Part shown: positions 1 through 64,000 of the stretch, one piece after another
Position numbering within the stretch: position 1 is the stretch's first letter
How the letters are laid out: each line of letters starts with the position of its first letter
Assembly (NCBI GenBank): GCA_000004985.1
Contig: GG738859.1
Length of the DNA: 64,000 bases
Reading direction: 5' to 3' (one strand)
Source of the DNA: Naegleria gruberi
Taxonomy: Eukaryota
Program-made: the position numbers and the translations under genes
Notes under the pieces: model-generated
What the model was told of the DNA's origin: nothing
Databases searched by the model: none
Seen by the model: only the letters and a program-made list of their open reading frames with translations

Positions 1-807
1 AATATGAACAAATATTTCAATTGGTTGATAAATTAAATTATTACCTTCCATTTTTGAAATTAATGAATATTTTAAATTATTGTTTATATTATTAATATTA
101 TTTAAATTATTTAAATTTAAATTATAATCTAAAATAGAAATTAAACATTGACCAATTCTATTTTTACCATTATCTTTATAATCATGTATAATTAAAGATC
201 TACCAATTAAATCAATTAAATTTAATTTAGTATTATTATGTGAATATAAATGGAAATTAATTATATTATTAACTTTTAATTGATCTGAAATTGAATATAA
301 ATCAATTGTTGCACCTAAATCTTCATTTCCATTTTTAGAATTAAATAATAATTGTGAAGATAATAAATGTCCACCAACTGAATTTCCATCATTTCCAAAT
401 AAATTACCAAATTCATGAACATGAAATGGTAATTTTTTATTTGAATATTCTAATGTATTTAATCCTATAATACTACCATTTATATTTATATTTAAATTAT
501 TATTTAAATTTAAATTTATATTATTATTATTATTTACATTGTTATTATTATTTGAATTTAAATTATTATTATTTAAATATTTAATAAATATAGTACCATG
601 AAGAGATGGCATATGTATAGTACCACGCATTCTACATATTAATTGTGATGATTTATCTTCTTGTTGATTATATAATGGTTTTATTAAATTATTATAATTA
701 TCAATATTTGATGATGTAATTGGTGAATTTAATGATATTACTATATTATTACATAATAATAATAGTAATAATACAATAATAAAAGATGATTGAATATTAA
801 TCATCAT
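1..807 (-). CDS. Cu/Zn superoxide dismutase-like secreted protein with Asn-rich insertions; 3' end runs off the window start (partial)
   Basis: Minus-strand ORF starts at the ATG pair at 807/804 with a hydrophobic signal-like N-terminus (MMINIQSSFIIVLLLLLL). It contains PFHVHEFGN...GGH and IGRSLIIHDYKDNGKN...RIGQC, which match the Cu/Zn SOD copper-ligand and active-site loop motifs. Asn-rich linkers interrupt the domain, and the ORF continues past position 1. Confidence 0.55.
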   Translation of the reverse strand, partial: MMINIQSSFIIVLLLLLLCNNIVISLNSPITSSNIDNYNNLIKPLYNQQEDKSSQLICRMRGTIHMPSLHGTIFIKYLNNNNLNSNNNNNVNNNNNINLNLNNNLNININGSIIGLNTLEYSNKKLPFHVHEFGNLFGNDGNSVGGHLLSSQLLFNSKNGNEDLGATIDLYSISDQLKVNNIINFHLYSHNNTKLNLIDLIGRSLIIHDYKDNGKNRIGQCLISILDYNLNLNNLNNINNINNNLKYSLISKMEGNNLIYQPIEIFVHI

Positions 808-1141
808 CCGATGATCAGTTAAAAACTTATTGATCATATTTATATAACAGTAACAAAGATTGAGTGGTAGGTGTAATAGTACTATAGAAAAGTATTGATC
901 AATGTTATTGTGATGATGATAAATGATAATACTACTACTCTTCAACAAATAGTACTATGCTAGTAGTAGTAGTAGATATTTATAATCGAATGTCAAAATA
1001 ATTTTTTTATTAAATAATAAATTTGATTTCAAACATGTTTGAACTTGTATTACATCTATCACATAATCTAATAATAATAATAATAATAATAATTAATAAT
1101 AATCTAATCTATGAATAACACACATGTAATCCCTATATAAA

Positions 1142-2735
1142 TTAATGTTTAAAATATTTTTCACATTGAACACCAATTCCAGCAACTTGATTTGACATGA
1201 AATATTGAAAACCTTCTCTAGTTAAATCTTGTTTCAATTGTTCTTCTTTTTGATTATTATTATCATTGTTATTGTTATTAATATTAATATCATTTAATAA
1301 AATAAAACCACATCCACCACCACCTGCACCTGTTAATTTAGCATGTAAATTATATTTAGATGCAATTTTACAAATTAAATCTAATTTAGGATGACCAGTT
1401 CCAATATCATTTAATAATGAATGATTTTTATCAATTAATTCTTCCATTTTTAATCTTAATTGAAAATAAATGTGATGAATTAATTTTTAATTGATTTAAA
1501 TATTCATCTGAAATATTTTGAATATCATTTAAACATTTTTCATAAAATTCAAAATTATTTTCTCTACGTTCTCTAACACCTTGAACAATTAATTTTGTAT
1601 TTCTTTCAACACGTGTATTAACAATTAAAATACGCATATTTGGTAATATTTGTGGTGATAAAAATTCTTGAATTTTACCTTGTGAAAAACTAATTACACC
1701 TCCAAATGTAGAAACTGAATTATCAATACCAGATGGTGTACCATGAATTAATGATTCAACAAAATATGACCATTCATTAATATATTTTAATACATTTTCA
1801 TTTGTTTCATTCTTATTTAAATTGTTATCATTTAAATTATTATTTAAATTATTATTAATATCATTTAAATTATTAGTACTATCATTGGTATCATTTAAAT
1901 TATTATTATTAATATTATTAATAGATTGATGATTAAATTGAATAGAATGATAATTAATTCTATTAAATAAAATTAATAAAGATGAAACTAAACAAACAGA
2001 AAAAGCAGCAGAAGAACCTAAACCAGCACCAATAGGTAAAGTAGTATTTGATAAATCAATATTAATATATTCAAATTGATGTTTACAATTTAATGGATTG
2101 TAAAATATTAAACATAAATATAAAACACTAACAATGGAAATAATCTTATTATATTCAATAGCTGCAACTGATGTTCCAATTTCCTTTTCAAGTAAAATAC
2201 TTTTAGTTAAAGTAACAAGTTTTTCAACAATTTCTTTATCAGGTTTATATAAATGTTGTTCTACTTGTTTAATATCTTGTAATGTATTATTTTTAATATG
2301 ATATAATTCATTTAATTGTTTAATAGTAAATAATGTCAAGATTTTAGAATATGGAATTTTAATATTATCAATAAATCCAATAGATGGTGCATAAAAGTTT
2401 ATCAATGTATCATTCTTTTCTTCTACTAGTTGATTTAATTGATTTAATTGATTTACTTGATGTTGAGTGTGTTCATGATGAGTATGTTGTTGTTGATGTT
2501 GTTGTTGATCAATAGTGTTATAATCATGATGAGAATGAATAGTATTAGATAATTTAGCCTTTAATGTTATTGTTGTTCTTAAATCACTTAATGAAGTAGC
2601 AATGGCATTCTTACCATACACTACTGCATGTTCTCCAAATAATATTAATTTACCTGGTGCTGAACAGGTAATTTCCAATTCACTATTATCATCATCATTA
2701 GTATGATATTGTTGTTGATGTTGATGTTGATCCAT
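1142..2735 (-). CDS. MVK: mevalonate kinase (GHMP kinase family); reading frame broken by an apparent 1-nt frameshift near 1431-1470
   Basis: Two minus-strand ORFs (2735..1431 and 1447..1142) together carry all three GHMP/mevalonate kinase motifs. These are APGKLILFGEHAVVYGK (motif 1), PIGAGLGSSAAFSVCLVSSL (motif 2) and EELIDKNHSLL...KLTGAGGGGCGFILL (motif 3, aligning with human LEELIDMNQHHL...KLTGAGGGGCG). The ORFs are offset by +1, and the overlap contains no GT dinucleotide on the coding strand, so an intron cannot explain the shift. Confidence 0.8.
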
Positions 2736-3327
2736 TTTTTAAAAAACAATATTTCATTTAATATAATATTATATTGTTATGAGGTGTTGATGGTGATCCG
2801 ATTTAAAATTTATTAATTGTAAGGTAGTTCGGATACCTCCTTCTCCATTCATTCACTCCACCATTCGCGAATCAATTCTATTATGAAAAAACAAACTGTT
2901 GAGTGTGATCATAAATACAATGTTCAAAGTTGTTGAAATATTATGTTGAAAATTTCACAATTAACATTTATGTCACTTTAAAATCTAATAAATCATTTCA
3001 TGGCCAATGAGAGAATCAATATTAAGCCTTCACAAACAATTCATCATCATCACCATTATCATATCTAATAAAAGAAATAAATAAAAGATTCTTTAATACG
3101 CACTCCAATTGTCCTTATCCATTTGATAAGGATGATGATGCATTATACTTCTCCATTCAATCAATAGTAAAAAAACAAACCTATTCAACTCTTTATCAAT
3201 ACCTTCTCTCTAATACATCCGATAAATAGTCCTCCTCCTCTTCTTTCCTACCTTTTATCAATCATAATACAACAACAATAATAATAATAACTGAATTTAA
3301 ATTCTCAATAATTTCAATTTATAAAAA

Positions 3328-3980
3328 ATGTCAATGATTAAATCTCTCAAACGTACCACAACTACCATTGCTAATAATATCACTTCTAAACAATGCAATT
3401 TACTTTCTAATAAGAATGTATTTTCATATAGTAATCAAATTAGATTTAAATATAGTGATAAAGTAATAGATCATCATAAAAATCCAAGAAATAGTGGTTC
3501 ATTAGATGCTAAAGATGCAAATGTTGGTACTGCTCTTGTTGGTGCGTAAGTATTTATTATATTAATATTAATAATATTTAATTTAAATATTTTCAATATA
3601 TACAATACTATTTAAATATTAATATTATTATTATCAAATAATCGGAAAAAAGACCATCTTGTGGAGATGTATTAAAATTTCAAATTCTAGTAGATGATAA
3701 TGGTAAAGTAATTGATGCTAAATTTAAAGCCTTTGGATGTGGTAGTGCAATTGCTAGTAGTAGTTATGCAACAGAACTTGTGAAAGGTAAAACAATTGAA
3801 GATTGTATGATGATTACAAATAATGATATTGCATCACATTTATCTTTACCTCCTGTTAAGAAACATTGTAGTTTATTAGCTGAAGAAGCTATTAGAAAAG
3901 CAACTGAAGATTATATGAAAAAGAAACAAGAAAAGGAAAAATTTAAATTAGAACAACAACAAGAATCACAATCTAATTAA
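3328..3980 (+). CDS. ISCU: iron-sulfur cluster assembly scaffold IscU/ISU1 (mitochondrial); 2 exons join(3328..3545,3653..3980)
   Basis: Exon 1 ends HHKNPRNSGSLDAKDANVGTALVG. A GTAAGT donor lies at 3546 and an AG acceptor at 3651-3652, giving a 107-nt AT-rich intron. Exon 2 continues APSCGDVLKFQILVDDNGKVIDAKFKAFGCGSAIASSSYATELVKGKTIEDC...LPPVKKHCSLLAEEAI, the canonical IscU sequence with its three conserved Cys. Confidence 0.9.
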
Positions 3981-4383
3981 TTATATTTTAATGATTATGA
4001 TGATGATGATTAATAATAATAATTGGAAATTAAGTAATATCAATGTTAATAATAATAGTAGTAGTAGTATGAATTCAACTCAATTATTCTAGATTATCTG
4101 AATAGAAGATGGAATAATTTTCTTGTAGATTTAAAATACTCAACAAACTTACACATTTACTCTTATTTGAGATGTGTTATTATTAACATAATAAAATAGT
4201 AATGTATTACTTTAAATGTTTTTCTTCTCTTGTTGATATTTTCCCTCCAATTATTTTACTCTCTAATGAAAAAAAGAAGGCAGAATATTGTTGTTCTTCA
4301 CCTCCAACCAATGAGTGATGGGAGAGGTTCAAAAAAATGCTGTACACTCTTATGTTGAATTTAAAAATTGTTCGTAAAAAAAA

Positions 4384-7105
4384 ATGACAACAGCCATCGT
4401 TTCCACACCAACTCCTCATCGTACTTCTCTCGGTGGTGGTGGTAGTGGTATTGTTACTAATAAACACATTTCCAATTCTACAACAAATAATAATAACAAT
4501 ACACTCATAATACCTACTTCTTCTAATAACAATTTAAAAGATATAAAATATACTTGTGGTGGTATATTTAATAGTAAACCAATATTAATTGATAATGAAA
4601 ATATAATTGTAATTGCAGTTTCACAAACTATAAAAATATATTCATCTAATACAGGTAAACAATTGAATGAAATTATTCATCATACTAAAAAGATTACACA
4701 AATAATTAAAGATGATTGTAATGAAAATCAAATATATAGTGTATCTGAAGATGGATTATTATGTTTATGGAAGATTGATAATGAAAATAATACATTTATA
4801 TTAATTAAAGAATTATCTATTAATAAACCTATATATGGAATACAACAAGATTCAAATTTAATATATTTATGTATATATGAACATTTTTATAGTATAATTA
4901 AAATTAATATATTAAATAATGAAATTGAATATAATTTATTTCAAATGTTAAATTTTACACAAATGATTTTATCAAATTATTTATTTATAATTGGTGGATT
5001 AGATTTATATATTTATAATTTAAAAAAACAAGAAATTGAAAATATAATTACAAATCAAGGATCAAATTTAACTTGTTTAACATTTTGTAAAGAAAATCAA
5101 ATATTAGCAACTGGAGATGGACATGGTGTCATTTCTTTATATTTTTCAGATGGTACAAAATCATCACATCATTGGCATCCATCTATGGTAACTAATTTAC
5201 AATTTAGTGAAGAAGGTGATTATTTATATTCATCTGGTATTGAAGGTGTTGTTGTTTGTTGGAGATTACCTTCTCTTAAAAAGGATAAATTCCTTGTTAC
5301 TGATTGTAGTATTTCTAATTTTATGTTATCTTCAAATCAAGATGATATTTTCATTTTAGGTAAAGATAATATTATTAGAAAATATGAATTTGCTAGATTT
5401 AATTTAATTTATAGAATTTATGGTATTAATATTGATCAATCTAATTCAATTAATAATAATTCTTTTAATATTACTTCGTAGTAGTAGTACTTTTAATACT
5501 AATACTTTTAATAATACTAGTCAATTTAATAATAATAATATTAATCTATCAAATACAATTAAAGTAATTAATGAACCTAATAGTAATTATATTTTAATGA
5601 ATGGTACAAATTCATTACAATGGTTTAATATTAATGATTCAACTATTAAACATTATGAATCTATTCAATTTAGAGATGTTAAATATGATCCATCTCGTTT
5701 TATTAATTCTGAATCTAAACCTATTAAAAATATTATTGAACATTTGGCTTTTAATCAAAATGCAAATTATTTAGCACACGTTGAAAGTTTTAATCAATTT
5801 AAACAAAATTTAAAATTCTGGAAATTAGATAATAATAATATGAATATGAATAATATGAATAATAGTGTTAATGGTAGTAGTGATAACAATGATAGTACTA
5901 ATAATACTAATAATAGTGGTATTAGTAAAAAAATGAAACCAAAATTAATTACAGTTATTGATAATCCACATTCAGATAAAATTACACAATTATTATTTAA
6001 TAATGGTAATAATAATCAATGTTTAACATCATCTATTGATGGTAAAATTAGAATTTGGAATTTAACAAGTGAATTATTTACATGTCAAGCAATATTAGAA
6101 TATAAAAATTTACCATGTTATTCATTTGATATAAGTAAAGATGGTACATTATTATGTGCTGTATTTGGTAATGAAATTACATTATGGGATTTGGAAAGAT
6201 TTGAATTAATTGAATCATATAATTATCCATATCAATTATTAGATTGTAAATTCATTAATGATGATTATATTGCTATTATTTCTGATAGATATATTTCTTT
6301 ATTCTCTTTATTATTTGATAATAAGAATTTATGGACTATTGATGCTGGTCATGTTCAATCTTTAATTACAAATCAAAATGAACAATTTGCATGTATTGTT
6401 AATGGAAGTGAAATTATTCAATTTTCATTAAATAATAATACTATTAATAATACTAATATATCATCATATCCAATGGTTAATTATCATTTAGATACTGATC
6501 ACTTTTTACAATCTTTATTTTATAAGAATAATCAATTATATTTCTTAAATAAGCAATTTGAAATTTATAATATTATTAATAGTAATAATAATACTACTAC
6601 AAATAATACTAGTACTACTACAAGTAATGTTAATGGTAGTACTGCTACTGCTACTACTACTACTATTAATAATAATAAGAATGAAAAGAATGAAGAACAA
6701 TCCATTGAAGAAAATGGAACAATTAAATCAATTTATGATAAGAAATGGAAATCTTCTGATAGAATTTCATTAATGGAACTTCAAAGAGTTAATACAGTTC
6801 CATTTGCAACTGATATTGGTAATAGAGCATGGAAGGAAATATTTAATGCACCTTCTCATTCTTTAATTTCAATGTCATCTTGTTATTCTACTTTTATGAA
6901 TACTTTTATTTTGAAATCTATTAATAAGAATAATACTTTTAACAATTCAAATGATAATAATACAACAACAACAACAATGAATCATCAATATGCAACACTT
7001 GTTCCAAATACTCAATCATCATCTCAACAACAACAACATGTTGAAGAAAGTTGTGTTCCATCTGCTGATTTAATTAGATTTATTAATAATTATTCAAAAC
7101 AATAA
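4384..7105 (+). CDS. WDR75: WD40-repeat protein, WDR75/UTP17 (NAN1)-like SSU-processome component; apparent frameshift at about 5420-5485
   Basis: ORFs 4384..5481 and 5420..7105 (offset +1) both carry WD repeats (ATGDGHGVISLY, SSGIEGVVVCWRL, TSSIDGKIRIWNL, NEITLWDL). The block LTFCKENQILATGDGHGVISLYFSDG..HHWHPSMVTNLQFSEEGDYLYSSGIEGVVVCWR aligns well with human WDR75 (VACHPTEDCIASGHMDGKIRLWRNF...CLHWHHDMVMDLAFSVTGTSLLSGGRESVLVEWR). No GT..AG pair in the overlap restores the frame. Confidence 0.7.
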
Positions 7106-7179
7106 AAATATCATTTTTAAACAATAAATATTTAAAAAATTAATAATATTTAAAAAAATCTTTCTAGTATTACAATTTA

Positions 7180-7757
7180 TTACCATTTAAATCCTTTTGG
7201 TTTATGAGAACCACATGCAGTTAAAAGTCTCTTTTCTAATTCTTCAACACGAATTTCATCAACATTTGTAATTTCCATAGTAACATGAATATGACCAGCC
7301 TTAAGATTATCAATAGTTGAATTAATAGAATTTCTTAAAACACCCAAATCTCTTCTACGGAGTGGTTTAACATTCTCTCCAACAAATGGTAATTGTACAA
7401 AATAGGTTCTTTGTGTTTCAACACTTTCATCTTTATCAATTGATTGAACTGCAAATATTGGCAATTGAACTTTTGTTGAATCTAAAGCTGATTTAACATC
7501 TTCTAAACCACTATTATTGTTATTTTGAATTTGAATAGCGATGATTTTGAATATAAGGTGATGATGATTGTTATTGTTGTTAGTAAATAATTGTGTTGTT
7601 ATTAATATATTAATTTTTAAATTAAGGAAATAATGAAAACATACTTGACACCAACAGTCTTAATAACAGCAGCACCATTTTCCCATTCAAAAACAATTGA
7701 TTTAGTGTCTTCCTTATTAGAAAAGAGTGACTTGATGGTTTCTTCAATTGAACTCAT
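7180..7757 (-). CDS. coactosin-like ADF-H (actin depolymerising factor homology) domain protein, about 147 aa; complement(join(7180..7510,7645..7757))
   Basis: Exon 1 reads MSSIEETIKSLFSNKEDTKSIVFEWENGAAVIKTVGV and ends at a GTATGT donor (plus 7644-7639). A 134-nt intron leads to an AATAATAG acceptor, with exon 2 starting at 7510. The C-terminal half (RTYFVQLPFVGENVKPLRRRDLGV...HIHVTMEITNVDEIRVEELEKRLLTACG) aligns with human coactosin (RSKFALITWIGENVSGLQRAKTG...EFVISDRKELEEDFIKSELKKAGG). Confidence 0.6.
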
Positions 7758-8455
7758 TTTTTAAAAATGTTTAATTATTAAATTTCACATACACGCAACC
7801 GTTTTTCATGTGTGAAACAAACACGCACACAGAGCAATAACCACACTCACACAGATATTGATAATAGATTGAGAGGAGCACACAACCTTTATATCCAACC
7901 TGGAAAGATTTTTTAATCAATTGGTCAGCACAGGTTATAATGGTAATTGTAATTTCATCCATATTCAATAAAACAAACATCTTTGAAATAATGTGAATTT
8001 GATTCTTATTCATAACAATAATGGAGAGATAAATTGTTTGGATAATAACTTCTAATCAACCTTAATGTGTTGTGATGGATAAATTCTCTAAAGAACATTA
8101 CTATCATTGTTTTTTATTATACTATTAACTAATAATAACCAATGAATGTATGAGGATTCTCATCAATTGATTAGTTTCTATTGTGTTATGGCTAGGTGTG
8201 TACTTTAATTGAACATTACCAACGAACAACAAAACTTGTTCATCTCTCTCAATGCAACTGATTCTGCTGGATTTAATAGTACTACCCTTATTAATAGGAT
8301 CTAAGCAGCAATGCACACTTTCACCTGTGGTTATCATTTGTAGAATCCATCACTGAACGTCCATCAAAAAGGCTTTGTGTTTTTTACCCGCCAAAAAAAC
8401 TACAGAAAAACAGTTTTATAAAACTACAACTGAAAAAAAAAGAGACAACTTCATC

Positions 8456-10594
8456 ATGGGTAATACATGTGCTGTTAATCAAACCAATAATTTAGCAGAG
8501 GTGGATGATTTTGCAGAGAATGGAAGATTTAATTCCTATCTTGCAACTTTACCAAAGCTCTTCACCGAAACAGCAGTACACGGAGAGAAATTCCTCTGTA
8601 CCGCATATGTAACATCAAACTTTAAATCTGTGATATTCGCTACAGCCGATATTAAAAAGAACTTTTTTATGAAGCAAGTCACAAGAAAAAAGTTGAATGA
8701 AATTGTAAGTATTGAGGTGTTGATAATGTGTAGTAGAATGTTATTGTTCCACATATTATAGAGAGATAAATTAGACGTTAATAACACTATTGGATGGTGG
8801 AACTTTTTCACGGCATTAAAACATGCTTTTGTTGCTAGAAAAGTGTCCCTTAAAATTGATGGTGATGAATGTTTATTCAATATTGATTTAAATTTTGCTA
8901 ATATTGGAAGAACTTGTTTATCATTACCACTGAAAAGAGATCCAGAAGCCTTTGAACATTTAACTTCATTCTTTGTTAATCCGCTTCATGATTTTTATAG
9001 TGCTAGAATTGAAAGTGCACCTGTAGAAAAATTAGAACAATTAGAAAAACAAATCAAGTTGTACAAAGATAAAATTGCAGAAGTTGAAAGAGAAATTAAG
9101 GAAAAGTATCCAGATGCTAATACACCCGAAGAAGAAGATGATGGAGGAGATGAAGTTCTTGATGAAGATCAAAAACCAGAACCACCAAAAGAACAACCTA
9201 AAGAAGAACCTAAACCAGTTCAACCTAAAGAAGAACCAAAACCAACACCAGTTGAAGTTGAAGATTTTACTAATTTAGAATCTACTAAGGTTATTAAATT
9301 CTTGGGTGATATTAAGAACAAATTAACAGAAAATAATTCGATAACACTGAAAGAAAAACAATCCTTTGAAAGAATTATTGGTATATTATCAACAGAAGAT
9401 AAATATCAAGAACCATTATCTAAGGAATTACTTTCAGAAACAGATATTGATGTATTTGAATTTCTTAAAATCAAATATGCTAAAGATCAACCTGTTAGGT
9501 TGAGAGGAAAAGATGGTCCAATTGAATTTAAACATGGAGAAGAAGCTAGAAAGCATTTGGAATCTAATAATGTAATACTAACAGCTCCAAGGGAACAATT
9601 ACTAACTATATTTGAAAAATTAGATTCATGGAGTTTTGATGTATTTGAAGTATTTAATGCAACAGGAGGAAATCCATTATTTGCAACATGTTATGCTTTA
9701 TTCTTGAAATATGATTTTATTAAGAAGTTTAATATTAATGAAGAGATTTTTATTAACTTTTTAAGAGAATTAGAAGCAGGTTATCATCCAAATCCATATC
9801 ACAATAATGCACACGCAGCAGATGTACTTCAAGCAACACATTTTATTGTTCAAGAAGGTGGTTTAATTGAAAAGTTAGCAGTTGAAGATTGTTTTGCAGC
9901 ACTTGTTTCTGCAACTATTCACGATTATGATCATCCAGGTTTAAATAATGCATTCCAAGTTAATACTAGAAGTTATTTGGCAACATTGTATAATGATAGA
10001 GCTGTATTAGAAAATCACCATTGTTCTCAAGCCTTTGAATTAATGCGTCAAGACAAGTATAATATTCTGAGTGGATTGAGCAATGAACAAAAGAAGGATA
10101 TTCGTGAAACTATTGTTGAAATGTTATTAGCTACTGATATGGGTCAACATGCAAAAATTGTTGGTAAATTTAAAGGTAGACTTGAAGCTAAGGCAGATTT
10201 TAAGGCTAAAGATGATATTAGATTAGCACTTCAAATTGCTATCAAGATGGCTGATGTTTCAAATCCAGCTAGACCTCTAGGCATTGCTTTGAAATGGACT
10301 GAAAGAATTACAGATGAATTCTTTGCACAAGGTGATTTGGAAAGAAATAGTGGTCTTTCAATTTCACCAATGATGGACCGTGCTACTCAACATGTTGGTA
10401 AAGGTCAAATTGCTTTTATCAATTATCTAGTCACTCCAATGTATGAAAGTTTCTTTAATATTGCTCCTGGAATGGCTTTTTGTAAAAAGTTTATTGAAAA
10501 CAATAGATCTTATTGGGAAGTTCACGCAATTGGTGATAAGAATGATTATGATAAATTGTGGTGGGAACCTCCTGTTGCTGAACCAAAAGAATAA
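8456..10594 (+). CDS. class I (HD-domain) 3',5'-cyclic nucleotide phosphodiesterase, probably cAMP-specific; join(8456..8704,8762..10594)
   Basis: The catalytic signatures YHNNAHAADVLQATHFIV, HDYDHPGLNNAF, LATDMGQH and DVSNPARP are typical of a class I PDE. The N-terminus is MGNTCAVN (Gly2/Cys5, a myristoylation/palmitoylation-type motif), followed by a coiled-coil and a Pro/Glu/Lys-rich linker. A GTAAGT donor lies at 8705 and a TATAG acceptor ends at 8761, giving a 57-nt intron with both exons in frame. Confidence 0.85.
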
Positions 10595-11264
10595 AATTAT
10601 GTAAATATTTAATATTAAGTTTAAGGTAATTGTTTCAGTGGAACAATTTAAAAATATTGATACCATCCAAGATTGGTTTATTAAACACTTCCAATAATGA
10701 ATTGCAGAAAAGACTTTACATGAAAATAGAGAATGTATTGAATGTTGCCTTATTGTTCCAAGACTGGTTTGTCAGCTTCTGATGCAATGTCTGAAATCAA
10801 TCACAAACGCTATAAAACATGGGTTTTTATACGAAACATCCACATCAACAGAAATCCAAAGATTACTTTCGTTGCCATTCAATCTACAAATGTGATTCGT
10901 GCATGCAAATGTCAAGTTCCTCTTCTTTATTGAACTTACGAAATAGGTTGAGATTTTTCATTTATAATAAACACTAAAGCATCCACACTAATTCAACCGT
11001 GTATCTCAACAGGGAAGTTTGGTTGTCCCAAAATAGAAGCAAGTGCTATTGCTCTTGGTACTGAAAGGAGATTTTATTATTAAAGAGTATGAAGATGAAA
11101 ATCTTCTTGGGTTATTAGTTCTTCATCTTCATCTCCAACGTCACTCTCGCCTTTTTCCTTCATATTATTATTTATGAATTTAGTAATATCATTAATACGT
11201 TGCATAATTGCAGGATGGTTGCATTTTGAATCAAAAGAAGGGGTATAATGAGGAAGTGTTGATC

Positions 11265-12393
11265 ATGCTGGTGACATTTTTATGTTTTTGTAATAAACCA
11301 AAAAAAAATGAAGAGAATTACGAAACAGAATTATGTAATGATGTTATTTGGGAAATTATTGATTCATCTAACTTCATTTTGCATAATTGTGTTTTAATTT
11401 CTAAACAATGGTTTGATATTGCGAAGAAGTATATTAAATTATCTGTTAAATTTAGCAAACTAGTTGACGATGAGAAAATCATGTTATTAAGTCGTAGTCC
11501 ATTTTCTATCAATTCATTAACATTCGAAAAATCAACTATTATTGGTAAAGATTCAATAGGCACATTAACACAATTAACAAGCCTTGATATTCACAACAAT
11601 GGTATTGATAGTACTGGAGCTGAATATATTAGTGATTTAAAACAACTGACTAACCTTGATATTAGTTACAGTCTGATTAGTAACATAGGAGCTGGATATT
11701 TAAGCAAAATAAAAAAATTAACAACACTTAATGTTAATGGAAAGCATGCTAGGAAACATAGGAGCTGAGCATATTAGTAAATTAAAACAACTAACATATC
11801 TAAATATTCAGAATAATCAAATTGGCTCCACAGGAGCTAAATACTTAAGAGAATTAAAACAACTAACAAATCCTAATATTCATACTAATGATATTGACTC
11901 TAAGCGAGCTGAATATTTAAGTGAGCTGAAACAATTACAAACTCTAGAAATAGGTTATAATAATATTGAGAGTGCAGGTGTTGAATATTTGAGTAGCATA
12001 GAACAGTTCTCACATCTTGGTGTTGCTGCAAATGAAATTGTTACTGAAGGAGTTAAATGGTTGGGTAACTTGAAACAATTAACATATCTTGATATTAGCT
12101 GTAATCAAGTTTTTATTATTGGTGATGATATTAACTCTGAGGAAGTCGAAATTTTGACTGGTATGCAACAATTACAATACCTAGATATTGGTGGAAATTA
12201 TATTGATGATGAAGGAGCTAAATGTTTGAGTAAATTAAAAGAATTAAAACATCTTAATGTTCTTAGAAATGCAATTAGTGAGGAAGGAGCACAACATATT
12301 AGTAAATTGGAAAAATTAACATTTCTTAATATTGCAAACAATGATATTGGTTATCAAGGGATCTATTTAAGTAAAATGAAGCAATTACACTGA
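11265..12393 (+). CDS. F-box / leucine-rich-repeat (RNI-type LRR) protein with an apparent 1-nt frameshift at about 11745-11750
   Basis: An F-box-like N-terminus (LCNDVIWEIIDSSNFILHNCVLISKQWFDIAKKY) is followed by more than 10 LxxLxLxxNxIGxxGAxYLSxLKQLT repeats. The repeat register passes from ORF 11208..11768 into ORF 11731..12393 at ggaaag-c-atgctagga, where ...LNVNGK shifts to MLGNIGAEHISKLKQLT. An intron is impossible there, so this is a sequencing indel or a pseudogene. Confidence 0.55.
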
Positions 12394-12436
12394 ATTTTCT
12401 TGACATCCTCAGCCCACGATTAGCATTTCTTAATAA

Positions 12437-12871
12437 TTAATTCTTAATACACGTGTCAATGTTCTCTACCAACACTTTTTTTACATGATTATTGAATAAC
12501 AATCCAGCACCACCCATATAAATCGGAATGGCATCTCCCATAGCAATAGGAATATGATTGAGCCATCTAGCTCCCAAATCCATAAATTGTTCCAAACAAT
12601 TGGCAGCAAAATAACTGTCCGTGTCAATGAGCAAACTCCACTCGGTTGTTTTGAATTGCTTGACTATGTACTCTAGTCCGTAGATGAATGCTGATTGAGC
12701 AATTCGCCATTCCAATGATTTACTCAGCCATTCAGCCTTCTCTGAAATTGTTTTGGGATCCAAAGTTTCAAAAACATTGAAAAAGAATTCTTCTACAAGA
12801 TGAATAGATGTAATGTCCAAGTGGTAGATAGTTCCATTTTGATTTTTTTGTTCTGTCAATCTCTGGCACAA
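12437..12871 (-). CDS. fringe-like glycosyltransferase (GT31-type) C-terminal fragment; the N-terminal catalytic half was not found (partial gene or pseudogene)
   Basis: LLIDTDSYFAANCLEQF...IPIYMGGAGLLFNNHVKKVL resembles the DxD region and C-terminal GGAG motif of Fringe/beta-1,3-GT-like domains. The ORF begins directly after an in-frame stop. No convincing upstream exon was found. Confidence 0.3.
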   Translation of the reverse strand: MCQRLTEQKNQNGTIYHLDITSIHLVEEFFFNVFETLDPKTISEKAEWLSKSLEWRIAQSAFIYGLEYIVKQFKTTEWSLLIDTDSYFAANCLEQFMDLGARWLNHIPIAMGDAIPIYMGGAGLLFNNHVKKVLVENIDTCIKN

Positions 12872-13122
12872 ATTTTAGCCGTGTATTCATTTTTTTTAAT
12901 TCGCACAAGAAGATGTTGTGATGTGATGAACGAGTTAGTTATCTTTGATTGTTCTTGTTGACTTCACTCACTTTCGACAGCAAATCTTTTATTAAAGCAA
13001 TTAACATCCTCTCAAGTATACTTCTCCAACAAACCTCCTTCCTCGTATCCACAAAGATTTTTTGAAAAAATTGAGGAAGCCTTGAATAAAGCAACACAAA
13101 AAGCCTTTTCTTTATTTCTCCA

Positions 13123-14736
13123 TTAAGATATTAAGATGAGCCTTATTCGTTTACCCCTGCATAATTCGACAAGTGTTTTTCTTTGTTTACGGGTTATGTA
13201 ACAAGAAAGAATAATTTCTCTTAAATTCAATTCTCTTAACCAAGAAACGAGAGTGTCAAATTCTATTCCATCGGTAGCTACAATATACAAAACTCTTATT
13301 TGTTTCATAAATGAGCTATTCAAAATACAGTCCAAGGCATCAACCAAAAAAGAAATTCTCAAATACCTAAGATTTTTCAAATTACCATCATCAAACATTT
13401 TCATGGTCTCAATATTTGCCCTGTGTGAAATTCTTAATTCTTTCAAATTTAACAATTCTCCTTTAGAAATATAATGAATGCCCATGTTATCAATCCAATC
13501 ACTTAGCTCCAATGATTCTAGAGATCTTATTTTGGATATAAATTTAATATCATTTATATTAAAGTAAACAACAAGTAAATGTTTTAAATTTGATAGACAT
13601 GTTAGTGGCTCCAATGAACATGATAATTGAATGTAAATACTGAGAGAAGTTAAATTAGGAACAGAGTTGCAAAACTGTTGGAATTGATAAAAATTTGATG
13701 GTGTGTAGTTCTTCTTTCTATTATGAAGAGTACAAGTTAATAGATTTTCCATTAATGGAAAATCTTCTGTTGATGAGATGTTCTGAATATCAAAGACGGT
13801 TAATTGTTTTAAATTGTTACCATTTAAATATTTGAAAGCAGTCCCTGATTCCCCTATGACAAAATTTTCAAGTAATGTTTGTTTTGAAAAATATTTACAT
13901 ATTAGTTCGTCGATTTCTGTTCCTAAATTCTCAGTCGGATAGTATCGGAAGGTTTTGAAATTAATGCCAGAATTTAGAATCGACGTAATCGTTTTTTCAT
14001 GTAACAATAATCCGTCTAGAGATAGTGATGTTAAATTCAGGAACAATGTTGCATCAAAATCAATATTATGTATAGTTTTGTTTTCGTGAATAGATAATTC
14101 AAGCTCTTTTAAATTAGAAATGGAATTAGGCTTAAGTATTTGTTTTACATTGTTATCGTTAATAGGATTACGAATAGAAAGGCTCTCAAGTGTCTGAAAC
14201 CAATTTAAATCAACTTGTTTTAGCCCATTTGAACTCAACTTCAAGTTTTTTAGTTCTTTTAAGCACTTCATCACTAATAAAACATCATTATTAGTTAACT
14301 TAACACAAGTAATCTCAAGACTTCTAATATTTGAATAATAATTCCCTTTAAAAGTGGAACGATAAAAATTTACAGTTTTAAAACTTGTTACTTTTGGAGA
14401 TTGAATAATAGATTTGAACTGGGATTTTGTTATATCGTGTTGTATATCAAAATCTGTAAATAATAATGGTAAATCACCAATAGGTAGCTTCATTGTATAA
14501 TTTAGTTTAGTTAAAATGTAGTAATAATATGTCTTAAATTCTTTACGAGCATTCGGAGAGAAACATGATTGTCTCCATGATGAACAAACAGAAGCAAATC
14601 TTATCATATCGTTTTGGTCAAGAAATGGAATAATATTAAAAATAATAATATCATCATCAAAAGGGGTTAATTGTTTAGAAAATCTCGTTCTAACATAATC
14701 AATTGTCAACCTATTGAATAACGGAAAACAGTGCAT
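13123..14736 (-). CDS. F-box / leucine-rich-repeat protein (537 aa); a possible extra 5' exon lies at 14888..14784
   Basis: The N-terminal F-box (IIIFNIIPFLDQNDMIRFASVCSSWRQ) is followed by many degenerate LRRs (LKELELSIHENKTIHNIDF, LTSLSLDGLLLHEKTITSIL...). An alternative model joins ORF 14888..14784 (MAGSVKRRATSVQKSIISFIEECEVLEKDKAWQRR) through a GTCAGA..CAATAG intron of about 75 nt into RLTIDYVRTRF in frame. Confidence 0.6.
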   Translation of the reverse strand: MHCFPLFNRLTIDYVRTRFSKQLTPFDDDIIIFNIIPFLDQNDMIRFASVCSSWRQSCFSPNARKEFKTYYYYILTKLNYTMKLPIGDLPLLFTDFDIQHDITKSQFKSIIQSPKVTSFKTVNFYRSTFKGNYYSNIRSLEITCVKLTNNDVLLVMKCLKELKNLKLSSNGLKQVDLNWFQTLESLSIRNPINDNNVKQILKPNSISNLKELELSIHENKTIHNIDFDATLFLNLTSLSLDGLLLHEKTITSILNSGINFKTFRYYPTENLGTEIDELICKYFSKQTLLENFVIGESGTAFKYLNGNNLKQLTVFDIQNISSTEDFPLMENLLTCTLHNRKKNYTPSNFYQFQQFCNSVPNLTSLSIYIQLSCSLEPLTCLSNLKHLLVVYFNINDIKFISKIRSLESLELSDWIDNMGIHYISKGELLNLKELRISHRANIETMKMFDDGNLKNLRYLRISFLVDALDCILNSSFMKQIRVLYIVATDGIEFDTLVSWLRELNLREIILSCYITRKQRKTLVELCRGKRIRLILIS

Positions 14737-15061
14737 TTTTTTACAATAAAATCGGAAGTAAAAAAATGAGCAAACTGGTCTGACCTTCTCTGCCAGGCTT
14801 TGTCTTTTTCCAAAACTTCACATTCTTCAATGAAGGAAATTATCGATTTTTGGACGCTTGTTGCTCGTCTTTTGACAGACCCAGCCATTATTTCATCTCA
14901 ACCCAAATAATGTTTAAACCAGGCGAAGGATCATTTGAATTGCATCCAATGAATTATCTCTACTATCTGTTTCATGCGGTAAAATTACTTCGTCAAAGGC
15001 TATTTCTTATAATTTTACTTTAGATATCAAGAGCAGAAAAGCTCAAGATAATACTCCATCT

Positions 15062-15326
15062 GTGAATGATGTAACACATGAACTTAAATCTACCTTAGGT
15101 AGTTTATGGGAAAAGGTTACCAAGTTATTAGATTTTTCAAATGCTTCTATTATGACTTACATTATTTGGGGTTTAATTTATTTGTGGTGTGATTACATTA
15201 CTGGTTATTGGAATTATCATTTTTGTTTTAATATTCCCTTATATTAGTCCATGCCTTACATGGTGTTGTATGTGTTGTTGCTCTGGCGGTGGTGGTCGTA
15301 GTGGAATGATAATCAAGCATGAATAA
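15062..15326 (+). CDS. candidate small Cys-rich membrane protein (CYSTM-like C-terminus CCMCCCSGGGG), split over two frames
   Basis: ORF 15062..15247 (MNDVTHELKSTLGSLWEKVTKLL...TYIIWGLIYLWC) and an overlapping +1 frame ending at 15326 (LLVIGIIIFVLIFPYISPCLTWCCMCCCSGGGGRSGMIIKHE) each carry a predicted transmembrane segment. No homology anchor was recognised. Speculative. Confidence 0.2.
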
Positions 15327-15584
15327 AAAATGGAATTCGACAATCCTCCAAAGTATCTCGTGGTCTTATTAAATTATCTTTAGTCAGCATGTGGTATTTA
15401 CCTGCTGATTTTAATACATTCCTCTAAATTGAAGAATTTGAAAAACACTAAATTGAACCAGAAGAGCAATGAATGCTTTATGATTTTCATAGTTAGATAT
15501 TTAATTTGAAACTGTTTATGAAAAGATTTTGTGAGGAAAACCACCGATGCAAATCGTAGGTCGTGTTAGGATAATGTAAGATAT

Positions 15585-15700
15585 ATGTATTCGGGTGTCA
15601 CGAACTACACTTTCATTACGCCTTCACAATTTAGATTGCTACGGCTTGCAGATATACTAGACTTCTTGGTCCGTGTTTCAAGACGGGACGTTCCCAAATA
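15585..15700 (-). rRNA. about 110-nt fragment homologous to eukaryotic nuclear LSU (25S/28S) rRNA, D2/D3 boundary region; not a complete rRNA gene
   Basis: The minus strand reads CCCGTCTTGAAACACGGACCAAGAAGTCTA...GGCGTAATGAAAGTGTAGTTCGTGACACCCGAA. The first block is the universal eukaryotic LSU motif (the reverse complement of primer LR3, CCGTGTTTCAAGACGGG, sits on the plus strand at 15671-15687). The second block matches yeast 25S CGCGTAATGAAAGTGAACGTAGG. The downstream GGACCCGAAAGATGGTGAACTATGCC block and the 5' LSU motifs are absent. Confidence 0.55.
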
Positions 15701-16978
15701 CCATACCAACAATATAATAATAACCTATAGTTTGCGACACACCCTATCAACTACGACCGGTACCACACCAAAGCCGTGAAGCAATGGCATAGCAAAAGAT
15801 GTTCGTACATTGAGAGCAAACGAGATCACGATTTTTGCTCTAGAGTAATATTGGACACGACAGAAACAGAGAGTACATACACTATTTACTCAGTGGATAC
15901 AAATTCGTGGCTTGTGTTAGGATCAAAACAAAGAAACGTAGACAAATATCTGCAACATTAACGGCCTTTGAACATTATTAAATTCCGTAGAATACGCTCA
16001 ATTACAAATGTCATGTAAAATTTTCTCTATGTTGGTAAGATTACAAGTTCATCACTTTATACATTCACTAAAGTAGAATTTAGAATACTATCCTAGTAGT
16101 TTAAGCGTTGTTTATGGTACAACTAGAATAAAACAAAGTTTACCTAAGTTTGTGGAGTTATTTCGGAAATTATCATCGATACCAATTGGTTTGATTCGAT
16201 ATATTTCATCCAACTCAATTCTTAATTATTGATTCATCATTCAAGGTTCTATGTCCATCTCAATGTTATACTCCAAGATTTTGTAAATATGATTAAGTAC
16301 AACAGTTTGAGTTTCATTTATTTAACTCTAAATGAATTCGAGATATAAACCATTTTTATTACTGTACAAAATAATTAATAATTTCAACATTATTTGGGTT
16401 ATATTTTTCTTAACGTGCAACAGTTGCAGAACCAGTTCCACCACGAGTGAGGTACGAACGAGCAAATGACAAGCAATAATTTAATTTCAAAAAATCAAAC
16501 AATTTGGATAATGCCAAAACACAAAACAACTGTGATCAGCAAAATTGAAGGAGTTTGTTGCTGAGTTTCCAAATGTCGTCCTTCATTCTTTTTGAAGATA
16601 ATTCTGTTGTGAATGGCTGTTTCTGAATGTTAATGACAAGAAGAATGTAACTAACAAATTACAGTCTTGCACTTAAATAAATCCAACTATTCAGTTCTTT
16701 CCAATTTTATTAATTAAACAGAAGAGTGTTGACAGCACCACAGGTGTTGAAGAGAAAAAATTAAAGTCCATTAATGTTCATTATTATCTGATCTATTTAC
16801 CACATACGTGAATGTAGTAAGAATCCAATAAAGCAACCTGCCATTGGGAGATTTGACTCTATTCAGAAGACGTATCATCTAACAAACAAGGCGCAAATTT
16901 TCATCATGAAAAAGAACAGACAATATCATCAACAAGAAGAAAAAGGAATTATCTTCAAAAAGAAAGAAGGACGAAGAG

Positions 16979-19900
16979 ATGGTGGAGAATAATCGACCTA
17001 TTGTTAATGAAGATGGAATCAAGACATCATCTGAAGCTAAACTAACACAATTTAACCACTCCTCACATCATCAAAGGCTTCATCAAAATATTAACAAGGG
17101 TCTCGGGGAAGAACAACAATACAAATTTCCTTCATCTATTACACCAGTTCCACTGGCCAATATTCATGCCAATGCATCAGCGACTAACTTACTGCTAACT
17201 TCATCAACATTCTTTAATTCTTCAAGTGAATCACTTGGTGGTAGAACCATTTCGAGAAACTCCTCCAATACTCTAAAATCCCTACTAGAAAATGTTCTCC
17301 CTCCATTCTTTACTCCATGTGTGCCACCTCATGCATCATTCAATTACTATTCAGAACATTATTGGGGAGAACATGCCTTATCACTAACCTCCTTCTCTCC
17401 AATTCTTCATTATGAAAAAAAGTCATCTCTAACGATTATTTGTCGATACACACCTCAACAAACTAGGAATTCTTCAAGAAGGGAGAGACCTTCCTCTCAA
17501 AAGGAATTAATAGAGAATGAGATTTATTGTCTGAAAGTTTCACTGGACAAACCATCCATTCCAAAGCTGGAAAGGGATGCAGAAATTTCTCGATTCTTGA
17601 CCAATGAATTTTCTCAAGTGTTGGATCCAACACAACAGGTTATTGTCCGTACTAAGGCCTATTTGTCCGATTATTTTATTCTTGTGAGGGAGTTTATTGA
17701 TTGTGTTTCGTTGAGATTATTCATTGATCGATCGAAAACATACAATGCTAGAGTAGAACCAATTACTGATCATGAGAATTTTGAAACCTTAACAAATGAT
17801 ACTGTAACACTTCTCAATGAAGAACAACGAGTGAAAGAAAACATTACAATATTGGAAAGTAATTTAACACTTGCTATTTCTATTTGTATGAGTGTTGCTC
17901 AACTGCATCACTCAAGAGTTTGTCATGCTGACATTAAGCCAGAAAATATAATTGTAGATGGACCTAAATGCAATATAAGATTGATTGATTTTGGAAAGAG
18001 TACATTCCTCCCTTTGGAGCATCCATTTTTATATACTGATAAAATTATTGGTAGTCGAATGTATTGTGCTCCAGAGGCAACGGGGAAAATTCCAAAACCA
18101 ATAGGTTTCCACACTGATATATATTCGCTTGGATTTGTTCTCTTTGAGTTATTTTCCAAAGAACATCCATTTACCAAGTTTAGGGCAGTAGATTTCGTAT
18201 TTCAACATTTGACTCAACAACCAGAGTCCTTGTTTCAAAATCTAGCAAGAAGGTCTTTTATATCAGCCAATGAAGGAAACCTATTCACAGCTGCTACTAG
18301 AGCAATTTCAAGACTTATTACCAAAGCCATTCAAAAATCTATTGAGAAACGTTATTTGAGTATTTTTGGATTGAAACGAGATTTGCTCTACATACAGAAT
18401 GCTATTCAACTAGAAGATATGGAAGCTCTTGAAAATTTTCAAGCTGGTATGAACGATGTTCAAACAACTTTATCCATACCTTATGGTGTCTATGGTAGAG
18501 AGGAAATTTTCGAAAAATTGAAATTGAAACTTGAAAATATGATGGAATCTAGTGAGTCAATGATTGTCCTTCTGGGAGGCTATAGCGGCATAGGTAAATC
18601 AAGTATTGTTAAGGAGTTTAGGACAAGAAGTAAAACAGCAATACAGTTCTTTGAGGCAAAATACGATCAACATATGAATATCCCTTACTATGCCATTATT
18701 TCTATATGTAAACAAATTATTGGCGACGTTCTTGGAGAATCTGAATCAGTGATTAAGGATTTCAGATTCCAATTTGGTACACTTATCAATTCAGATCAAT
18801 TAGAAATGTTGAGTGATGCAATTCCTGATATGTCATATTTATTTACAACTAATCTAGCCAAAAAGCATACCTCCCCATCAATGGGAGATCAGAATGGAGA
18901 GCGTATGAAGCTCTTTTCACAAGGAAGTAAGTAATATTTTTTTAATTTAACATTATAACAACAATATAGTTATTCATCTCTTTAGTTGTTATACTCATTT
19001 AAAAAAGAAGAGATTGTGCATTTTCTTGGATGACTTGCAGTGGACTGATTTTGATAGCATGAAGCTATTAAAGGAAATTCTTGGAACAACTGGTTCTTGC
19101 GATACTGTTCCTCTTTTAATTATTGGAGCATATAGAAATAACGAAGTGGGAAAGGATCATCCTCTATTTTACTTTTTAGAAAATCTCAAACTTAAAGTGA
19201 ACATTGAAGAAATCCAAGTTGTTGAATTGACACAAGATCAATCTAACATGATTGTCTCAGAGTCTTTAAATAGAGCTGAAACAGAAGAACTAACCAAAAT
19301 ACTCTTCCCTAGGACAAATGGAAACCCCTTCTTTTTAAAGCAGTTATTGGCTGGTTTATTTAAGGATGGAGCTATTTATTTCGATACTCAAACAGATACT
19401 ATTACATGGGATAAAAAGAAAATAGAAAATGCAGAATACATATCTGAAAACGTTATTGACTATCTCCTTGGACATTTGGAGAAATTACCAAAACAAACAC
19501 AAGATATTCTTGCATTTGCTTCTTGCTTTGGAAATAAGTTTTCCAATAAAGACATGCTCCACCTACTCAATCAGCAACAAGAAGACAAGATAGACTTGAT
19601 GCAACTAAAAGAAAGATTGAACTATGCGGTGAAGGAGGGATGGATTTCAAATATCAATTCTGGTCATTTACGATTTAATCATGATAGACTCCAACAAGCT
19701 GCTTATGAATCACTGCCTTTGAATGAAAGGTTGAGAATTCACTATAACTATGGTAAGCAGCTTTTAAAAAAAGCAGAGGAAGATGATTCTTTGGAGGAAC
19801 GTTTATTTGATATAGTTGTACAGTTAAATCACAAACATGATGATCCTGCTTTCTTGGAGAATAGAGACGAGAGAAGATTACTCATTGACCTCAATAATAG

Positions 19901-22900
19901 AGCGCAAAGNNNNNNNNNNNNNNNNNNNNNNNNNNNNNNNNNNNNNNNNNNNNNNNNNNNNNNNNNNNNNNNNNNNNNNNNNNNNNNNNNNNNNNNNNNN
20001 NNNNNNNNNNNNNNNNNNNNNNNNNNNNNNNNNNNNNNNNNNNNNNNNNNNNNNNNNNNNNNNNNNNNNNNNNNNNNNNNNNNNNNNNNNNNNNNNNNNN
20101 NNNNNNNNNNNNNNNNNNNNNNNNNNNNNNNNNNNNNNNNNNNNNNNNNNNNNNNNNNNNNNNNNNNNNNNNNNNNNNNNNNNNNNNNNNNNNNNNNNNN
20201 NNNNNNNNNNNNNNNNNNNNNNNNNNNNNNNNNNNNNNNNNNNNNNNNNNNNNNNNNNNNNNNNNNNNNNNNNNNNNNNNNNNNNNNNAAATCTGATATT
20301 CTCAATTTGCCAGATATTGATGATTTGGAAAAGTGGCATCTTATTTGTTTGCTCACTCAATCTTGTCCTGCTGTTTTTCATTTGAATAACTCGCTCAGCA
20401 AACACTACTTTATGATTATGATATTAATATCGTCTGATATAGTTTTAAATAATGGTGTTACTCCTCTTTCTCCATTGTTAATTTCAGTCTTTGCATGGTC
20501 TTGGTGTAATTTTGAGTTTTATCCTCAGATGAACATGTTCTTAGAGGCAGGATTAGAGATGGAAAAGACTAGATACAGGAATGAGCATGAATTGGCAAGT
20601 TGCACATTTATCAAGTTGATGAGTTATTACTTTTCGCCAACAATTAACCCTCTTGAGGTGTGGAATATATCGGAGGAAGCCTTCTTATTGTCTGTGAAAT
20701 CAAAGAACAAACACTATGGTGGTTTCTCTATTCTATGGTATCCATTCCATCACTTATTCTATAGCCACGGAGATGTAAAGACTTCTATTGGATTGAGCTT
20801 GAATTCAATTGAGATTTTAAAGAGAAATGGAAATGTTATGTTGATGGATGCCAGTAAAATGATACTGGAATTGAAATATGTTCTTTCAGGAGATGTAGAC
20901 CATTTCCAGCCAACATATGTAAGCCAAGTGAAGGAATATCCATCCTATAGACAAATGCACTACTCGTTCAAGGGAATTTCACTCTATTTCCAAAATGAGA
21001 TTGAAAAATCTTTCAAGTGTATGGAAAAATCGTATGATTTTAGAGAAGACTCTGTTGGCATGTGTTCTAGCTGGATTGATTTAATCTTTCTAGGTTTAAT
21101 CTCAGCTATCTTTTTGAGAAGTGCTCAAGAAAAGATTGAAAAAGCCCAAGAAATATTGAAATACTCCATAGAAAGATTGGAAATGATTTCCCAAGTTAAT
21201 TCTTCTGTTTTTCTTGCTCCTTTGGAGTTAATAAGAGCCGAGACGTTGTACTCAGAATATTGTAGAACAGGTGTCGAAAATACTAGAAAAATCATTTCTC
21301 ACTATAGAAAGAGTTATGTTATGGCTGAAAAGGAAAGAAATACCTTTTTAGCTAGGCTGATTAATTTGAGAACAGGAGAATTTTATAACAGTCTAGGTAT
21401 GGATGATGGTATTAGTGGAAACTACTTCCTTAGAGCTATGGAATCTTTTGAACAGTTTGGTGCTTCCATCGTTGTTGATTATATTTTGGAGAATTATTCA
21501 GGTCACATTGATGGCTATTCATCATTTAGTAATAGAAATCCTGAACAAGTATTCTCTAATACTTCTCTATCTGATGAATCAACAGATCACACTCTTGCTG
21601 GAGTAACAAAGAGCAGAATTTCTGAATCAACAGAATTGGATTTTAGAGAGATTTTCATTTCAATTCTGCCAATTCTTTCAGAACAAACGTTATCACCAAG
21701 ATGTTGTTTGATTTTGAAGAGAGATTCAACAGTTTATGTAGATGCCGAATTTAATGCAGGTATGAATTCTATTGAAGCACTTTCGTCCATCAAACAATTC
21801 GAAAATAGTGATTTGGACAAGTTTTCAGATTCATTCCCTCTCAAGATGATCCACAGAACTCTAAGATCCAGAACAGAGCAACAACTCGTATGGAATGACA
21901 ATGAGAAAGAGTATTACTTTGTGAAGAATGTAGTGGCCTCTGCTTTATCTATTCCTATCATGAAGAAAAAGACAGTAATAGGTATGCTTTTATTATTTAT
22001 ATTATTTAATGTATTAAGGTTGTATATACTTGGAAAATAAGGAAACGAAGGATGTATTCACAACTGAAAAAATTAACCTTGCCAAACTTATCATCTCTAT
22101 CAGTTTAGACAATGCTGGAATTTTCACATCCATTAACAAATCCTATGCTAGGTTTTTACCTGCTGAATTCCTAAAATTGCTTGGCAAGAGTCATGTAACT
22201 AAGATAAGGTTGGGTGATGCAATTTCTAGGGAAATGACAGTGCTCTTCAGTGATATTTATGGATTTACAGAGATTATGGAGGGACTTTCTGCAAAGGATG
22301 GCTTTGCTTTTATTAATCTACTATTGAAGAGTATTGCACCTCCAATTTCAAGAAACTCTGGATTTATTGACAAGTTTGTTGGTGATGGAATATTGGCATT
22401 GTTTATTGAACCACAAGGAGCTGTCACTGCAGCTTTAGAAATGATTTCAGAATTGGAAGTTTTCAATACTAGAAATAATACCAATGTAAAGTTGGGTATT
22501 GGTTTGCATCATGGTATTGTTCAACTTGGTACAATTGGATATGAGCAACGTTTGGATGCTACTGTTATTTCAGATACTGTGAACACAGCTAGCAGATGTG
22601 AATCTCTCACAAGAACTTTTCATTCACATATTCTAGTTACTAAACCAGTTATGGATGTTGTTACAGTGCCACACAGTGTGATAAGTACCGTATTGGGTAA
22701 ATTCATGCTGAAAGGAAAACACATACCTCATCAAATATACAATATAGCTTCCAAGTCATGGAAAGGAAGTGGTACTGCTAAAGAATTCACTTTACTAAGC
22801 AAAGTTATTGATCTCTTCTCAAGGAGTGAATTTACCGAATCATTTGCCCTCGCAGAAACAATTCTCAAGAATACAAAGAACAATACCATTATAGCTGCAT

Positions 22901-23019
22901 GCAACATGTATAAGGAAGCATCAACATTATACGCATCAGTTGTTTTACCAAGTGAATGGCAAGGTGAAATTAGGTTGACCAAGGATGGAGAAGTCAGAGA
23001 GTACTTTCAAGATAAATGA
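16979..23019 (+). CDS. multidomain signalling protein of about 1980 aa: Ser/Thr protein kinase domain, P-loop STAND/AAA_16-type NTPase, TPR-like helical region, GAF-like domain and class III adenylyl cyclase catalytic domain; proposed join(16979..18930,18986..21981,22019..23019); contains the N-gap
   Basis: The kinase motifs are HADIKPENIIVDG, IRLIDFGKS and GSRMYCAPE...DIYSLGFVLFELFS. The NTPase has Walker A LLGGYSGIGKSSIVKEF and Walker B KKRLCIFLDDLQWTD, plus the FNHDRLQQAAYESL motif typical of kinase-AAA-TPR/GAF sensor proteins. The segment ending KKKTVIG|CIYLENKE is GAF-like. The cyclase has VLFSDIYGFTEI (metal Asp), FIDKFVGDGILALF (substrate Lys and metal Asp) and GTIGYEQRLDATVISDTVNTASRCESLT (Asn/Arg transition-state pair). 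Intron 1 is 55 nt (GTAAT..CTCTTTAG; an alternative is 18927-18969, 43 nt). Intron 2 is 37 nt (GTATGC..TTAAG) and restores the GAF-to-cyclase frame exactly. Confidence 0.7.
19909..20288. other. assembly gap: 380 consecutive N inside the NTPase/TPR region of the kinase-cyclase gene
   Basis: A literal run of n characters sits in the sequence. The reading frame is conserved across it only if the N count is correct. Confidence 0.99.
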
Positions 23020-23290
23020 TTTCAGATAAATGAAAATTAAACAAGCAATCCATCAAACCATTCAGAATCCAATTTAAATATAAATGGAAATTATCACATG
23101 TACAACAATTAGCAAATTAATATTTTTCATATTAATTCTCTTGCCAACAAAGCCTTCATTCAAAACACGTGTTTTTAATCTCTAAAAATAAAACACAAAT
23201 TTTATTAAAAAAAATTGATCAAACAAATAACAACAACAACATCACAATAATAATAACATCATCATCATAACAATATATTCTAATAATAAA

Positions 23291-24903
23291 ATGACAAGTA
23301 AATTAATAGATTTACGTACAATAACAGCATTATCAATATTTCTAACAAGTATAATAATAGTTAATGCTATAAATCAACATCAACAATTTTATACAACAAT
23401 TGTTCATTTAGTTTCATCTAAAATTAGTAGAATAATATTAATAGTAGATTTAATATTATTAATTATTTATTTTGGTAAATTATTATCAAAATTATTTTTT
23501 GGAACTTTAAGAATTTATGAAGAAGAAGTTATTTGGGAAAAGGGTTATTATGCTTTAATTGAAACTTGTTTAGCAATGACCATTTTTAGAGAAGAATTAT
23601 CTACTAGAATGTTATCAATGATGATCACTTGTTTATTTTTAAAAATATTTCATTGGATTTCTGAATTGAGAATTAAACATGTTTGTATTTTATTTATATT
23701 TATTTTATTTAATTATTTATTTTAATAATTTAATTTTATATTTTTATATTTAATTAAATATTTAAATAGTTAGAATCACTTCCAGAAACATCAATTAATT
23801 TATTTTTTAGATTATTTTCATGTTTATTTATATTAATTGGAATTGATATATATTTTTCATATGAATTAATTCAATTTTATTTTAAAGAAGGAGTAACATT
23901 AAGAATATTATTTTTATCTGATTTTCTAATAATGGTAATAATGGGTATTAGTATTAGTATTAGATTAATATTTCATGCATATAATTTATCTAAACAAGAT
24001 GAAGAAGGTAATAGTGAATGGGAATCTAGAGATGTTTATATATTTTATTTAGAAATAATATCAGAATTATTACAATCATTAGTTTATTTATCATTCTTTT
24101 TATTAATAATGACTAAATTTGGATTACCATTTCATTTATTAAGAAATATATATATTACATTAAGTAATGTTAAAAAAAAGATATTAGATTTATATAATTA
24201 TAGAAGAGCATCTTTAACATTGGATCAAAAATTTGAAAATGCAACTCAAAATGATTTAGATGAATTTGATGGAGTATGTGTTATTTGTAGAGAAGATATG
24301 ATTACAAATACTTTACAAAATCCAATTAAAAAATTACCATGTAAACATTTATTTCATTCTAAATGTTTACGTGGTTGTTTAGAACGTTCACAAGAATGTC
24401 CTATTTGTGGTCGTTCAATTGATTTATTATTAAAAGAACAAGAAGATCAATTAAAATTACAACAACAATTACAATTAAATAATTTAAATAATTTAAATAA
24501 TAATAATGGAAATGTTGGACATCATCATCATCATACACCAACAAGTACTAGTAATACTACTACTACTACCACAACTAGTACTACTATTAATAATATTAAT
24601 AATACTAGTAGTAGTACAGTTGATAATAATATTACAAATTTATTTACATCACAACAAGAAATATTAAATCAAATGAATATTAATTTAATTCAACAACAAC
24701 AACAACAACAACCATTAAATTTATTTAATTCTACTACTACTATTAATGATAATCAATTAATTGAAACAAATGAAAAATTACAACAAGTAATGATTGATAT
24801 GTATATTAGATATTTAGAATCAATGAAAGATAATATTAATCAAACTTTAGAACAATTAAAACAATTAAATGATTTTAATCAATCAAATAATAATAATCAA
24901 TAA
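23291..24903 (+). CDS. HRD1: ERAD E3 ubiquitin ligase HRD1/synoviolin (RING-H2); join(23291..23680,23770..24903)
   Basis: The N-terminus (ITALSIFLTSIIIVNAINQHQQFYTTIVHLVSSK...FGTLRIYEEEVIWEKGYYALIETCLAMTIFREE...FLKIFHWISELRI) aligns with human SYVN1 (LTALAVVNAYYQKQQFYPSVVYLTKSS...FGQLRAAEMEHLLERSWYAVTETCLAFTVFRDDF...FLKCFHWLAEDRV). The RING-H2 is CVICREDM...LPCKHLFHSKCLRGCLERSQECPICG. An 89-nt intron runs from GTTTGT at 23681 to AAATAG ending at 23769. The C-terminal tail is Asn/Gln/His/Thr-rich low complexity. Confidence 0.85.
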
Positions 24904-24967
24904 ATATGAATACTTTTGTAAAAATTAAATAAAATTTTAATAAAATTATTAATAAATTCCATATTTA

Positions 24968-26155
24968 TTATTTAGTACCACCCATTAAATGAAAAGCCAA
25001 TTCATATGCATAAAAAGTAACACTATTAACAGGGAATGCTCTAATAACAGTTGTAGTAAAACCTCTATATAAATCTCTAATAGTATATTGTTTTAAAGCC
25101 TTTCTAATATTCATTTCTCTATCATATCTAACAATTGATTGAATTGAATCTGTTGGATATACTAATGCCCATGCTAATGTACCTGCCATACCACCTGACA
25201 TTAATAATGTAAATGCATTATGTTCAAATTTTTTACCATCATTTGAATTACCATTTGAATTATTATTAGAATTATTAAAATTATTTAAATAAAATTGTTC
25301 AAATTTTCTTTTAGATAATTCATAAATTAAAAAATAGGAAGAATAAAAAGTCAATTGATGATTTAAACAAGCAATATAACCATGAAAGAAACCTCTAGTT
25401 TTCCATAAATGTTTAATACAATTTGTAATTGATTGTTTTGATTGATTTGTTTCTTGTCCATTTGAAGTTTGCATTTGAATTTTAATCATTTCAGTTGGAC
25501 CAACAACTAAACTAATTGCCAATCCTGAAAATGCTCCACTTGCAAATATTGATAAATTTTCTTTCCATTCTTTATAATTTTCTTTACTATTTTCAATACT
25601 ATATTTAGACATCCAATCTTTACACATTCCAAATGATCCAAATAATACAAAATTAGAAGCTAATTCTCCTACAAGTGGACTTGATAATCCTCTATATAAT
25701 CCTTTAAAATAATCCCATTTAGTTTTAAATGTTTCATTAAATGAATGATGATCATTTTGAAACACTTGCACTTTTTTAAATTATTATTAAAAATTAAATT
25801 AAATATTATTTAAAAAAATAAAAAATAAAATTAAATATTATTATTATTTTAAAAAAAACATACTTCTAGTTTTAATAGTATCTAAAGGATAACCAACAGA
25901 AATACCAGCTAAACCACCAGCTGAACCAGCAATAAATTCAGCAATGACGTGTGTTTTTTTTTGATTATTGACATTTTCATTATTATTAATAATATTAATA
26001 ACAGAAGTAGAAGTATTATTACAATCAATACAAGGTTGATGATGTGGTAATATATGATGACTAATACTTGTATTTAAATGTGAATCTAAACATTGATTAA
26101 TTACATATTCATTATTTACTTGTTTATTATTATTATTATTCATTGAAATAATCAA
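24968..26155 (-). CDS. mitochondrial substrate carrier family (SLC25) protein; complement(join(24968..25770,25864..26155))
   Basis: It has three Mito_carr repeat signatures (PLDTIKTR, PTEMIKIQMQ and PTDSIQSIVR) and GFFHGY / YRGFTTTVIRAFPVNSVTFYAYE. A 93-nt intron (GTATGT donor; AAAAAAG acceptor) joins ...PLDTIKTR to MQVFQNDHH in frame. The first roughly 60 residues are Asn-rich low complexity. Confidence 0.8.
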
Positions 26156-26968
26156 TTTATTATTAAATATTATACTAGTATGATAGATTATATATTAATT
26201 TGATATATTCAACAAGTTGTTTGTTTTGAAAATGTAGATAATGAATGTGGATGATGTGTTTGTTTTTTTTTATTGAACGAAACAGTACAATAGGATAATA
26301 AAGTAGAGTTGTTGTGAACATGACCATTCACTTGTTGTTGTTACCCAACAAACAAAACAGTTATATTAGCATGAAGCAGAGAATTGTTGTTGATGGTGGA
26401 ATAATAAAATTTGGTCAAGACTTGATGAGAATCTCTCTTTGCGAATTTAAATTCGGAGATTTTTACATTTTGAAAATTCCATAGTATTGTAATGAGCGAA
26501 ATTCTTGTAATACCCAAATAATAATGGTTTATAATGTTGAAAGGAATAGTTGATTATTATAGATTTAATACCATTAGTACTCTTATAACAATTATAATAT
26601 ATACTGTATTAATAGTTTATATTGTAATGATTCATAATAATATTGCATTGTTACTGAGGCAGTTAAAATGTTGTGTTCCACTCTTTGTTAATAAGTTATA
26701 TAAATTGAATATTGTAGAGTACCCAAAATTATTATTGAATGTCTCATCATTCTAATGTTGTTCATCATTACTATTCATCAAATGTTGATCAAATGATGAA
26801 GAATGAAAAAATCTTCCTTAATAAAATCTTCAGAGTTGTTATCCCTCATCCTCATCATTACATTTTTAAAAAAAAAATATTAAGGTGTCTTTGATATCAC
26901 TCCTCCTTATTATCCTTCCTCATATTATTATTATTAAATATCATCATCTTACATCATTTCATTATAAC

Positions 26969-27898
26969 ATGAGTAAATCAGTTATTGCTAATTTTAAAAG
27001 ATTTAATCAAACATCAGCAAGTGTAGAATATTATAAAACACTTGATTTAGTATCATCATTTAGTATTCAAATGGTTGAATTATTAAATTCATTTGTTCAT
27101 CAATGTGAAACAAAATTAAATTCATGTTCACATCATATTAAAAGATTGGAAATTACTTTAACTTTATTAGAATCAAAACTTGAATCTGTTAATGGATTAA
27201 AAGATCAAATGACACAATGGAATTCAGATACATCTATTCAATCACAATATTATCATCATAGAAATCAACAACAACAACATTCAAATACTAATACAACTAA
27301 TACTAATAATAATGGAACAATAACATCAGCACCTCCTCCTCCACTGTCAACATTTTCAGCATCTGTTCCACCTCCACCACCACCTTCATCATCATTTGGA
27401 AGTGTACCTCCTCCACCACCATCAATGGGTAGTACTGGTATTCCACCACCACCACCACTATCAATGGGTAGTGTTCCACCTCCACCACCTCAAATGATGA
27501 TGGGAAGTGTTCCTCCACCACCTCCATCTCAAATGAATTCGCCACCTCAATTAATGACATTACCTCCACCTCCTCCACCAACATCTCAAATTGTATCAAC
27601 AATATCCTTACCACCTCCTCCATCAACAACAATACAACCAGCAAGTGAAGCAACTGAATCTGCATATATTCCAACATGTGAACAAGATCCAAGATTAGCT
27701 CACTATTTCAAGTTACTTAACAAACTTCAAGTACCAAGAGCTCAAATTGATATGAAAATGAAAATGCTTGGCTTAGATTCATCTGTACTTGATACACCAA
27801 ATGATCCTTCTCCTTTAGGTCCATACATTCCTGAAGAAGTATCAAAGCAAGAAGAAAAGGAAGAAACTGAAAGTACTGCCAGTAATGATTCATGGTAA
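26969..27898 (+). CDS. WASHC3: WASH complex subunit 3 (CCDC53)-like protein with a long polyproline region
   Basis: The N-terminal coiled-coil (TLDLVSSFSIQMVELLNSFVHQCETKLNSCSHHIKRLEITLTLLESKLESVNGL) aligns with human CCDC53 (TVAFLNQFVVHTVQFLNRFSTVCEEKLADLSLRIQQIETTLNILDAKLSSIPGL). This is followed by about six SVPPPPPP-type repeats and a conserved C-terminal block (LAHYFKLLNKLQVPRAQIDMKMKMLGLD). Confidence 0.65.
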   Translation: MSKSVIANFKRFNQTSASVEYYKTLDLVSSFSIQMVELLNSFVHQCETKLNSCSHHIKRLEITLTLLESKLESVNGLKDQMTQWNSDTSIQSQYYHHRNQQQQHSNTNTTNTNNNGTITSAPPPPLSTFSASVPPPPPPSSSFGSVPPPPPSMGSTGIPPPPPLSMGSVPPPPPQMMMGSVPPPPPSQMNSPPQLMTLPPPPPPTSQIVSTISLPPPPSTTIQPASEATESAYIPTCEQDPRLAHYFKLLNKLQVPRAQIDMKMKMLGLDSSVLDTPNDPSPLGPYIPEEVSKQEEKEETESTASNDSW

Positions 27899-28561
27899 AT
27901 AAAAAAATTAATTCAAAAGGGTCTTTTAACAAAATATATCTCATGACTGAATCATCATCTTCCAATAATACCATTGATGTTCTCAGCTCTGTAAAATAAA
28001 TTGTCATAATACTGGAGAGTCAGTCACCACTCTGTTGTGAGCAACAATAAGAAATCAAAAAAGTCTACATAAATCTTGAAATGATTTGAGGCTATTGTTA
28101 TGTTAACAATTTAAGAAGGAGCCTCTTCATTAAAGAGATAATGAATAATACAATATTTACTCAACTGATTGGAGATTTTGATAAGTGAGAATATAGAGTT
28201 GTGGCATTTTGTTGACAAATTCATTGAAATTCAATGTTAACAACTAACAACTAAATGTTCTCTAATCCAAATCACAAGATATTTTGCATCATAATAGTCA
28301 AATCCTAAATATGAGCTGACCACCTCTATCGACTTTTCAATTTTCTCTTCTTCCTCTCCAAAAAATAGAATATCAGCATGCTTAAATTCTCCACATCAGA
28401 AAAGGTGTTTCCCATAAGAAAGTTTTGATTTCTTGCTTCCAATGCCAAGCAATAAACTTCTTCCACAAAAGTGAGCTGAAGAATTTGTCAGCCTTCTCAT
28501 CAGGATATTCTTGTGATTTTCCGTAAAACAAATAACTCAATGGGAAGTAAAACCCTAAAAT

Positions 28562-28635
28562 TGCCTCCCTTGGGAATCGAACCCAAGACCTCTGTCTTAC
28601 TAGGACAGCGCTACTGCCAACTGAGCTAGGAAGGC
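28562..28635 (-). tRNA. tRNA-Thr (anticodon AGU), 74 nt with no encoded CCA; D-arm slightly irregular
   Basis: The minus strand reads GCCTTCCTAGCTCAGTTGGCAGTAGCGCTGTCCTAGTAAGACAGAGGTCTTGGGTTCGATTCCCAAGGGAGGCA. The acceptor stem GCCTTCC/GGGAGGC is 7 bp with one G-U. The anticodon stem-loop is CTGTC-CTAGTAA-GACAG, giving anticodon AGT. The T-arm is TTGGG-TTCGATT-CCCAA, with A- and B-box-like sequences present. A TTTT run follows 1 nt after the 3' end on the coding strand (plus 28557-28560). Confidence 0.7.
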
Positions 28636-28829
28636 TGACATTATTAAATGTTTAAATAAAATTTTCCAATTAATTTAGCTAGAAGTTTCTTGATATCCAC
28701 AAAACTGGTAACTTGTCTCCCACGATCCCAAAAGTTGTTGTAAATGGTCCAAACTATGAACCCTTTGGTATCATATAGAACAGTAGTGTTCAATGATGAT
28801 TTAGCAGTTAGAATATTTAAAAAATGGTT

Positions 28830-28833
28830 AAAA
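28830..28833 (-). terminator. RNA polymerase III T-run terminator directly after the 5S gene
   Basis: The minus strand reads TTTTAACCATTTTTT immediately 3' of the 5S end. The tRNA-Thr has the same arrangement, with a T-run 1 nt past its 3' end. Confidence 0.5.
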
Positions 28834-28951
28834 GACTACAGCACCACAGGTTCCCAAGTTGTCTCCAACCTCAGTACTGATGTGGCTCGACGATGCTTAA
28901 CTTCTCAAATCGGACGGGATGAGGTGCATTCATCGTGATATGGCCGTAGCC
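28834..28951 (-). rRNA. 5S ribosomal RNA gene (about 118 nt)
   Basis: The minus strand reads GGCTACGGCCATATCACGATGAATGCACCTCATCCCGTCCGATTTGAGAAGTTAAGCATCGTCGAGCCACATCAGTACTGAGGTTGGAGACAACTTGGGAACCTGTGGTGCTGTAGTC. Helix I pairs GGCTACGGC with GCTGTAGTC. The conserved 5S blocks CCGATCTG-like, AAGTTAAGC, GTACT..GGTTGGAGACAAC and GGTGCTGTA are all present. A TTTT run follows immediately on the coding strand. Confidence 0.85.
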
Positions 28952-30123
28952 ATTAATTAACTTAAAATCTTAATTATTAACTTGTGGTCGATTAATTTCA
29001 AAAGTCTTAAATATTTTTTTCAATTTCACACTTGATAATTGGAACAATGCTATTGATGAGTTAAGTATTGGGATTATAAAATTGTGAATTTTAATTTCCT
29101 TTCGCATTAATTCACAATTCACAAGATGAAAAGAACTGTATTTTCCATAAAAGTTTGAATTTTATGTTTCAGATAACAGTTCCATTACGAATATGAAAAT
29201 TAAATTATGTCAAAAAGATATTCTGAAAACAGAGATCAAATATAAGAGGTTGGGATCTTCCTTAATTCCTACTCAATTATGGACTTGTCAATTTTCACAA
29301 CAATCTATTTCAGTTTCTCCTCAAACTATTAGAAATGGTCATAAAGAGAACATATATTTAGATAACAATATATCACTATTTCATTACGAAAATGACACCT
29401 AAAATTTGTATGAGTTTTCTTGATAATCTTGGATTTTGCAAAATATCTCTCGATCATAACTCATATCATATGAATCTAGTTCATTTTGAAAATAGTGAGG
29501 ATTTTAACTTTCCCAATATGTATGCAACTTCTTATCCTTTAACAAATATTTGGTAATTTTCTTTGTGAATGGATTTCAAAGTGAAACATTCAGGATTGGT
29601 TTACTTGTGATAAGGTGATATGGATGCTGGTAGATTTGAACCTATACACTGTCAAGAAGGTGTATCCAATAATTTAAGATAAAGAAAAGAGGTTGTACTG
29701 ATTCATTTTTACTTGATCGTACCAAACATTCAGATTTCCCAATCAAACATGACCCTGTTTCTCTAATACGAATCTCTGATGAGTTTGTACCAAACTAGCC
29801 ATGTCTATTGGCATAATCCTGAACTTTTCCTTTTCTAACTTTATTTTCAGATATCTAAATTACAATAAAGACATGATAATGAGAACAAGAAAATTACCGC
29901 CAAGTTCTTATTCTAAACAAATTAATAATTGTATGTCGTCATCTTGTGAAAATCTTGAAATTTATTGGGAACTGAAACAACTAACAACTGGATGAAACAG
30001 AAAATAATGTTCAATCAGTCGCAACATTTAAATAATTATGATTTTCAATATTAAAAATGTCTTCGTGGATGATGAATAATAATTTAATTGAAATTTTAAT
30101 TTATAGTTTTTATTAGAATGGAT

Positions 30124-30870
30124 TTACAACATCTTCTTGACCAATTGGTTGATATATTCTTCTCTGTTACCGAATGAACCACCCAAAATGAAGTGCTTCT
30201 TGATAGTTTCATAACCACCCTTTGGATGTTGCAACTTGAAAGGCCACAAAAGGTTTGAGGCTTCCTTGAAGTGTGGACCAACAGTGTGAATTTCGTGAAC
30301 CAAATCTTCAACACAGACAATATCCTTTTCACCCAACTTTTGTTCAATTTGAACGTTGCTAGTGATTGGCTTTCTATCACCGTTAACATTCAAAGAACCT
30401 CTCTTATAAATGAGTTGCTTGATGGTGGACAAAGATGGATAACCCCAAGCGACGTATGGTTCAACGAGCTTCAACAAGTTCAAAGTAGCCTTGTTAATTC
30501 TGACGAAGACACCGTTGTTGATTTGTCTGAGTCTCAAGAGTTGGAGAGCTTTCTTGGCCTTGGCAGCAACAGACTTGATACCTCTAATTCTGATGACGAA
30601 AGCCAATTTAGCTTGTGGTTCAACGAAGAGGGAACCAACTTTAGCAGCTTGATCGTGAGCAGCCTTGACGTTAGCTTCCTTTTGCTTGTATTCCTTAGCA
30701 TACTTTTCGGCTCTCTTCAAAGCCTTCTTTCTAAGAACAATGAGCTTCTTCTTTCTGTCGAAAGCGAGCTTGGCTCTTTCTTCAGTATGAGTTTGGAGTC
30801 TCTTTCTTCTCTTCAAGACAGTTTCTGGGGCTGGCTTTTGGACTCTAACGTTTTCAATTGTGACTACCAT
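30124..30870 (-). CDS. RPL7: 60S ribosomal protein L7 (uL30), single exon, 248 aa
   Basis: MVVTIENVRVQKPAPETVLKRRKRL...VEPQAKLAFVIRIRGI...LRLRQINNGVFVRINKATLNLLKLVEPYVAWGYPSL...LIYKRG...IVCVEDLVHEIHTVGPHFKEASNLLWPFKL aligns along its full length with eukaryotic RPL7. The codon usage is GC-richer and looks biased, as expected for a highly expressed gene. The plus-strand ORF 30271..30906 is its antisense shadow. Confidence 0.9.
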   Translation of the reverse strand: MVVTIENVRVQKPAPETVLKRRKRLQTHTEERAKLAFDRKKKLIVLRKKALKRAEKYAKEYKQKEANVKAAHDQAAKVGSLFVEPQAKLAFVIRIRGIKSVAAKAKKALQLLRLRQINNGVFVRINKATLNLLKLVEPYVAWGYPSLSTIKQLIYKRGSLNVNGDRKPITSNVQIEQKLGEKDIVCVEDLVHEIHTVGPHFKEASNLLWPFKLQHPKGGYETIKKHFILGGSFGNREEYINQLVKKML

Positions 30871-32091
30871 GGTGATGCAGGCTTTTTTTTTCAACAAATT
30901 TTCTAAACAACCGAGTTTAATTATTTTTACAATAAAATTTTTTCAGCAGCTTTTTTGAAGCTATTGTTGCAGTTCTTCAAACATTCAAAAAGAAAAAGTA
31001 GGAAGCATGCATCTCCACTTGTCATCTTCGGAATGATTATTGCAATAATATAGAGATGTACAATAATCCTTAAATCATCATTTAAACAACATGATACCAA
31101 CTTTCAAAGCCATCAGTCTAACAGAAGATAATGTTCACAACAATAATATTAAATGTATACCTCTGCTTTCCCACACAAATGAATCATGATTTGAAGCTCT
31201 GATTTCACTGCTCCTTCTTGATCATCTCACATTCACAAACAATAGTCAAATCAGGAAGTGAACTAACATCATCCATATCACTGTTGAATTTCTTCGTGAA
31301 TCTTCTAATGATGTTGTTGTGTTGGTTGGATAGAGTAGTTTAGTGTTTGTATTGGTGTTCTTCGGAACGAAAATGGTCTCAACAAGAAGAAATATGTACA
31401 ATTCCTCATATTATAATTCAATCTTATTTCTGGATATTGTTGGTGGAACTAGAAGAAGAACAATTTAATTACAAAACATTGAATTCAATGAAATTCGAAT
31501 GATATTATTGGATAATGTTGTAGGTGTTGGGTTAGATGAAGAAGATATTAACAATTGAAAGGACATCAGCTTAATATTGACTATGTTTAATTTTAATGGA
31601 GACAAAGAAGCTAAAGTTGAATATGCTATTAATTCTAAATGCTAAAGAGAGTCTCACTCAAATAATTGTGAGATGTATATAGGCTACTAAGAATTTACTT
31701 GAACAAGAGTTCATGTTTTTCTGAGAAAATTCATCAATTAAGTAATATGTACCAAAGTTGTTAATAGATAAGAACATCACCTCTAAGGAATAAATCACCT
31801 TTGACCCATAGATAAGCCCAATATTCATGTTCTGCCGTTACATGCTACCAATAATTGCAGCAAAAGTTGATATCTAAAAAAAACTTGAATAATAAATTTT
31901 GACTTCAATAAAAAAACTGAAAGTGTTCTCACCAACATTCTAACTACTAAAAAAACAACAAATTTACTTCTACACCCCAATAACAACAAATCTCAAGTGT
32001 AGTCAACAAGTAGTAGTAGTAGTTAATAATAGTATATACACTCTTTATCACTCTCATCAATCACACACAAATACATATAAAAAGAGAGTAA

Positions 32092-35000
32092 ATGTCATCA
32101 AAAAGATCTAATTTATTACTCTCTAAAGATTATCAAAGTAAAAAATCATCAAAACAAACAACAAATCAAAATAATGATGATGATGAAAATCTAACACAAG
32201 AAGATAAAATTAATAGAAGAGTACAAAGTGTATTAAAAACACTTCCATCTAAAAAGGATGAAAATTTAATTAAATTTAAATCATTCTATGAATGTATTAA
32301 AGATGTTAAAATACTTTCGGAAGTACAATTTGATACTTATAGAAAAGAAGAATCAAAGAATGAACATGATTCAACTACTTTTTTATATGATAAAATGTTA
32401 GAATGGGATGAATTGAATTTAACTGTATGTTATTTATATTCTCAATATTTAATTTATAATTTACAATAATAATAGAAACATTATATTCAATTTAGATCAA
32501 ATATTCAATCATTTGTTAGAACATTACCTGAAATGATACATCACAAAGAAACTATTTGTGATATTTTTGTTAATCATTTAAGAATTAAGGATTCTCTTGC
32601 TTATCAACCTATTTTAGAGTAAGTAGTAGTTTTTATTTTTCATTACAATAATATTAAATATTCATTACAATAATATTAAATATTTAAAAAAACAGTCTAG
32701 TAACAATATTTGCTAAAGATTTACGACAAGAATTTTATCCATTATTTCCACGTTTATTTTATCCAATAGTATATAATATAAGTTCTGATAATATAGAATT
32801 GAATGGATTAATATTTAAAAGTTTAGCATTTTTATTTAAATATTTACAAAAATATATTATTAAAGATATATCATTATGGTTTGAAAAGTATAGTAAAATA
32901 CTTTCACATAAGAAATGGTATATTAGAAAATTTGCAGCTGAAAGTTTTTCATTTTTAATTAACAAACTTTCAGATGAAGAATTAAAAATTTATGTTGAAA
33001 AAGTTTTTAATTTATTAATTGAAAAACCATCACAAATAATGTATGATGGTGTTAGTCAAATGTTTTTTGAATCAATGAAAGGTATTTTAGGTAATTTACA
33101 TTCTAAAATGTCAAGATTATTACCTTTATTATTTAGACAATTAAATTGGAATTTAAATTATAATGGTACTATTAAACAACAATTAGCTGATATTGGTAAC
33201 AAATTTACTTTAATTGAAAAATGTTTAATTTTATTAAGAGATTATTCTAAAAATAAGTTAATTGCTAAACAAATTTGGGATTTATTTGTTATTGAAATTA
33301 AATTTTTAATTAATTCTATTAATTTAAATAATAATAATAATAATAATCAAATTAAATATTAATAATAATTTAAATAATATTAAAAATAATTTAAATAATA
33401 TTAAAAATTTAAATAATTTAAATAATAATGAATATTTAAATATTCAAATAGGATATTTTATACAATTAATTAGAACATTTAATACTATTGAAAAATATAA
33501 TGAAGAATCAATTTATTTAATTTTAAATTTATTAAATAGTAAAAATCTATTAATAGAATTTAATGCTCAATCATCACAAGCATTATTTTCATTTATTTCT
33601 GATATAATTGAAACATTACAAAGATCAGATATAATTGAAAATGTTAATAATTTATTATTTAATTGTTTTTATATTAAAGATAAACAAACAGTTTATACTT
33701 TTTATAGAAAATTAATGAAAACAATTGGAAATGAACAAGAATCAAATACAATTGTTAAAGAATTTTTAAGATTTGTTAATGATGATATTAATTATAATTT
33801 TGATTCAACTGTTGCTTTTTTATTAAATTTTATTCATACTAATACTACTAGTAATAGTAATTTAGATACAAATTTGGAATATACTTTATTATCTGATAAA
33901 AATTCTAAATTTATTCAAATTATTTATAACAAATTTATTGAAATTATTTCAAATATTAAATCACAACAAGATTTAATTCAATTTTCAAAACAATCAAATT
34001 CTTTATTATTATTATGGTCTATTTTAAATATTTTATCTATTTATGGTAAAAAATCAGATCAATATTTAAAAAATTTATATGAAAATGTTTATAAATTTTT
34101 ATTACAATTTATTAAATTAATTGATCAAAGTCAATATGAAAAGAAGGAATTACAATTATTACAAATTATTATTGCACAATCTTTAACTTTATTAAATCAA
34201 GTTTTACATTTCTATAATAAGAATTTTAATAATTTAATTGAAATTGTTATGGAAATTTCATGTAAATTTGGTTCATCATTACAAGTTTTAATTTCATGTA
34301 ATCAATTAATTGATAATGTAGAGTAGGTTTTTATTTTAATTTTTAATTTTAATTTTATTTAATTTTAATTTAATTTTAATTTTTAATTTTAAATAGTTCC
34401 AATTTATTAACAAATGATAAATTTAAAATAATTGCAGAATCATTAAAATCCAATCTTCAAAGTAAATCTGATAATCTAAGATTAGAAACATTAAAATATT
34501 TAACTAAATTTGAACAAGATGAAATTCAAAAAGGAATTGTTCTTAATAAGGTAGAAACTACTAAATGTGTAGTTTTAGAATTTTTAAGAGATTCAGAAGA
34601 ATGTGGATTTGATTGGGATCAATCACGTAATCGTACAGTTTTATTAGAAAAGGCTAATGAATTTTTAAAACGTTACACCATTCCACAAATTTACAAAACT
34701 TTAATTTCTAATTATGTATTTGGTTCATATTTTACAAAATATCAAATTGTATGGGAACCAACAAGTAATTTAGCATCAACAATGATGAGAATTAATTTTA
34801 AAGAATTTTGGAATTTATTAATACCAATTATTTCAAATATTTATCAAAAATGTAAGTTTTTTTTAATTTTATTTAATATTTTAATTTAATTTTAATTAAT
34901 AATATAATTTAATATTTAATATTTTTAATAATATAATAATATAATAACAAATCAGATGGAGAATATAAAAAAACACATTATAAATCAATGATTTATAAAT

Positions 35001-38000
35001 CTAAAAAAAGAGATGAAGAAACTAGTTTAAATTTTGAATCATTTTCTAAACAAGTTAAAAAAATAGAAAAGATTTCAGATATAGAAACTATATTTTTAAA
35101 AATTATTAAAGATGTTTCTAAACAACATACAGATTATTCAACATATTTAGATATGATATTTAATATATTTATAAATGGAGCAAGAGATTCTAAAAAAGAA
35201 GATGATATATTATTAGTATTTAATTCCTTTTATGAAAATGAATTTAAAGAATATGATATTGAAGAAGTTGTTAATTTTATTACTAGAAATCCAATGACTG
35301 GTCGTTTAGAAAAATTATTAAATTTAATTTCAGAATTTAATGAAGATTTCTTTAAAAAGGAAAAATCTAAATTTATCAAATCAGTTATTTTTAGATTATT
35401 TTCAACTTCAACAATATCAATTCAATTATTATCTTTAAAATGTTTACAAAAGTTTAATTTACCATATTTAACAAGTAAAACTGTTAAAAATTTACAAAAA
35501 GTAATTTCATCTAATAGAAGTGTTGAACATTTATCTAAATTAGATTTTATTAATATTCCAAAACAATATAAACAAGAATATATTCATTTACATTTAAAGG
35601 TTATTGAACCTTATTTATTAATGTTTGATATGACTAAAAAGAGAGGTAAAAATTCTAAAGATGCAATGATTAAAAAATGGAAAATTAGAGTTCATCAAGT
35701 TATTGAATTTTTAGGTCAATTACCAAAAGAAACACTTGAATATTTTATTAACATGTTATTTAATAGATTTAAATCTATTGATAATAATAATGGTAATGAT
35801 AGTAATATTGATAGTAATATTGAGAGTACAAATACTAATAATAGTGATGGTAAATTTGCTGAAGATTTAATCAAGGCAAATACATTCCAGTTACGTTGGT
35901 TATTAGATATTATTGAAGAAATTTTAACATGTTTAACTGGAAATTATCATTACTTTTATAATCAAGTATTGGATTTATTAATTACTATTATTGAATTGAG
36001 AGTTGATGCTCATGAAATGGAAGTTGATCAAGAAGAAGAAGAACAAAAATTACTTGAACAACAATTACTTGAACAAGAAGAAGAAGAAGAAGAAGATGAT
36101 GAACAAGATGAATCATCCACTATTAAAGATTCTGATAGTAAATCATCTGAAAAATCAGACAAGATGACTGATGAAGTTGATGATGAAGATGATGACCAAG
36201 ATGATGATGATGATGAATCTACTGCTACTTCTATTCAAACTACTTCTACTACTAAATCAACTATTGCTAAATCTACTACTTCTACCACAACTACAACAAC
36301 TGATAATAATACTAGCTACTACTGTTAATAAGAAACCAATTATTAGACAATATTATAAACCAGCATCATCTAAACAAAAAGTATCATTAACATTAACATT
36401 TAAAAGAGCAGTTGAATTACTTGAATTATTCTTTGATAGAAAACAAGAATTTGATTATAGTATTGAATTTACATCACACGTAATTTCATTATTTACAAAA
36501 TTCTTTGAAAATATTAATAAGAAATCATCAAGAATTGAAGAATTACCTTCTTACTTTTCAATTTTATTTTCATGGTTTGATAAACCTAAACTTTATTATT
36601 TAATTAAATATTATGAAAAGGAATTAATATTTAAATTTATTGAATTAATTGATCAATATAATGTTTCTAATGTTGTATTTGATCAAGTTTTATCTATTTT
36701 TGATAAAATATTATCAAATAAGGATGAAATTTTTATGAATTTAAATCCAAACTTTTCAAAAATTACAACAGATATTGAAAATGGTTTAACTATTGGTATG
36801 AAAATATTTGAACCTTCAATTATTAATCAAATTTTAATTGCATTTTATAATTTATTTATTGAATCTAATTATTCATCTAAATCTATTAATAATAATAATA
36901 ATAATAATAATTATAAATCTAAAAATAATAGTTATAATAATAATAATAATAATAATAATAATTTAAACAAATTAAATGATGAATTAAATGAACAATCAAA
37001 TGAAAAACAAGAATTTTCTAAAAAATGTTTTAAATTAATTGATAAAATGAAAGGTTATTTTGATGAAACATCACCTGCTGATATTATTTTAACCTTTTAT
37101 GGAACATCAATTAGAGATGGATCTTCTTTAAATGAAGATGAAGCACGTGTTTTATTACATTTATTTAAAAAATATTTACCATATTCAAGTGAATCTATTA
37201 AAACATTATATATTATACATTTTTCTAAAATGTTTATTTATAATAATGAAACTATATTTAGAAATCAAATTTGTGATATAATTGAAAAATTAGCAATTGG
37301 ATTTAATAATGAAAAATTAAAATTTACATCTAAAATTATTAATGGATTAAATGCACAAATTGAATCACATTTAACAAATTTAGATACATCATCTAGAATT
37401 GAAATATTTAAAGAATTAAATTCAAATTTAAATATAATTTCAAATTTAAATGAAATTGAATTATTTCCAATTATAGGTAATTTAATATTCTTTTTAGGAC
37501 ATAAAGAATGGATATTACGTGATTCATCTTCACAATCATTATTAAATATTATTGAAATTATTAAATTTAATAATGAAATGAAAGAAATTAAAAGATTATT
37601 AATTTTACATGTTAAAAGATTATCATTTTCAGATAAATTATTAGAAAAGAGTGAATCAATGTTAGTTTATTCTAAAATGATTGATCAATTTATTGAATTG
37701 GAAAATTTAAAACCATTTTCAAAATCATTAGAATTAATTTCAAATGTTAATTATCAAAAGAAATTAGAAGGTTTACAAATTATTAATTCTATTTTAATTC
37801 CAATTGAAAAATGTAAAATTCAACAAGATTATATTTATCAAATTGTACCTCCACTCATTTATGAATTAATGGTAATTAATGATAAATCTATTCAAGATTT
37901 AGTTAAACAATTATGTATTTATTTAGTAACTGTTTTAGATTGGAATTATTCACATCCAATTTTAAATCAATTAGTTACAATGATGGGTACATATGGTTTA

Positions 38001-41000
38001 AAGGTTTTATCAAAGAGAAAGAAATTAGCATTGGATATTATATGTCAAATTGTTGATGTATTTCCATTTGATAAAATTAATGATCATGGTTTTAATAGTA
38101 GTTATAGTTATAATAATAGAAATGATAATAATAGATATAATAATAGAAGACATGAATCAGAAGAACCATTATCAAATAGTACAGTTACTATTGAAAAGGA
38201 TACTACAAATGATGATGATGATAATGATGCAGACGACAATGAAATGATTGATGAAAATGAAATTCCAAAAGGTAGAAGAATGAAGAGATATTTCATGAAA
38301 GATTTCATTCCAAAAGTAACAAAATTCCTTTGGGATAAGAAATTAGAAATTTATGTCATGCGTATGCAAGTTTGTTTCTTAATTATTAAAGTATTAAGAA
38401 GATGTGATAAAACACAATTAGATGTACATTTATCTAAAATGGTATTAGATGTATTAGGTAAATTAAAGAGTAAAGATGAAGAACAACAACAAGTTGCTGG
38501 TAAAGCATTAATTGACATGTTTAAAGAATTGGGAAGTTCATATTGAAAGTAATGTCATCAGATCACAAAACTACTCACATTATTACACAAGCTGTACATT
38601 CAGTCATGTTAATTTTATTGAATGAAAATACATATCCACCTTTAAAAACATTTAAAAAGAGAAAAGTTTCACGTTTTGATATTGAAAAGGCACAAGATTA
38701 TGAAAATCAATCATCAATAGGTGAAAATTCAGTTTCATTAACTGCATCTGATAGTTCTTCATCAAAACATTTCAAATCAAAACATGAAAATACTTTATTT
38801 AATTGTTTTGAATTATTAGGTTCAATTATTGATATTAAGAAGAGTTTATCATATATTATTAATGATATTAATTTCAAAATTAGAATTGTACATAATGCTG
38901 AAATTTTAAAGAGATTTGAATTTGTATTTAAATTTTTATTGAAAGGTTTAATGAGAAATAGACAAGTTATTCAATCTAATCAATCTATTACTAATACTAT
39001 TACTAATAATACTACTACTAAACAATCTAATCAATCTAATAATAATAGTGAAATGTTATTAAATGTAATTAAAAATGAATTATATCATTATAGATTATAT
39101 AAAAAGAATTTTACAACAATAACAGATGGAGAACAAGATAGATTTCATTCTGTTAAAACTACTAAAGATAGAAAGGAAGAAAATTTCCTTGTACAAAAAG
39201 AACCAGGTAGACTTGGTGCAATTGATCAAGCTAATGATATGAAAATGAAATTATTAGCAGGATTAATTGATAATTCACATATTATTGTACAATTTTATTT
39301 AAAAATGTTTGAAAAATGTATTAAAAGATTTAAAATTCAAGTAGATAAACATTTAGAAATGATGAATGAAATAATACCATTATTATTAAAATATGTTAGT
39401 GGTAATCATTTAAATGTAGCATTGGTTTCATTTAGAATTTTAATTGAAATTTGTAAACGTACACCTAAAGTATTTAAAATATTAGAAGATTCTAAACAAT
39501 TATTATTAAATTCTACATTTGATATATTAACAAATTCAGGTATTGATTCTACAAATTTAGAAACATGGGAAACTATATATACAGGTATTAAATATTTTTT
39601 ACAATCTGATATTTCACATAAATATCCATTATCATTAGGACAATTAGATATTTTATTAGATATGTTAAAAATTGAAATTTCATCAACTAGAAAAACCTAT
39701 TCAATTCAAACATTTCAAATTTTATCAAATTTAATTGATAATAAGGTACAAATACCACAAATTTATGATTTAATGGATAAATCAATTACAATTATGTTAA
39801 CTACACTTGAAATGGAAATACAAAAAACTATAGTTGAAATGTTGGTTAATTTTTATTTAAATTATCCATTTACAAATGAAGTATTACAAGACAAGTTAAA
39901 TTATTTATTTAAAAATGTTTTAAATGAAAATATGTCAAATGAATCTAAATTATCAATTTTAAATTTAATTCAAACTATAATTAAAAAATTTCCAAATAAT
40001 TTCCTAAATGATAAAACTGAATTAATTTATTATCCTCTAATTTTAGAATTAGAAAAACAATGTAAAAAACGTGTTATTGCAGGTGATAACAAATCAATTT
40101 CATCAATTGTTTCAAAATTAAGAGAAACTTTACAATTTTTTATTAAAATATTAAATGATGAAAATTTAATTAAAATTATTAAAATTACAAATGATTGGAT
40201 TTTAAATGAAAAGAAATTAAAACCAATTGGAGTTAATTCTATTTTAATTTTATCAAATGTATCAAATGGTAGTAAATTAAAATCATCATCAGAATTTTAT
40301 GAAAATATGATACCTCAATTAATTTCTATAATTGAAAATTCAGATACAAATTTAGAAAAATATCCAAGTTTAGTATTAGAAACATTGGAATGTTTTTATT
40401 CATTATTTTCACAATCTATTATTTCATTCCAACATGTTGATGAAATTTGGAATTCCTTATTAAAAATAATTTGTGATGAAAATGATTTGAGAAGTGAAAT
40501 TAGATTAGAATCTTTGAAAATCTTTGAATTATTTGTTTCTAAAAAGAAGAAGAATGAATCTAAAATTTTAAATCATTTACAATATTTAGAACAAATGTCA
40601 ATTTCAATTATAGAATTATTTAAATCACAATATATTAATGATACAAATGTAATTGTAATTGTTAAAGTTTTAATTTATTTATTTAAATTATTAGATTCTA
40701 ATAATGGAAGTGAAATTTTACATAAATTATTTAAATCTTTACGTAAAATTTCAAATCAAACATTTGATTTTGACACCAATGAAAATATTACATTTAGAAG
40801 AATGAATATTTTAAAGTTATTTATAGGTTTAGCTTCTAAATATGGTAATCAATTACAACCTTATTTAATTTACATGACACCATTAATTTATAGATGTTGT
40901 GAATTTTCAAATAGAGATAAATCAATTGTAACAATTGAATTGGAGAAATTTGCTAAAGAATCTAAACAATTAATTCAACAATCATTAACAGATTCAAATT

Positions 41001-41242
41001 TATTTGTTCAAGCTTATGAAGAAGGTAGAAAATTAGTTGAAAGTAAAAGTGAAAAGAAATCAAAATCTAAAGAACAATCAATCATATCAAAACCATCACA
41101 ATATGCTAAAAAGAGATTGGAATCAAATTCTAAAAAGAATGATACTAAAAAGAGAAAGTTAAAAGAATCTTTTAATCAACCAACTGTACAAATATCATCA
41201 TCTGGTAATGTACAACAAGTTAAAAAGAAGAAGAAGAAGTAA
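32092..41242 (+). CDS. UTP20: UTP20 (DRIM) small-subunit processome component, about 2900 aa, at least 5 exons; three apparent frameshifts
   Basis: Exon 1 (32092..32424) ends ...LEWDELNLT and exon 2 (32476..32618) begins KHYIQFRSNIQSFV..., matching human LLKWRELNLTEHFGKFYKEVIDKCQSFNQL. Exon 3 starts at 32696 and reads ...HKKWYIRKFAAESFSFLINKLSDEEL against human HKKLHIRNFAAESFTFLMRKVSDKNAL. The introns are 51, 77, 74 (34323..34396) and 104 (34852..34955) nt. The C-terminus is a Lys-rich tail, ...KKRKLKESF...VKKKKKK, like human UTP20. Frame breaks with no possible intron occur at about 33328-33362 (an A/T run), 36300-36330 and 38540-38550. Confidence 0.85.
33361..33432 (+). repeat. AT-only tandem direct repeat (unit about 24 nt, aataatttaaataatattaaaaat, 2.5 copies) inside the UTP20 coding region, encoding NNLNNIKN repeats
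   Basis: A direct sequence repeat is visible at 33361-33384 and 33385-33408 with a partial third copy. It lies immediately after one of the UTP20 frame breaks. Confidence 0.6.
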
Positions 41243-41412
41243 TTTAATTTAATTGATTTGGAAATTGAATTGATTTGAATTATATAATAAAATAAATATT
41301 ATTTAAAATGTTATTGGTGAATATTGTGAATTCATATATGACATGTATTGATAGAGAGAGATGATTCTCATTGTCATTTTGAAACATTTGGTAGTTATCA
41401 TGATTAATTAAA

Positions 41413-43662
41413 ATGTTAAATTTGCTTGTACAAACTTCCAATACCAATACTACTAGTCAACAACAACATGAACAACAACATGAACATTCTCATCATAATG
41501 GAACATGTTCTGCACCTATTAATATTGTGAATAATCAATCATCATCATCATCATCCTATTTAACAACAAATCATTCACCATCACATTCACTAGTTGTGAA
41601 TTTAAATGAAAATCATACCATTAATACATTAAATCATCATCATCATCACTCTAATAATATCAATAATAATATAAATAGCAATCAACATCATTCTACCAGT
41701 ACCAGCACTAGTAATATTAATAGTAATAGTTTAAATAATCAAAATATTGAAAATAAATTAAAAAAGAAAAAGAAAGAAGAAACATGTCAAAAACAATCCA
41801 CCACTATTAATAGTAATAATAATAGTATTATTAATAGAAATCATCGTATTTCAAATAATTCATCATTATTTCCTAATAATACTACTAATACTCATAATAA
41901 TACTACTACTCATAATAATACGAATACTCATAATAATAATACGAATACTAAAAAATCCAATCATTCTAATATAGCTTGGAATGGAAAAGTAAATCATACA
42001 AATATATCAAATAGTAATATGACTATTAATAATACATTATCAAATAATAATACAAATAACAATAATAGTAATGGTAATAGAGAGAGTAATAATAGTAATA
42101 TATCATCAACCATTCATCATCACAATCATCATACTCATCACCATAATCATCACAATCACCACAATAGTAACCATAATTATCAGAGTTTACCACCTCAATC
42201 AAGTACAAATGCTTTTTCATCTTCCTATCAACAACAACAACATAGTTTTTATTCCGAAAAAAGTTTTAACAATTCATCTTCTTCATCATCAACATCAAAT
42301 AGTACATTAAATAATTCAAATAATAATAATAATATGGGCAGTACTACAAATAATCATCATCATCACCATCAACATCATCATCGAAATAATACTAATAATA
42401 ATAATAGTATGAATAAGAATGGTAAACAAAGAATGAATCATCAATCCAATAATAATAATAGTAATAATAATAATAACAATGAAAATAATTCATCATTTAA
42501 AAGAATGAAAAATAATAATTTATATGAATTATTATTAATATGTAAAAGTAGAACAATTATTAATGATCAATTTAATATTTCTTTACCTGATACAAATATA
42601 TATAGCTTTTTTAAACATGTAACACCTAAATATAGTAGTTATGAAAATCAAGAATTATTAAATAATTATAAATTAAAAGATTTATGGAATTTTTATGATG
42701 AACCATATGGTGTTGGTATTCCAATTAAATTACCAAAACATTCAAATAGAGAGAGTGTTTATTTTGTACCACATTTAAGTGCAATTAAATTAGTTGCTAC
42801 TAATATTAATACTACTACTACTACTAGTAGCAGTACATTAATTAATAATATTAATAATATTACTGAATCAACAACTGAATCAATAACATCTAATAGTAGT
42901 TCTAATAGTAGTAGTAATAATAATGTGACTTGTAATACTTGTAATAATCAACAACAACAACAATTGAATGATCAAGCAGCTGATGAAAATTCAGATAAAA
43001 TTTTATTTGAATTTTATGAAACAGTTACACCTGATTTGAGATATCCATTCATTGATAAAATGGAAGAATTATCTAAGGATTGTCCATTCTTAATGGAAGG
43101 TACAATTAGTGAATTAAATTTAGATAAGAGTTGGTTTTCAATTGCATGGTATCCAATTTTATGTCATAATCATACAATGAATTGGTTAAAAGGACAAATG
43201 ATTACCTATCACAAATTATCACCATCCTATCATGCTATTGATACAAGCTTTTTATCTTGTGTTAAACCTAAAAATGAATTTGATGAATTAATTAATGAAA
43301 AGAAATTATCAGCAAATTTGAATATTAATAATAATAATAGCAGTAATAGTAGTAGTACATCAACATCACCAGCTTTATCAAATATTCAATATTATTCACC
43401 TATTATTGGATTCTTACCTTACAAATTAAGAAATGAAACTTGGTTTTATGATTTTAAGAGAGGAAATAATCAATTAACAGCACCACTTTATTTATTACAA
43501 TCTTGTCATAGATTACAACGATTCTCCAATCCAAATACTATGCATCCTGATTACCATCATTGTTTGAAAAATAGTCCAGAATTAGGTCTCATTCCACATT
43601 TCCATCAATCCTCAAACAATAACCATCACAACAATAATGGTAATAACTCAATAAAAGAATAG
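41413..43662 (+). CDS. DUF789-domain protein with a long Asn/His/Ser/Thr-rich low-complexity N-terminal half
   Basis: The C-terminal half carries the DUF789 blocks KDLWNFYDEPYGVGIPIKL...ESVYFVPHLSAIKL and ILFEFYETVTPDLRYPFIDKMEELS...SWFSIAWYPILCHNHTMNWLKGQMITYHKL. It is a single 2250-nt ORF. Confidence 0.6.
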   Translation: MLNLLVQTSNTNTTSQQQHEQQHEHSHHNGTCSAPINIVNNQSSSSSSYLTTNHSPSHSLVVNLNENHTINTLNHHHHHSNNINNNINSNQHHSTSTSTSNINSNSLNNQNIENKLKKKKKEETCQKQSTTINSNNNSIINRNHRISNNSSLFPNNTTNTHNNTTTHNNTNTHNNNTNTKKSNHSNIAWNGKVNHTNISNSNMTINNTLSNNNTNNNNSNGNRESNNSNISSTIHHHNHHTHHHNHHNHHNSNHNYQSLPPQSSTNAFSSSYQQQQHSFYSEKSFNNSSSSSSTSNSTLNNSNNNNNMGSTTNNHHHHHQHHHRNNTNNNNSMNKNGKQRMNHQSNNNNSNNNNNNENNSSFKRMKNNNLYELLLICKSRTIINDQFNISLPDTNIYSFFKHVTPKYSSYENQELLNNYKLKDLWNFYDEPYGVGIPIKLPKHSNRESVYFVPHLSAIKLVATNINTTTTTSSSTLINNINNITESTTESITSNSSSNSSSNNNVTCNTCNNQQQQQLNDQAADENSDKILFEFYETVTPDLRYPFIDKMEELSKDCPFLMEGTISELNLDKSWFSIAWYPILCHNHTMNWLKGQMITYHKLSPSYHAIDTSFLSCVKPKNEFDELINEKKLSANLNINNNNSSNSSSTSTSPALSNIQYYSPIIGFLPYKLRNETWFYDFKRGNNQLTAPLYLLQSCHRLQRFSNPNTMHPDYHHCLKNSPELGLIPHFHQSSNNNHHNNNGNNSIKE

Positions 43663-43719
43663 TTTTTTTTAAAGTAATAGTTTTCACATTGTTTTCTCTT
43701 CACAAACTCTGATAATTTA

Positions 43720-46700
43720 TTATTCAGATTCTAATTGATTTGAAAGTTCTAATGCTTCTGATTGAGTTTGAATTAAATCTGATGGAACATCAACACATAA
43801 AATCTTAATTAAATATGGAATAGATTCAAAATTATATCCAACTTCTTGATAACTCTTAAAGTGTTGTAAAATCTCTACCAATTTAATACATTTACCAAAG
43901 TTAATAAATATAGTACCATTTGATTGTCTAAAGGTAGGTTCAATATCACATTCTTTCAATTCATCTAAATAGGAATTTACCAATGGAATGATTGGTAATT
44001 TAATTGAATTTAATCGATTAATTAAATTCTCTCTTGCTTGTGGATTTTTATCTGAAAAGTAAGTTTCATGATATAAACGATAAATCTTTTTAGATTCCTT
44101 TGACCAACTCTTATTTAATCTCAAAATGGCATGATTACTCAATCCACAATATATTGAATATAATCCAAATAAATTATTCATGGCAAATAATTCTTCACAT
44201 ATTTGATTAAATTTGTTAATAATTTCAATTCTCTTATTTAAATCTCTTTCACGTAAAATTAAAGTCACAACCCACAATTCACAATCTCTCTTTCTCTCTA
44301 ATAGTGAAGAGAGATGTGGTAAATAATCTTTTTGTTTGGTGGATGCACAAATTTCCTTATTATCAATTTGTTTAAAGAATTCAAAATCTATTAAAGTTAA
44401 TTGTCTTGCAATTTCAGTTGAATTCCATGCAAGTAAATCAAATGAAGGAACAAATGAAGTTAGTAAATTCAATTTCAATTTGGAAAATCCATTTGGAATG
44501 ATTGGATTTGGTTTCTTTTTAGAATCTTCATTGGATTGTTCTTTAATTCCCAATAAACAATTAATGAGTGATGATTTAACTTGTTCTAACAAGTAAAAAC
44601 ATTCAAATGCAACTTGTTTAATAACAAGTGTCAAATCATTATCTAAAAATTGAATTAAATTACAAATGAATGGTTGTGTCATATCTGTGAAATGTTTTTC
44701 AATCCACAACTTGATTGAAAGTGTAATATTTAACACCATTTCACTCTTATGTTCAATTTCAGGATCTTGAGCAAATTTAAATAAAATCTGACGAATCATG
44801 AGCAATAATTGATGTGGTGTTGTAAAGAATAAATAACTTGAAAAGAATATCTCTGCATAGGTTAATTTAAAATCCAAATTATTGTTGTTAGCAACATTTG
44901 CACCACCACTACCATTTGAAATATTTGATTGTAAATTACTATTACTTGATTGAGTATTGTTATTAATTGGAGATGATACTTGATTATTAGATGATGATAG
45001 CAGTAAACTATTTGTATAAATATTTGGATTGATAAATAATTTTTCAACAAGATTTTCCAATTTTGAAAAATTCATCTTTTCCAACTCCTCAACTGATAAA
45101 TGTGGAGTATCTCTATTAACATGTAAAGTACCACCCAATTTTAATAGATATTCCTTATGTGATTGTTGTTTTTGTATTAAATCTTCAATTGAATCAACTT
45201 GTTCATGTTGATAAATTTCAATCAAATCGTACAAGACATCACGAACACTTGAAAAAGTTTCAGTCAAAGTTGGGAAATAACAATAGGATAATACACTTGC
45301 TAATATTGATTTCCATTTAGGATTTCTATCTGAAAGTAATTGTGTTAAATGTGTTTTATCAAATGTTAAATGTGACATTCCAATTTTAGCTGTTAATTGT
45401 GTTGGAATGTTAAATTGTTTTGTTGTTGTTGTTGATAGTTTAATATTACTTTCATTAGAATTATTAACATCACTATTATTACCACCATTATTATTATTAG
45501 TATTATTACTATTGTTATTATTATTACTATTAATATTAATATCATTTAATTTAATATGTTCATTAATAAATATAAAAGGTTTAAAAGTTTCTAAAAATGG
45601 TTCTAAATAAGATTGAAATAAAACTCTCTTATGTTCTGAATCCAAATAAGGAGATAATAAAACAACAGATAAAAGGAAATGTAAAGACTTGTCAAAAATT
45701 TCATAAAAAACTAAAGTTTGTGAATCATTTTCATAAATTGAAATTGTCAATTCATCAATTAATTGTTTCATTTCCATTGAACATGTTTCATCACTGAAAC
45801 CTCCTTGACCTTGACCTCCTAATAAATGATTAATTAGTAAATCTTTAAATTTAGATAAAAGTTGATTTGTTTTTTCACTAAATATTTCACTTTTAGGTTT
45901 TAAATATAAATTTACAATAATCTTGTTAAATAATTCCATATAAACTTCATGAAAACAAATTTGTACTTGATTTTGATTATGAATATTCATTAACATGACA
46001 GTTACTTGTAAAATGTCAACTAATGAAAGAATTTTTTCAGATTCAAGTGAAGAGAAATATTCAACAATCTTTTCATCACTTGAATTCTTTAAAATGTGAT
46101 AAAAACATGCAAATAAATCTCCCAATTCATCTTTAAATGTAATACAATCAGAAATTGAATCTTTTTGTTCAATTACTTTTTTAACAAAATCAAAATATAA
46201 ATTTCCAATAAAATTTCGATCTTTTTGTGATTGAATTCTAGAATCAAAATCTAATTTTGTTAAATGATTCTTTAAAATTCTCAATGATAAACCTTTCAAT
46301 TCATCAGTTTTTTGTGTTAAACCATAAATAATACAATCAATTAATTTGGAAATTATAAATTGATTCTCAGAATTTTGAATAATAAAGAAAATATCATCAT
46401 GTTCAATAAATAATTCAAGAAATTGTAAAATATAGAAAATTGCAACATCTCTTGTCTTGTCATTTGATAACTTGTCTTGGAAATAACTAAAATATTCAAT
46501 CATTATTTCTCTAATATATTTAAAATCAAGAATTGGAACTAAATCTCTCAAAAATAATGAAAAATCCAAATTAAAATTGGTAGCAGCTGCATAAATAGCT
46601 GCATCTTTAAATCTCTTCTCATAACACTCCAATAGGAGAGGTGCAATGGTGTGAATTAATTGTTTCAATCGACTCATGAAAATGTTTGGATCAAATTGTT

Positions 46701-49700
46701 GAGAGGAAACCTTTTTAAATTCCTCATCTCTCACAATGTGAATATTCTTTGTAATCAAATCAAAGAAGAACCAACCAAATTTGATTACATCAACTCCAGT
46801 AAAGGAAATTTCAGAGACTTTTCTAGGATTTGCCTCAGCAATAATCTTTTGAGTATTGAAATCGTCAATGACAATTTGTTTTTGTTTGCTACTGCTGCCA
46901 CCACCACTGCTGCTGCCAGTTGAAGAAGTGTTGGATACTTTTCTCCTCTCACGTGTGATAAAATCCTTAAATTCCTTCACTTGACCCTCTGCTTGTTTTC
47001 CATTGGGTCTAGTTTCCATCGAGGTGAATAAAAAGGTAGAAATTTGTTTGTGTGAATCAATATTCTTTGCCAAACCATTTTGTGGTTTAAAATTGAGATC
47101 AGAAACCTTTGGTGAAAAGACTCCCAACTCTATGATTGGTTTCTTTCTATCTTTTTGTCTTGATTCTTGCCAATTTTGAATGAAATTTAACATTTCATCC
47201 ATTAACATTTTGTATAATGGTTCTTCCATATCTGGATATTGTCTTGAAAAGTAAGAAATAAAAGTTGAAATGTAATAATTATTTCTACCAAATGAAGAAG
47301 AAACAGTTTCAATTCCACTTAAAAAGAATAACAAACATGACATGGCACGTGAAATAATTTCAGGTACAATAACCTTAGTTCTAGTTCCATATTGATTAAA
47401 ATTCTTAATTATAACCAATGTTGATAATAAAGTTAAAAGACCATTAATTACTTTTGGAGTGTGATTCAATAATTCTGCAAAATTAGCATCTCTTAAATTA
47501 TCTAACTTTGACATGACATCTAATAATATTTCCTCTCTATTAACATCTTCATTCTTTTTAGTAGATTCAAATGTATTGTAAAATCTATCACATGCATCAA
47601 GGAATGAAGCAGCAAATGGATCTTGAGTATAAAAAGAAGTTAACGCTTTTGTTTTGATATTTAAATAAGATGAATGTGACATTGGAATATCTGTTTGTAA
47701 ACTTAAATAATTATCAACTAATTTTGGTGATTTAAATATTGTTAAAGTATGATAACCATCTTTTACAATACAATGATTAGTAACATCTCTTAAATATGCA
47801 AAACCAATTAATTGAGTATTTGTAATACCATCAGATGAAATATCCATATCACTATTTTGTGGAGCTTTTCCATCTAAACCTTTTGAAATATCCAAATCAA
47901 AAAATTCAAATAAAACATGTGACTTGTCAACAATATTGGCAGATGATGGAATTTCCAATCTAATTTCGTCATAAAATTGAGGTGAAATTTTCTTAAATGT
48001 GATTGAAGAATAAAAATAGTTAAATCTATTAGAATCATTAAATGAATCTGCCATTCTAGATTCTCTTGTTGAAGTGATCATATCATTCTTCTTATATGAA
48101 ACTTTAATATAAATATTACCAGTTTTAGAAAGTGAAGATAATTCACATGTATCTAAATAAATATATAAAGTATTTCTTAAATTAAAATCAAATTGATAAT
48201 AATCTTTAGAGTTATGAAGTGATTCAACAACTGGAAATAATTTGTAAAATGTATCGAGAACAGAGAATGATCCCTTCGATTTGTCCAATCTTTTCATAAC
48301 AGTTTCAATGACATGATCATCCTGATCTGTTTTAAACATGGAAAAATCATTCTTGAATCGCATACTGGTATGAGATTGTTGAGAGGAAGCTTTGGATTTT
48401 CGAGTGGAGAAGGCATGTAAATAGGATGCTAATTTATCTCTCGTAGCTGTATTAGTTTGAAATAGGAAACGAATTGGGAGATTATTCTTATCATCATCCA
48501 TATTAAATGTTGTTGAAAAATCACTGCCACCACTACCTTGAATAGGTAAATTAGTTGAACCATTACTTGATAACCATTTTAAGAATGTTAATACATCAAA
48601 TGAACTTGAAGAATGTGATGGTATTCTATAGGCCTTGTTAATTTTAACTTGACCTTCTAATATTTCAATGGAAGAATTATCATTTTCATCTCGATTTTCA
48701 TAGAAAATCTTTTGACCCATTACAATGAATGGTTGTCTCAACATACTCGCTCTCCAATAATCATTCATTTGTGTGAGATATTTCTTCATTAACTTTTCAT
48801 TATTGGATTTATAGGCTTTCCATGCATCTTCTATTAAACCTCCACAAAATACCTTTTCAATGGTGAATGAAATGTAAACTTCTGTATGTTCTGGTTTTTC
48901 AAATACAAATAAAGCAGATGCCTTTTCAAAATTTTGTCTCTTGTTAATATTCTTAATATGTCTCTGTGTGGAATTTGCCAATTTGTTCATTGAAAATCCA
49001 TCACTACTTGATAGAGAATGTTTAGGTTCAATAAAGAAACAAAAATCTTCTGTCAATTTAACTTCAGATTTGATATCATAGAGTGAAACTTTACAAAATA
49101 AAGGTTCAGGTAAACCAAATTTTGAAAGTACAAAATCTTCATATTCAAATATTAAATACATCATCTTATCAATATTATTATAGAGTGGTTGAACTTTTCT
49201 AGTTCTGTGACATCTTTCAATTTCCTGTCCACCATTCCAAATAAAATCATTATTATAATAGGAAATTACTCTATATGGATTTTCTAATTCATATTGTGTA
49301 ATGACATTTTCTTTAAATTTAAATCCTTCAATTCTTTTTAAATCTTTAGGTCTAATTCCTTTAGCTTTAAGTTTTGTAAAAACTGATTCATTCTTCTTCT
49401 TCTTTCCGTAGAGTTGTTCATGAAGTTGTGAAACTGATTCACCTGAAATGATATCCATTTTACTCTTCTCAATATCGTGATGATGATGATTTGAGAAATT
49501 ACCAGCACTCATACTAACAGTTTGTTGTCCTGTAGTACCAATAGTATTATTATTATTATTTGAATAACTTGTTGATTCATCGAGTGAATTGGTTGAGCTT
49601 TCAAATTCCTTCTTTGGTTTTCTTCTAATAAAATCAAAGAATGAAGCTCTATTAACTTGTTTTTGCTTATTCAATTCAGAAATATGACCAATACTTCTAA

Positions 49701-51726
49701 CACGTGAACCTTTTGATTGATTTGAATGTGATTGATCGAAGGAATCTTCATCAGTTGGTGGATGATTTCTAGGACTTGCAAAATCACCACCTGTATTTGT
49801 ACTTGCTGTATTATTATTTAATGGATTATCTTCATCTTCATCATCACTGTCAATTCTACCAAATACACTTCCTCTTCTCGTATGACCTAAATCTTCAAAG
49901 GAAGCAATTGTACTTCTTTCTGGATGTGGTTGAGTGAATGATTGTGAACTCATTTCAGCTGTCATTCTCTTACTTGAGATTGGACTTAAATTACTTGAAC
50001 TTGATGTCATTTGATTTCTACTATTAGCAGGTGAATTATATGGATTTGATGAAAATGATGATCTAACAGCTCTATCCAATAGAGTTTGATGACGATAAGA
50101 TCCTTGTAATTGAATCACTGTTGATTTACCCATATCTTCATACATTGAACGTGTATTTGGTGAAAATGCAAAATGATCATTAATATTATTAATATTATCA
50201 CCTAATACCATTATACTCGATGAATCATCTTCACTATTACTATTAATATCTTCTTCATCGTCATGAGTAGTAGTACCATTCAATTGTGGAGAGTGTTGTT
50301 GTGAATGCGATTGGTGTGAAGTGATTAATTCTTGTTTTGATAATTTTTCAGCAAATAAATCTCTAGGTTGTGTAAAATTAATTGGTTGACTAGTATAACG
50401 TGGCATACCAATTGAACTATTATATTCAGAATTATTTAAATTAATAGCTTGATCTGAAAGTGAAAATTTGTTATAACTAGCACTTAGATTAGAATTAAAA
50501 CTACCTTGTGAAACATTTTTCTTACTCAATTGAGTATTAAAATGTTCATTTGATAAATCTGATTGTGAATTTGGTGCAACTTTAAGTAAATTTTGATTTT
50601 GTTTTCTATTCGAAAGTGTTGCTGTCTTTTCCAATTCTTCAATTTCATCATCATCTTCAATATCTTCACTATATGTTAATTCATTAGAACTTAACACATT
50701 TAAATTATTTGCAGTTGTTGATGGTGATGTTAAATGTTGTTGTTGCGTAGTTATTGAACCACCAACACCAACACCACTAGCATTAGTAGCAATGTTATTA
50801 TTACTATGATTATTATTACCAATGGTTATAGTTGGTTGTTGTTGAGGTTGTAATTGACCCATAGCTAATCTATTTGGATTACCAATCATTAATAAATGTC
50901 TTTCCAATTCATTTTCATAAAGAGATGATGATGATTGTTGTTGATATTGATTATTAATTTGTTTACAATACAAATAAGGTGGTGCAACTTGTTTATAATT
51001 AGATAAATGATCCATTGTTAAAACCATCCAATCTCCTAGAATCATATTAACAGTTTCTTGATCAATTGATTTAAATCTATTTGGTTGTTCTTCCAATCTT
51101 TCTAAGAATGGTCTTAAATCTGAATGATAACGTTCATTAATTGGTAATTCATTACAATCTTTAACAAGATGAAATGGATTGCTTATTACTTGTTCTTCTT
51201 TTTCTTCTTCATCATTATTAGTAATGGTAGTAGTAGTAGTATTAGTGGTTGTAATATCATTATTATTTATATTATTAGTAGAAGTAATTTCCTCTTCTTC
51301 TTGTTGTTGAAGTTCAATTGATGTACCTTCTATTTGACTAGTTGTTGTTGTTATAGTATTATTGTTATCAATATTTGATTGTTGTTGTTGTTGAAGACTC
51401 GACGATTCTAAATTATTATTAATTTGTACATTATTTGATGATGAGGATGATGATGTTTGACTAGTTGATACAATATTAGCAGTACTATTATTACTATCAA
51501 TATCAATATTATTATTATTGTTATTGGAAGTGGTAGTGGATGGAAGAGAAGAACTAATAGTAGTACTGTTGTTGTTATTTAAATTACATAAAGATTGTTC
51601 CTCAGCAGCAGTATGTTGATGCAAAGGCTGTTGTTGTTCTTCTTGTTGTGGATTGTTTCGAATAATTATTTCCTCCTCAACATTTTGATGATGGTTTAAT
51701 GATGGTGGAGGTGATGATGATGACAT
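43720..51726 (-). CDS. giant Ras guanine-nucleotide exchange factor (2668 aa, single exon) with a RasGEF_N (REM) and C-terminal CDC25-homology domain, and C2/DOCK-DHR1-like modules in the N-terminal two thirds
   Basis: The C-terminus (EIARQLTLIDFEFFKQIDNKE...LWVVTLILRERDLNKRIEIINKFNQICEELFAMNNLFGLYSIYCGLSNHAILRLNKSW...LPIIPLVNSYLDEL) is a canonical CDC25/RasGEF catalytic domain. It is preceded by a REM-like block (YAEIFFSSYLFFTTPHQLLLMIRQILFKF...LSIKLWIEKHF). Upstream there are beta-rich blocks resembling C2/DHR-1 folds (NTLYIYLDTCELSSLSKTGNIYIKVSY...FYDEIRLEIP...SHVLFEFFDL). Extensive Asn/Ser/Gln/Thr low-complexity tracts occur throughout. Confidence 0.75.
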   Translation of the reverse strand: MSSSSPPPSLNHHQNVEEEIIIRNNPQQEEQQQPLHQHTAAEEQSLCNLNNNNSTTISSSLPSTTTSNNNNNNIDIDSNNSTANIVSTSQTSSSSSSNNVQINNNLESSSLQQQQQSNIDNNNTITTTTSQIEGTSIELQQQEEEEITSTNNINNNDITTTNTTTTTITNNDEEEKEEQVISNPFHLVKDCNELPINERYHSDLRPFLERLEEQPNRFKSIDQETVNMILGDWMVLTMDHLSNYKQVAPPYLYCKQINNQYQQQSSSSLYENELERHLLMIGNPNRLAMGQLQPQQQPTITIGNNNHSNNNIATNASGVGVGGSITTQQQHLTSPSTTANNLNVLSSNELTYSEDIEDDDEIEELEKTATLSNRKQNQNLLKVAPNSQSDLSNEHFNTQLSKKNVSQGSFNSNLSASYNKFSLSDQAINLNNSEYNSSIGMPRYTSQPINFTQPRDLFAEKLSKQELITSHQSHSQQHSPQLNGTTTHDDEEDINSNSEDDSSSIMVLGDNINNINDHFAFSPNTRSMYEDMGKSTVIQLQGSYRHQTLLDRAVRSSFSSNPYNSPANSRNQMTSSSSNLSPISSKRMTAEMSSQSFTQPHPERSTIASFEDLGHTRRGSVFGRIDSDDEDEDNPLNNNTASTNTGGDFASPRNHPPTDEDSFDQSHSNQSKGSRVRSIGHISELNKQKQVNRASFFDFIRRKPKKEFESSTNSLDESTSYSNNNNNTIGTTGQQTVSMSAGNFSNHHHHDIEKSKMDIISGESVSQLHEQLYGKKKKNESVFTKLKAKGIRPKDLKRIEGFKFKENVITQYELENPYRVISYYNNDFIWNGGQEIERCHRTRKVQPLYNNIDKMMYLIFEYEDFVLSKFGLPEPLFCKVSLYDIKSEVKLTEDFCFFIEPKHSLSSSDGFSMNKLANSTQRHIKNINKRQNFEKASALFVFEKPEHTEVYISFTIEKVFCGGLIEDAWKAYKSNNEKLMKKYLTQMNDYWRASMLRQPFIVMGQKIFYENRDENDNSSIEILEGQVKINKAYRIPSHSSSSFDVLTFLKWLSSNGSTNLPIQGSGGSDFSTTFNMDDDKNNLPIRFLFQTNTATRDKLASYLHAFSTRKSKASSQQSHTSMRFKNDFSMFKTDQDDHVIETVMKRLDKSKGSFSVLDTFYKLFPVVESLHNSKDYYQFDFNLRNTLYIYLDTCELSSLSKTGNIYIKVSYKKNDMITSTRESRMADSFNDSNRFNYFYSSITFKKISPQFYDEIRLEIPSSANIVDKSHVLFEFFDLDISKGLDGKAPQNSDMDISSDGITNTQLIGFAYLRDVTNHCIVKDGYHTLTIFKSPKLVDNYLSLQTDIPMSHSSYLNIKTKALTSFYTQDPFAASFLDACDRFYNTFESTKKNEDVNREEILLDVMSKLDNLRDANFAELLNHTPKVINGLLTLLSTLVIIKNFNQYGTRTKVIVPEIISRAMSCLLFFLSGIETVSSSFGRNNYYISTFISYFSRQYPDMEEPLYKMLMDEMLNFIQNWQESRQKDRKKPIIELGVFSPKVSDLNFKPQNGLAKNIDSHKQISTFLFTSMETRPNGKQAEGQVKEFKDFITRERRKVSNTSSTGSSSGGGSSSKQKQIVIDDFNTQKIIAEANPRKVSEISFTGVDVIKFGWFFFDLITKNIHIVRDEEFKKVSSQQFDPNIFMSRLKQLIHTIAPLLLECYEKRFKDAAIYAAATNFNLDFSLFLRDLVPILDFKYIREIMIEYFSYFQDKLSNDKTRDVAIFYILQFLELFIEHDDIFFIIQNSENQFIISKLIDCIIYGLTQKTDELKGLSLRILKNHLTKLDFDSRIQSQKDRNFIGNLYFDFVKKVIEQKDSISDCITFKDELGDLFACFYHILKNSSDEKIVEYFSSLESEKILSLVDILQVTVMLMNIHNQNQVQICFHEVYMELFNKIIVNLYLKPKSEIFSEKTNQLLSKFKDLLINHLLGGQGQGGFSDETCSMEMKQLIDELTISIYENDSQTLVFYEIFDKSLHFLLSVVLLSPYLDSEHKRVLFQSYLEPFLETFKPFIFINEHIKLNDININSNNNNNSNNTNNNNGGNNSDVNNSNESNIKLSTTTTKQFNIPTQLTAKIGMSHLTFDKTHLTQLLSDRNPKWKSILASVLSYCYFPTLTETFSSVRDVLYDLIEIYQHEQVDSIEDLIQKQQSHKEYLLKLGGTLHVNRDTPHLSVEELEKMNFSKLENLVEKLFINPNIYTNSLLLSSSNNQVSSPINNNTQSSNSNLQSNISNGSGGANVANNNNLDFKLTYAEIFFSSYLFFTTPHQLLLMIRQILFKFAQDPEIEHKSEMVLNITLSIKLWIEKHFTDMTQPFICNLIQFLDNDLTLVIKQVAFECFYLLEQVKSSLINCLLGIKEQSNEDSKKKPNPIIPNGFSKLKLNLLTSFVPSFDLLAWNSTEIARQLTLIDFEFFKQIDNKEICASTKQKDYLPHLSSLLERKRDCELWVVTLILRERDLNKRIEIINKFNQICEELFAMNNLFGLYSIYCGLSNHAILRLNKSWSKESKKIYRLYHETYFSDKNPQARENLINRLNSIKLPIIPLVNSYLDELKECDIEPTFRQSNGTIFINFGKCIKLVEILQHFKSYQEVGYNFESIPYLIKILCVDVPSDLIQTQSEALELSNQLESE

Positions 51727-52390
51727 TGTTGTAATACCAATATTGTGTTAAAGGCTTCTTGGTAGTACTCTGGAAGGAGTTCAACAAACACTATTGGAAA
51801 ATGTGAAGATTATTTTTTTTAAAAAGAGCTCTTGTCAAACAAAAGAGACATAACGGTAATTTGGTTTGACATTTTGACAGCCACTGACGAAGAGTTGACG
51901 TCCCAGTGTTAAAATTGTTAACACAACCGAAATGGTTCTAACTCTTTTGAGATCCTCAATTAAATTGTTAAGAATTCGGTACATACAATAACAACCAAGC
52001 AACTCATGATGGTTATGTGTAGGTTCGTTTCATAAATTGATTTAAAAAAAGGCTAAATTATTCAACACTACTGTTGGTTGTTTTTTTGTTGCATCACAAC
52101 AAATTGTTATTTTAAATATTGCTTACCTAATGATATTAATTGCCTCACACATTATCATGATAGGAGGGTGAACGTGACATTAAATTAGTTGGGAATGTAT
52201 GAATATCTTGAAAATTTCATCAACATGTTGATGCACCAATATATAATTTCTTCCATCATAAGAAAAGGCTTTTTAATAATTCACAAGCTACAACAATATC
52301 CAAAACAAAAAGCCTTCATCAACAGCCAGACAGCGTTCAACAATATTTTAGAATATTTTTAGGAGGGAAAAAAGAAAAAATTGAAAAAAA

Positions 52391-54367
52391 ATGAGCAAGA
52401 CAACAACAAGAACATCTTCGGAAAGTAAATTAGCCTTTACATCATCGGAGGCTATTAAAAAGATGGCTGATGGTATCATTTCGGATAAGAAGAATACAAA
52501 TAATTTGGTTAAATTAACAGAGTTTTTAGAAGAATTATTTCCTTTATCTTCTCAAAAACATCGTAAACTTGCTCTTCAAACAATTTCATCACTTGTGGAT
52601 GTTTTTAGTCACTTTTTTGAGGAAGGAACTCTTATATTAACAGTAACAGAATCAAAAAATCAAAAAGATGCTGTCGCTTGTGATGTTAGTAAAGAAAAAT
52701 CGATACAAAAAAAGGAATATATGAAATGGATTTATGAACAATATGTTTCATTCACAAAATATTTACCACTTTATGCTGTTCACTATTTTACTAAATTTAA
52801 TGAAAATTATGAAGAAATTGAAACTGTTATTAAGGCTATTTTGGATCTTTCTAAAAAGGAATTAACTTCTGCTAGTGGATCAACACTTGTTGAAATGGAA
52901 AGAGAAAGAAATAGAATTAACACTATTATAAATGAAGGTCCATTCGGTTCTTTTATTTATCATTTGATATATGACCCAAATAACAGTGAAGGAAAAGAAT
53001 TTGTTATCACTTGTCTTAAAGAATATATTTTCAAATTCCATGATTTGAGATTTTTTGCTTACATTTCATTGACAAATGCTATCAGAAAGATTCGTTCAAA
53101 GAAGAAGAGAATGCTTACATATCCACAACTTTATGATAATGTTTTGCAAATTATTGATGGTATTCCAATAATTGATGTTATTGGTAGATTTTATTTATAT
53201 GATGGTTATGATTATGATAGTGATGAAGTAAATAGTGATGAAGAAGATGGAATGGATGAAGATGGTCCAAATGAAGATGGTATTCCAGATGATTTTATGA
53301 TGGATCCTGAATTGGGTGATTTGAGTTCATTGACTTTACCAAGTTCTCAAAAGAAATCAACAGAAGAAAAGAAGGAAAGCGAAGAAAAGGATGAAGAAAT
53401 GAAGGACGAAGATAAGGAAAATAATTTACTTGATCCAGATGTTCACATTAATGCCTATACAAACTTTTGGCTTGCCTTCTTACAAATACCAGAAATGACT
53501 AGATCTGTTTATGAAAAAGTTTTGAGAAAGATGAGCACAGAAATTATTCCACAATTTGAAGATCCATTCTTGTTGAATGATTTCATTTCTAATTCTTTTG
53601 ATCAGGGAGGATTGGTTGCACTTCTCTCAGTTAAGAGTTTATTCATTTTGATTACCGAGTATAATTTGTAAGTTTGAAGAGTTTTTAATACTAATTAATG
53701 TAGAGTTTATGACCAATTTTATAACAAGATTTACGCTATCATTGAACCATCTCTTTTCACTATGGATGATAGACATGAATTTTTCGAGTTGCTTGATACA
53801 TTTATGAAATCTACCCATTTACCTGAATATTTGGTGGCTGCCTTTGTGAAAAAGCTTGCTAGAATTTCATTATTCGCACCTGCTTATGCCTGTAATTATA
53901 TTCTTGCTGTTATTTATAATCTTGTTTCTAGACATCCACAAATTAGTTTCTTGGTTCAAAAAGGAGAAATTGAACCAAAGTATCTTTCAAGAATTCAAAA
54001 GAAATATTTAATGGAAAAGAATTCAGAAATTTATCTGAAAGATAACCGAAAGATTGTAGATCCTTTTGATCCAAATGAAAAAGATCCAAAAGAATGTAAA
54101 GCAATGCAAAGTCAACTTTGGGAAATTGAGACTTTACTTTATCACTCGAATGGAGAAGTTGCTAAATTTGCTAGAGATATTAAGAGACATTTCCTTGAAG
54201 GTTTCCCTCTTTTTGATATTAAGAAATATACAACCATCACAACAGAAACCATGTTTGCAACAATATCAGAAAAGAAAAAGTTTGTAAAGCTTTCAGGTGT
54301 TGAACCTCCAAAATCATTATTTGGAAGACAAGCTGATCATAACGTGTTTGGTCTATTTGATTTATAA
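52391..54367 (+). CDS. NOC4: nucleolar complex protein 4 (NOC4/UTP19; CBF/Mak21 domain); join(52391..53667,53704..54367)
   Basis: YDQFYNKIYAIIEPSLFTMDDRHEFFELLDTFMKSTHLPEYLVAAFVKKLARISLFAPAYACNYILAVIYNLVSRHPQISFLV aligns with human NOC4L (PDFYRKLYGLLDPSVFHVKYRARFFHLADLFLSSSHLPAYLVAAFAKRLARLALTAPPEALLMVLPFICNLLRRHPACRVLV). This alignment is obtained only by splicing out a 36-nt intron (GTAAGTTTGAAGAGTTTTTAATACTAATTAATGTAG, 53668..53703). Confidence 0.8.
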
Positions 54368-54372
54368 AATTT

Positions 54373-56226
54373 TTACTTTCTTGCACTCTTTGAACTGCTT
54401 CTTGGAGGAACTAAACTTGTTCCATTTCGTTCTCTGTAAAGTTTTAACATTCTTGATACATCCTTAGTGTTGATTGTTGGTATTTCTTGTTGTACATATC
54501 CATCATATTTCTTAATGAAGGTATTCAATGAGAGATCAAAAAGGGATGAAACGAGAACAGGTTTCTTTACCTCTTTCTTAGGTGGAGCTTTTTTTTTATC
54601 TTCTTCAGGAGTCTCTGTCGGGCTCTCACTTCTATCTTTACTATTTTGGGAATTGAGCAAACAACAAATGTATTGAATTTTAGTTTCTTCAATAAGATAA
54701 GTTGTATAACTTCCAATTTTGGCCCTGTTGAGCTCCTCCTCTTTTGTCTTAAATAATTTACCAAGATAACCCATCTTGAAGCTCTCAATAAAGTAGTCCA
54801 GTGATAATTGAATATTATTTTCCACATTGAAATAGTATTCTCCCAATATTTTGTACACAAAACCGTCGATATATTGCTTGGAAGAATCCAATTGATACAG
54901 CATTTCAAAATCTTCCACTGTATCCTTGATAGAGCCAGATAATAAAAAACATGATCCTCTCGATTTGTAAAGGGCTGGTTCATCAGGAAGTTCTCCAATT
55001 GCCATATTGAGGCAGAACATTGCTTTGTCTGTTTCATTTCTGTCCATTAAGATTGTAGCTTTGGAGACATAAGAATCCACCAATAGAGGTGGATTATCTA
55101 GCGGCTTTTTGTCAATGCAAGATGAGAATGCAAACAATGCATCCTCAATTCTTCCAATGATCAAAAGCAAATGTCCATAATGGTTCAAATATTCAATGCT
55201 ATCAGAATTAACTTTTACAAGAGCCTCATAGATAGAAATGGCATCCTCAATTTCTCCATTTTTTTCATGATTTGCAGCTGTTTTCTCGTATTCAGCACAA
55301 AATTGAGGATCCAAATCTCTAATTTTCTTAAAATCTTTCTTAGCATCGTCAAGATAACCTAATTGCGACAAGACATCACCTCTTAAAAAATAAATGTAAG
55401 GATCTTGATCATCTACGTCATTGATAATTCTGTTGAAACTGTCAAATGCTCCATTTAAATCTTGTAATGTGGAACAACATTTTCCAAGACTGACCAGGAC
55501 AGTTTTTGTTGGATGTTCAATTTTCAAATATTTCTCAAATTCTCTTCTTCCCTGATCAAAATCTTGTAAGTGAACATAACAATCTCCTCTTACAAAGTAT
55601 GCAGATGAAACAAAAGGATCTTTTTCCAAACAAACACTCAAGAATTCAATTGATTCTTGATAATTCCCAGCTCTCCAAAGTGATTCTCCTAGCATATTAT
55701 AAACTTCTGGTCCATTCATATCTTCTTTTATACATTCCTTAAACAATGCAGCTGCATCAACAAATTGTTCATTTAAATATAATTCCTTTGCTGTTTCCAA
55801 TTTTCTTTCTCTTTCTAACCTTATTTCCTCCGGTTTTGGTTTGAAGGCTTTTGAGTTTTTTCTTCCCTTTTTGTATTCCTCAACTAGTTTTCTACTAAAA
55901 TCAGTGCTCAACATTTCATAAGGTGTTTTCTTTGGTCTGATAATTGGATTCTGTTTTCTATACTCTCTTTCTTTAGACTCTATGAATCTTGAATGATACA
56001 AGGTTTTGCAATAATTCATATATCTGTCAGTGTAAAATTTTGAATCCCTCTTCATGGTTCCTTCCCGAATGGTTGATGTCTCGTAAACTTTGTTAATCTT
56101 AACAACCGGTTGATTGTATTCATTAAATACCACAACTTTTGATTTTTCATCCCTCCTACTCTTAACATTTGATGAATTGAGTACCGATGATGAGTTTAAA
56201 CTATTGCTCGTTTCTGATGATGGCAT
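54373..56226 (-). CDS. tetratricopeptide-repeat (TPR) protein, 617 aa, unassigned family
   Basis: It has about 9-10 TPR-like 34-residue repeats (W-LG-Y-A-F-P signature positions; for example EVYNMLGESLWRAGNYQESIEFLSVCLEKDP, SAYFVRGDCYVHLQDFDQGRREFEKYLKIEHP and ALYKSRGSCFLLSGSIKDTVEDFEMLYQLD). A basic, Lys-rich segment lies near the C-terminus. It is a single ORF with GC-richer composition. Confidence 0.55.
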   Translation of the reverse strand: MPSSETSNSLNSSSVLNSSNVKSRRDEKSKVVVFNEYNQPVVKINKVYETSTIREGTMKRDSKFYTDRYMNYCKTLYHSRFIESKEREYRKQNPIIRPKKTPYEMLSTDFSRKLVEEYKKGRKNSKAFKPKPEEIRLERERKLETAKELYLNEQFVDAAALFKECIKEDMNGPEVYNMLGESLWRAGNYQESIEFLSVCLEKDPFVSSAYFVRGDCYVHLQDFDQGRREFEKYLKIEHPTKTVLVSLGKCCSTLQDLNGAFDSFNRIINDVDDQDPYIYFLRGDVLSQLGYLDDAKKDFKKIRDLDPQFCAEYEKTAANHEKNGEIEDAISIYEALVKVNSDSIEYLNHYGHLLLIIGRIEDALFAFSSCIDKKPLDNPPLLVDSYVSKATILMDRNETDKAMFCLNMAIGELPDEPALYKSRGSCFLLSGSIKDTVEDFEMLYQLDSSKQYIDGFVYKILGEYYFNVENNIQLSLDYFIESFKMGYLGKLFKTKEEELNRAKIGSYTTYLIEETKIQYICCLLNSQNSKDRSESPTETPEEDKKKAPPKKEVKKPVLVSSLFDLSLNTFIKKYDGYVQQEIPTINTKDVSRMLKLYRERNGTSLVPPRSSSKSARK

Positions 56227-56411
56227 GAATATATTTACAGTTTTTTTTATTTTACCATCAGCTAATATCGTAAATTTTTGGCGCCTATTATTAAATAATA
56301 GAAATATTTACAAGATATCTAACAACACAACCTATTTCCATCCACACAACAGCATGTTGCAGCAATAATTATAAAATTAATCAAGATTAATAAATAATAA
56401 TATTAAAAAAA

Positions 56412-58441
56412 ATGCTTCACACAACATCAACATGTACCTTTCAAGGTCATGAACTAGCCTTGCACATCAATTTAGTGTGTAGGAAATTTAGAAAAATATT
56501 ATCGGAAGAGTTGAAAAGTTCTTATTGTGATGAACCTAAACATAATCAATTATTTGTATTGGACAAGATTCAAAATTTTACCTTGTCTTTTGTTACAAAA
56601 GGAGATTTTGAACAGAGAATTATTCCTCAAAATATTAAATTTAATGAATCAACAATGCCACCAAAAGAAAGGCTTTGTTTCTTTGGTGAATGTTGTGTTT
56701 CTTTAATTCAATCACTTTGTTTCCATTCAATGTCCCATTTTACTTCTCTTGCTGAATTAATTGATTATTGGAAAGGAAGAGAAGAATCACCTGTTAACGC
56801 CATGTTAGAATTAGGACCTCTTTATTGGATTAAATTATTTTATAATCAAATTATTAACACCTTTTTTGGAAATGAAAAAATTATACCAAAGTTAAATCCT
56901 TCAAAGATTTTAGAACTCATAGATAACATCAAGATGAAACAAAGAAGTCCTTCAAGAGATTTGAATGAACTTTTAGAAAAATTATCCAAAGTTGAAATTT
57001 GTCATGCTTTTATTTGTGGACATTTGTTGAATATTCTTCATAAATTCCAAGCTGTTAGAAGTATTGACGAAATTCATGATGTTTCAATTGAATTTTTAGA
57101 TTTTATTGATGGTTTATACATTGAAAGATTTAATGATAGCGCTCTTTCTGGTGATGCTCTTTTTGAAAAACATTTCCAAATTCACCCTCTTCAAGAAGAA
57201 TCTGTTAAACAATCTAATATTATGAAGAGAAGTTTATTCCATAATGGCATTGGTCCAGTGGCTTTAGAAGTTGATTTTAATCATAATAATAGAACATCAT
57301 CACCATCTGTTATTTCTACACCATATACAAATTATGATGACGATAATGCTAGTTTTATTTCAGATAGATCTCGTGCAATGACAACAATAGCTCGCGATAA
57401 TACTGAATTAACTCTTGAACAATTCTTGGATAAGATTGATGCAGTTATGCAACGTTGCAGAAATTGGAATCACATTACAAATTACTATTTGAGACAATAT
57501 AAGAAACCAAATCATTTCCATAGAAATTGGATAAGATATGCTTTAGGTTTCACATTCACAGCATTTGCAAGTTATTATACTTACAAACATTTTGATGAGA
57601 TTGTTAAACTTTCTAAGGAAGCTTACAACAGTGTCACTAGATTTGTCAATAACTCAATTATTGAACCACTCTATAATATTTATTCAATTATCCACTATGA
57701 TGAACACAAACACAAACTAGTTTCTTTGGACGATGTTCAAGTATCTATGAAATCTCTTGAACGTATGGTGAATGATTTTGTTAAGGATACTCATCCAAAT
57801 GCTACAGAACAAGAACTTACCATCTTTTTAGAACAAGCAAAGAAGGGAGATATTACTCTTGTCATGGAAACATATGAAAAAGAGTTAAAGAGGCCATTTG
57901 CTAATGCTATTTTTGGTAGTCTTGCTAGAGCATTGCTGATTCAAGTTCAAAAGCAAAAATTAGCTCTTGAACAATCAATGATTAGGTAAGTTGTTTATCT
58001 CAATATTTCAATAACATTCAAAATAATAGTATGGATTCATTGCTGAAACAAAATGAACTAAACGTGGAGCTTGTTGCTACTGTCCCAGGAGTTCTTTTAT
58101 TCTCATTTGCTTATTATCAACTTTCATCCTATAAGAGAAAGACTGATTTTTCAACAATCACAGCACCAATGTCTAGACAATTTATTTCTATTGAAAGAAT
58201 TTTGAATAGAAATATTAATCAGTCAAGACTTCCACTTCAAGACTATGGTTTTGTTTATTTATATACATGTAGAATTAGAGCATTGGCCAGTAAATTCTCA
58301 ACACTCAATGAACATCCAAGGTTGAACAGTGATTTTACAAGTGATTTGAATGAACTCAACTCTGTGACAATGACTCCACATCAAAAATTCAATACCATTT
58401 TACGTATGAATAGAGAATATAAGTTTTTAAATGAACTATAA
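56412..58441 (+). CDS. NCA2: NCA2-like (nuclear control of ATPase 2) mitochondrial protein; join(56412..57985,58030..58441)
   Basis: The C-terminal block ...ETYEKELKRPFANAIFGSLARALLIQVQKQKLALEQSMI-S-MDSLLKQNELNVELVATVPGVLLFSFAYY, with a following hydrophobic segment, resembles the conserved NCA2 domain (LIQVQK..D..a..iD.LLK.NEL). A 44-nt intron (GTAAG at 57986; AATAATAG ending at 58029) joins the two ORFs in frame. The assignment was made from memory and needs a profile search. Confidence 0.5.
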
Positions 58442-58625
58442 AAGGCAAATAAATGAAAAGAAGTTTAGCGTCTTTTAAGTTAGCTCTTCCTTCAAATTTT
58501 TCCAATGTAATATATTGTTCTGTATTTGGTAATATCAAAATAAAATATTAATTCTCTGACTTTTGGTATTGAATCTAAAAATTCACTTGGATAATGATGC
58601 TCTGAGTACCTGACTAGTCCTTATT

Positions 58626-59558
58626 TTGATTGTATTAAAATCGAACCTTCTTTCCTTGATTTATAAACTTAATACAATTATGAGAATGAACCCATTGATG
58701 CTTAAAGTTTTTATGTCATCATTTTCATCATCAGCATATTGTTTTGTTTCTAAGGCTTTGAGATTTTTTTTTGGCGCAAATTTGAAAAAAATGATTCTAT
58801 TGGTTGTGATTGTTATTTCTCTCGTGTTGTATGGACTGTTTTATCGGGAAAAGGCTATTGATGAAGAGTGGGGATTTAATTATTGGAAAATATACGATGA
58901 TTATCAGATGGATCGATTTATTGGCCACTTGTTTTTGAACAAGAACATATCACAATTAATTTTTAATATTTATTTGCTATTTTATATTAATATGTATTCA
59001 AGATATTTTAATTATTCGTATTTGGAGGAGATGCTTCAAATTGTTAATTTTATACTAGTTAATTATTGGGTTAATTTCTTGATCTTTAAATATGTAATAA
59101 TCAAATATGGAGAATTAGAAAAACATTTCTCAGGAAAATATATTGTTGGAATTCATTCATTGATTTACAGCTTTAACATGTACTTGTATTTATCAAAGGA
59201 TATTAATACGTTTGGATTTGATGCCTTATGTAGTTTATTGTGTGGCGATTTTCTTTCTCATTTCACTGGAGCTGTTTCTGGGATAATTGTGTATCTTTAT
59301 TTTAATTCTAGTAGAGGAATTGTTGTTCCATTATTGATGTGTTTGGGAATGGCTCTTCTTTTAATTGAATTCAATAGGAAATGGAGATTAAAAATTAAGA
59401 ATAGCTGCATAGAAAATTCGAATGAGGGTTTCACGTATTCAGAAGAGGAAGATCAAGATGAAAGCAAAAGTGAAGAGGAATACTTCTCAGATAATTCCAT
59501 TTATTCTGTAGAATCAGTTGATTATGGTGGATACATAACCAGTGAAATGATAGGTTGA
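58626..59558 (+). CDS. multi-pass membrane protein (about 6 predicted TM segments), possibly rhomboid/derlin-like; acidic C-terminal tail
   Basis: It has hydrophobic segments (MILLVVIVISLVLYGLF, LIFNIYLLFYINMY, IVNFILVNYWVNFLIF, FDALCSLLCGDFL, HFTGAVSGIIVYLYF, VVPLLMCLGMALLLI). A His-x-x-Gly-x-x-x-Gly-like motif HFTGAVSG resembles rhomboid TM6. No clear GxSG serine motif is present. Weak call. Confidence 0.35.
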   Translation: MIVLKSNLLSLIYKLNTIMRMNPLMLKVFMSSFSSSAYCFVSKALRFFFGANLKKMILLVVIVISLVLYGLFYREKAIDEEWGFNYWKIYDDYQMDRFIGHLFLNKNISQLIFNIYLLFYINMYSRYFNYSYLEEMLQIVNFILVNYWVNFLIFKYVIIKYGELEKHFSGKYIVGIHSLIYSFNMYLYLSKDINTFGFDALCSLLCGDFLSHFTGAVSGIIVYLYFNSSRGIVVPLLMCLGMALLLIEFNRKWRLKIKNSCIENSNEGFTYSEEEDQDESKSEEEYFSDNSIYSVESVDYGGYITSEMIG

Positions 59559-59953
59559 GACAAATAATGTAAATGTTGGCAAATCGTATTATTTAGAGAC
59601 AAAATGGTAGATAGAATCAAATCTTAATTTTAGCTAAGATGTGTTTGAATAATACGAAATATTGATCAGGGCTTAAACAAAAATAGCCCAAGATGAAATA
59701 AGCGAAAAATAGGGTTATCCTTTCGTTATTCAATTGATTAAGTTGAATCACTAGTTGTGGGGTATTTACAAATTGAGCAAAATATTAGACACTGAGAAGG
59801 AATCATTCAAGAATCCTTGATTATCTTTACAATCAACATTTGAGAAGTGTAGCCATGAATTTGCAGAGATATTAATAAAACTCAGCTAATTCTATTTTCC
59901 TTTTAAACAATAATTGCCTCTTTCATTGTTCAAGGAAAATTAACTCGAAAAAA

Positions 59954-60160
59954 ATGTTAGAACATCAAGAATTTGTAAAGACATCTTTCCATGAAGTAAA
60001 ACAGGCGTCATCGGGATTGTTGGCAAAATCATATAGACAATGTCCTTCGGAGGCAAAGACTTATGCTCTTTGTGTTCATAAAAATGTAACTAGATTAAAA
60101 CAGGACCTCTGTTCAAAGGAAATTCAATCACTTATGGAATGTATAAAGCGAGCATTGTAA
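59954..60160 (+). CDS. twin Cx9C (CHCH) small protein, likely mitochondrial intermembrane-space, COX19/CMC-like
   Basis: The 68-aa ORF has two Cx9C pairs, CPSEAKTYALC and CSKEIQSLMEC. The second resembles COX19 LCRKESKEYLEC. Confidence 0.55.
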   Translation: MLEHQEFVKTSFHEVKQASSGLLAKSYRQCPSEAKTYALCVHKNVTRLKQDLCSKEIQSLMECIKRAL

Positions 60161-60304
60161 ATTTAAAAAAATCTAAGAACACCAAGTGTAAATAATGTAA
60201 ATAAATAACAGTGAAAAGGTATCATCATTACGACAGGAGAAAATCATTAGGCTGGTTGTGTTGTTTAAATTTTCAGAGATTTTTTCTCTGGATGATGAAA
60301 AAAA

Positions 60305-61320
60305 ATGATGAAACAATTATCGTTACTTTTTGTTCTCTTCCTCACCCTGTCGAGTGTGATGATGATGGTTTCCGCTGATTCAACAACAACAACATTAGGA
60401 GAAAAGAGTTATTGTATCAATGAATTGGATGATAGTTTTATTAACAAGTAATGTATCATCATGTCGATTTAAAGTGTTTTAATAATAATTATTATCTTGT
60501 TCATTGTGATGAAAAAACCTATATAGATGTCATCGTCAAGTACCAACAAACTTTTTAACAATGGTTGCTAATTTTGTTGTTCAATGGGTAAATCCGAGAA
60601 CATTGGCTATTACAGCAGTCATATTTTTACTTGCAATTCCAGTTTTACAAATTGCTTCTGTTAGAAGAGATTCACAAATTATTCGTCATACTCTTGCCAA
60701 GTTTTTACACAACAAGATTGTAATTTTGAATTGTAGGTTTTCAGTTTGAACTTTTACTGAAATATTTCAATAGTTTTACATAGAGTCTGTTATACTCTCG
60801 TTTTGGATGTTGCCTTATATACTGTATTCAGACAAATTAGACCATGTAGTTGTACTACTGATGGAGGAAATACTTTTCAACATTTTGGAAGTCGATATGG
60901 AATGCCATCTGGTGATGCTATGAGTGGAGCAATTTTTGGAATTTTCCTTTTTGATGTTGCCCCTTATCATGGGTGGTTGGCTAGAGCTTTTGCCATTATC
61001 ATTATCCCAATTGTTTGTTTGGAAAGAGTTGTTTTGGGGTATCACACTGTAGCTCAAGTCACTGTTGGCTCATGCATGGGTATTGCTTTGCATTACTATT
61101 CTACTAGAGCTCCTCAATTCATGATCTTCTTTGACGGTATTGTTCAAATCGTTTTAGGTGCCATTCTTCTTCAAGTTGATCCATCTCTTGTCAATGAAAG
61201 AGATTCAATGAGTAAGTTTTTTTAATGATTTCAATTTTATTTGACACTTTAATAGATAACTTGTTCTCTTGGTATGTCTGGGGTGTTTCTTTCCAAATTT
61301 ATGTTTTCATGGAAATGTAA
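60305..61320 (+). CDS. DOLPP1: dolichyl-diphosphate phosphatase (DOLPP1/CWH8, PAP2 family); join(60305..60447,60527..60732,60774..61211,61256..61320); a possible additional 3' exon is listed separately
   Basis: The PAP2 motifs are FRQIRPC (KxxxxxxRP), YGMPSGDAMSG (the PSGH position) and LERVVLGYHTVAQV (SRxxxxxHxxxQ). The gene is collinear with human DOLPP1 (QEPRPCGG...KYGMPSSHSQF...[22 protein letters not shown]...IPNVLWFEY against ours NNLFSWYVW). The introns are 79, 41 and 44 nt and all conserve the frame. Exon 1 is a signal/TM-like N-terminus and is the least certain. Confidence 0.7.
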
Positions 61321-61362
61321 GTTCAGCTATTGAGAATTGATTTTATTAACTATTTTTAACAG

Positions 61363-61621
61363 TGGAAGATACTATTTCAAGAAGAAGAATTTCAAGAAGA
61401 TCAGATATAGTTTGCAACACTTGATTTCCACTAAGCAAATTGGTGAAGAAGTTGACTCTGATATTGATCATGAAAAGGATACCAAGCATCTTGATGCTCA
61501 AATGGATGTTACTAAATTGACTGACTTTGGATTTACTTGTATTTCGTTCACACTGATGTCAATTATTAACTTCTTCAGTACAGCCATCGGCCAAGAAGGT
61601 TGGCTAACTAAAATGCACTAA
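61363..61621 (+). CDS. candidate alternative/extended 3' exon of DOLPP1, or a small tail-anchored ORF
   Basis: The DOLPP1 stop codon TAA at 61318-61320 overlaps a perfect GTAAGT donor at 61317-61322. An acceptor TTTTTAACAG ends at 61362, giving a 46-nt intron. Splicing would continue the frame into ...IGRYYFKKKNFKKIRYSLQHL...DAQMDVTKLTDFGFTCISFTLMSIINFFSTAIGQEGWLTKMH (85 extra aa with a TM segment). The unspliced protein length fits the human homologue better. Confidence 0.3.
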
Positions 61622-61695
61622 ATACCATAAATTAACTTATTAAAAGAACTTCTTTACTCACAAGAAAGCATTCTCTTTTTTGTGGATCAAGATGG

Positions 61696-62536
61696 TCATT
61701 TCATATGTGCCCTTAGTAAACGTATCAGAAAGTTCAATGCCTCATGGGTATTCTCATCTGTTTCTGTTGATCTTACTGTACACACTCCTTCCACTAAAAG
61801 TAGTTTTTCAAACATCATGTTTCGTTGCTCAATTAATTCTTGTAAATATTCATACTTCTTCTCGTTTCGTTCAAGTTTTAACCTTATTTCTTGCTCCAAT
61901 TGTGAACAAAAATGATCAATATCCTCTTGTGATGTTGGTAAATAGTCATTCAGATCATCATTGTACATATCATCTTGCCTGAGAAAATTTTCAATATCCT
62001 GCTCAGCTAGGATGGGAAATAACTTCTTTCTGTATTCTGCATTCTTAATGTAATTAATTGGAGGATTACTCTTTTGTTTTCTTCCAAGAGCACAAACTGC
62101 AGTCTCTCTTCGATCCGTCACTTCTGAATTATCTATCGTTTCAAAATTTCTTGCAGCAAATGTATAGATCCACTGAAGGAATTCAATATTATCTTGTAAC
62201 TTCCCATTTGAAATCTTATCTGATGGTATCGAATAAGGAATCTTCAATTGGGAAAATAATTTCTGTAATTTATCCAAATTTCCCTTCCTATCCAATGGAT
62301 ACGTAGCATTGAAATTAATTCTAGTGAGAGGAAGTTGCTCCGGAAACATTGCATCAAATAACAAAATATAAGCAACGCCATCACTAAATTCCTCCAATTT
62401 TGTATAAGCTGTTTCCAGTATAGCATTCACCCACTCCAATAATTCTAAATTATAATAATTAATTCCTCAATATTTGTTCTTTTTGATCAAAAAGTAACGT
62501 ACCCTTTCTCCCTATTGGAATAAGTTTTGCGGGCAT
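61696..62536 (-). CDS. EB1: EB1 (RP/EB family) microtubule plus-end-binding protein, about 260 aa; complement(join(61696..62444,62503..62536))
   Basis: The calponin-homology domain IGRKGELLEWVNAILETAYTKLEEFSDGVAYILLFDAMFPEQLPLTRINFNA...GKLQDNIEFLQWIY aligns with human EB1 ([51 protein letters not shown]...GKFQDNFEFVQWF). The C-terminal coiled-coil/EBH-like region is EKKYEYLQELIEQRNMMFEKLLL. A 58-nt intron (GTACGT donor; AATTTAG acceptor) sits after a 34-nt first exon, and the total is a multiple of 3. Confidence 0.75.
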
Positions 62537-62660
62537 GTTCAGTTTTTCATTTCTCATTTTTTTTACATAATTTAAATTAAGGCGGGAACTTTTTCTCTCT
62601 TGTCTAGCCCCATTGAAGTAATTGATTTTGATGTGCGCTCGATTAAGATATCATAAAAAA

Positions 62661-63233
62661 ATGAACGCACTTCTATTGAGTGATAATGATAAAGCAAAGA
62701 TGTTGCATGCACTTGGCCCCCTTATTCAGAGATTGGAACAAAGAAAATCTGTCAGAATCCAATGCTTTAATCAATCTCTGACATTGAGTTCAATTTTACA
62801 AAGTTTGAGTAGTTTAATTGTTCGATATGTATTTGAAGAAAAGTCAGTTGGACTTCTCCGAAACCTCAATGTCAGTCTAGTTGGAAAAACCATCTCTAAT
62901 GAATTTGAAAAATCTAGGTGGGAAAATATTAAGAATGAAATTCTTGAGGATACTTATTGGAAAGGAACGATAGCAACATTAATTAGAGTTTGGTTATTGT
63001 GCGATCATTGTTGTCGATCCATCAATGCTGCCCTCAATATTGATCCAATTTCAAGTATTTCAGAGCAAGACGAAATGCCAACAACTTTTGAATTGAGACA
63101 AGCAGTGAGAAACAACTTTTCGGATGGATTAAACCCATATTTTCAAGATAAGGGATTTTCTATTCAAGACCTCAATCAAATGTTAAACACCCTTGATCAA
63201 TTACAAAATTATTTATCCAACCCTGTTATTTGA
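62661..63233 (+). CDS. hypothetical protein (about 190 aa), no recognised domain
   Basis: A GC-richer ORF with coding-like composition lies divergent to EB1 across about 125 bp. No motifs were recognised. Confidence 0.3.
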   Translation: MNALLLSDNDKAKMLHALGPLIQRLEQRKSVRIQCFNQSLTLSSILQSLSSLIVRYVFEEKSVGLLRNLNVSLVGKTISNEFEKSRWENIKNEILEDTYWKGTIATLIRVWLLCDHCCRSINAALNIDPISSISEQDEMPTTFELRQAVRNNFSDGLNPYFQDKGFSIQDLNQMLNTLDQLQNYLSNPVI

Positions 63234-63481
63234 AAATACGTGTTTGTTATTTTTCATTGTTGTAAAAAATCTAAACTGCTAAAATAAAAAAAGTGAAACC
63301 TTCATCGTCTCTCTCACGAACGTCCTCGTCTTTATCGACAACTTCAACATCAACAGCACCATCAGCTTCGGATTGGGTTTTAATTGATAAAAAATCCTTG
63401 AAATCATCTCCAAGATCTCCATCATTAAATAATCAAAATTCTGATTTATCATCACCAACTTCTCCATCATTAAATAACATC

Positions 63482-64000
63482 ATGGGTGCTATCTTTTCGC
63501 TTTTTCATAAGAAGGAAACAAAAGTCAGTGAACAGGACAAGGCTGTTCTAGAATTAAAAACTCAACGTGACAAAATCAAGGTCTACCAAAAGAAATTACA
63601 AACAGTTATTCAGAAAGAACGAGATGTGGCCAAACAATTGGTACAAGAAGGAAAGAAGGATTTGGCCATGTTGGCTTTAAAGAAGAAAAAGTATCAAGAA
63701 AGTTTATTAGAAAAAACTCATAAACAATTAGATAATCTCCAACAAATGGTTGATCAATTAGAATTTGCTCAAATTGAAAAACAAATTTTGGATGGACTTA
63801 AACAAGGAAAACAAGCTTTGGATACTTTACAAAAGGAAATGGGATCATTGGAAGATATTGAAAAATTGATGGACGAAACACGTGAAGCAATTCAATATCA
63901 AGAAGAAGTCAGTAGAATCTTGAGTGAAAGTCTTACACCTGAAGATCTTACTGATGTTGAAGAAGATTTGAACGAATTGGAAGCACAATTGTTAAAGGAA
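63482..64000 (+). CDS. CHMP6: ESCRT-III subunit CHMP6/Vps20 (Snf7 family), 3' partial at window end
   Basis: MGAIFSLFHKKETKVSEQDKAVLELKTQRDKIKVYQKKLQTVIQKERDVAKQLVQEGKKDLAMLALKKKKYQESLLEKTHKQLDNLQQMVDQLEFAQIE aligns residue-for-residue with human CHMP6 (MGNLFGRKKQSRVTEQDKAILQLKQQRDKLRQYQKRIAQQLERERALARQLLRDGRKERAKLLLKKKRYQEQLLDRTENQISSLEAMVQSIEFTQIE). The N-terminal MG myristoylation motif is conserved. The ORF is open to position 64000. Confidence 0.85.
   Translation, partial: MGAIFSLFHKKETKVSEQDKAVLELKTQRDKIKVYQKKLQTVIQKERDVAKQLVQEGKKDLAMLALKKKKYQESLLEKTHKQLDNLQQMVDQLEFAQIEKQILDGLKQGKQALDTLQKEMGSLEDIEKLMDETREAIQYQEEVSRILSESLTPEDLTDVEEDLNELEAQLLKE

What the first reader, a model, noticed from the sequence alone, without database searches (positions are those of the whole stretch)
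15585..15700. Orphan fragment of nuclear LSU rDNA inside a chromosomal intergenic region
About 110 nt on the minus strand match the highly conserved eukaryotic 25S/28S segment CCCGTCTTGAAACACGGACCAAG...GCGTAATGAAAGTG (the LR3-primer region). The adjacent universally conserved LSU blocks are missing, so it is a fragment, not a gene. It lies in a 2.2-kb gene-free, GC-richer stretch (14.9-16.98 kb) flanked by F-box/LRR genes, a truncated glycosyltransferase and the kinase-cyclase gene. Two spurious ORFs (15585-15779, 15776-15961) overlap it. Possible origins are ectopic integration of an rDNA or rRNA fragment (analogous to NUMTs), a rRNA-derived SINE-like element, or a local misassembly.
Basis: partly seen in the sequence, partly recalled or inferred. 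Interest (0 to 1): 0.5.

Follow-up and report, generated by a model that had tools for sequence, protein, structure and literature searches.

The report
Decayed rDNA scrap in Naegleria chromosome
A roughly 213-base, mutated piece of the large-subunit ribosomal RNA gene sits between two ordinary genes on a Naegleria gruberi chromosome, which is mildly notable because this amoeba is described as keeping all its rRNA genes on a separate circular plasmid; it looks like dead inserted DNA, not a working element.

Summary
Window 15606-15818 (minus strand, about 213 nt) is homologous to Naegleria LSU rDNA. It matches six environmental Naegleria rDNA contigs at 86-91% (blastn E down to 1e-61; nhmmer E 6.6e-46). 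Rfam LSU_rRNA_eukarya gives 44.3 bits, E 1.5e-9, when only 321 nt are searched.

The piece covers about 126 nt of the D2 expansion segment plus the 87-nt conserved core. It stops abruptly at both ends, and nothing else from the rDNA circle occurs in the 64 kb.

The window is Naegleria gruberi nuclear DNA: the neighbouring kinase ORF is 100% identical to an N. gruberi protein. The literature places Naegleria rRNA genes only on a ~14-kb extrachromosomal circle (CERE).

The fragment has 12 private differences at 180 positions that are invariant in the six Naegleria rDNAs. One is a G>A at a position that reads G in all 43 eukaryotic LSU copies I fetched. It is therefore a decayed copy, not a fresh assembly chimera.

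It has no poly(A), no pol III boxes, no C/D boxes and no convincing target-site duplication.

Best reading: a non-functional, NUMT-like capture of plasmid rDNA, or less likely of rRNA, into a chromosomal intergenic region. This is a new member of a known kind and of modest interest.

The parts
15606..15818 (-). LSU rDNA-derived fragment, about 213 nt, truncated at both ends. It corresponds to roughly 0.5-0.72 kb downstream of the LSU 5' end in Naegleria rDNA.
   Evidence: blastn against L082, L094, L103, L107, L006 and L105: 15606-15806/15818, 86-91% identity, E 1e-52 to 1e-61. nhmmer: 15598-15818, E 6.6e-46, the only hit in 64 kb. Alignment A1.
15606..15692 (-). Conserved LSU core, from CCCGTCTTGAAACACGGACCAAG to GCGTAATGAAAGTGTA. 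The variable hairpin between them (GCAAU-CUAA-AUUGU) is of the Naegleria type.
   Evidence: Rfam RF02543 model positions about 645-729 aligned with high posterior probability. Only 3 differences from the six Naegleria rDNAs: 15664 G>A, 15656 C>T, 15632 T>A. The G at 15664 is GAG in all 43 fetched eukaryotic LSU copies.
15693..15818 (-). Part derived from the 3' half of the D2 expansion segment. This part is lineage-specific and ties the fragment to Naegleria rDNA rather than to any eukaryote in general.
   Evidence: Alignment A1 columns about 66-190. At 37 columns that vary among the six references, the window carries a state seen in at least one reference in 32. There is a private 2-nt deletion at 15759.
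15545..15572 (.). Left copy of an imperfect 28-nt direct repeat, 33 nt outside the fragment. It may be a target-site duplication but is of doubtful significance.
   Evidence: the repeat finder family D3. Smith-Waterman gives 23/28 matches with one gap. Shuffled flanks reach the score in 29 of 2000 trials with 150-nt flanks and in 261 of 2000 with 250-nt flanks.
15895..15923 (.). Right copy of the same imperfect direct repeat, 76 nt outside the fragment.

Best explanation
This is a dead, chromosomally integrated scrap of the Naegleria large-subunit rRNA gene.

Proposed origin (inferred): a piece of about 213 bp from the abundant extrachromosomal rDNA circle (CERE, reported at about 4000 copies per cell) was ligated into a chromosomal double-strand break. 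The break lay in the gap between a minus-strand F-box-like gene and the plus-strand kinase-cyclase gene. This is the same way that organelle DNA becomes NUMTs and NUPTs.

Since then the piece has drifted without selection. It encodes nothing and is not expected to do anything.

Shown: the homology, the Naegleria origin, the truncation at both ends, the single copy in the window, the private mutations, and the lack of retroelement or small-RNA hallmarks.

Inferred: the DNA-level end-joining mechanism, the neutrality, and that the source was the host's own plasmid.
For: - Organism: ORF 16979-18934 is 100% identical to an NCBI N. gruberi protein from a 530-kb contig. That protein's N-terminus maps to 16979, so the fragment lies 1.16 kb upstream of the gene and not inside it.
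- Homology: 86-91% identity over 204-216 nt to six Naegleria rDNA contigs, E to 1e-61. There is a single nhmmer hit in 64 kb when a complete 14,034-bp CERE circle (L006) is the query. Rfam LSU scores 44.3 bits, E 1.5e-9.
- Naegleria-specific origin: the D2 part aligns, and the window agrees with one of the references at 32 of 37 variable columns. It groups within the Naegleria rDNA set on a long branch.
- Decay: 10 substitutions and a 2-nt deletion at 180 genus-invariant columns. One is a G>A where all 43 fetched eukaryotic LSUs have G.
- Abrupt ends on both sides, each running into non-rDNA sequence.
- No poly(A) or poly(T) of 7 or more, no A or B box and no C box within 15450-16000. No snoRNA family hit.
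- The literature states that no rRNA genes are in Naegleria chromosomal DNA and gives the high CERE copy number (PMC5805870; abstracts).
Against: - I could not obtain the N. gruberi NEG-M CERE sequence (AB298288). Some of the 12 'private' differences could therefore be true states of this strain's rDNA, and the age of the insertion is uncertain.
- No reads were available to verify the two junctions.
- No empty-site allele was available, so end-joining cannot be told from reverse transcription.
- The whole piece lies inside mature rRNA, so an RNA intermediate is not excluded.
- The private substitutions show only a mild bias: 5 GC>AT, 3 AT>GC and 2 AT<>TA.
- A marginal 28-nt direct repeat flanks the piece. 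It could point to a mechanism that duplicates the target site.
Confidence: 0.78

Rival explanations
1. RNA-mediated origin. A fragment of mature LSU rRNA was reverse-transcribed, for example by a retroelement reverse transcriptase switching templates, and was inserted as a retro-pseudogene.
For: The fragment lies entirely within mature LSU rRNA, with no ITS or non-ribosomal plasmid sequence. An imperfect 28-nt direct repeat flanks it at 33 and 76 nt, and shuffles reach its score in 29 of 2000 trials with 150-nt flanks.
Against: There is no poly(A) or poly(T) of 7 or more anywhere in 15450-16000. No retroelement protein domain was found in the small ORFs of the gap. The repeat is not adjacent to the homology ends and loses significance with 250-nt flanks, 261 of 2000.
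Confidence: 0.13
2. Assembly or cloning artefact. A piece of the very abundant rDNA plasmid was joined into the scaffold by a chimeric clone or read.
For: The CERE is reported at about 4000 copies per cell (abstracts), so plasmid DNA is over-represented in libraries. Read-level data could not be checked here.
Against: - A chimera would be essentially identical to functional rDNA. This copy has 12 private differences at 180 genus-invariant columns, including a change at a universally conserved G.
- It would need two chimeric junctions only 213 nt apart, each running into non-rDNA sequence.
- The fragment-specific 22-mer is absent from all metagenome contigs, although Naegleria rDNA is present there.
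Confidence: 0.04
3. Functional or mobile element. Candidates are an rRNA-derived SINE, a small RNA, or a plus-strand transcript antisense to 28S rRNA that acts on ribosome biogenesis or on the downstream kinase-cyclase gene.
For: The plus strand, which has the same orientation as the kinase-cyclase gene, carries 87 nt that are nearly complementary to the LSU core (84 of 87).
Against: - No C box, no A or B boxes, no tail, and no Rfam small-RNA hit.
- Single copy in 64 kb.
- A mutation at a universally conserved base.
- No rDNA-like piece upstream of the kinase homologue in a distant relative, L123/L124.
- It lies 1.16 kb upstream of the ATG.
Confidence: 0.03
4. Relic of an ancestral chromosomal rDNA locus, or of a whole integrated CERE copy that was later deleted down to 213 nt.
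For: An rDNA-derived piece exists on a chromosome in a genus said to lack chromosomal rDNA.
Against: - The fast-evolving D2 part is still 86-91% identical to present-day Naegleria rDNAs, which differ from one another by 4-13% over the same columns. The copy therefore dates from within the radiation of this species group, not from before the plasmid arose.
- No other CERE-like remnant occurs anywhere in the 64 kb.
Confidence: 0.02

Closest known systems
NUMTs and NUPTs (nuclear insertions of mitochondrial or plastid DNA)
   Same: A short, truncated, non-functional copy of DNA from a high-copy extrachromosomal genome, sitting in unique chromosomal sequence. It decays by point mutation and small deletions, and has no transposon hallmarks.
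   Different: The donor here is a nuclear, nucleolar rDNA plasmid (CERE), not an organelle genome. The junction mechanism was not shown here.
rDNA orphons and dispersed rDNA pseudogene fragments of other eukaryotes
   Same: A solitary piece of the 18S-5.8S-28S unit away from the functional rDNA, which escapes homogenisation and accumulates mutations.
   Different: In those organisms the source is a chromosomal tandem array. In Naegleria the literature reports no chromosomal rRNA genes at all (PMC5805870), so the fragment must have crossed from plasmid or RNA to chromosome.
Functional LSU rRNA gene on the Naegleria CERE (for example L006, L082, L094)
   Same: 86-91% identity over about 213 nt, including the Naegleria-type hairpin and part of D2.
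   Different: It covers about 213 nt out of more than 3 kb, scores below Rfam's gathering threshold (44.3 against 50 bits), and has a mutated universal position.
rRNA-derived SINEs and retro-pseudogenes (own knowledge: for example the 28S-derived mammalian SINE28)
   Same: The sequence derives from the large-subunit rRNA.
   Different: There is no tail, no internal pol III promoter, no clear target-site duplication and no second copy in the window. Genome-wide copy number could not be tested.

Membership tests
Eukaryotic LSU rRNA gene (Rfam RF02543) | Score at or above the curated gathering threshold (50 bits) | tested here: not met
   44.3 bits in the 321-nt search. Not listed in the whole-window gathering search.
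Eukaryotic LSU rRNA gene (Rfam RF02543) | Full-length molecule with all conserved domains (model of 3401 positions) | tested here: not met
   Only model positions about 560-729 are matched with confidence. nhmmer with whole Naegleria rDNA units finds nothing else in 64 kb.
Chromosomal insertion of extrachromosomal-genome DNA (NUMT-like; rDNA orphon) | Significant homology to the donor genome | tested here: met
   E 1e-61 by blastn and E 6.6e-46 by nhmmer to Naegleria rDNA contigs, including a complete 14,034-bp circle.
Chromosomal insertion of extrachromosomal-genome DNA (NUMT-like; rDNA orphon) | Embedded in unique chromosomal sequence between nuclear genes | tested here: met
   Non-rDNA flanks on both sides. 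An F-box-like ORF ends at 14736, and the kinase gene starts at 16979 with 100% identity to an N. gruberi protein on a 530-kb contig. This holds at assembly level only, because reads were not checked.
Chromosomal insertion of extrachromosomal-genome DNA (NUMT-like; rDNA orphon) | Truncated and mutated relative to the functional donor (released from constraint) | tested here: met
   12 private differences at 180 genus-invariant columns, and a G>A at a position that is G in 43 of 43 eukaryotic LSUs. Caveat: the strain's own CERE was not available.
Chromosomal insertion of extrachromosomal-genome DNA (NUMT-like; rDNA orphon) | Junctions formed by end joining (blunt or microhomology, no target duplication) | not testable with these tools
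   This needs an empty-site allele or the pre-insertion sequence. Only a marginal 28-nt flanking repeat was seen.
SINE or polyadenylated retro-pseudogene | 3' poly(A) or simple-repeat tail, internal pol III A and B boxes, flanking target-site duplication | tested here: not met
   No A or T run of 7 or more and no A or B box match in 15450-16000. The flanking repeat is not adjacent to the fragment and is marginal.
SINE or polyadenylated retro-pseudogene | Many dispersed copies in the genome | not testable with these tools
   Only the 64-kb window is available, and it holds a single copy. The fragment-specific 22-mer is absent from the metagenome contigs.
C/D-box snoRNA (antisense guide to rRNA) | C box RUGAUGA and D box CUGA framing a 10-21 nt antisense element | tested here: not met
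   No RTGATGA on either strand in 15450-16000. No snoRNA family hit over the fragment in the Rfam E-value searches.

The most novel reading that the evidence does not exclude
The fragment is the footprint of a real exchange between the Naegleria rDNA circle and the chromosomes. On this reading a whole or partial CERE integrated and was later eroded, which would make CERE integration and excision part of this lineage's biology. That would bear on how a genome with no chromosomal rRNA genes arose and is maintained. It would also suggest that chromosomes can capture CERE-borne DNA, which is relevant to transgenesis.
Probability: 0.06. Interest if true: 0.55.

Novelty: new member of a known kind. 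Interest (0 to 1): 0.3.

Why it matters
Naegleria is a textbook case of rRNA genes carried only on an extrachromosomal circle, and papers state that there is no rDNA in the chromosomal DNA (PMC5805870; PMC10586121 abstract). This fragment is not an rRNA gene, so it does not overturn that statement. It does show that rDNA-derived sequence has entered a chromosome at least once.

That has three uses. It gives a natural marker for plasmid-to-chromosome transfer. It is a caution for rDNA-based read filtering and for LSU (D2/D3, LR3-site) PCR or metabarcoding of Naegleria. It is also a reason to scan Naegleria genomes systematically for such insertions.

On its own it is a small, probably inert relic.

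Tried and rejected
- Rfam at the gathering threshold on the whole window, and at E<=10 on 14900-17000, did not report the LSU match. It appeared only when 321 nt were searched alone.
- Exact-product look-ups for five window ORFs and for P0001 and P0121 found nothing. I could therefore fetch neither the N. gruberi scaffold nor an independent assembly of the locus.
- The metagenome scan for the fragment-specific 22-mer gave 0 hits.
- The kinase homologue of a distant relative (L123/L124) has no rDNA-like piece upstream. At 58-60% coding identity this test is weak.
- The direct repeat flanking the fragment is only marginal under shuffling, so I do not count it as a target-site duplication.
- A possible plus-strand LSU-like 10-mer at 15547-15557 (GATGCAAATCG) was not supported by nhmmer --max.
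- A snoRNA, SINE or poly(A) retrocopy reading is rejected on motif scans.
- The small ORFs in the gap, including the two that overlap the fragment, have no Pfam support.
- The 'glycosyltransferase' ORF 12437-12871 has no Pfam hit.
- Clark & Cross 1987 (PMC367933) is not held in the library.
- The Naegleria pangenome and N. fowleri nanopore papers do not mention chromosomal rDNA fragments.

Full report
**What is there.** Rfam's eukaryotic LSU model did not report it in the whole-window gathering search or in a 2.1-kb E-value search. When 15480-15800 was searched alone, RF02543 matched the minus strand with 44.3 bits and E 1.5e-9. Model positions about 645-729 aligned at high posterior probability. 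The score is below the family's gathering score of 50, which fits a fragment.

**Whose DNA this is.**
- The PDE gene at 8456-10591 is 75% identical to a Naegleria fowleri protein.
- The ORF at 16979-18934, next to the finding, is 100% identical to an NCBI protein of Naegleria gruberi from a 530-kb contig. That protein begins at 16979.
- The window is therefore N. gruberi nuclear DNA.
- The fragment lies 1.16 kb upstream of the kinase/AAA_16/guanylate-cyclase gene. It sits in the 2242-nt gap that separates that gene from a minus-strand ORF with a weak F-box-like hit.

**Comparison with real Naegleria rDNA.**
- A scan of metagenome contigs for a fragment-specific 22-mer found nothing.
- A second scan used the reverse complement of the Naegleria ITS2 primer, which I first verified in 19 papers. 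It returned 120 loci.
- Six of these loci (L006, L082, L094, L103, L105, L107) carry a Naegleria-type LSU. Their sequence around the LR3 site is almost identical to the window, including 10 bases upstream of it and the lineage-specific hairpin.
- L006 is a complete circle of 14,034 bp after its 127-nt terminal overlap is removed. It serves as a whole-CERE reference.
- blastn of the 64-kb window against the six gives one meaningful hit: 15606-15806/15818 on the minus strand, 204-216 nt, 86-91% identity, E 1e-52 to 1e-61.
- nhmmer --max with L006, L105 and L082 as queries gives the same single hit (15598-15818, best E 6.6e-46). Nothing else from the rDNA unit or spacer appears.
- The alignment (A1) shows that homology starts inside the D2 expansion segment, about 126 nt upstream of CCCGTCTTG. 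It ends abruptly just after GAAAGTGTA.

**State of the copy.**
- 180 columns of the homologous block are invariant in the six Naegleria rDNAs. At these columns the window has 10 substitutions and a 2-nt deletion.
- Three of the substitutions fall in the conserved core: 15664 G>A, 15656 C>T and 15632 T>A.
- The G at 15664 is G in all 43 eukaryotic LSU copies among the fetched loci and in the Rfam consensus.
- At the 37 columns that vary among the references, the window carries a state seen in one of them in 32.
- In a neighbour-joining tree the window sits among the Naegleria sequences on a branch several times longer than theirs, though its placement is poorly supported.
- The source was therefore an ordinary Naegleria rDNA of this species group, and the copy has since drifted.
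- The substitution spectrum is only mildly biased: 5 GC>AT, 3 AT>GC and 2 AT<>TA.

**What it is not.**
- Not an rRNA gene. It covers 213 nt of more than 3 kb, scores below Rfam's threshold, and has a universal base mutated.
- Unlikely to be an assembly chimera. That would need two junctions 213 nt apart and would be expected to match the plasmid almost exactly.
- Nothing marks it as a SINE or poly(A) retrocopy. There is no A or T run of 7 or more, no A or B box and no C box in 15450-16000, and no second copy in the window.
- A snoRNA-like antisense gene finds no support either.
- The two ORFs that overlap it, and the other small ORFs of the gap, have no Pfam support.
- A kinase homologue in a distant relative (L123/L124) has no rDNA-like sequence upstream. 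This is a weak test, given 58-60% coding identity.

**Junctions.** An imperfect 28-nt direct repeat (23/28 matches, one gap) lies at 15545-15572 and 15895-15923. These positions are 33 and 76 nt outside the homology. Shuffled flanks reach its score in 29 of 2000 trials with 150-nt flanks, but in 261 of 2000 with 250-nt flanks. I treat it as unproven. Without an empty-site allele, the mode of insertion cannot be read from the sequence.

**Most likely history.** Papers on the Naegleria rDNA circle report 3,000-5,000 copies per cell, a single rDNA cistron per circle, and no rRNA genes in the nuclear chromosomal DNA (PMC5805870; abstracts). Such an abundant nuclear DNA species is an obvious donor for capture at chromosomal breaks, as happens with organelle DNA. 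I therefore read 15606-15818 as a NUMT-like capture of a CERE fragment that is now decaying.

An rRNA-templated reverse-transcribed copy is the main alternative. The piece lies wholly within mature rRNA, so that route cannot be excluded. It lacks any tail or retroelement context, however. The still-recognisable D2 part argues against a relic from before the plasmid existed, because over the same columns present-day species differ by 4-13%.

**Novelty and weight.** Dispersed rDNA fragments (orphons) and NUMT-like insertions are well known. The new point is the donor and the host. I found no report of chromosomal rDNA-derived sequence in Naegleria in the searchable literature. The finding does not contradict the statement that there are no chromosomal rRNA genes. 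It is a modest curiosity, with some practical relevance for rDNA read filtering and LSU-based typing. It would become more interesting only if a genome-wide scan showed recurrent or large CERE integrations.

Noticed in passing
window 28833-28951 (-) and 28562-28635 (-): A complete 5S rRNA gene (105 bits, full model) lies about 200 nt from a tRNA-Thr(AGT) gene. The 5S gene is therefore chromosomal here, whereas the 18S, 5.8S and 28S genes are on the plasmid.
   Followed up: no
window 8456-10591 (+): A cyclic-nucleotide phosphodiesterase gene, 75% identical to N. fowleri in one uninterrupted tblastn alignment. No identical N. gruberi protein appeared among the listed top 120 hits of the protein search, so it may be unannotated in the public N. 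gruberi gene set.
   Followed up: partly
window 16576-16604 and 16946-16974: A 29-nt inverted repeat, 28/29 complementary, with arms 341 nt apart. The right arm ends 5 nt before the kinase-cyclase start codon. It could be the ends of a MITE-like element or a duplicated 5' leader motif.
   Followed up: no
window 14949-15326 (+): A possible small membrane-protein gene or pseudogene in the supposedly gene-free gap. ORFs 15062-15247 and 15189-15326 overlap in different frames. The second encodes a clear hydrophobic helix followed by CLTWCCMCCCSGGGG. Neither has a Pfam hit.
   Followed up: partly
L006 (metagenome contig JACCDN010942333.1): A 14,161-bp contig with a 127-nt terminal overlap, which makes a 14,034-bp circle at 44.4% GC. 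It appears to be a complete Naegleria rDNA plasmid (CERE) assembled from a metagenome.
   Followed up: partly
window 1-7000, 23000-27000, 32000-47000: Long stretches at 15-25% GC with reading frames full of AAT/ACT/AGT-type repeats (Asn/Thr/Ser-rich low-complexity coding). They alternate with 30-36% GC stretches, so the window is compositionally patchy.
   Followed up: no
window 16979-23019 (+): A large gene that combines a protein kinase domain, an AAA_16/STAND NTPase domain and a C-terminal adenylate/guanylate cyclase domain, across ORFs separated by short gaps that are probably introns. The NCBI protein for it is marked partial (911 aa).
   Followed up: partly

Follow-up and report, generated by a model that had tools for sequence, protein, structure and literature searches.

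A Naegleria gruberi gene that joins a protein kinase-like domain, a STAND-type NTPase and a GAF-like domain to a predicted class IIIb nucleotidyl cyclase

Positions 16979-23019 on the plus strand of the window, the 64,000-nucleotide stretch of DNA that was analysed, form one three-exon gene of Naegleria gruberi NEG-M, which encodes a protein of ~2000 residues with the domain order protein kinase, AAA_16/STAND NTPase, helical region, GAF, helical linker, class III cyclase and short helical tail. The most probable reading is that its product is a large cytosolic signalling protein, in which an atypical Ser/Thr kinase, a STAND NTPase, a TPR-like region, a GAF domain, a coiled linker, a class IIIb cyclase and a tail make up the cyclase-output form of a bacterial and fungal kinase-AAA-GAF chassis whose usual output is a histidine kinase. 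The gene is part of a small Naegleria family. An earlier note on this DNA had claimed a single gene with this domain order, and the gene model, the Pfam domains and the continuous homologues bear it out. It had also presented the fusion as a new signalling module, a claim that goes too far, because a public N. gruberi cyclase annotation, a near-identical gene copy, five N. lovaniensis paralogues and bacterial ORFs all precede it. We regard the gene as a variant, so far uncharacterised, of a signalling design that is already known; literature searches with the accessions or the kinase-NTPase-GAF-cyclase architecture found no description of it. The 'cAMP-centred organism' of the note, which was read as a dictyostelid, was mistaken: the source is N. 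gruberi, and both the gene and a neighbouring phosphodiesterase match Naegleria best. As the window is not from a dictyostelid, the picture of dictyostelid cAMP signalling is unaffected.

The gene model joins three ORF pieces (16979..18934, 19014..22040 and 22030..23019) and runs from an ATG at 16979 to a stop codon at 23017-23019; the spliced coding sequence comprises 1986 codons, including 127 that read X. All exons, introns and domains given here lie on the plus strand. Exon 1 (16979..18926), defined by its ORF, opens with the start codon and encodes an N-terminal region rich in Ser and Thr, followed by the kinase and the beginning of the NTPase. Exon 2 (18970..21982), defined by ORF and homology, takes in Walker B, the helical (winged-helix and TPR-like) part and the bulk of the GAF domain, and is interrupted by an assembly gap of 379 N (19910..20288). 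Exon 3 (22020..23019), for which ORF, Pfam and an AF2 model agree, completes the GAF domain and continues through linker helix, cyclase and helical tail to the stop codon. The choice of ATG is supported by the alignment of its MVENN start with MLEN of the N. lovaniensis protein P0001, and extending the ORF upstream, as in the model of the N. gruberi copy P0331, was rejected, as an in-frame TGA lies at 16907-16909 and nothing on the plus strand is homologous to residues 1-114 of P0331. Two mini-introns had been proposed, and both are confirmed as GT..AG introns, the first in its 43-nt option. Intron 1 (18927..18969), placed by homology, is the sole frame-preserving splice that gives the ...FSQGIIHLFS... 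sequence of the homologues, and intron 2 (21983..22019), which is 37 nt long and falls within the GAF domain between TVIG and CIYLEN, is also used by the public model P0302. Both splice junctions show unbroken homology to the N. lovaniensis proteins and to P0331. N. lovaniensis has no intron at the intron 2 site, where the junction (KSVLGCVYLEN) is continuous DNA inside an uninterrupted 915-aa ORF that carries the helical region, the GAF domain and the start of the cyclase. We asked whether 19 inserted residues in the N-lobe of the kinase (NYYSEHYWGEHALSLTSF) could stem from an unspliced in-frame intron, but the segment lacks a GT donor and recurs in P0331, and is thus coding. The gene was said to sit in a GC-richer island, and its GC3 (0.26-0.45) is indeed above that of its immediate neighbours (0.04-0.15), but the higher GC content extends over the entire 7-23 kb stretch, and GC3 values of up to 0.28 occur in other genes of the window. 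The enrichment is a regional and codon-usage feature and is no evidence on origin.

Two public N. gruberi proteins correspond to this gene. XP_002678939 (P0302), an 854-aa 'soluble adenylate/guanylate cyclase', is 100% identical to its post-gap half, and XP_002671953 (P0331), a gap-free 2148-aa 'serine/threonine protein kinase' encoded on another scaffold, is 95.9% identical. At least five full-length paralogues are present in N. lovaniensis, and the annotation of N. fowleri divides the orthologue into two genes, separated by an in-frame TAA with an ATG two codons on, a reading with which an independent assembly agrees. Given this split orthologue, covalent fusion is not obligatory. Within ±10 kb of the gene there is no synteny with N. 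lovaniensis or N. fowleri. The gap corresponds to ~143 residues of helical-region sequence in P0331 versus 128 codons in the window, so the gap is too short by ~45 nt, and the apparent continuation of the reading frame through it is uninformative. That the gene continues across the N run, as had been claimed, is upheld by the gap-free 96%-identical copy and by the N. lovaniensis orthologues, all of which are continuous.

These relatives bear on whether the locus holds one functional gene. A division into two genes, one for a kinase/NTPase and one for a GAF-cyclase protein, would accord with the start of P0302 after the gap and with the annotation of the N. fowleri orthologue as two genes split by an in-frame TAA, yet we judge it highly improbable: the start of P0302 is an internal Met just past the N run and hence a gap artefact, P0331 and the five N. 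lovaniensis proteins are continuous, the 915-aa N. lovaniensis ORF holds helical region, GAF domain and cyclase start together, and at the N. fowleri stop position N. gruberi has no stop and reads MESFEQFGAS. Separate kinase/NTPase and cyclase genes, which the earlier note had named as grounds for refutation, are therefore seen in N. fowleri and not in N. gruberi or N. lovaniensis. We consider it very unlikely, too, that the locus is no independent functional gene but a redundant haplotype, or a duplicate in decay, of XP_002671953. The 95.9%-identical copy on another scaffold would fit such an origin, as would the unsequenced gap, the difference near the gap edge (...NRAQ in the window versus ...NRAAKK in the other copy) and a 341-nt segment just upstream of the ATG that appears inverted relative to the other copy; the gap hides ~140 residues, and a disabling lesion may lie there. 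Against this, all 1859 sequenced codons are open with every catalytic and nucleotide-binding motif intact, the two copies differ by scattered substitutions and small in-frame indels, and an allele would still be a functional gene.

A Pfam domain scan, which had been suggested as a check, detected Pkinase, AAA_16 and Guanylate_cyc, all above cut-off. The protein kinase domain (17396..18388), located by Pfam, an AF2 model and motif alignment, scores 87.3 bits against a cut-off of 31.7 for Pkinase (PF00069; E 1.5e-24), and its AF2 model has a complete, bilobal fold with PknB as the best match (TM 0.78). It keeps the beta3 Lys (in IYCLKV), the alphaC Glu (in ERDAE), the catalytic-loop Asp (HxD) and Asn, the DFG motif (17984-17998) and the APE motif (18065-18085). 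The catalytic loop, CHADIKPEN, is of the non-RD type (HAD), and a Gly-rich GxGxxG loop was not found in the kinase domain, whose N-lobe strands have no glycines at that place (SPILHYEKKSSLTIICRY); in the motif alignment, this loop is degenerate in the bacterial chassis proteins too. Given the missing loop and the non-RD sequence, the domain may be a pseudokinase. The AAA_16/STAND-type P-loop NTPase (18488..19124), which spans intron 1, scores 88.8 bits against a cut-off of 32.6 for AAA_16 (E 7.7e-25), with additional weak matches to nSTAND6 and NB-ARC. Its Walker A motif is GGYSGIGKSS (18575-18604) and its Walker B segment is LCIFLDDLQWTD (19014-19049), in which LCIFLDD is present. It is followed by a helical region of ~840 residues (19125..21641), with putative winged-helix and TPR-like repeats and the family motif FNHDRLQQAAY (19674-19706), that is colinear with the helical arm of bacterial kinase-AAA-GAF proteins and in part hidden by the gap. 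Pfam TPR gave no significant match in the window protein, with part of the region concealed in this way; the relative P0325 matches TPR_CHK1. A PADLOC scan returned generic kinase and cyclase (PycC) similarity only.

The GAF domain (21642..22089), which spans intron 2, was assigned from a Pfam match below cut-off and from homologues: GAF (PF01590) scores 17.4 bits in the window protein and 21.5 bits in P0001 against a cut-off of 22.4, and lies above it in the paralogue P0305 (28.6 bits) and in a colinear ORF from Fortiea (68.8 bits). The family profile also matches the GAF domain of PDE2A at E 0.004. A long helical linker (22090..22230; …SINKSYARFLPAEFLKLLGK…), for which AF2 predicts a helix at residues 15-43, connects the GAF domain to the cyclase; its motif is kept in the bacterial homologues and aligns with the linker of bPAC. 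Beyond the cyclase, the C-terminal tail (22723..23016) is modelled as three helices resembling a TPR-like hairpin and a short strand (AF2 helices at 253-305). This tail is conserved in relatives, two of which (P0182 and P0184) give Pfam TPR matches at the equivalent place.

The class III nucleotidyl cyclase catalytic domain (22231..22722) was identified by Pfam, phmmer and AF2/Foldseek. Guanylate_cyc (PF00211) scores 58.9 bits against a cut-off of 21.9 (E 6.2e-16), and phmmer matches the domain to bPAC and OaPAC at E 7e-17. The claim that the class III catalytic set is intact is confirmed: the metal Asp motif VLFSDI (22240-22269), the motif with metal Asp and substrate Lys, IDKFVGD (22366-22389), and LDATVISDTVNTASR (22552-22605), which holds the Asp-x-Thr, Asn and Arg, could all be placed, and VLFSDI, KFVGD and VNTASR align with the corresponding residues of bPAC, so that one chain provides both metal Asp residues as well as the transition-state Asn and Arg. 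The proposed Lys/Thr assignment also holds, as in the HMMER alignment the K of IDKFVGD and the D-x-T of LDATV fall on K197, D265 and T267 of bPAC. The Lys / Asp-x-Thr pattern is nearly invariant in 40 relatives, and all six canonical cyclase residues are kept in the window protein, P0331, P0001, P0002, P0303 and P0333. The AF2 model of the cyclase (pLDDT 91) matches OaPAC, bPAC and CyaC with a Foldseek probability of 1.0 and a target TM of up to 0.8; its nearest structural neighbours, OaPAC, bPAC, CyaC and P. aeruginosa CyaB, are homodimeric adenylyl cyclases of class IIIb. The domain lacks the Glu/Cys (or Glu/Gly) pair typical of guanylyl cyclases. It is probably a homodimeric class IIIb adenylyl cyclase and, given a Lys / Asp-x-Thr pattern like that of bPAC, would convert ATP to cAMP. 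Elsewhere in the family, neither the first metal Asp nor the catalytic Asp of the kinase is retained in P0305, and a Willaertia relative, P0309, is catalytically degenerate; judged by these two sequences, not every family member is an enzyme.

An output other than cAMP, whether from a guanylyl or pyrimidine cyclase or from a silent dimerisation or regulatory module, is unlikely by our reckoning. Such an output would agree with the automatic UniProt name 'Guanylate cyclase' of the N. lovaniensis paralogues and with the 70 bits that the PADLOC Pycsar model PycC gives the domain, slightly above its Pfam Guanylate_cyc score; degenerate relatives exist in P0305 and P0309, and a few residues cannot fix specificity with certainty. 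However, the UniProt name is merely that of the Pfam family, the guanylyl cyclase pair is missing, both metal Asp, the Lys, the Asp-x-Thr, the Asn and the Arg are exactly as in bPAC, and the nearest solved structures are all adenylyl cyclases. Moreover, bPAC has to be changed at the same three residues (K197E/D265K/T267G) to become a guanylyl cyclase (PMC4569695). There is, in addition, a very slight chance that the protein is a eukaryotic NLR/Avs-like STAND sensor, in which ligand-triggered oligomerisation of the NTPase would join the cyclases and raise a cyclic-nucleotide alarm, possibly one other than cAMP. Were this so, the protein would parallel, in an amoeba, the bacterial defence systems that signal through cyclases, such as Pycsar, and the fission in N. 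fowleri would mean that sensor and cyclase can also work in trans.

For the favoured adenylyl cyclase, we envisage that two chains pair via their GAF-linker helices, so that the cyclase domains would form a head-to-tail homodimer with two active sites. The conformation of these helices would set cyclase activity, as would nucleotide-dependent oligomerisation of the NTPase, and the kinase domain might autophosphorylate or relay the signal to other proteins. At this locus, the present model replaces the public 854-aa post-gap cyclase with a protein of ~2000 aa that starts with a kinase. It defines a Naegleria family in which a bacterial-type kinase-NTPase-GAF arrangement has a cyclase output, with at least two members in N. 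gruberi and at least five in N. lovaniensis, together with one split orthologue of the pathogen N. fowleri; at least 81 cyclases are reported for the genus (PMC9928731). These kinase-NTPase-GAF-cyclase proteins could offer a tractable system in which to study the gating of a class III cyclase by a STAND NTPase and a GAF domain; the same question arises for the NTPase/TPR region of mammalian soluble adenylyl cyclase, which is large and poorly understood.

The closest known architecture is bacterial. Single ORFs with the order kinase-AAA-GAF-cyclase occur in Fortiea sp. LEGE XX443 (NZ_JADEXZ010000002.1), a Spirochaetota MAG (JBCCIA010000014.1) and a Gammaproteobacteria MAG (MBA3662551.1, annotated 'AAA family ATPase'), and align colinearly at 30% identity (kinase and AAA, E 5e-81; GAF, linker and cyclase, E 3e-53). 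These so far uncharacterised Pkinase-AAA_16-GAF-Guanylate_cyc proteins resemble the Naegleria protein in order and length (1754-1790 aa) and share its GAF-cyclase linker motif and Lys/Asp-x-Thr cyclase type, whereas they are prokaryotic and intron-less, with canonical kinase and GAF domains of far higher Pfam scores. In a rough NJ tree of linker and cyclase, the Naegleria clade groups with heterolobosean GAF-cyclases (84%) and not with the bacterial fusions, the base being unresolved. The fusion may have arisen by whole-gene transfer or by independent assembly, both of which are compatible with this tree. The closest solved catalytic domains, those of bPAC/BlaC, OaPAC, Spirulina CyaC and P. 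aeruginosa CyaB (E 7e-17 to 1e-13), share the fold, identical metal Asp, Lys, Asp-x-Thr, Asn and Arg residues and a long helix from sensor to cyclase, but they carry BLUF or other small sensors, lack kinase and NTPase domains and are 24-29% identical. Mammalian soluble AC (ADCY10), Dictyostelium SgcA and mycobacterial Rv0386-type proteins also link a class III cyclase to an AAA_16/STAND NTPase and helical repeats, in the reversed order with the cyclase first, and without a kinase or GAF domain; ADCY10 and SgcA have two tandem cyclase domains that form a pseudo-heterodimer, unlike the single C-terminal domain of the window protein, and ADCY10 matches its cyclase no better than weakly (E 3e-4). 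In bacteria, cyclase-AAA_16-TPR proteins such as P0042 likewise join a cyclase to an NTPase and helical repeats, with the cyclase first and neither a kinase nor a GAF domain. The TOMM kinase/cyclase fusion (TIGR03903) has kinase, cyclase and AAA/TPR parts too, but in the order kinase-cyclase-NTPase; it is the second-best NCBIfam match, at 86 bits against a cut-off of 705.75 and over the NTPase region only (profile 479-869).

The next-best matches after Naegleria (25-32% identity, E down to ~1e-100) are the cyanobacterial HstK 'dual protein kinases' and the fungal group X hybrid histidine kinases (such as C. albicans CHK1 and S. pombe Mak2/Mak3), a chassis family described in PMC1262709 and PMC9069115. 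They have the same chassis of Ser/Thr-kinase-like, AAA_16, helical/TPR and GAF domains, and differ in their output, which is HisKA/HATPase with or without a receiver; in the window protein, Pfam finds neither HisKA nor HATPase_c, and a cyclase follows the GAF domain instead. Both histidine kinase and GGDEF outputs have been recorded on this chassis (PMC1262709 and Pfam domain lists). Finally, the amoebozoan 'cyclase kinases' of Acanthamoeba and Physarum, which form expanded families, also combine a kinase and a cyclase in one protist protein, but these are transmembrane proteins of another lineage, in which the cyclase lies between two kinases and the NTPase and GAF domains are absent (PMC4758236).

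In the window's ORF scan, three plus-strand pieces cover the cyclase gene (16979-23019), and two GT..AG mini-introns of 43 nt (18927-18969, plus strand) and 37 nt (21983-22019, plus strand) join them into a 1986-codon coding sequence that extends from the ATG at position 16979 to the stop codon at 23017-23019. Among the frame-preserving splices of intron 1, only the 43-nt choice reproduces the ...FSQGIIHLFS... stretch of the homologues, and removal of the 37-nt intron, which is also used in the public N. gruberi gene model XP_002678939.1, restores the GAF motif ...TVIGCIYLEN.... The homologue sequences and the public intron 2 therefore agree with the earlier note, which had proposed a single spliced gene with two mini-introns. 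Exon 2 contains an assembly gap of 379 N (19910-20288), and the apparent in-frame continuity over this run carries no information. Continuity across the gap is instead upheld by full-length N. lovaniensis proteins and by XP_002671953.1, a gap-free 2148-aa sister copy. Opposite the 128 codons' worth of N in the window, the sister protein contributes ~143 helical residues; judged by this comparison, the gap would be ordinary coding sequence whose size is underestimated by ~45 nt. At its left edge (19900-19909) the window reads ...NNRAQ(ag), as compared to ...NNRAAKK in the sister copy, a difference that a one-base error at the edge of the gap could explain.

The best whole-protein matches are N. 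lovaniensis proteins of 1990 aa (53% identity) and 1916 aa (47%), together with an N. fowleri protein. In the exhaustive representative search, the post-gap part is 100% identical to the 854-aa XP_002678939.1 (UniProt D2V9T5), annotated 'soluble adenylate/guanylate cyclase [Naegleria gruberi strain NEG-M]'. These matches assign the window to N. gruberi and rule against a dictyostelid source, so the 'cAMP-centred' organism of the earlier note is not borne out. The sister copy (D2VVC1), encoded on another N. gruberi scaffold and annotated 'serine/threonine protein kinase', falls in the same 90% cluster; the 1851 residues that can be compared with the window protein show 95.9% identity. In N. lovaniensis the family numbers five or more full-length proteins (P0001, P0002, P0303, P0332 and P0305), and at least 81 cyclases were counted for the genus in a pangenome study (PMC9928731).

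Could the kinase/NTPase and cyclase be separate genes in N. gruberi? The N. lovaniensis P0001 locus argues strongly against this reading, as the helical region, GAF domain, linker and start of the cyclase all lie within one unbroken 915-aa ORF; at the site of N. gruberi intron 2, the DNA of this locus runs on without a break. A division of this kind is found in N. fowleri: in its orthologue an in-frame TAA (VFQX01000061.1, 15615-15617) separates the helical region from the GAF domain, an ATG lies two codons downstream, and two genes (1619 and 611 aa) are annotated. The same TAA is present in an independent Logan assembly (SRR29240419, 1473-1475), and its position is occupied by Leu in N. lovaniensis and Glu in N. 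gruberi. In N. fowleri the gene thus appears to have split naturally, giving one protein with the kinase and NTPase and another with the GAF and cyclase domains. Elsewhere in the family, the N. lovaniensis paralogue P0305 (XP_044547802) has lost the first metal-binding Asp of its cyclase (FAGI replaces FSDI) and the catalytic Asp of its kinase (HGG and DLG replace HxD and DFG), and the cyclase of a Willaertia magna relative (KAL9643390) is degenerate, lacking both metal-binding Asp residues and the Lys.

A Pfam scan of the spliced protein detected Pkinase (E 1.5e-24), AAA_16 (E 7.7e-25) and Guanylate_cyc (E 6.2e-16) domains, and every motif quoted in the earlier note is present in the window. 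The GAF domain scores 17.4 bits in this protein, below the 22.4 cut-off. Its assignment can be regarded as secure at the family level, since the domain exceeds the Pfam cut-off in P0305, the region colinear with it in a bacterial homologue reaches 68.8 bits, and a profile built on this region of the family matches the GAF domain of PDE2A. The AlphaFold2 model of residues 100-649 (pLDDT 81) adopts a complete bilobal kinase fold that best matches PknB (TM 0.78). Motif alignment indicates that the kinase keeps the β3 Lys, αC Glu, HxD Asp, Asn, DFG and APE elements; it is of the non-RD type (HAD) and lacks the Gly-rich loop. A 19-residue insertion in the N-lobe region (NYYSEHYWGEHALSLTSF; 17345-17401) occurs in both N. 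gruberi copies but not in N. lovaniensis or N. fowleri; it was rejected as an intron because it has no GT donor.

The exon 3 model (pLDDT 91) consists of a long helix, a class III cyclase fold and three helices; by structure it comes closest to OaPAC, bPAC, Spirulina CyaC and P. aeruginosa CyaB. In the alignment both metal-binding Asp residues and the Asn/Arg pair are kept, so a full catalytic set is present in one chain, and by analogy with its homodimeric matches the protein is most likely a homodimeric adenylyl cyclase. The class IIIb Asp-to-Thr substitution is linked with bicarbonate-responsive enzymes. A HMMER alignment places the Lys of IDKFVGD and the Asp and Thr of LDATV on K197, D265 and T267 of bPAC, respectively, the residues altered in the triple mutant (K197E/D265K/T267G) that makes bPAC a guanylyl cyclase (PMC4569695). 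The catalytic-residue reasoning of the earlier note is sound.

The gene is surrounded by ordinary eukaryotic genes (UTP20, WDR75, RasGEF, a Hrd1-like RING protein, a mitochondrial carrier, the WASH subunit CCDC53 and NCA2). A class I 3',5'-cyclic-nucleotide phosphodiesterase gene (8843-10594, plus strand; PDEase_I, E 1e-83), whose product shares 75% identity with an N. fowleri protein, lies ~6 kb upstream. In Willaertia magna, a homologue of this phosphodiesterase (ABK040_010041) and the degenerate cyclase-family relative (ABK040_010008) apparently share a 533-kb contig, as judged from equal contig sizes and close locus tags. The minus strand carries an unbroken 2668-aa ORF (43720-51726) whose sole recognised domain is a C-terminal RasGEF. 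A 29-nt inverted repeat (16576-16604 and 16946-16974; 97% complementary, arms 341 nt apart) precedes the cyclase gene, its right arm stopping 5 nt short of the start codon. In the sister protein, residues 97-123 match the minus strand beside the left arm and residues from 115 on match the plus strand from 16949, so the 341-nt inter-arm segment appears to lie in the opposite orientation to that in the other N. gruberi copy.

The 'GC-richer island' ascribed to the gene holds in part: its GC3 (0.26-0.45, at a GC content of 0.34-0.36) exceeds that of its immediate neighbours (0.04-0.15), but the GC-richer zone is the entire 7-23 kb stretch, and GC3 reaches 0.28 in other genes of the window. GC3 is strongly uneven among the genes of the window (e.g. 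23932-24903, 1431-2735 and 34988-41242), with values of 0.04-0.09 for several housekeeping-type genes versus 0.26-0.45 for the cyclase gene. Because three Naegleria species share the family, its composition gives no evidence of a recent transfer.

For the N-terminal two thirds of the protein, the next-best relatives are bacterial kinase-AAA-GAF proteins with histidine kinase, PP2C, GGDEF or sigma-54 activator domains as outputs, followed by fungal group X histidine kinases; proteins with this chassis have been named 'dual protein kinases' (PMC1262709). Our search of the full-text literature for Naegleria cyclases with kinase, AAA or GAF domains and for the accessions, the N. gruberi genome paper lying outside it, returned no account of this protein or its architecture. 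The 'new signalling module' of the earlier note is not new, as public proteomes already contain the family, with half of the gene annotated at this locus, and the same architecture occurs in bacteria. A 1754-aa protein from a gammaproteobacterial MAG (MBA3662551.1) contains Pkinase, AAA_16, GAF and Guanylate_cyc domains, and the same chassis with a cyclase output is encoded by single ORFs of 1783 aa in the cyanobacterium Fortiea sp. LEGE XX443 and 1790 aa in a Spirochaetota MAG. In a rough neighbour-joining tree of the linker and cyclase region alone, the Naegleria proteins cluster together at 100% and then, at 84%, with Acrasis kona and other GAF-cyclases, and the base of the tree lacks resolution. 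On these sequences, the fusion may have arrived as one complete bacterial gene or may have been put together independently. The Fortiea ORF is colinear with the N. gruberi protein, with 30% identity over the kinase and NTPase (E 5e-81) and 30% over the GAF, linker and cyclase, including the linker motif (E 3e-53). P0335, a 1706-aa protein with the same chassis and a cyclase output, has a class IIIa cyclase of the Lys/Asp type. The N. gruberi protein is thus a cyclase-output variant of a known signalling chassis.

Follow-up and report, generated by a model that had tools for sequence, protein, structure and literature searches.

The stretch of DNA analysed here (the window) spans 64,000 nucleotides of contig GG738859.1 from the Naegleria gruberi assembly GCA_000004985.1. 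Between the convergent genes CCDC53 and RPL7 it carries a 5S rRNA gene and a threonine tRNA gene on the same strand, together with a sequence that homology identifies as the decayed copy of a protein-coding gene. The features of this region, in coordinates of the window, are as follows.

26969-27898, plus strand: CCDC53 (WASH complex subunit), left-hand neighbour; Pfam PF10152, E 5e-28
27899-30126, no strand: interval between the stop codons of the convergent CCDC53 and RPL7 genes, 2,228 bp, from comparative synteny
27899-28561, no strand: flank 1, 663 bp from the CCDC53 stop codon to the tRNA gene; GC 30.9%, coding-like
28541-28561, minus strand: termination signal for Pol III behind the tRNA gene, with a pair of T4 runs in the 3' flank ATTTTAGGGTTTT
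28562-28635, minus strand: tRNA-Thr(AGU), 74 nt, no intron, no encoded CCA, type-2 Pol III promoter boxes; from ARAGORN and RF00005
28636-28832, no strand: spacer between the 5S and tRNA genes, 197 bp, 28.9% GC, with the AT-rich upstream region of the tRNA gene inside it
28816-28832, minus strand: termination signal for Pol III behind the 5S gene, made up of a T4 run across the gene's 3' end and a T6 run after it; flank TTTAACCATTTTTT
28833-28951, minus strand: 5S rRNA gene, 119 nt; from the RF00001 match, three-arm fold and motifs of a type-1 Pol III internal promoter
28952-29095, no strand: spacer between the 5S gene and the pseudogene; 20.8% GC
29096-30036, plus strand: decayed, 5'-truncated pseudogene, about 940 bp, 29.1% GC; from homology to NAEGRDRAFT_77880 (507 aa)
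30037-30126, no strand: spacer between the pseudogene and RPL7; 16.7% GC
30127-30870, minus strand: RPL7 (uL30), right-hand neighbour; Pfam PF08079 and PF00327, and homologues

The 5S rRNA gene reaches 105.4 bits with the Rfam family RF00001, for which the gathering score is 38 (E 4.4e-22). The match covers model positions 1-120, the full length of the model, with no non-canonical pairs in the Rfam alignment, and the predicted fold is the canonical three-arm (three-helix-junction) structure composed of helix I and two arms, the same in the MFE and centroid predictions, with an MFE of -41.5 kcal/mol and a z of -2.61. This score bears out the complete 5S gene that an earlier, sequence-only reading had placed on the complement, with a 3' end that had been set 1 nt short; a failure of the covariance model, which that reading had named among the results that would tell against its claim, did not occur, the score being far above threshold. 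Within the gene, nt 50-57 match box A exactly (AGTTAAGC), and nt 80-97 resemble box C, with 2 mismatches relative to the consensus used in PMC3369914; the pattern with which the intermediate element was searched is too loose to be informative. The gene ends in ...GTAGTCT, followed directly by TTTAACCATTTTTT, and a T-run of this kind also lies 3' of 11/11 other 5S copies that were retrieved.

The tRNA gene was identified by two routes, RF00005 scoring it at 53.9 bits versus 29 (Rfam) and ARAGORN independently calling Thr with the anticodon AGT, in agreement with the tRNA-Thr(AGU) first read at complement 28562-28635. Its A box (TAGCTCAGTTG) has 1 mismatch and its B box (GGTTCGATTCC) is exact and is the sole B-box match in the window, and an AT-rich sequence (TATTTAAA) is found about 15-22 nt upstream of the gene. 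Because the 3' flank reads ATTTTAGGGTTTT, CCA is not encoded. The 5S and tRNA-Thr genes share one orientation and are separated by 197 bp, close to the 200 bp on one strand described earlier, and the T-run terminator proposed after each RNA gene is present in both 3' flanks. The 197-bp spacer itself yielded no Rfam match at E<=1 and no Pfam match. Across the 64-kb window Rfam and ARAGORN found just one 5S gene and one tRNA gene.

Both neighbouring proteins tie the window to Naegleria. RPL7, which the sequence-only reading had correctly named as the adjacent gene and which we confirm at 30127-30870 on the minus strand, encodes a product that is 100% identical over 248 aa to Naegleria gruberi P0013, 90% identical to its N. 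fowleri counterpart and 71% identical to that of Willaertia magna. The best matches of CCDC53 are Naegleria species, in a protein search whose candidate list was dominated by a proline-rich region. Gene order agrees as well, with RING/SYVN1, Mito_carr (mitochondrial carrier), CCDC53 and RPL7 following one another both in the window and in N. fowleri VFQX01000001.1. Judged by these protein similarities and this synteny, the organism is Naegleria gruberi, a heterolobosean amoeboflagellate, and a dictyostelid origin, the frame in which the locus had been read at first, is ruled out. Since the organism is Naegleria and not a dictyostelid, comparison with the Dictyostelium rDNA palindrome does not apply, and inferences derived from dictyostelids, whether on the rDNA palindrome or on TRE and DGLT elements, have no place in the reading of this window. 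The accompanying intuition that a chromosomal 5S gene is informative about species identity was right.

The organisation of rDNA in Naegleria is well described. The circular extrachromosomal rDNA plasmid (CERE), about 14 kb in size and present in thousands of copies, carries 18S, 5.8S and 28S genes only, and 5S is absent from it (PMC5805870; PMC12482156). A BLAST survey of the N. gruberi genome published in 2012 listed 279 potential 5S genes in its Table S1, spread over >100 scaffolds, some on their own and others loosely grouped at intervals of a few kb; "potential" is its authors' word, and some of the listed loci are partial (PMC3369914). The same study described an internal control region, a TATA-like upstream sequence and T-run terminators for the N. 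gruberi 5S genes, and reported that TFIIIA, TFIIIB and TFIIIC are present in the organism (PMC3369914). With a plasmid that lacks 5S and 279 scattered loci already published, a chromosomal 5S gene is therefore expected in N. gruberi, and the dispersed chromosomal arrangement is known since 2012. A test suggested earlier, identity of this copy to a 5S gene of an rDNA contig, is not applicable here. The CERE can be regarded as the other half of a split rDNA, with the large rRNAs on the plasmid and 5S in the chromosomes, and the statement in the literature that there are "no rRNA genes in the nuclear DNA" of Naegleria holds for 18S/5.8S/28S only.

The 5S gene in the window belongs to the same organism and is the same kind of gene as the 279 dispersed loci (PMC3369914), with which it shares a length of about 117-120 nt, a terminator made of T-runs and AT-rich sequence upstream, along with motifs that suggest the internal control region described for them, and it is almost certainly one of the Table S1 entries of that study. 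The published list is without per-locus context; what is added here is a tRNA-Thr gene 197 bp downstream, an interval that is absent in N. fowleri, and an adjacent pseudogene.

The interval is where the window departs from its relatives. The stop codons of CCDC53 and RPL7 are separated by 2,228 bp in the window versus 53 bp in three N. fowleri-type assemblies; on an environmental Naegleria-like contig RPL7 is 58 bp away from a different gene, and the distance in Willaertia is 470 bp. No 5S or tRNA gene was found at the related loci of N. fowleri, the Naegleria-like contig or Willaertia. As the gap is short and without Pol III genes in these relatives, the 2.2-kb interval is specific to the gruberi lineage, and we infer that it was born by insertion or duplication in that lineage and not by deletion in N. 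fowleri. The genome of N. fowleri is the more compact one, and a deletion in its lineage could account for part of the difference in gap size.

The sequence-only reading had described a 2-kb stretch (28.0-30.1 kb) with noticeably more GC than the flanking intergenic DNA and with no protein-coding genes. The GC content of the island, 30.7%, is indeed above the 8-25% of neighbouring intergenic DNA, but the difference is only modest when set against the 27.3% of the whole window, and the value is 28.6% without both RNA genes. Likewise, the stretch is free of intact protein-coding genes, but 29096-30036 is a pseudogene. The coding-like GC without an open reading frame is explained by the fact that about 40% of the island consists of this dead gene copy. 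At 30.9%, the GC of flank 1 is coding-like too, so flank 1 may be relic coding DNA. Flank 1 yielded no Pfam, Rfam or P0133-family matches (P0133 is the protein related to the pseudogene, described below), and the lengths of its ORFs do not exceed those in shuffles; for the right-hand flank (28952-30126) the same type of shuffle test was marginal, with p about 0.02-0.05.

Other searches of the island returned little. The concatenated island ORFs gave no match at E<=10 in a word-indexed protein search, but that search also missed the pseudogene's homologue at E 2e-29, and its negative result for flank 1 therefore carries little weight. Translated in six frames, 27899-30126 gave no Pfam domain at E<=1, and a low-threshold Rfam scan of the island returned noise only beyond the 5S and tRNA genes. 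Self-BLAST revealed no second copy of island sequence within the window, and a repeat search and TRF found no significant repeats in the island, the TRF output being limited to two 7-bp micro-repeats. Separately, a 14-nt exact direct repeat occurs at 28239 and 29976, which we judged to be due to chance.

The pseudogene came to light through the longest ORF of the island, which encodes 83 aa (29151-29399, plus strand) and in an exhaustive HMMER search matches the 507-aa protein P0133 at E 2e-29, with 70% identity over 82 aa. P0133 in turn shares 98% identity with XP_002682613.1, the N. gruberi hypothetical protein NAEGRDRAFT_77880, which is encoded on another scaffold. By tblastn, residues 145-431 of P0133 align to 29157-29813 in four collinear pieces that fall in frames 3, 1, 2 and 3. 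The copy has in-frame stops and lacks a start codon and the first ~144 codons. What is left of it begins at a distance of 145 bp from the 5S gene's 5' end and runs on the other strand.

Two contigs from one ENA sample, representing an N. gruberi-like strain, provide a comparison for this decay. One of them (L022) carries an intact gene, relative to which the window copy has multiple deletions, and the other (L021) carries a decayed copy with lesions in common with the window. The pseudogene and L021 are 93.5% identical at the nucleotide level over 840 aligned bases, and both are about 71% identical to the intact L022. The L021 copy retains its 5' part and adjoins a DUF4116-repeat gene; no 5S or tRNA gene was found near either the L021 or the L022 copy. 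The family is small, as the exhaustive HMMER search recovered just two 50%-identity clusters among 1.84 billion representatives, and the intact 507-aa protein has no Pfam family and no sequence relative in the PDB. An AlphaFold2 model of NAEGRDRAFT_77880, built on a 3-sequence alignment, reached a pLDDT of 31 and is unusable. These alignments identify 29096-30036 as a dead gene copy, truncated at its 5' end, from a small orphan family specific to Naegleria.

Taken as a whole, the locus is best read, with a probability of roughly 0.85, as two independent, ordinary Pol III genes in the nuclear chromosome of N. gruberi. The 5S gene would be one of roughly 280 scattered chromosomal copies, which are needed because the rDNA plasmid encodes 18S/5.8S/28S only. 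Its transcription would begin with recognition of the internal control region by TFIIIA, proceed through TFIIIC to TFIIIB and end in the T4/T6 runs. For the tRNA-Thr gene, transcription apart from the 5S gene is expected, directed by its own A and B boxes and ended by the T4 runs behind it. Expression of the two genes, their use of these promoters and a linkage without function are what we infer.

A first alternative is that the 5S gene in the window is an inactive gene-sized duplicate, either retroposed or gene-converted. Public metagenome contigs scanned with a 27-nt stretch specific to Naegleria-type 5S gave 13 loci. One of these copies (L012) differs from the window gene at 1/119 nt and has flanks unrelated to those of the window, and the other environmental copies are about 76-81% identical to the window gene. 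Among the environmental copies likeness covers the gene plus about 5-17 bp and then ends. Copies that are alike over the transcribed unit only are what would be expected if they derived from transcripts, and the use of "potential" for the 279 loci, some of them partial (PMC3369914), leaves room for inactive members; the window copy also has a unique A24U, with U at nt 24 in loop B where every other retrieved copy has A. This change is, however, a single one in an unpaired loop, in a gene that is full length, scores highly, keeps all helices and has an intact box A and terminator. The match of 118/119 nt to L012 despite unrelated flanks points to purifying selection or homogenisation, and target-site duplications are absent, the flank matches around nine 5S copies being no longer than in shuffles. 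Even a retro-copy would be kept active by its internal promoter. Inactivity of the window gene is thus unlikely.

Since the sequence-only reading had suggested that the flanks be searched for degraded tRNA-targeting elements, the island was also considered as the relic of a Pol III gene-targeting mobile element, with the NAEGRDRAFT_77880-like sequence as the ORF of that element. Targeting of this kind is known for TRE5, TRE3 and DGLT-A in dictyostelids and for Ty1 and Ty3 in yeast. The pseudogene family lends the idea some substance, as its copies, at least one of them intact and two decayed, are spread over different loci, and the lesions common to both decayed copies indicate that an already dead sequence got copied. 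The window copy is moreover 5'-truncated and begins 145 bp upstream of the 5S gene, and TRE5-A inserts upstream of tRNA and 5S genes (PMC5391098). Yet that distance does not fit the 35-50 bp of TRE5-A (PMC5391098), the L021 and L022 copies are without a nearby 5S or tRNA gene, and with two clusters the family is very small. In the island, the six-frame Pfam scan gave no match to a reverse transcriptase, endonuclease, integrase or transposase; the intact 507-aa protein has no retroelement or transposase domain either, nor a relative in the PDB. Terminal repeats, long internal repeats and target-site duplications are absent from the island, and the relic does not end in a poly(A) tail. A TRE or DGLT remnant was rejected on account of the missing domains, repeats and target-site duplications and the mismatch in distance, and we regard an element of any such kind as very unlikely. 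The suggestion to look at the flanks was worthwhile all the same, as 28960-30100 contains a degraded copy of a cellular orphan gene, though not of a TRE/DGLT-like element.

In both N. gruberi and Dictyostelium discoideum the large rRNA genes are extrachromosomal and the 5S and tRNA genes are transcribed by Pol III, but in D. discoideum the 5S gene is located on the rDNA palindrome and is a target of TRE5-A (PMC5391098), whereas the 5S gene in the window is chromosomal and has no TRE-like remnant beside it. D. discoideum is an amoebozoan and N. gruberi a heterolobosean.

It is more improbable still that the 5S and tRNA-Thr genes form a functional Pol III module, whether co-regulated, co-transcribed or acting as a chromatin boundary between RPL7 and CCDC53. 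The pair does have one orientation and a spacing of 197 bp, and its members are the sole two Pol III genes in 64 kb; random placement of one tRNA and one 5S gene would bring them within 200 bp of each other in 64 kb in roughly 1% of cases, so the proximity may reflect a non-random clustering of Pol III genes. There are also precedents. In Yarrowia lipolytica, 5S genes are scattered outside the rDNA repeats and some are linked to tRNA genes in dicistronic tRNA-5S units (PMC2566860), and in Entamoeba 5S and tRNA genes stand side by side, the units of the tRNA arrays containing 5S genes (PMC2652664). The resemblance does not extend to the arrangement itself. In Yarrowia an upstream tRNA gene drives co-transcription of the 5S gene (PMC2566860), whereas in the window the order is 5S and then tRNA, the 5S gene is followed by T4 and T6 terminators, and each gene has a separate predicted internal promoter; this order, together with the 197-bp spacer, the terminators and the separate promoters, rules out a dicistronic unit of the Yarrowia type. 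In Entamoeba the units recur many times in tandem and have STR-rich spacers (PMC2652664), and an array of that type is ruled out by a single pair in 64 kb without tandem repetition.

Related loci also speak against a conserved pairing. Each of the 13/13 environmental Naegleria-type loci has a single 5S gene, and a tRNA gene was found at 0/13 of them; in these relatives the 5S gene sits within short gaps of about 200-400 bp between ORFs. In N. fowleri the convergent pair CCDC53 and RPL7, with its 53-bp gap, does without any Pol III gene. On the present comparison of loci, the closeness of the 5S and tRNA-Thr genes is most likely incidental.

That the island is an assembly artefact, a 5S/tRNA fragment misjoined between RPL7 and CCDC53, is scarcely credible and was rejected: although the interval is absent in N. 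fowleri and 5S repeats can mislead assemblers, the repeat is only about 120-140 bp, too short to give rise to a 2.2-kb chimera, the flanking sequence occurs just once in the window, the pseudogene part is present in the independent assembly of a related strain, and the rDNA plasmid has no 5S gene available for misjoining.

The reading of two ordinary, independent Pol III genes leaves room for a broader conjecture, which we consider doubtful, that heterolobosean 5S genes multiply as bare units of about 120-140 bp and that N. gruberi Pol III sites act as sinks for duplicated DNA. Gene-sized spread of 5S could take place by retroposition of the Pol III transcript or by gene-sized ectopic conversion. 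Such spread would fit both the lineage-specific island and the fact that, in two lineages, copies cease to be identical where the gene ends; the lack of target-site duplications and the single N. gruberi locus examined count against regarding it as demonstrated. If the conjecture were true, the 2.2-kb island would be a Pol III-associated insertion hotspot in a tightly packed, syntenic region, and the DNA collected there would be the dead NAEGRDRAFT_77880-like copy and flank 1.

The locus is ordinary for N. gruberi, and the main value of its analysis is corrective. Its additions are modest: a correction of the species, a lineage-specific 2.2-kb interval and an unannotated pseudogene. For annotators, it is relevant that in the gruberi lineage the gap between RPL7 and CCDC53 seems to have widened, from 53 bp to 2.2 kb, and that part of this gap is an unannotated pseudogene of an orphan family. 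For the biology of Naegleria, the 5S gene described here is one example of the published arrangement, in which a circular plasmid encodes the large rRNAs and the chromosomes carry about 280 scattered 5S genes.

Among the dispersed 5S copies of the environmental Naegleria-type organism (L008-L019, on VFQM/VFQO metagenome contigs), mutual identity is 92-100% but reaches no more than about 5-17 bp past the gene. Many of these copies are directly preceded by the pyrimidine-rich motif TTTCTTC and directly followed by TTTTACT, and target-site duplications, which were looked for around them, were not found. Gene-sized copying, or homogenisation, would fit this pattern.

The Pol III genes of the window are themselves bracketed by a direct repeat:

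28239-28257 and 29976-29994, 19-nt direct repeat, copies 1,737 bp apart

The copies share an exact core of 14 nt (AACAACTAACAACT) and enclose both RNA genes, tRNA and 5S, along with most of the decayed NAEGRDRAFT_77880-like pseudogene. A duplication scar as the source of this repeat is disfavored, and the match is probably due to chance, because the second copy (29976-29994) lies within the pseudogene and is also found in L021, a contig from an N. gruberi-like strain that carries a second decayed copy of the same gene. On L021, this second decayed copy adjoins the following gene:

L021 3-890, minus strand, gene for a protein with 7 DUF4116 repeats (E 4e-124; ENA ERZ929261 contig k127_9816)

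The 64-kb window has no comparable gene, and the decayed copy on L021 therefore sits in a different context from the window pseudogene.

The 663 bp between CCDC53 and the tRNA gene (27899-28561) have a coding-like GC content of 30.9% and contain protein-like ORF pieces on the minus strand, such as those at 28385-28540 and 28240-28395, which lie in adjacent frames. This flank may be a second relic gene. No homologue was detected in a word-indexed protein search with concatenated ORFs, but this search also missed a true match in the island: its long concatenated query of island ORFs returned 0 matches at E<=10, and an exhaustive HMMER search with one ORF of the same query recovered a homologue at E 2e-29. 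Negatives obtained with queries that are concatenated or of low complexity are not to be relied on.

Beyond RPL7, the window contains large ORFs:

32092-43662, plus strand, run of large, very GC-poor ORFs (15-24% GC)
43720-51726, minus strand, single ORF of 2,668 aa

Synteny with N. fowleri and Willaertia suggests that the run is probably the UTP20 gene, broken into several ORFs by introns or frameshifts.

Several papers on the Naegleria rDNA plasmid claim that the nuclear DNA lacks rRNA genes or rDNA (PMC5805870, PMC10586121, PMC10112140). This is true only for 18S/5.8S/28S, since both the window and the 2012 list of putative dispersed N. gruberi 5S genes (PMC3369914) show chromosomal 5S genes. 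The window copy carries U at nucleotide 24 of the 5S RNA (position 28928), an unpaired position in loop B, where L012 and every other Naegleria-type 5S copy retrieved have A. U24 could serve as a locus-specific marker for expression of the window 5S copy.

Follow-up and report, generated by a model that had tools for sequence, protein, structure and literature searches.

Short GT..AG segments interrupt protein-coding genes of Naegleria gruberi NEG-M, and from what the sequence carries it is highly probable that they are canonical U2-type GT-AG spliceosomal introns of nuclear genes. Introns of this kind are known and most of the instances described here have GenBank models already; only one item is new, an unmodelled 36-nt intron in NOC4 together with the truncated public protein that results from it. 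We analysed a stretch of DNA of 64,000 nucleotides (the window), in which a first-pass annotation had listed seven such mini-introns alongside longer, 'ordinary' ones. The homology-anchored GT..AG mini-introns of that annotation stand, but the dictyostelid frame in which they were placed, the view that their size is unusual and their separation into a class of their own do not.

All seven listed segments have GT..AG boundaries on the + strand and measure 36, 37, 41, 44, 44, 51 and 57 nt, as had been claimed. Each of them, if kept, either introduces a stop codon in frame or shifts the frame so that a stop soon follows, and each, if deleted, joins two long open reading frames (ORFs) in compatible phase. 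The claim that the segments are not artefacts of ORF calling was borne out, as the frame and contiguity with orthologues or GenBank models are regained across each junction. Non-contiguity of the flanking residues in orthologues had been named as one observation that would count against the introns; we checked for it and found the residues contiguous across the junctions. The evidence for the introns thus comprises sequence boundaries, restoration of frame, contiguity in orthologues, conserved position with varying length and, for most, identity with GenBank models. Unfiltered genome-wide scans for GT..AG pairs and ORFs proved too noisy, and we relied on models built gene by gene and on a single stringent scan.

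The NOC4 gene and its 36-nt intron

The NOC4 locus and its intron lie as follows.

52391-54367, + strand: NOC4 gene, two exons, 646 aa, CBF/Mak21 domain at residues 411-582
53668-53703, + strand: NOC4 intron, 36 nt, phase 2, GTAAGT...TACTAAT...GTAG; the shortest in the window, unspliced in the public model

The spliced product belongs to the NOC4/UTP19 (CBF/Mak21) family, with a Pfam CBF match (E = 2.4e-37), a match to human NOC4L (7mq8_SU; E = 1e-37) and a match to fungal Noc4; it is collinear over its full length with the Noc4 component of the SSU processome. The segment at 53668-53703 reads GTAAGTTTGAAGAGTTTTTAATACTAATTAATGTAG and contains a GTAAGT donor, a TACTAAT branch-like motif and a TAG acceptor. 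Its length is divisible by three, yet the upstream frame reads TAA, TGA and TAA within it, and the segment therefore cannot be coding. An alternative donor at 53659, giving an intron of 45 nt, was rejected on the alignments, as the conserved YNL would be lost.

The public N. gruberi NOC4 model (P0001) is a protein of 426 aa that ends …EYNL at the TAA within the 36-nt segment. Taken at face value, this model would mean that the locus is truly split or truncated, with the segment kept and the CBF ORF downstream of it either a gene in its own right or a remnant in decay; callers without splicing give two ORFs in related contigs too. We consider this very unlikely. The downstream ORF is 68% identical to its N. 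lovaniensis counterpart over 221 aa and bears the domain that defines the family, and the segment that would have to be kept has a perfect GTAAGT donor, the TACTAAT motif and an AG acceptor. Furthermore, the spliced junction (…LFILITEYNL/VYDQFYNKIY…) shows no gap when aligned with human NOC4L (7mq8_SU) or with Chaetomium Noc4 (6rxt_US).

Comparison of the intron position across five orthologous loci (L001-L005) also speaks against a split gene. An intron occupies the same codon position in the syntenic locus of N. lovaniensis (L001; 52 nt, GTAAGT…CAG), and introns of 50 and 38 nt are found at this position in another Naegleria contig (L002) and in a close relative of NEG-M (L005), respectively. 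In all three the boundaries are unchanged and the frame is kept by splicing only. The differences among the lengths of 36, 38, 50 and 52 nt are not multiples of three while the exons are conserved, which is the behaviour of an intron. The gene is uninterrupted at this site in Willaertia magna (L003) and in a metagenomic heterolobosean gene (L004), again contrary to what a split NOC4 would lead one to expect.

With the 36-nt segment read as an intron, the public NOC4 model, which stops at the intron's TAA, is truncated (426 versus 646 aa) and has lost the CBF domain. The first-pass annotation had held that such introns matter for gene prediction, and the cut-off of this model at the 36-nt intron is a case in point. 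It is the only intron of the window that we show to be unspliced in a public model. An exact-sequence search of a collection of 15 billion proteins contained no full-length 646-aa NOC4, and the C-terminal ORF was present there only as a call from an environmental assembly. The N. lovaniensis models of NOC4 and NCA2 look imperfect as well. N. gruberi was re-annotated with RNA-seq hints in a 2025 study, which may have fixed the NOC4 model already (PMC12695648).

Source of the DNA and introns of the other genes

The proteins encoded in the window place it in N. gruberi. Two unspliced ORFs match NEG-M entries EFC46305.1 and EFC46302.1, from a scaffold of 530,355 bp, over their full length without a difference, and spliced models reproduce EFC46200.1, EFC46201.1 and EFC46303.1 residue for residue, as well as EFC46190.1, which corresponds to IscU from its second Met. 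A protein search with the spliced NOC4 query returned a 100%-identical 'predicted protein [Naegleria gruberi]', and the nearest relatives of the window products are from N. lovaniensis, N. fowleri and Willaertia. These exact matches rule out a dictyostelid origin, and the 'dictyostelid-like genome' of the first-pass annotation is that of a member of the Heterolobosea (Discoba). The AT-rich, N/Q-rich genes of the window presumably prompted the comparison with Dictyostelium. Base composition in the window is bimodal, gene GC running from 0.19 to 0.42, and parts with a GC of 0.18-0.25 bear a superficial likeness to dictyostelid DNA.

Introns of the kinase-cyclase, PAP2, NCA2, PDE and UTP20 genes are located as follows.

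8705-8761, + strand: PDE intron, 57 nt, GTAAGT...TATAG
18927-18969, + strand: kinase-cyclase intron 1, 43 nt, GTAAGT...TATAG; absent from the first-pass list
21982-22018, + strand: kinase-cyclase intron 2, 37 nt, GTATGC...TTAAG; junction identical to that of GenBank protein P0011
32425-32475, + strand: UTP20 intron 1, 51 nt, GTATGT...AATAG
32619-32695, + strand: UTP20 intron 2, 77 nt; junction ...ayqpildlvtifakdl... contiguous with human UTP20
34323-34396, + strand: predicted UTP20 intron 3, 74 nt, from ORF continuity and a GTAGGT...AATAG pair
34852-34955, + strand: predicted UTP20 intron 4, 104 nt, from ORF continuity and a GTAAGT...ATCAG pair
57986-58029, + strand: NCA2 intron, 44 nt; spliced product equals EFC46200.1 residue for residue
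60448-60526, + strand: PAP2 ('DOLPP1') intron 1, 79 nt, GTAATG...TATAG; 65 nt in N. lovaniensis
60733-60773, + strand: PAP2 intron 2, 41 nt, GTAGGT...AATAG; 84 nt at the same position in N. lovaniensis
61212-61255, + strand: PAP2 intron 3, 44 nt; exact match to EFC46201.1; 50 nt in N. lovaniensis
61317-61362, + strand: PAP2 intron 4, 46 nt; not in the first-pass list; 50 nt in N. lovaniensis

The 37-nt junction of the kinase-cyclase gene is spanned in P0011 ('soluble adenylate/guanylate cyclase') by ...KKKTVIGCIYLEN..., and two orthologues (P0012 and P0013) are contiguous there. The 43-nt intron links the kinase and AAA_16 parts of the gene (ORFs 16910-18931 and 18951-22037), and a single Pfam AAA_16 match (residues 504-701) crosses its junction at about residue 650. 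The first-pass list, sound for its seven segments, was thus incomplete, having missed this intron and the 46-nt intron of the PAP2 gene. In PAP2 the 41- and 44-nt introns had been placed correctly, but the gene has four introns (79, 41, 44 and 46 nt) and not two; the earlier model ended early because of a TAA formed by the GTAAGT donor of intron 4. With five exons, the last at 61363-61621, the product equals EFC46201.1 exactly. N. lovaniensis has introns at all four positions, of 65, 84, 50 and 50 nt. For this gene, labelled 'DOLPP1' (dolichyldiphosphatase), the only match that we obtained is to the PAP2 superfamily (PF01569, E = 5.6e-12), and only that broader assignment is supported. Its protein starts with what resembles a signal peptide and has PSGD in place of the PSGH that is usual in PAP2 enzymes.

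A single Pfam NCA2 match crosses the 44-nt junction of NCA2, an intron that is absent from N. lovaniensis, where the coding sequence is contiguous (15745 to 15746 of L001). At several sites an intron is present in one of N. gruberi and N. lovaniensis and missing from the other. The PDE junction (...KKLNEI/RDKLDVNNTIGWW...) is contiguous and ungapped in N. fowleri (P0030), Willaertia (P0031), Acrasis (P0033) and a transcriptome ORF (P0036); alternative PDE donors at 8717-8746 were rejected, as they would add residues absent from all orthologues. No N. gruberi public model was among the protein-search matches for PDE. The first UTP20 junction (…LEWDELNLT/KHYIQF…) is free of gaps against human UTP20 (7mq8_SP) and yeast Utp20. 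To back introns 3 and 4, the middle portion of UTP20 was compared with the PDB, which gave no hits.

The longer introns that had been described as ordinary are also real, each being backed by identity with a GenBank entry or by a Pfam match across the junction.

3546-3652, + strand: IscU intron, 107 nt; product from the second Met equals EFC46190.1, and the NifU_N domain crosses the junction
7511-7644, - strand: intron of the coactosin/ADF-like gene, 134 nt; product equals EFC46303.1
23681-23769, + strand: HRD1 intron, 89 nt, with a non-consensus GTTTGT donor
25771-25863, - strand: mitochondrial carrier intron, 93 nt; a Mito_carr match (residues 64-150) crosses the junction at residue 94

In HRD1, a single TPR_SYVN1_N match (residues 8-278) crosses the junction at residue 130. 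GenBank models splice exactly the 37-, 41-, 44-, 44-, 46-, 79-, 107- and 134-nt introns of the window, so that four of the seven listed mini-introns (37, 41, 44 and 44 nt) are already spliced correctly in models from 2010. The HRD1, carrier and PDE models, like full-length NOC4, had no exact-sequence match in the collection of 15 billion proteins; in the case of HRD1 and the carrier, the public models probably have other start codons or boundaries.

We also considered whether the segments might be small spurious insertions, that is, assembly or sequencing artefacts. The window is a draft: a gap of 379 N divides the kinase-cyclase gene, and several AT-rich coding regions have apparent 1-nt frameshifts, which GT..AG introns cannot explain. 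Apparent frameshift sites lie at about 1440-1486, 5408-5478, 33328-33359, 36168-36325 and 38525-38543. Such errors would not be expected to carry GT..AG boundaries and an extended donor consensus in every segment, nor to recur at the same positions in independent assemblies of other Naegleria species and strains, and GenBank models splice the segments. We give this explanation practically no credence. A suspected missed mini-intron in mevalonate kinase was rejected: the 52-nt stretch in which the frame switches lacks a GT, and the change is therefore a frameshift.

Splice signals and intron length

Taken together, 17 introns are supported in the window, with lengths of 36, 37, 41, 43, 44, 44, 46, 51, 57, 74, 77, 79, 89, 93, 104, 107 and 134 nt (median 57 nt). 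All 17 have GT at the 5' end and AG at the 3' end. The donors are GTAAGT (nine), GTATGT (three), GTAGGT (two), GTATGC, GTAATG and GTTTGT (one each), in keeping as a set with the GTRNGT consensus complementary to U1/U6, and 12 of the 17 are GTAAGT or GTATGT, whatever the length of the intron. A YTRAY pattern, which is simple and often matched by chance in AT-rich sequence, is present in 14 introns, in most of them 9-30 nt upstream of the acceptor; it was not found in the other three. Assignment to the U2 type agrees with the return of frame and orthologue alignment on removal and with positions that are conserved while length and sequence vary. U12-type introns have a /[AG]TATCCTT donor and a TCCTTAAC branch site; none of the 17 donors has ATCC at positions 3-6.

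The introns would be removed from RNA, in all 17 cases, by intron-definition splicing: those of 36-57 nt are so short that they must be recognized across the intron. Recognition would depend on a strong donor, a very AT-rich body, a putative YTRAY-like branch site and a (T/A/C)AG acceptor. In the 36-nt NOC4 intron, TACTAAT ends 9 nt from the 3' end, and the distance of the putative branch A would be about 26 nt to the donor and 9 nt to the acceptor.

The first-pass annotation had described very short introns coexisting with ordinary ones, which raises the question of whether 'mini' introns of about 36-57 nt and 'ordinary' introns of about 75-134 nt are two mechanistically distinct classes. No length among the 17 falls between 57 and 74 nt, and the long introns are far more AT-rich than the short ones, with a GC of 3-19% (almost pure A+T) against 12-30%. 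A sample of 17 is nevertheless too small to establish bimodality, and the donor and acceptor motifs are the same over the whole range of lengths. Both sizes occur within single genes (79, 41, 44 and 46 nt in PAP2; 51, 77, 74 and 104 nt in UTP20), and orthologous introns switch 'class' between species, as does PAP2 intron 2 (41 versus 84 nt). Length also scales with local base composition, the Spearman correlation between intron length and GC of the flanking 600 nt being -0.62 (p = 0.007; n = 17 introns from about ten genes, which are not independent), and lengths of 75-134 nt occur in the window mainly in the most AT-rich genes. Two distinct classes are therefore improbable. As lengths run continuously from 36 to 134 nt and correlate with GC, we read the 'mini' and 'ordinary' introns as one population in which length scales with local AT-richness.

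Consequences for gene models and comparison with other lineages

The main value of these results lies in annotation hygiene, since the public N. gruberi NOC4 lacks its CBF domain through an unmodelled 36-nt intron. N. gruberi serves as a free-living discoban reference, and surveys of domain presence or absence that use it could miscount NOC4, a ribosome-biogenesis factor, and probably other genes. In practice, the results concern gene prediction and those who use the 2010 N. gruberi proteome for calls of presence or absence; gene prediction and read mapping in Naegleria should permit introns down to about 30 nt. Open biological questions are unaffected by the mini-intron finding.

It is possible, though we think it rather unlikely, that the shortest intron within reach of the 2010 annotation was about 36 nt or slightly longer, that introns of 36 nt or less are hidden across the genome and that their length is set by the strongly bimodal local composition. 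Were this so, public proteins such as NOC4 would be systematically truncated or split. It is far less likely still that the apparent 1-nt frameshifts in AT-rich genes include non-canonical introns of even smaller size, or sites of recoding, and not draft errors alone. When the window was scanned stringently for GT..AG introns of 10-35 nt needed to join long ORFs, none with a consensus donor emerged, which makes 36 nt the minimum within this window.

A lower limit of about 36 nt had been called unusual, a view that does not survive comparison with close relatives: introns of 36-60 nt are ordinary in the Naegleria/Willaertia lineage. The delimited introns of the syntenic N. lovaniensis locus measure 50, 50, 52, 53, 60, 63, 65 and 84 nt, and a neighbouring locus of Willaertia magna has two annotated single-intron genes, with introns of 39 nt (GTAAGT…TTAG) and 49 nt. 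A study of N. fowleri set the minimum intron length in TopHat to 30 bp 'based on an assessment of predicted genes', and also gives 203 bp as the mean for introns of N. gruberi (PMC8296547), a mean being a figure that a few long introns can sway. Our literature search did not find a published histogram of intron lengths.

Annotated introns of N. gruberi, N. lovaniensis, N. fowleri and Willaertia magna are the closest known counterparts, with the same GT..AG boundaries, GTAAGT or GTATGT donors and range of sizes as the introns described here. The NOC4 intron differs from the annotated introns of the window in being 1 nt shorter than the shortest of them and in being left unspliced by the public model. 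Dictyostelid introns are alike in being AT-rich, with GT..AG boundaries, in AT-rich genes whose coding sequences contain N/Q-rich low-complexity tracts. Those of Dictyostelium discoideum average roughly 150 nt; the window is not dictyostelid, and the comparison that made 36 nt look unusual thus falls away.

The introns of ciliates, chlorarachniophyte nucleomorphs and Giardia resemble those of the window in being small and close to the physical minimum for splicing. In ciliates and nucleomorphs, introns measure 15-30 nt and vary very little in length, whereas the N. gruberi introns of the window span a broad range of 36-134 nt and have fully canonical boundaries. An ultra-short regime, with a modal length of 30 nt or less and a narrow spread, is not what the window displays, its minimum being 36 nt and its median 57 nt. 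The 35-nt intron reported from Giardia has CT at its 5' boundary (PMC1201135), whereas the introns of the window begin with the canonical GT.

Apparent frameshifts in AT-rich coding sequence

We found apparent +/-1 frameshifts at five sites, all of which lie within AT-rich, low-complexity coding regions of the window:

1434-1486, minus strand: mevalonate kinase, apparent frameshift
5408-5478, plus strand: unnamed gene, switch from ORF 4378-5478 to ORF 5408-7102
33328-33359, plus strand: UTP20, apparent frameshift
36168-36325, plus strand: UTP20, apparent frameshift
38525-38543, plus strand: UTP20, apparent frameshift

The GenBank mevalonate kinase protein (EFC46302.1, 434 aa) ends at ...KNGRIN, and the conserved C-terminus of the enzyme (MEELIDKNHSLLNDIGTGHPKLD...KLTGAGGGGCGF) continues in a different frame beyond that stop. 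No GT lies between the two mevalonate kinase frames (1434-1486), and GT..AG introns were ruled out as the explanation for the five frame switches. At UTP20 38525-38543, the frame can be repaired by supplying one missing A (GGAAG for GGAAAG); removal of a 14-nt GT..AG segment repairs it equally. Errors in the draft assembly or indels between alleles probably account for these apparent frameshifts, but five is a high count for ~20 kb of AT-rich coding sequence.

Gene models in N. gruberi and N. lovaniensis

The large kinase-AAA-GAF-cyclase gene (~16979-23019) contains an assembly gap of 379 N (19910-20288). In GenBank the gene is modelled as P0011 (854 aa), which begins with the first Met 3′ of the gap; publicly the gene is therefore available only in pieces. 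The HRD1 intron (23681-23769) has a non-consensus donor, GTTTGT, and a GC content of 3%, and its junction is covered by one synoviolin-like domain match. Since the spliced HRD1 model has no exact public protein match, the public model may have different boundaries or a different start codon.

For the gene at 60305-61621, labelled DOLPP1 in the first-pass annotation, support reaches only as far as the PAP2 superfamily. Its product has a signal-peptide-like N-terminus and a C-terminal extension of 100 aa. PAP2 phosphatases usually carry the motifs PSGH and SRxxxxxHxxxD; because this product reads PSGD and ERVVLGYHTVAQ at these sites, it may not be a catalytically standard dolichyldiphosphatase.

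In the syntenic N. lovaniensis locus (L001), the NOC4 and NCA2 models (10001-11971 and 13911-16228) look imperfect. The NOC4 model (P0003, 615 aa) lacks ~30 conserved residues (…LLD..H..AF.NFWLAFLQ.PEM…) found in the other Naegleria sequences, and the gene span implies a second 'intron' of ~71 nt beside the real 52-nt intron. NCA2 is annotated there as two genes (330 and 355 aa), whereas in N. gruberi it is one continuous gene, EFC46200.1.

Intron presence across species

N. gruberi has a 44-nt NCA2 intron (57986-58029) that N. lovaniensis lacks, and N. lovaniensis has two other NCA2 introns of ~63 and ~60 nt (L001 15581-15643 and 16073-16132) at sites where N. gruberi is contiguous (57881/57882 and 58354/58355). 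Likewise, a CH-domain gene has a 53-nt intron in N. lovaniensis (L001 19033-19088) and is contiguous in N. gruberi (61786-61788). The NOC4 intron occurs in four Naegleria sequences, but not in Willaertia. Such differences suggest that introns have been gained or lost recently, and to an appreciable extent, within Naegleria.

Base composition along the scaffold

A 2-kb profile of the whole window showed that GC content is strongly bimodal inside this single N. gruberi scaffold. Gene GC was compared between two sets:

32092-41239, 23291-24903, 1145-2735: AT-rich genes
16979-23019, 54376-56226, 30127-30870: less AT-rich genes

Values were 0.19 for UTP20 and HRD1 and 0.22 for mevalonate kinase, against 0.33-0.35 for the TPR gene and kinase-cyclase and 0.42 for RPL7. 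The AT-rich genes contain N/Q/T-rich low-complexity inserts, and their introns are longer and almost pure A+T. For the syntenic part, the orthologous genes of N. lovaniensis have a uniform GC content of 0.34-0.38.
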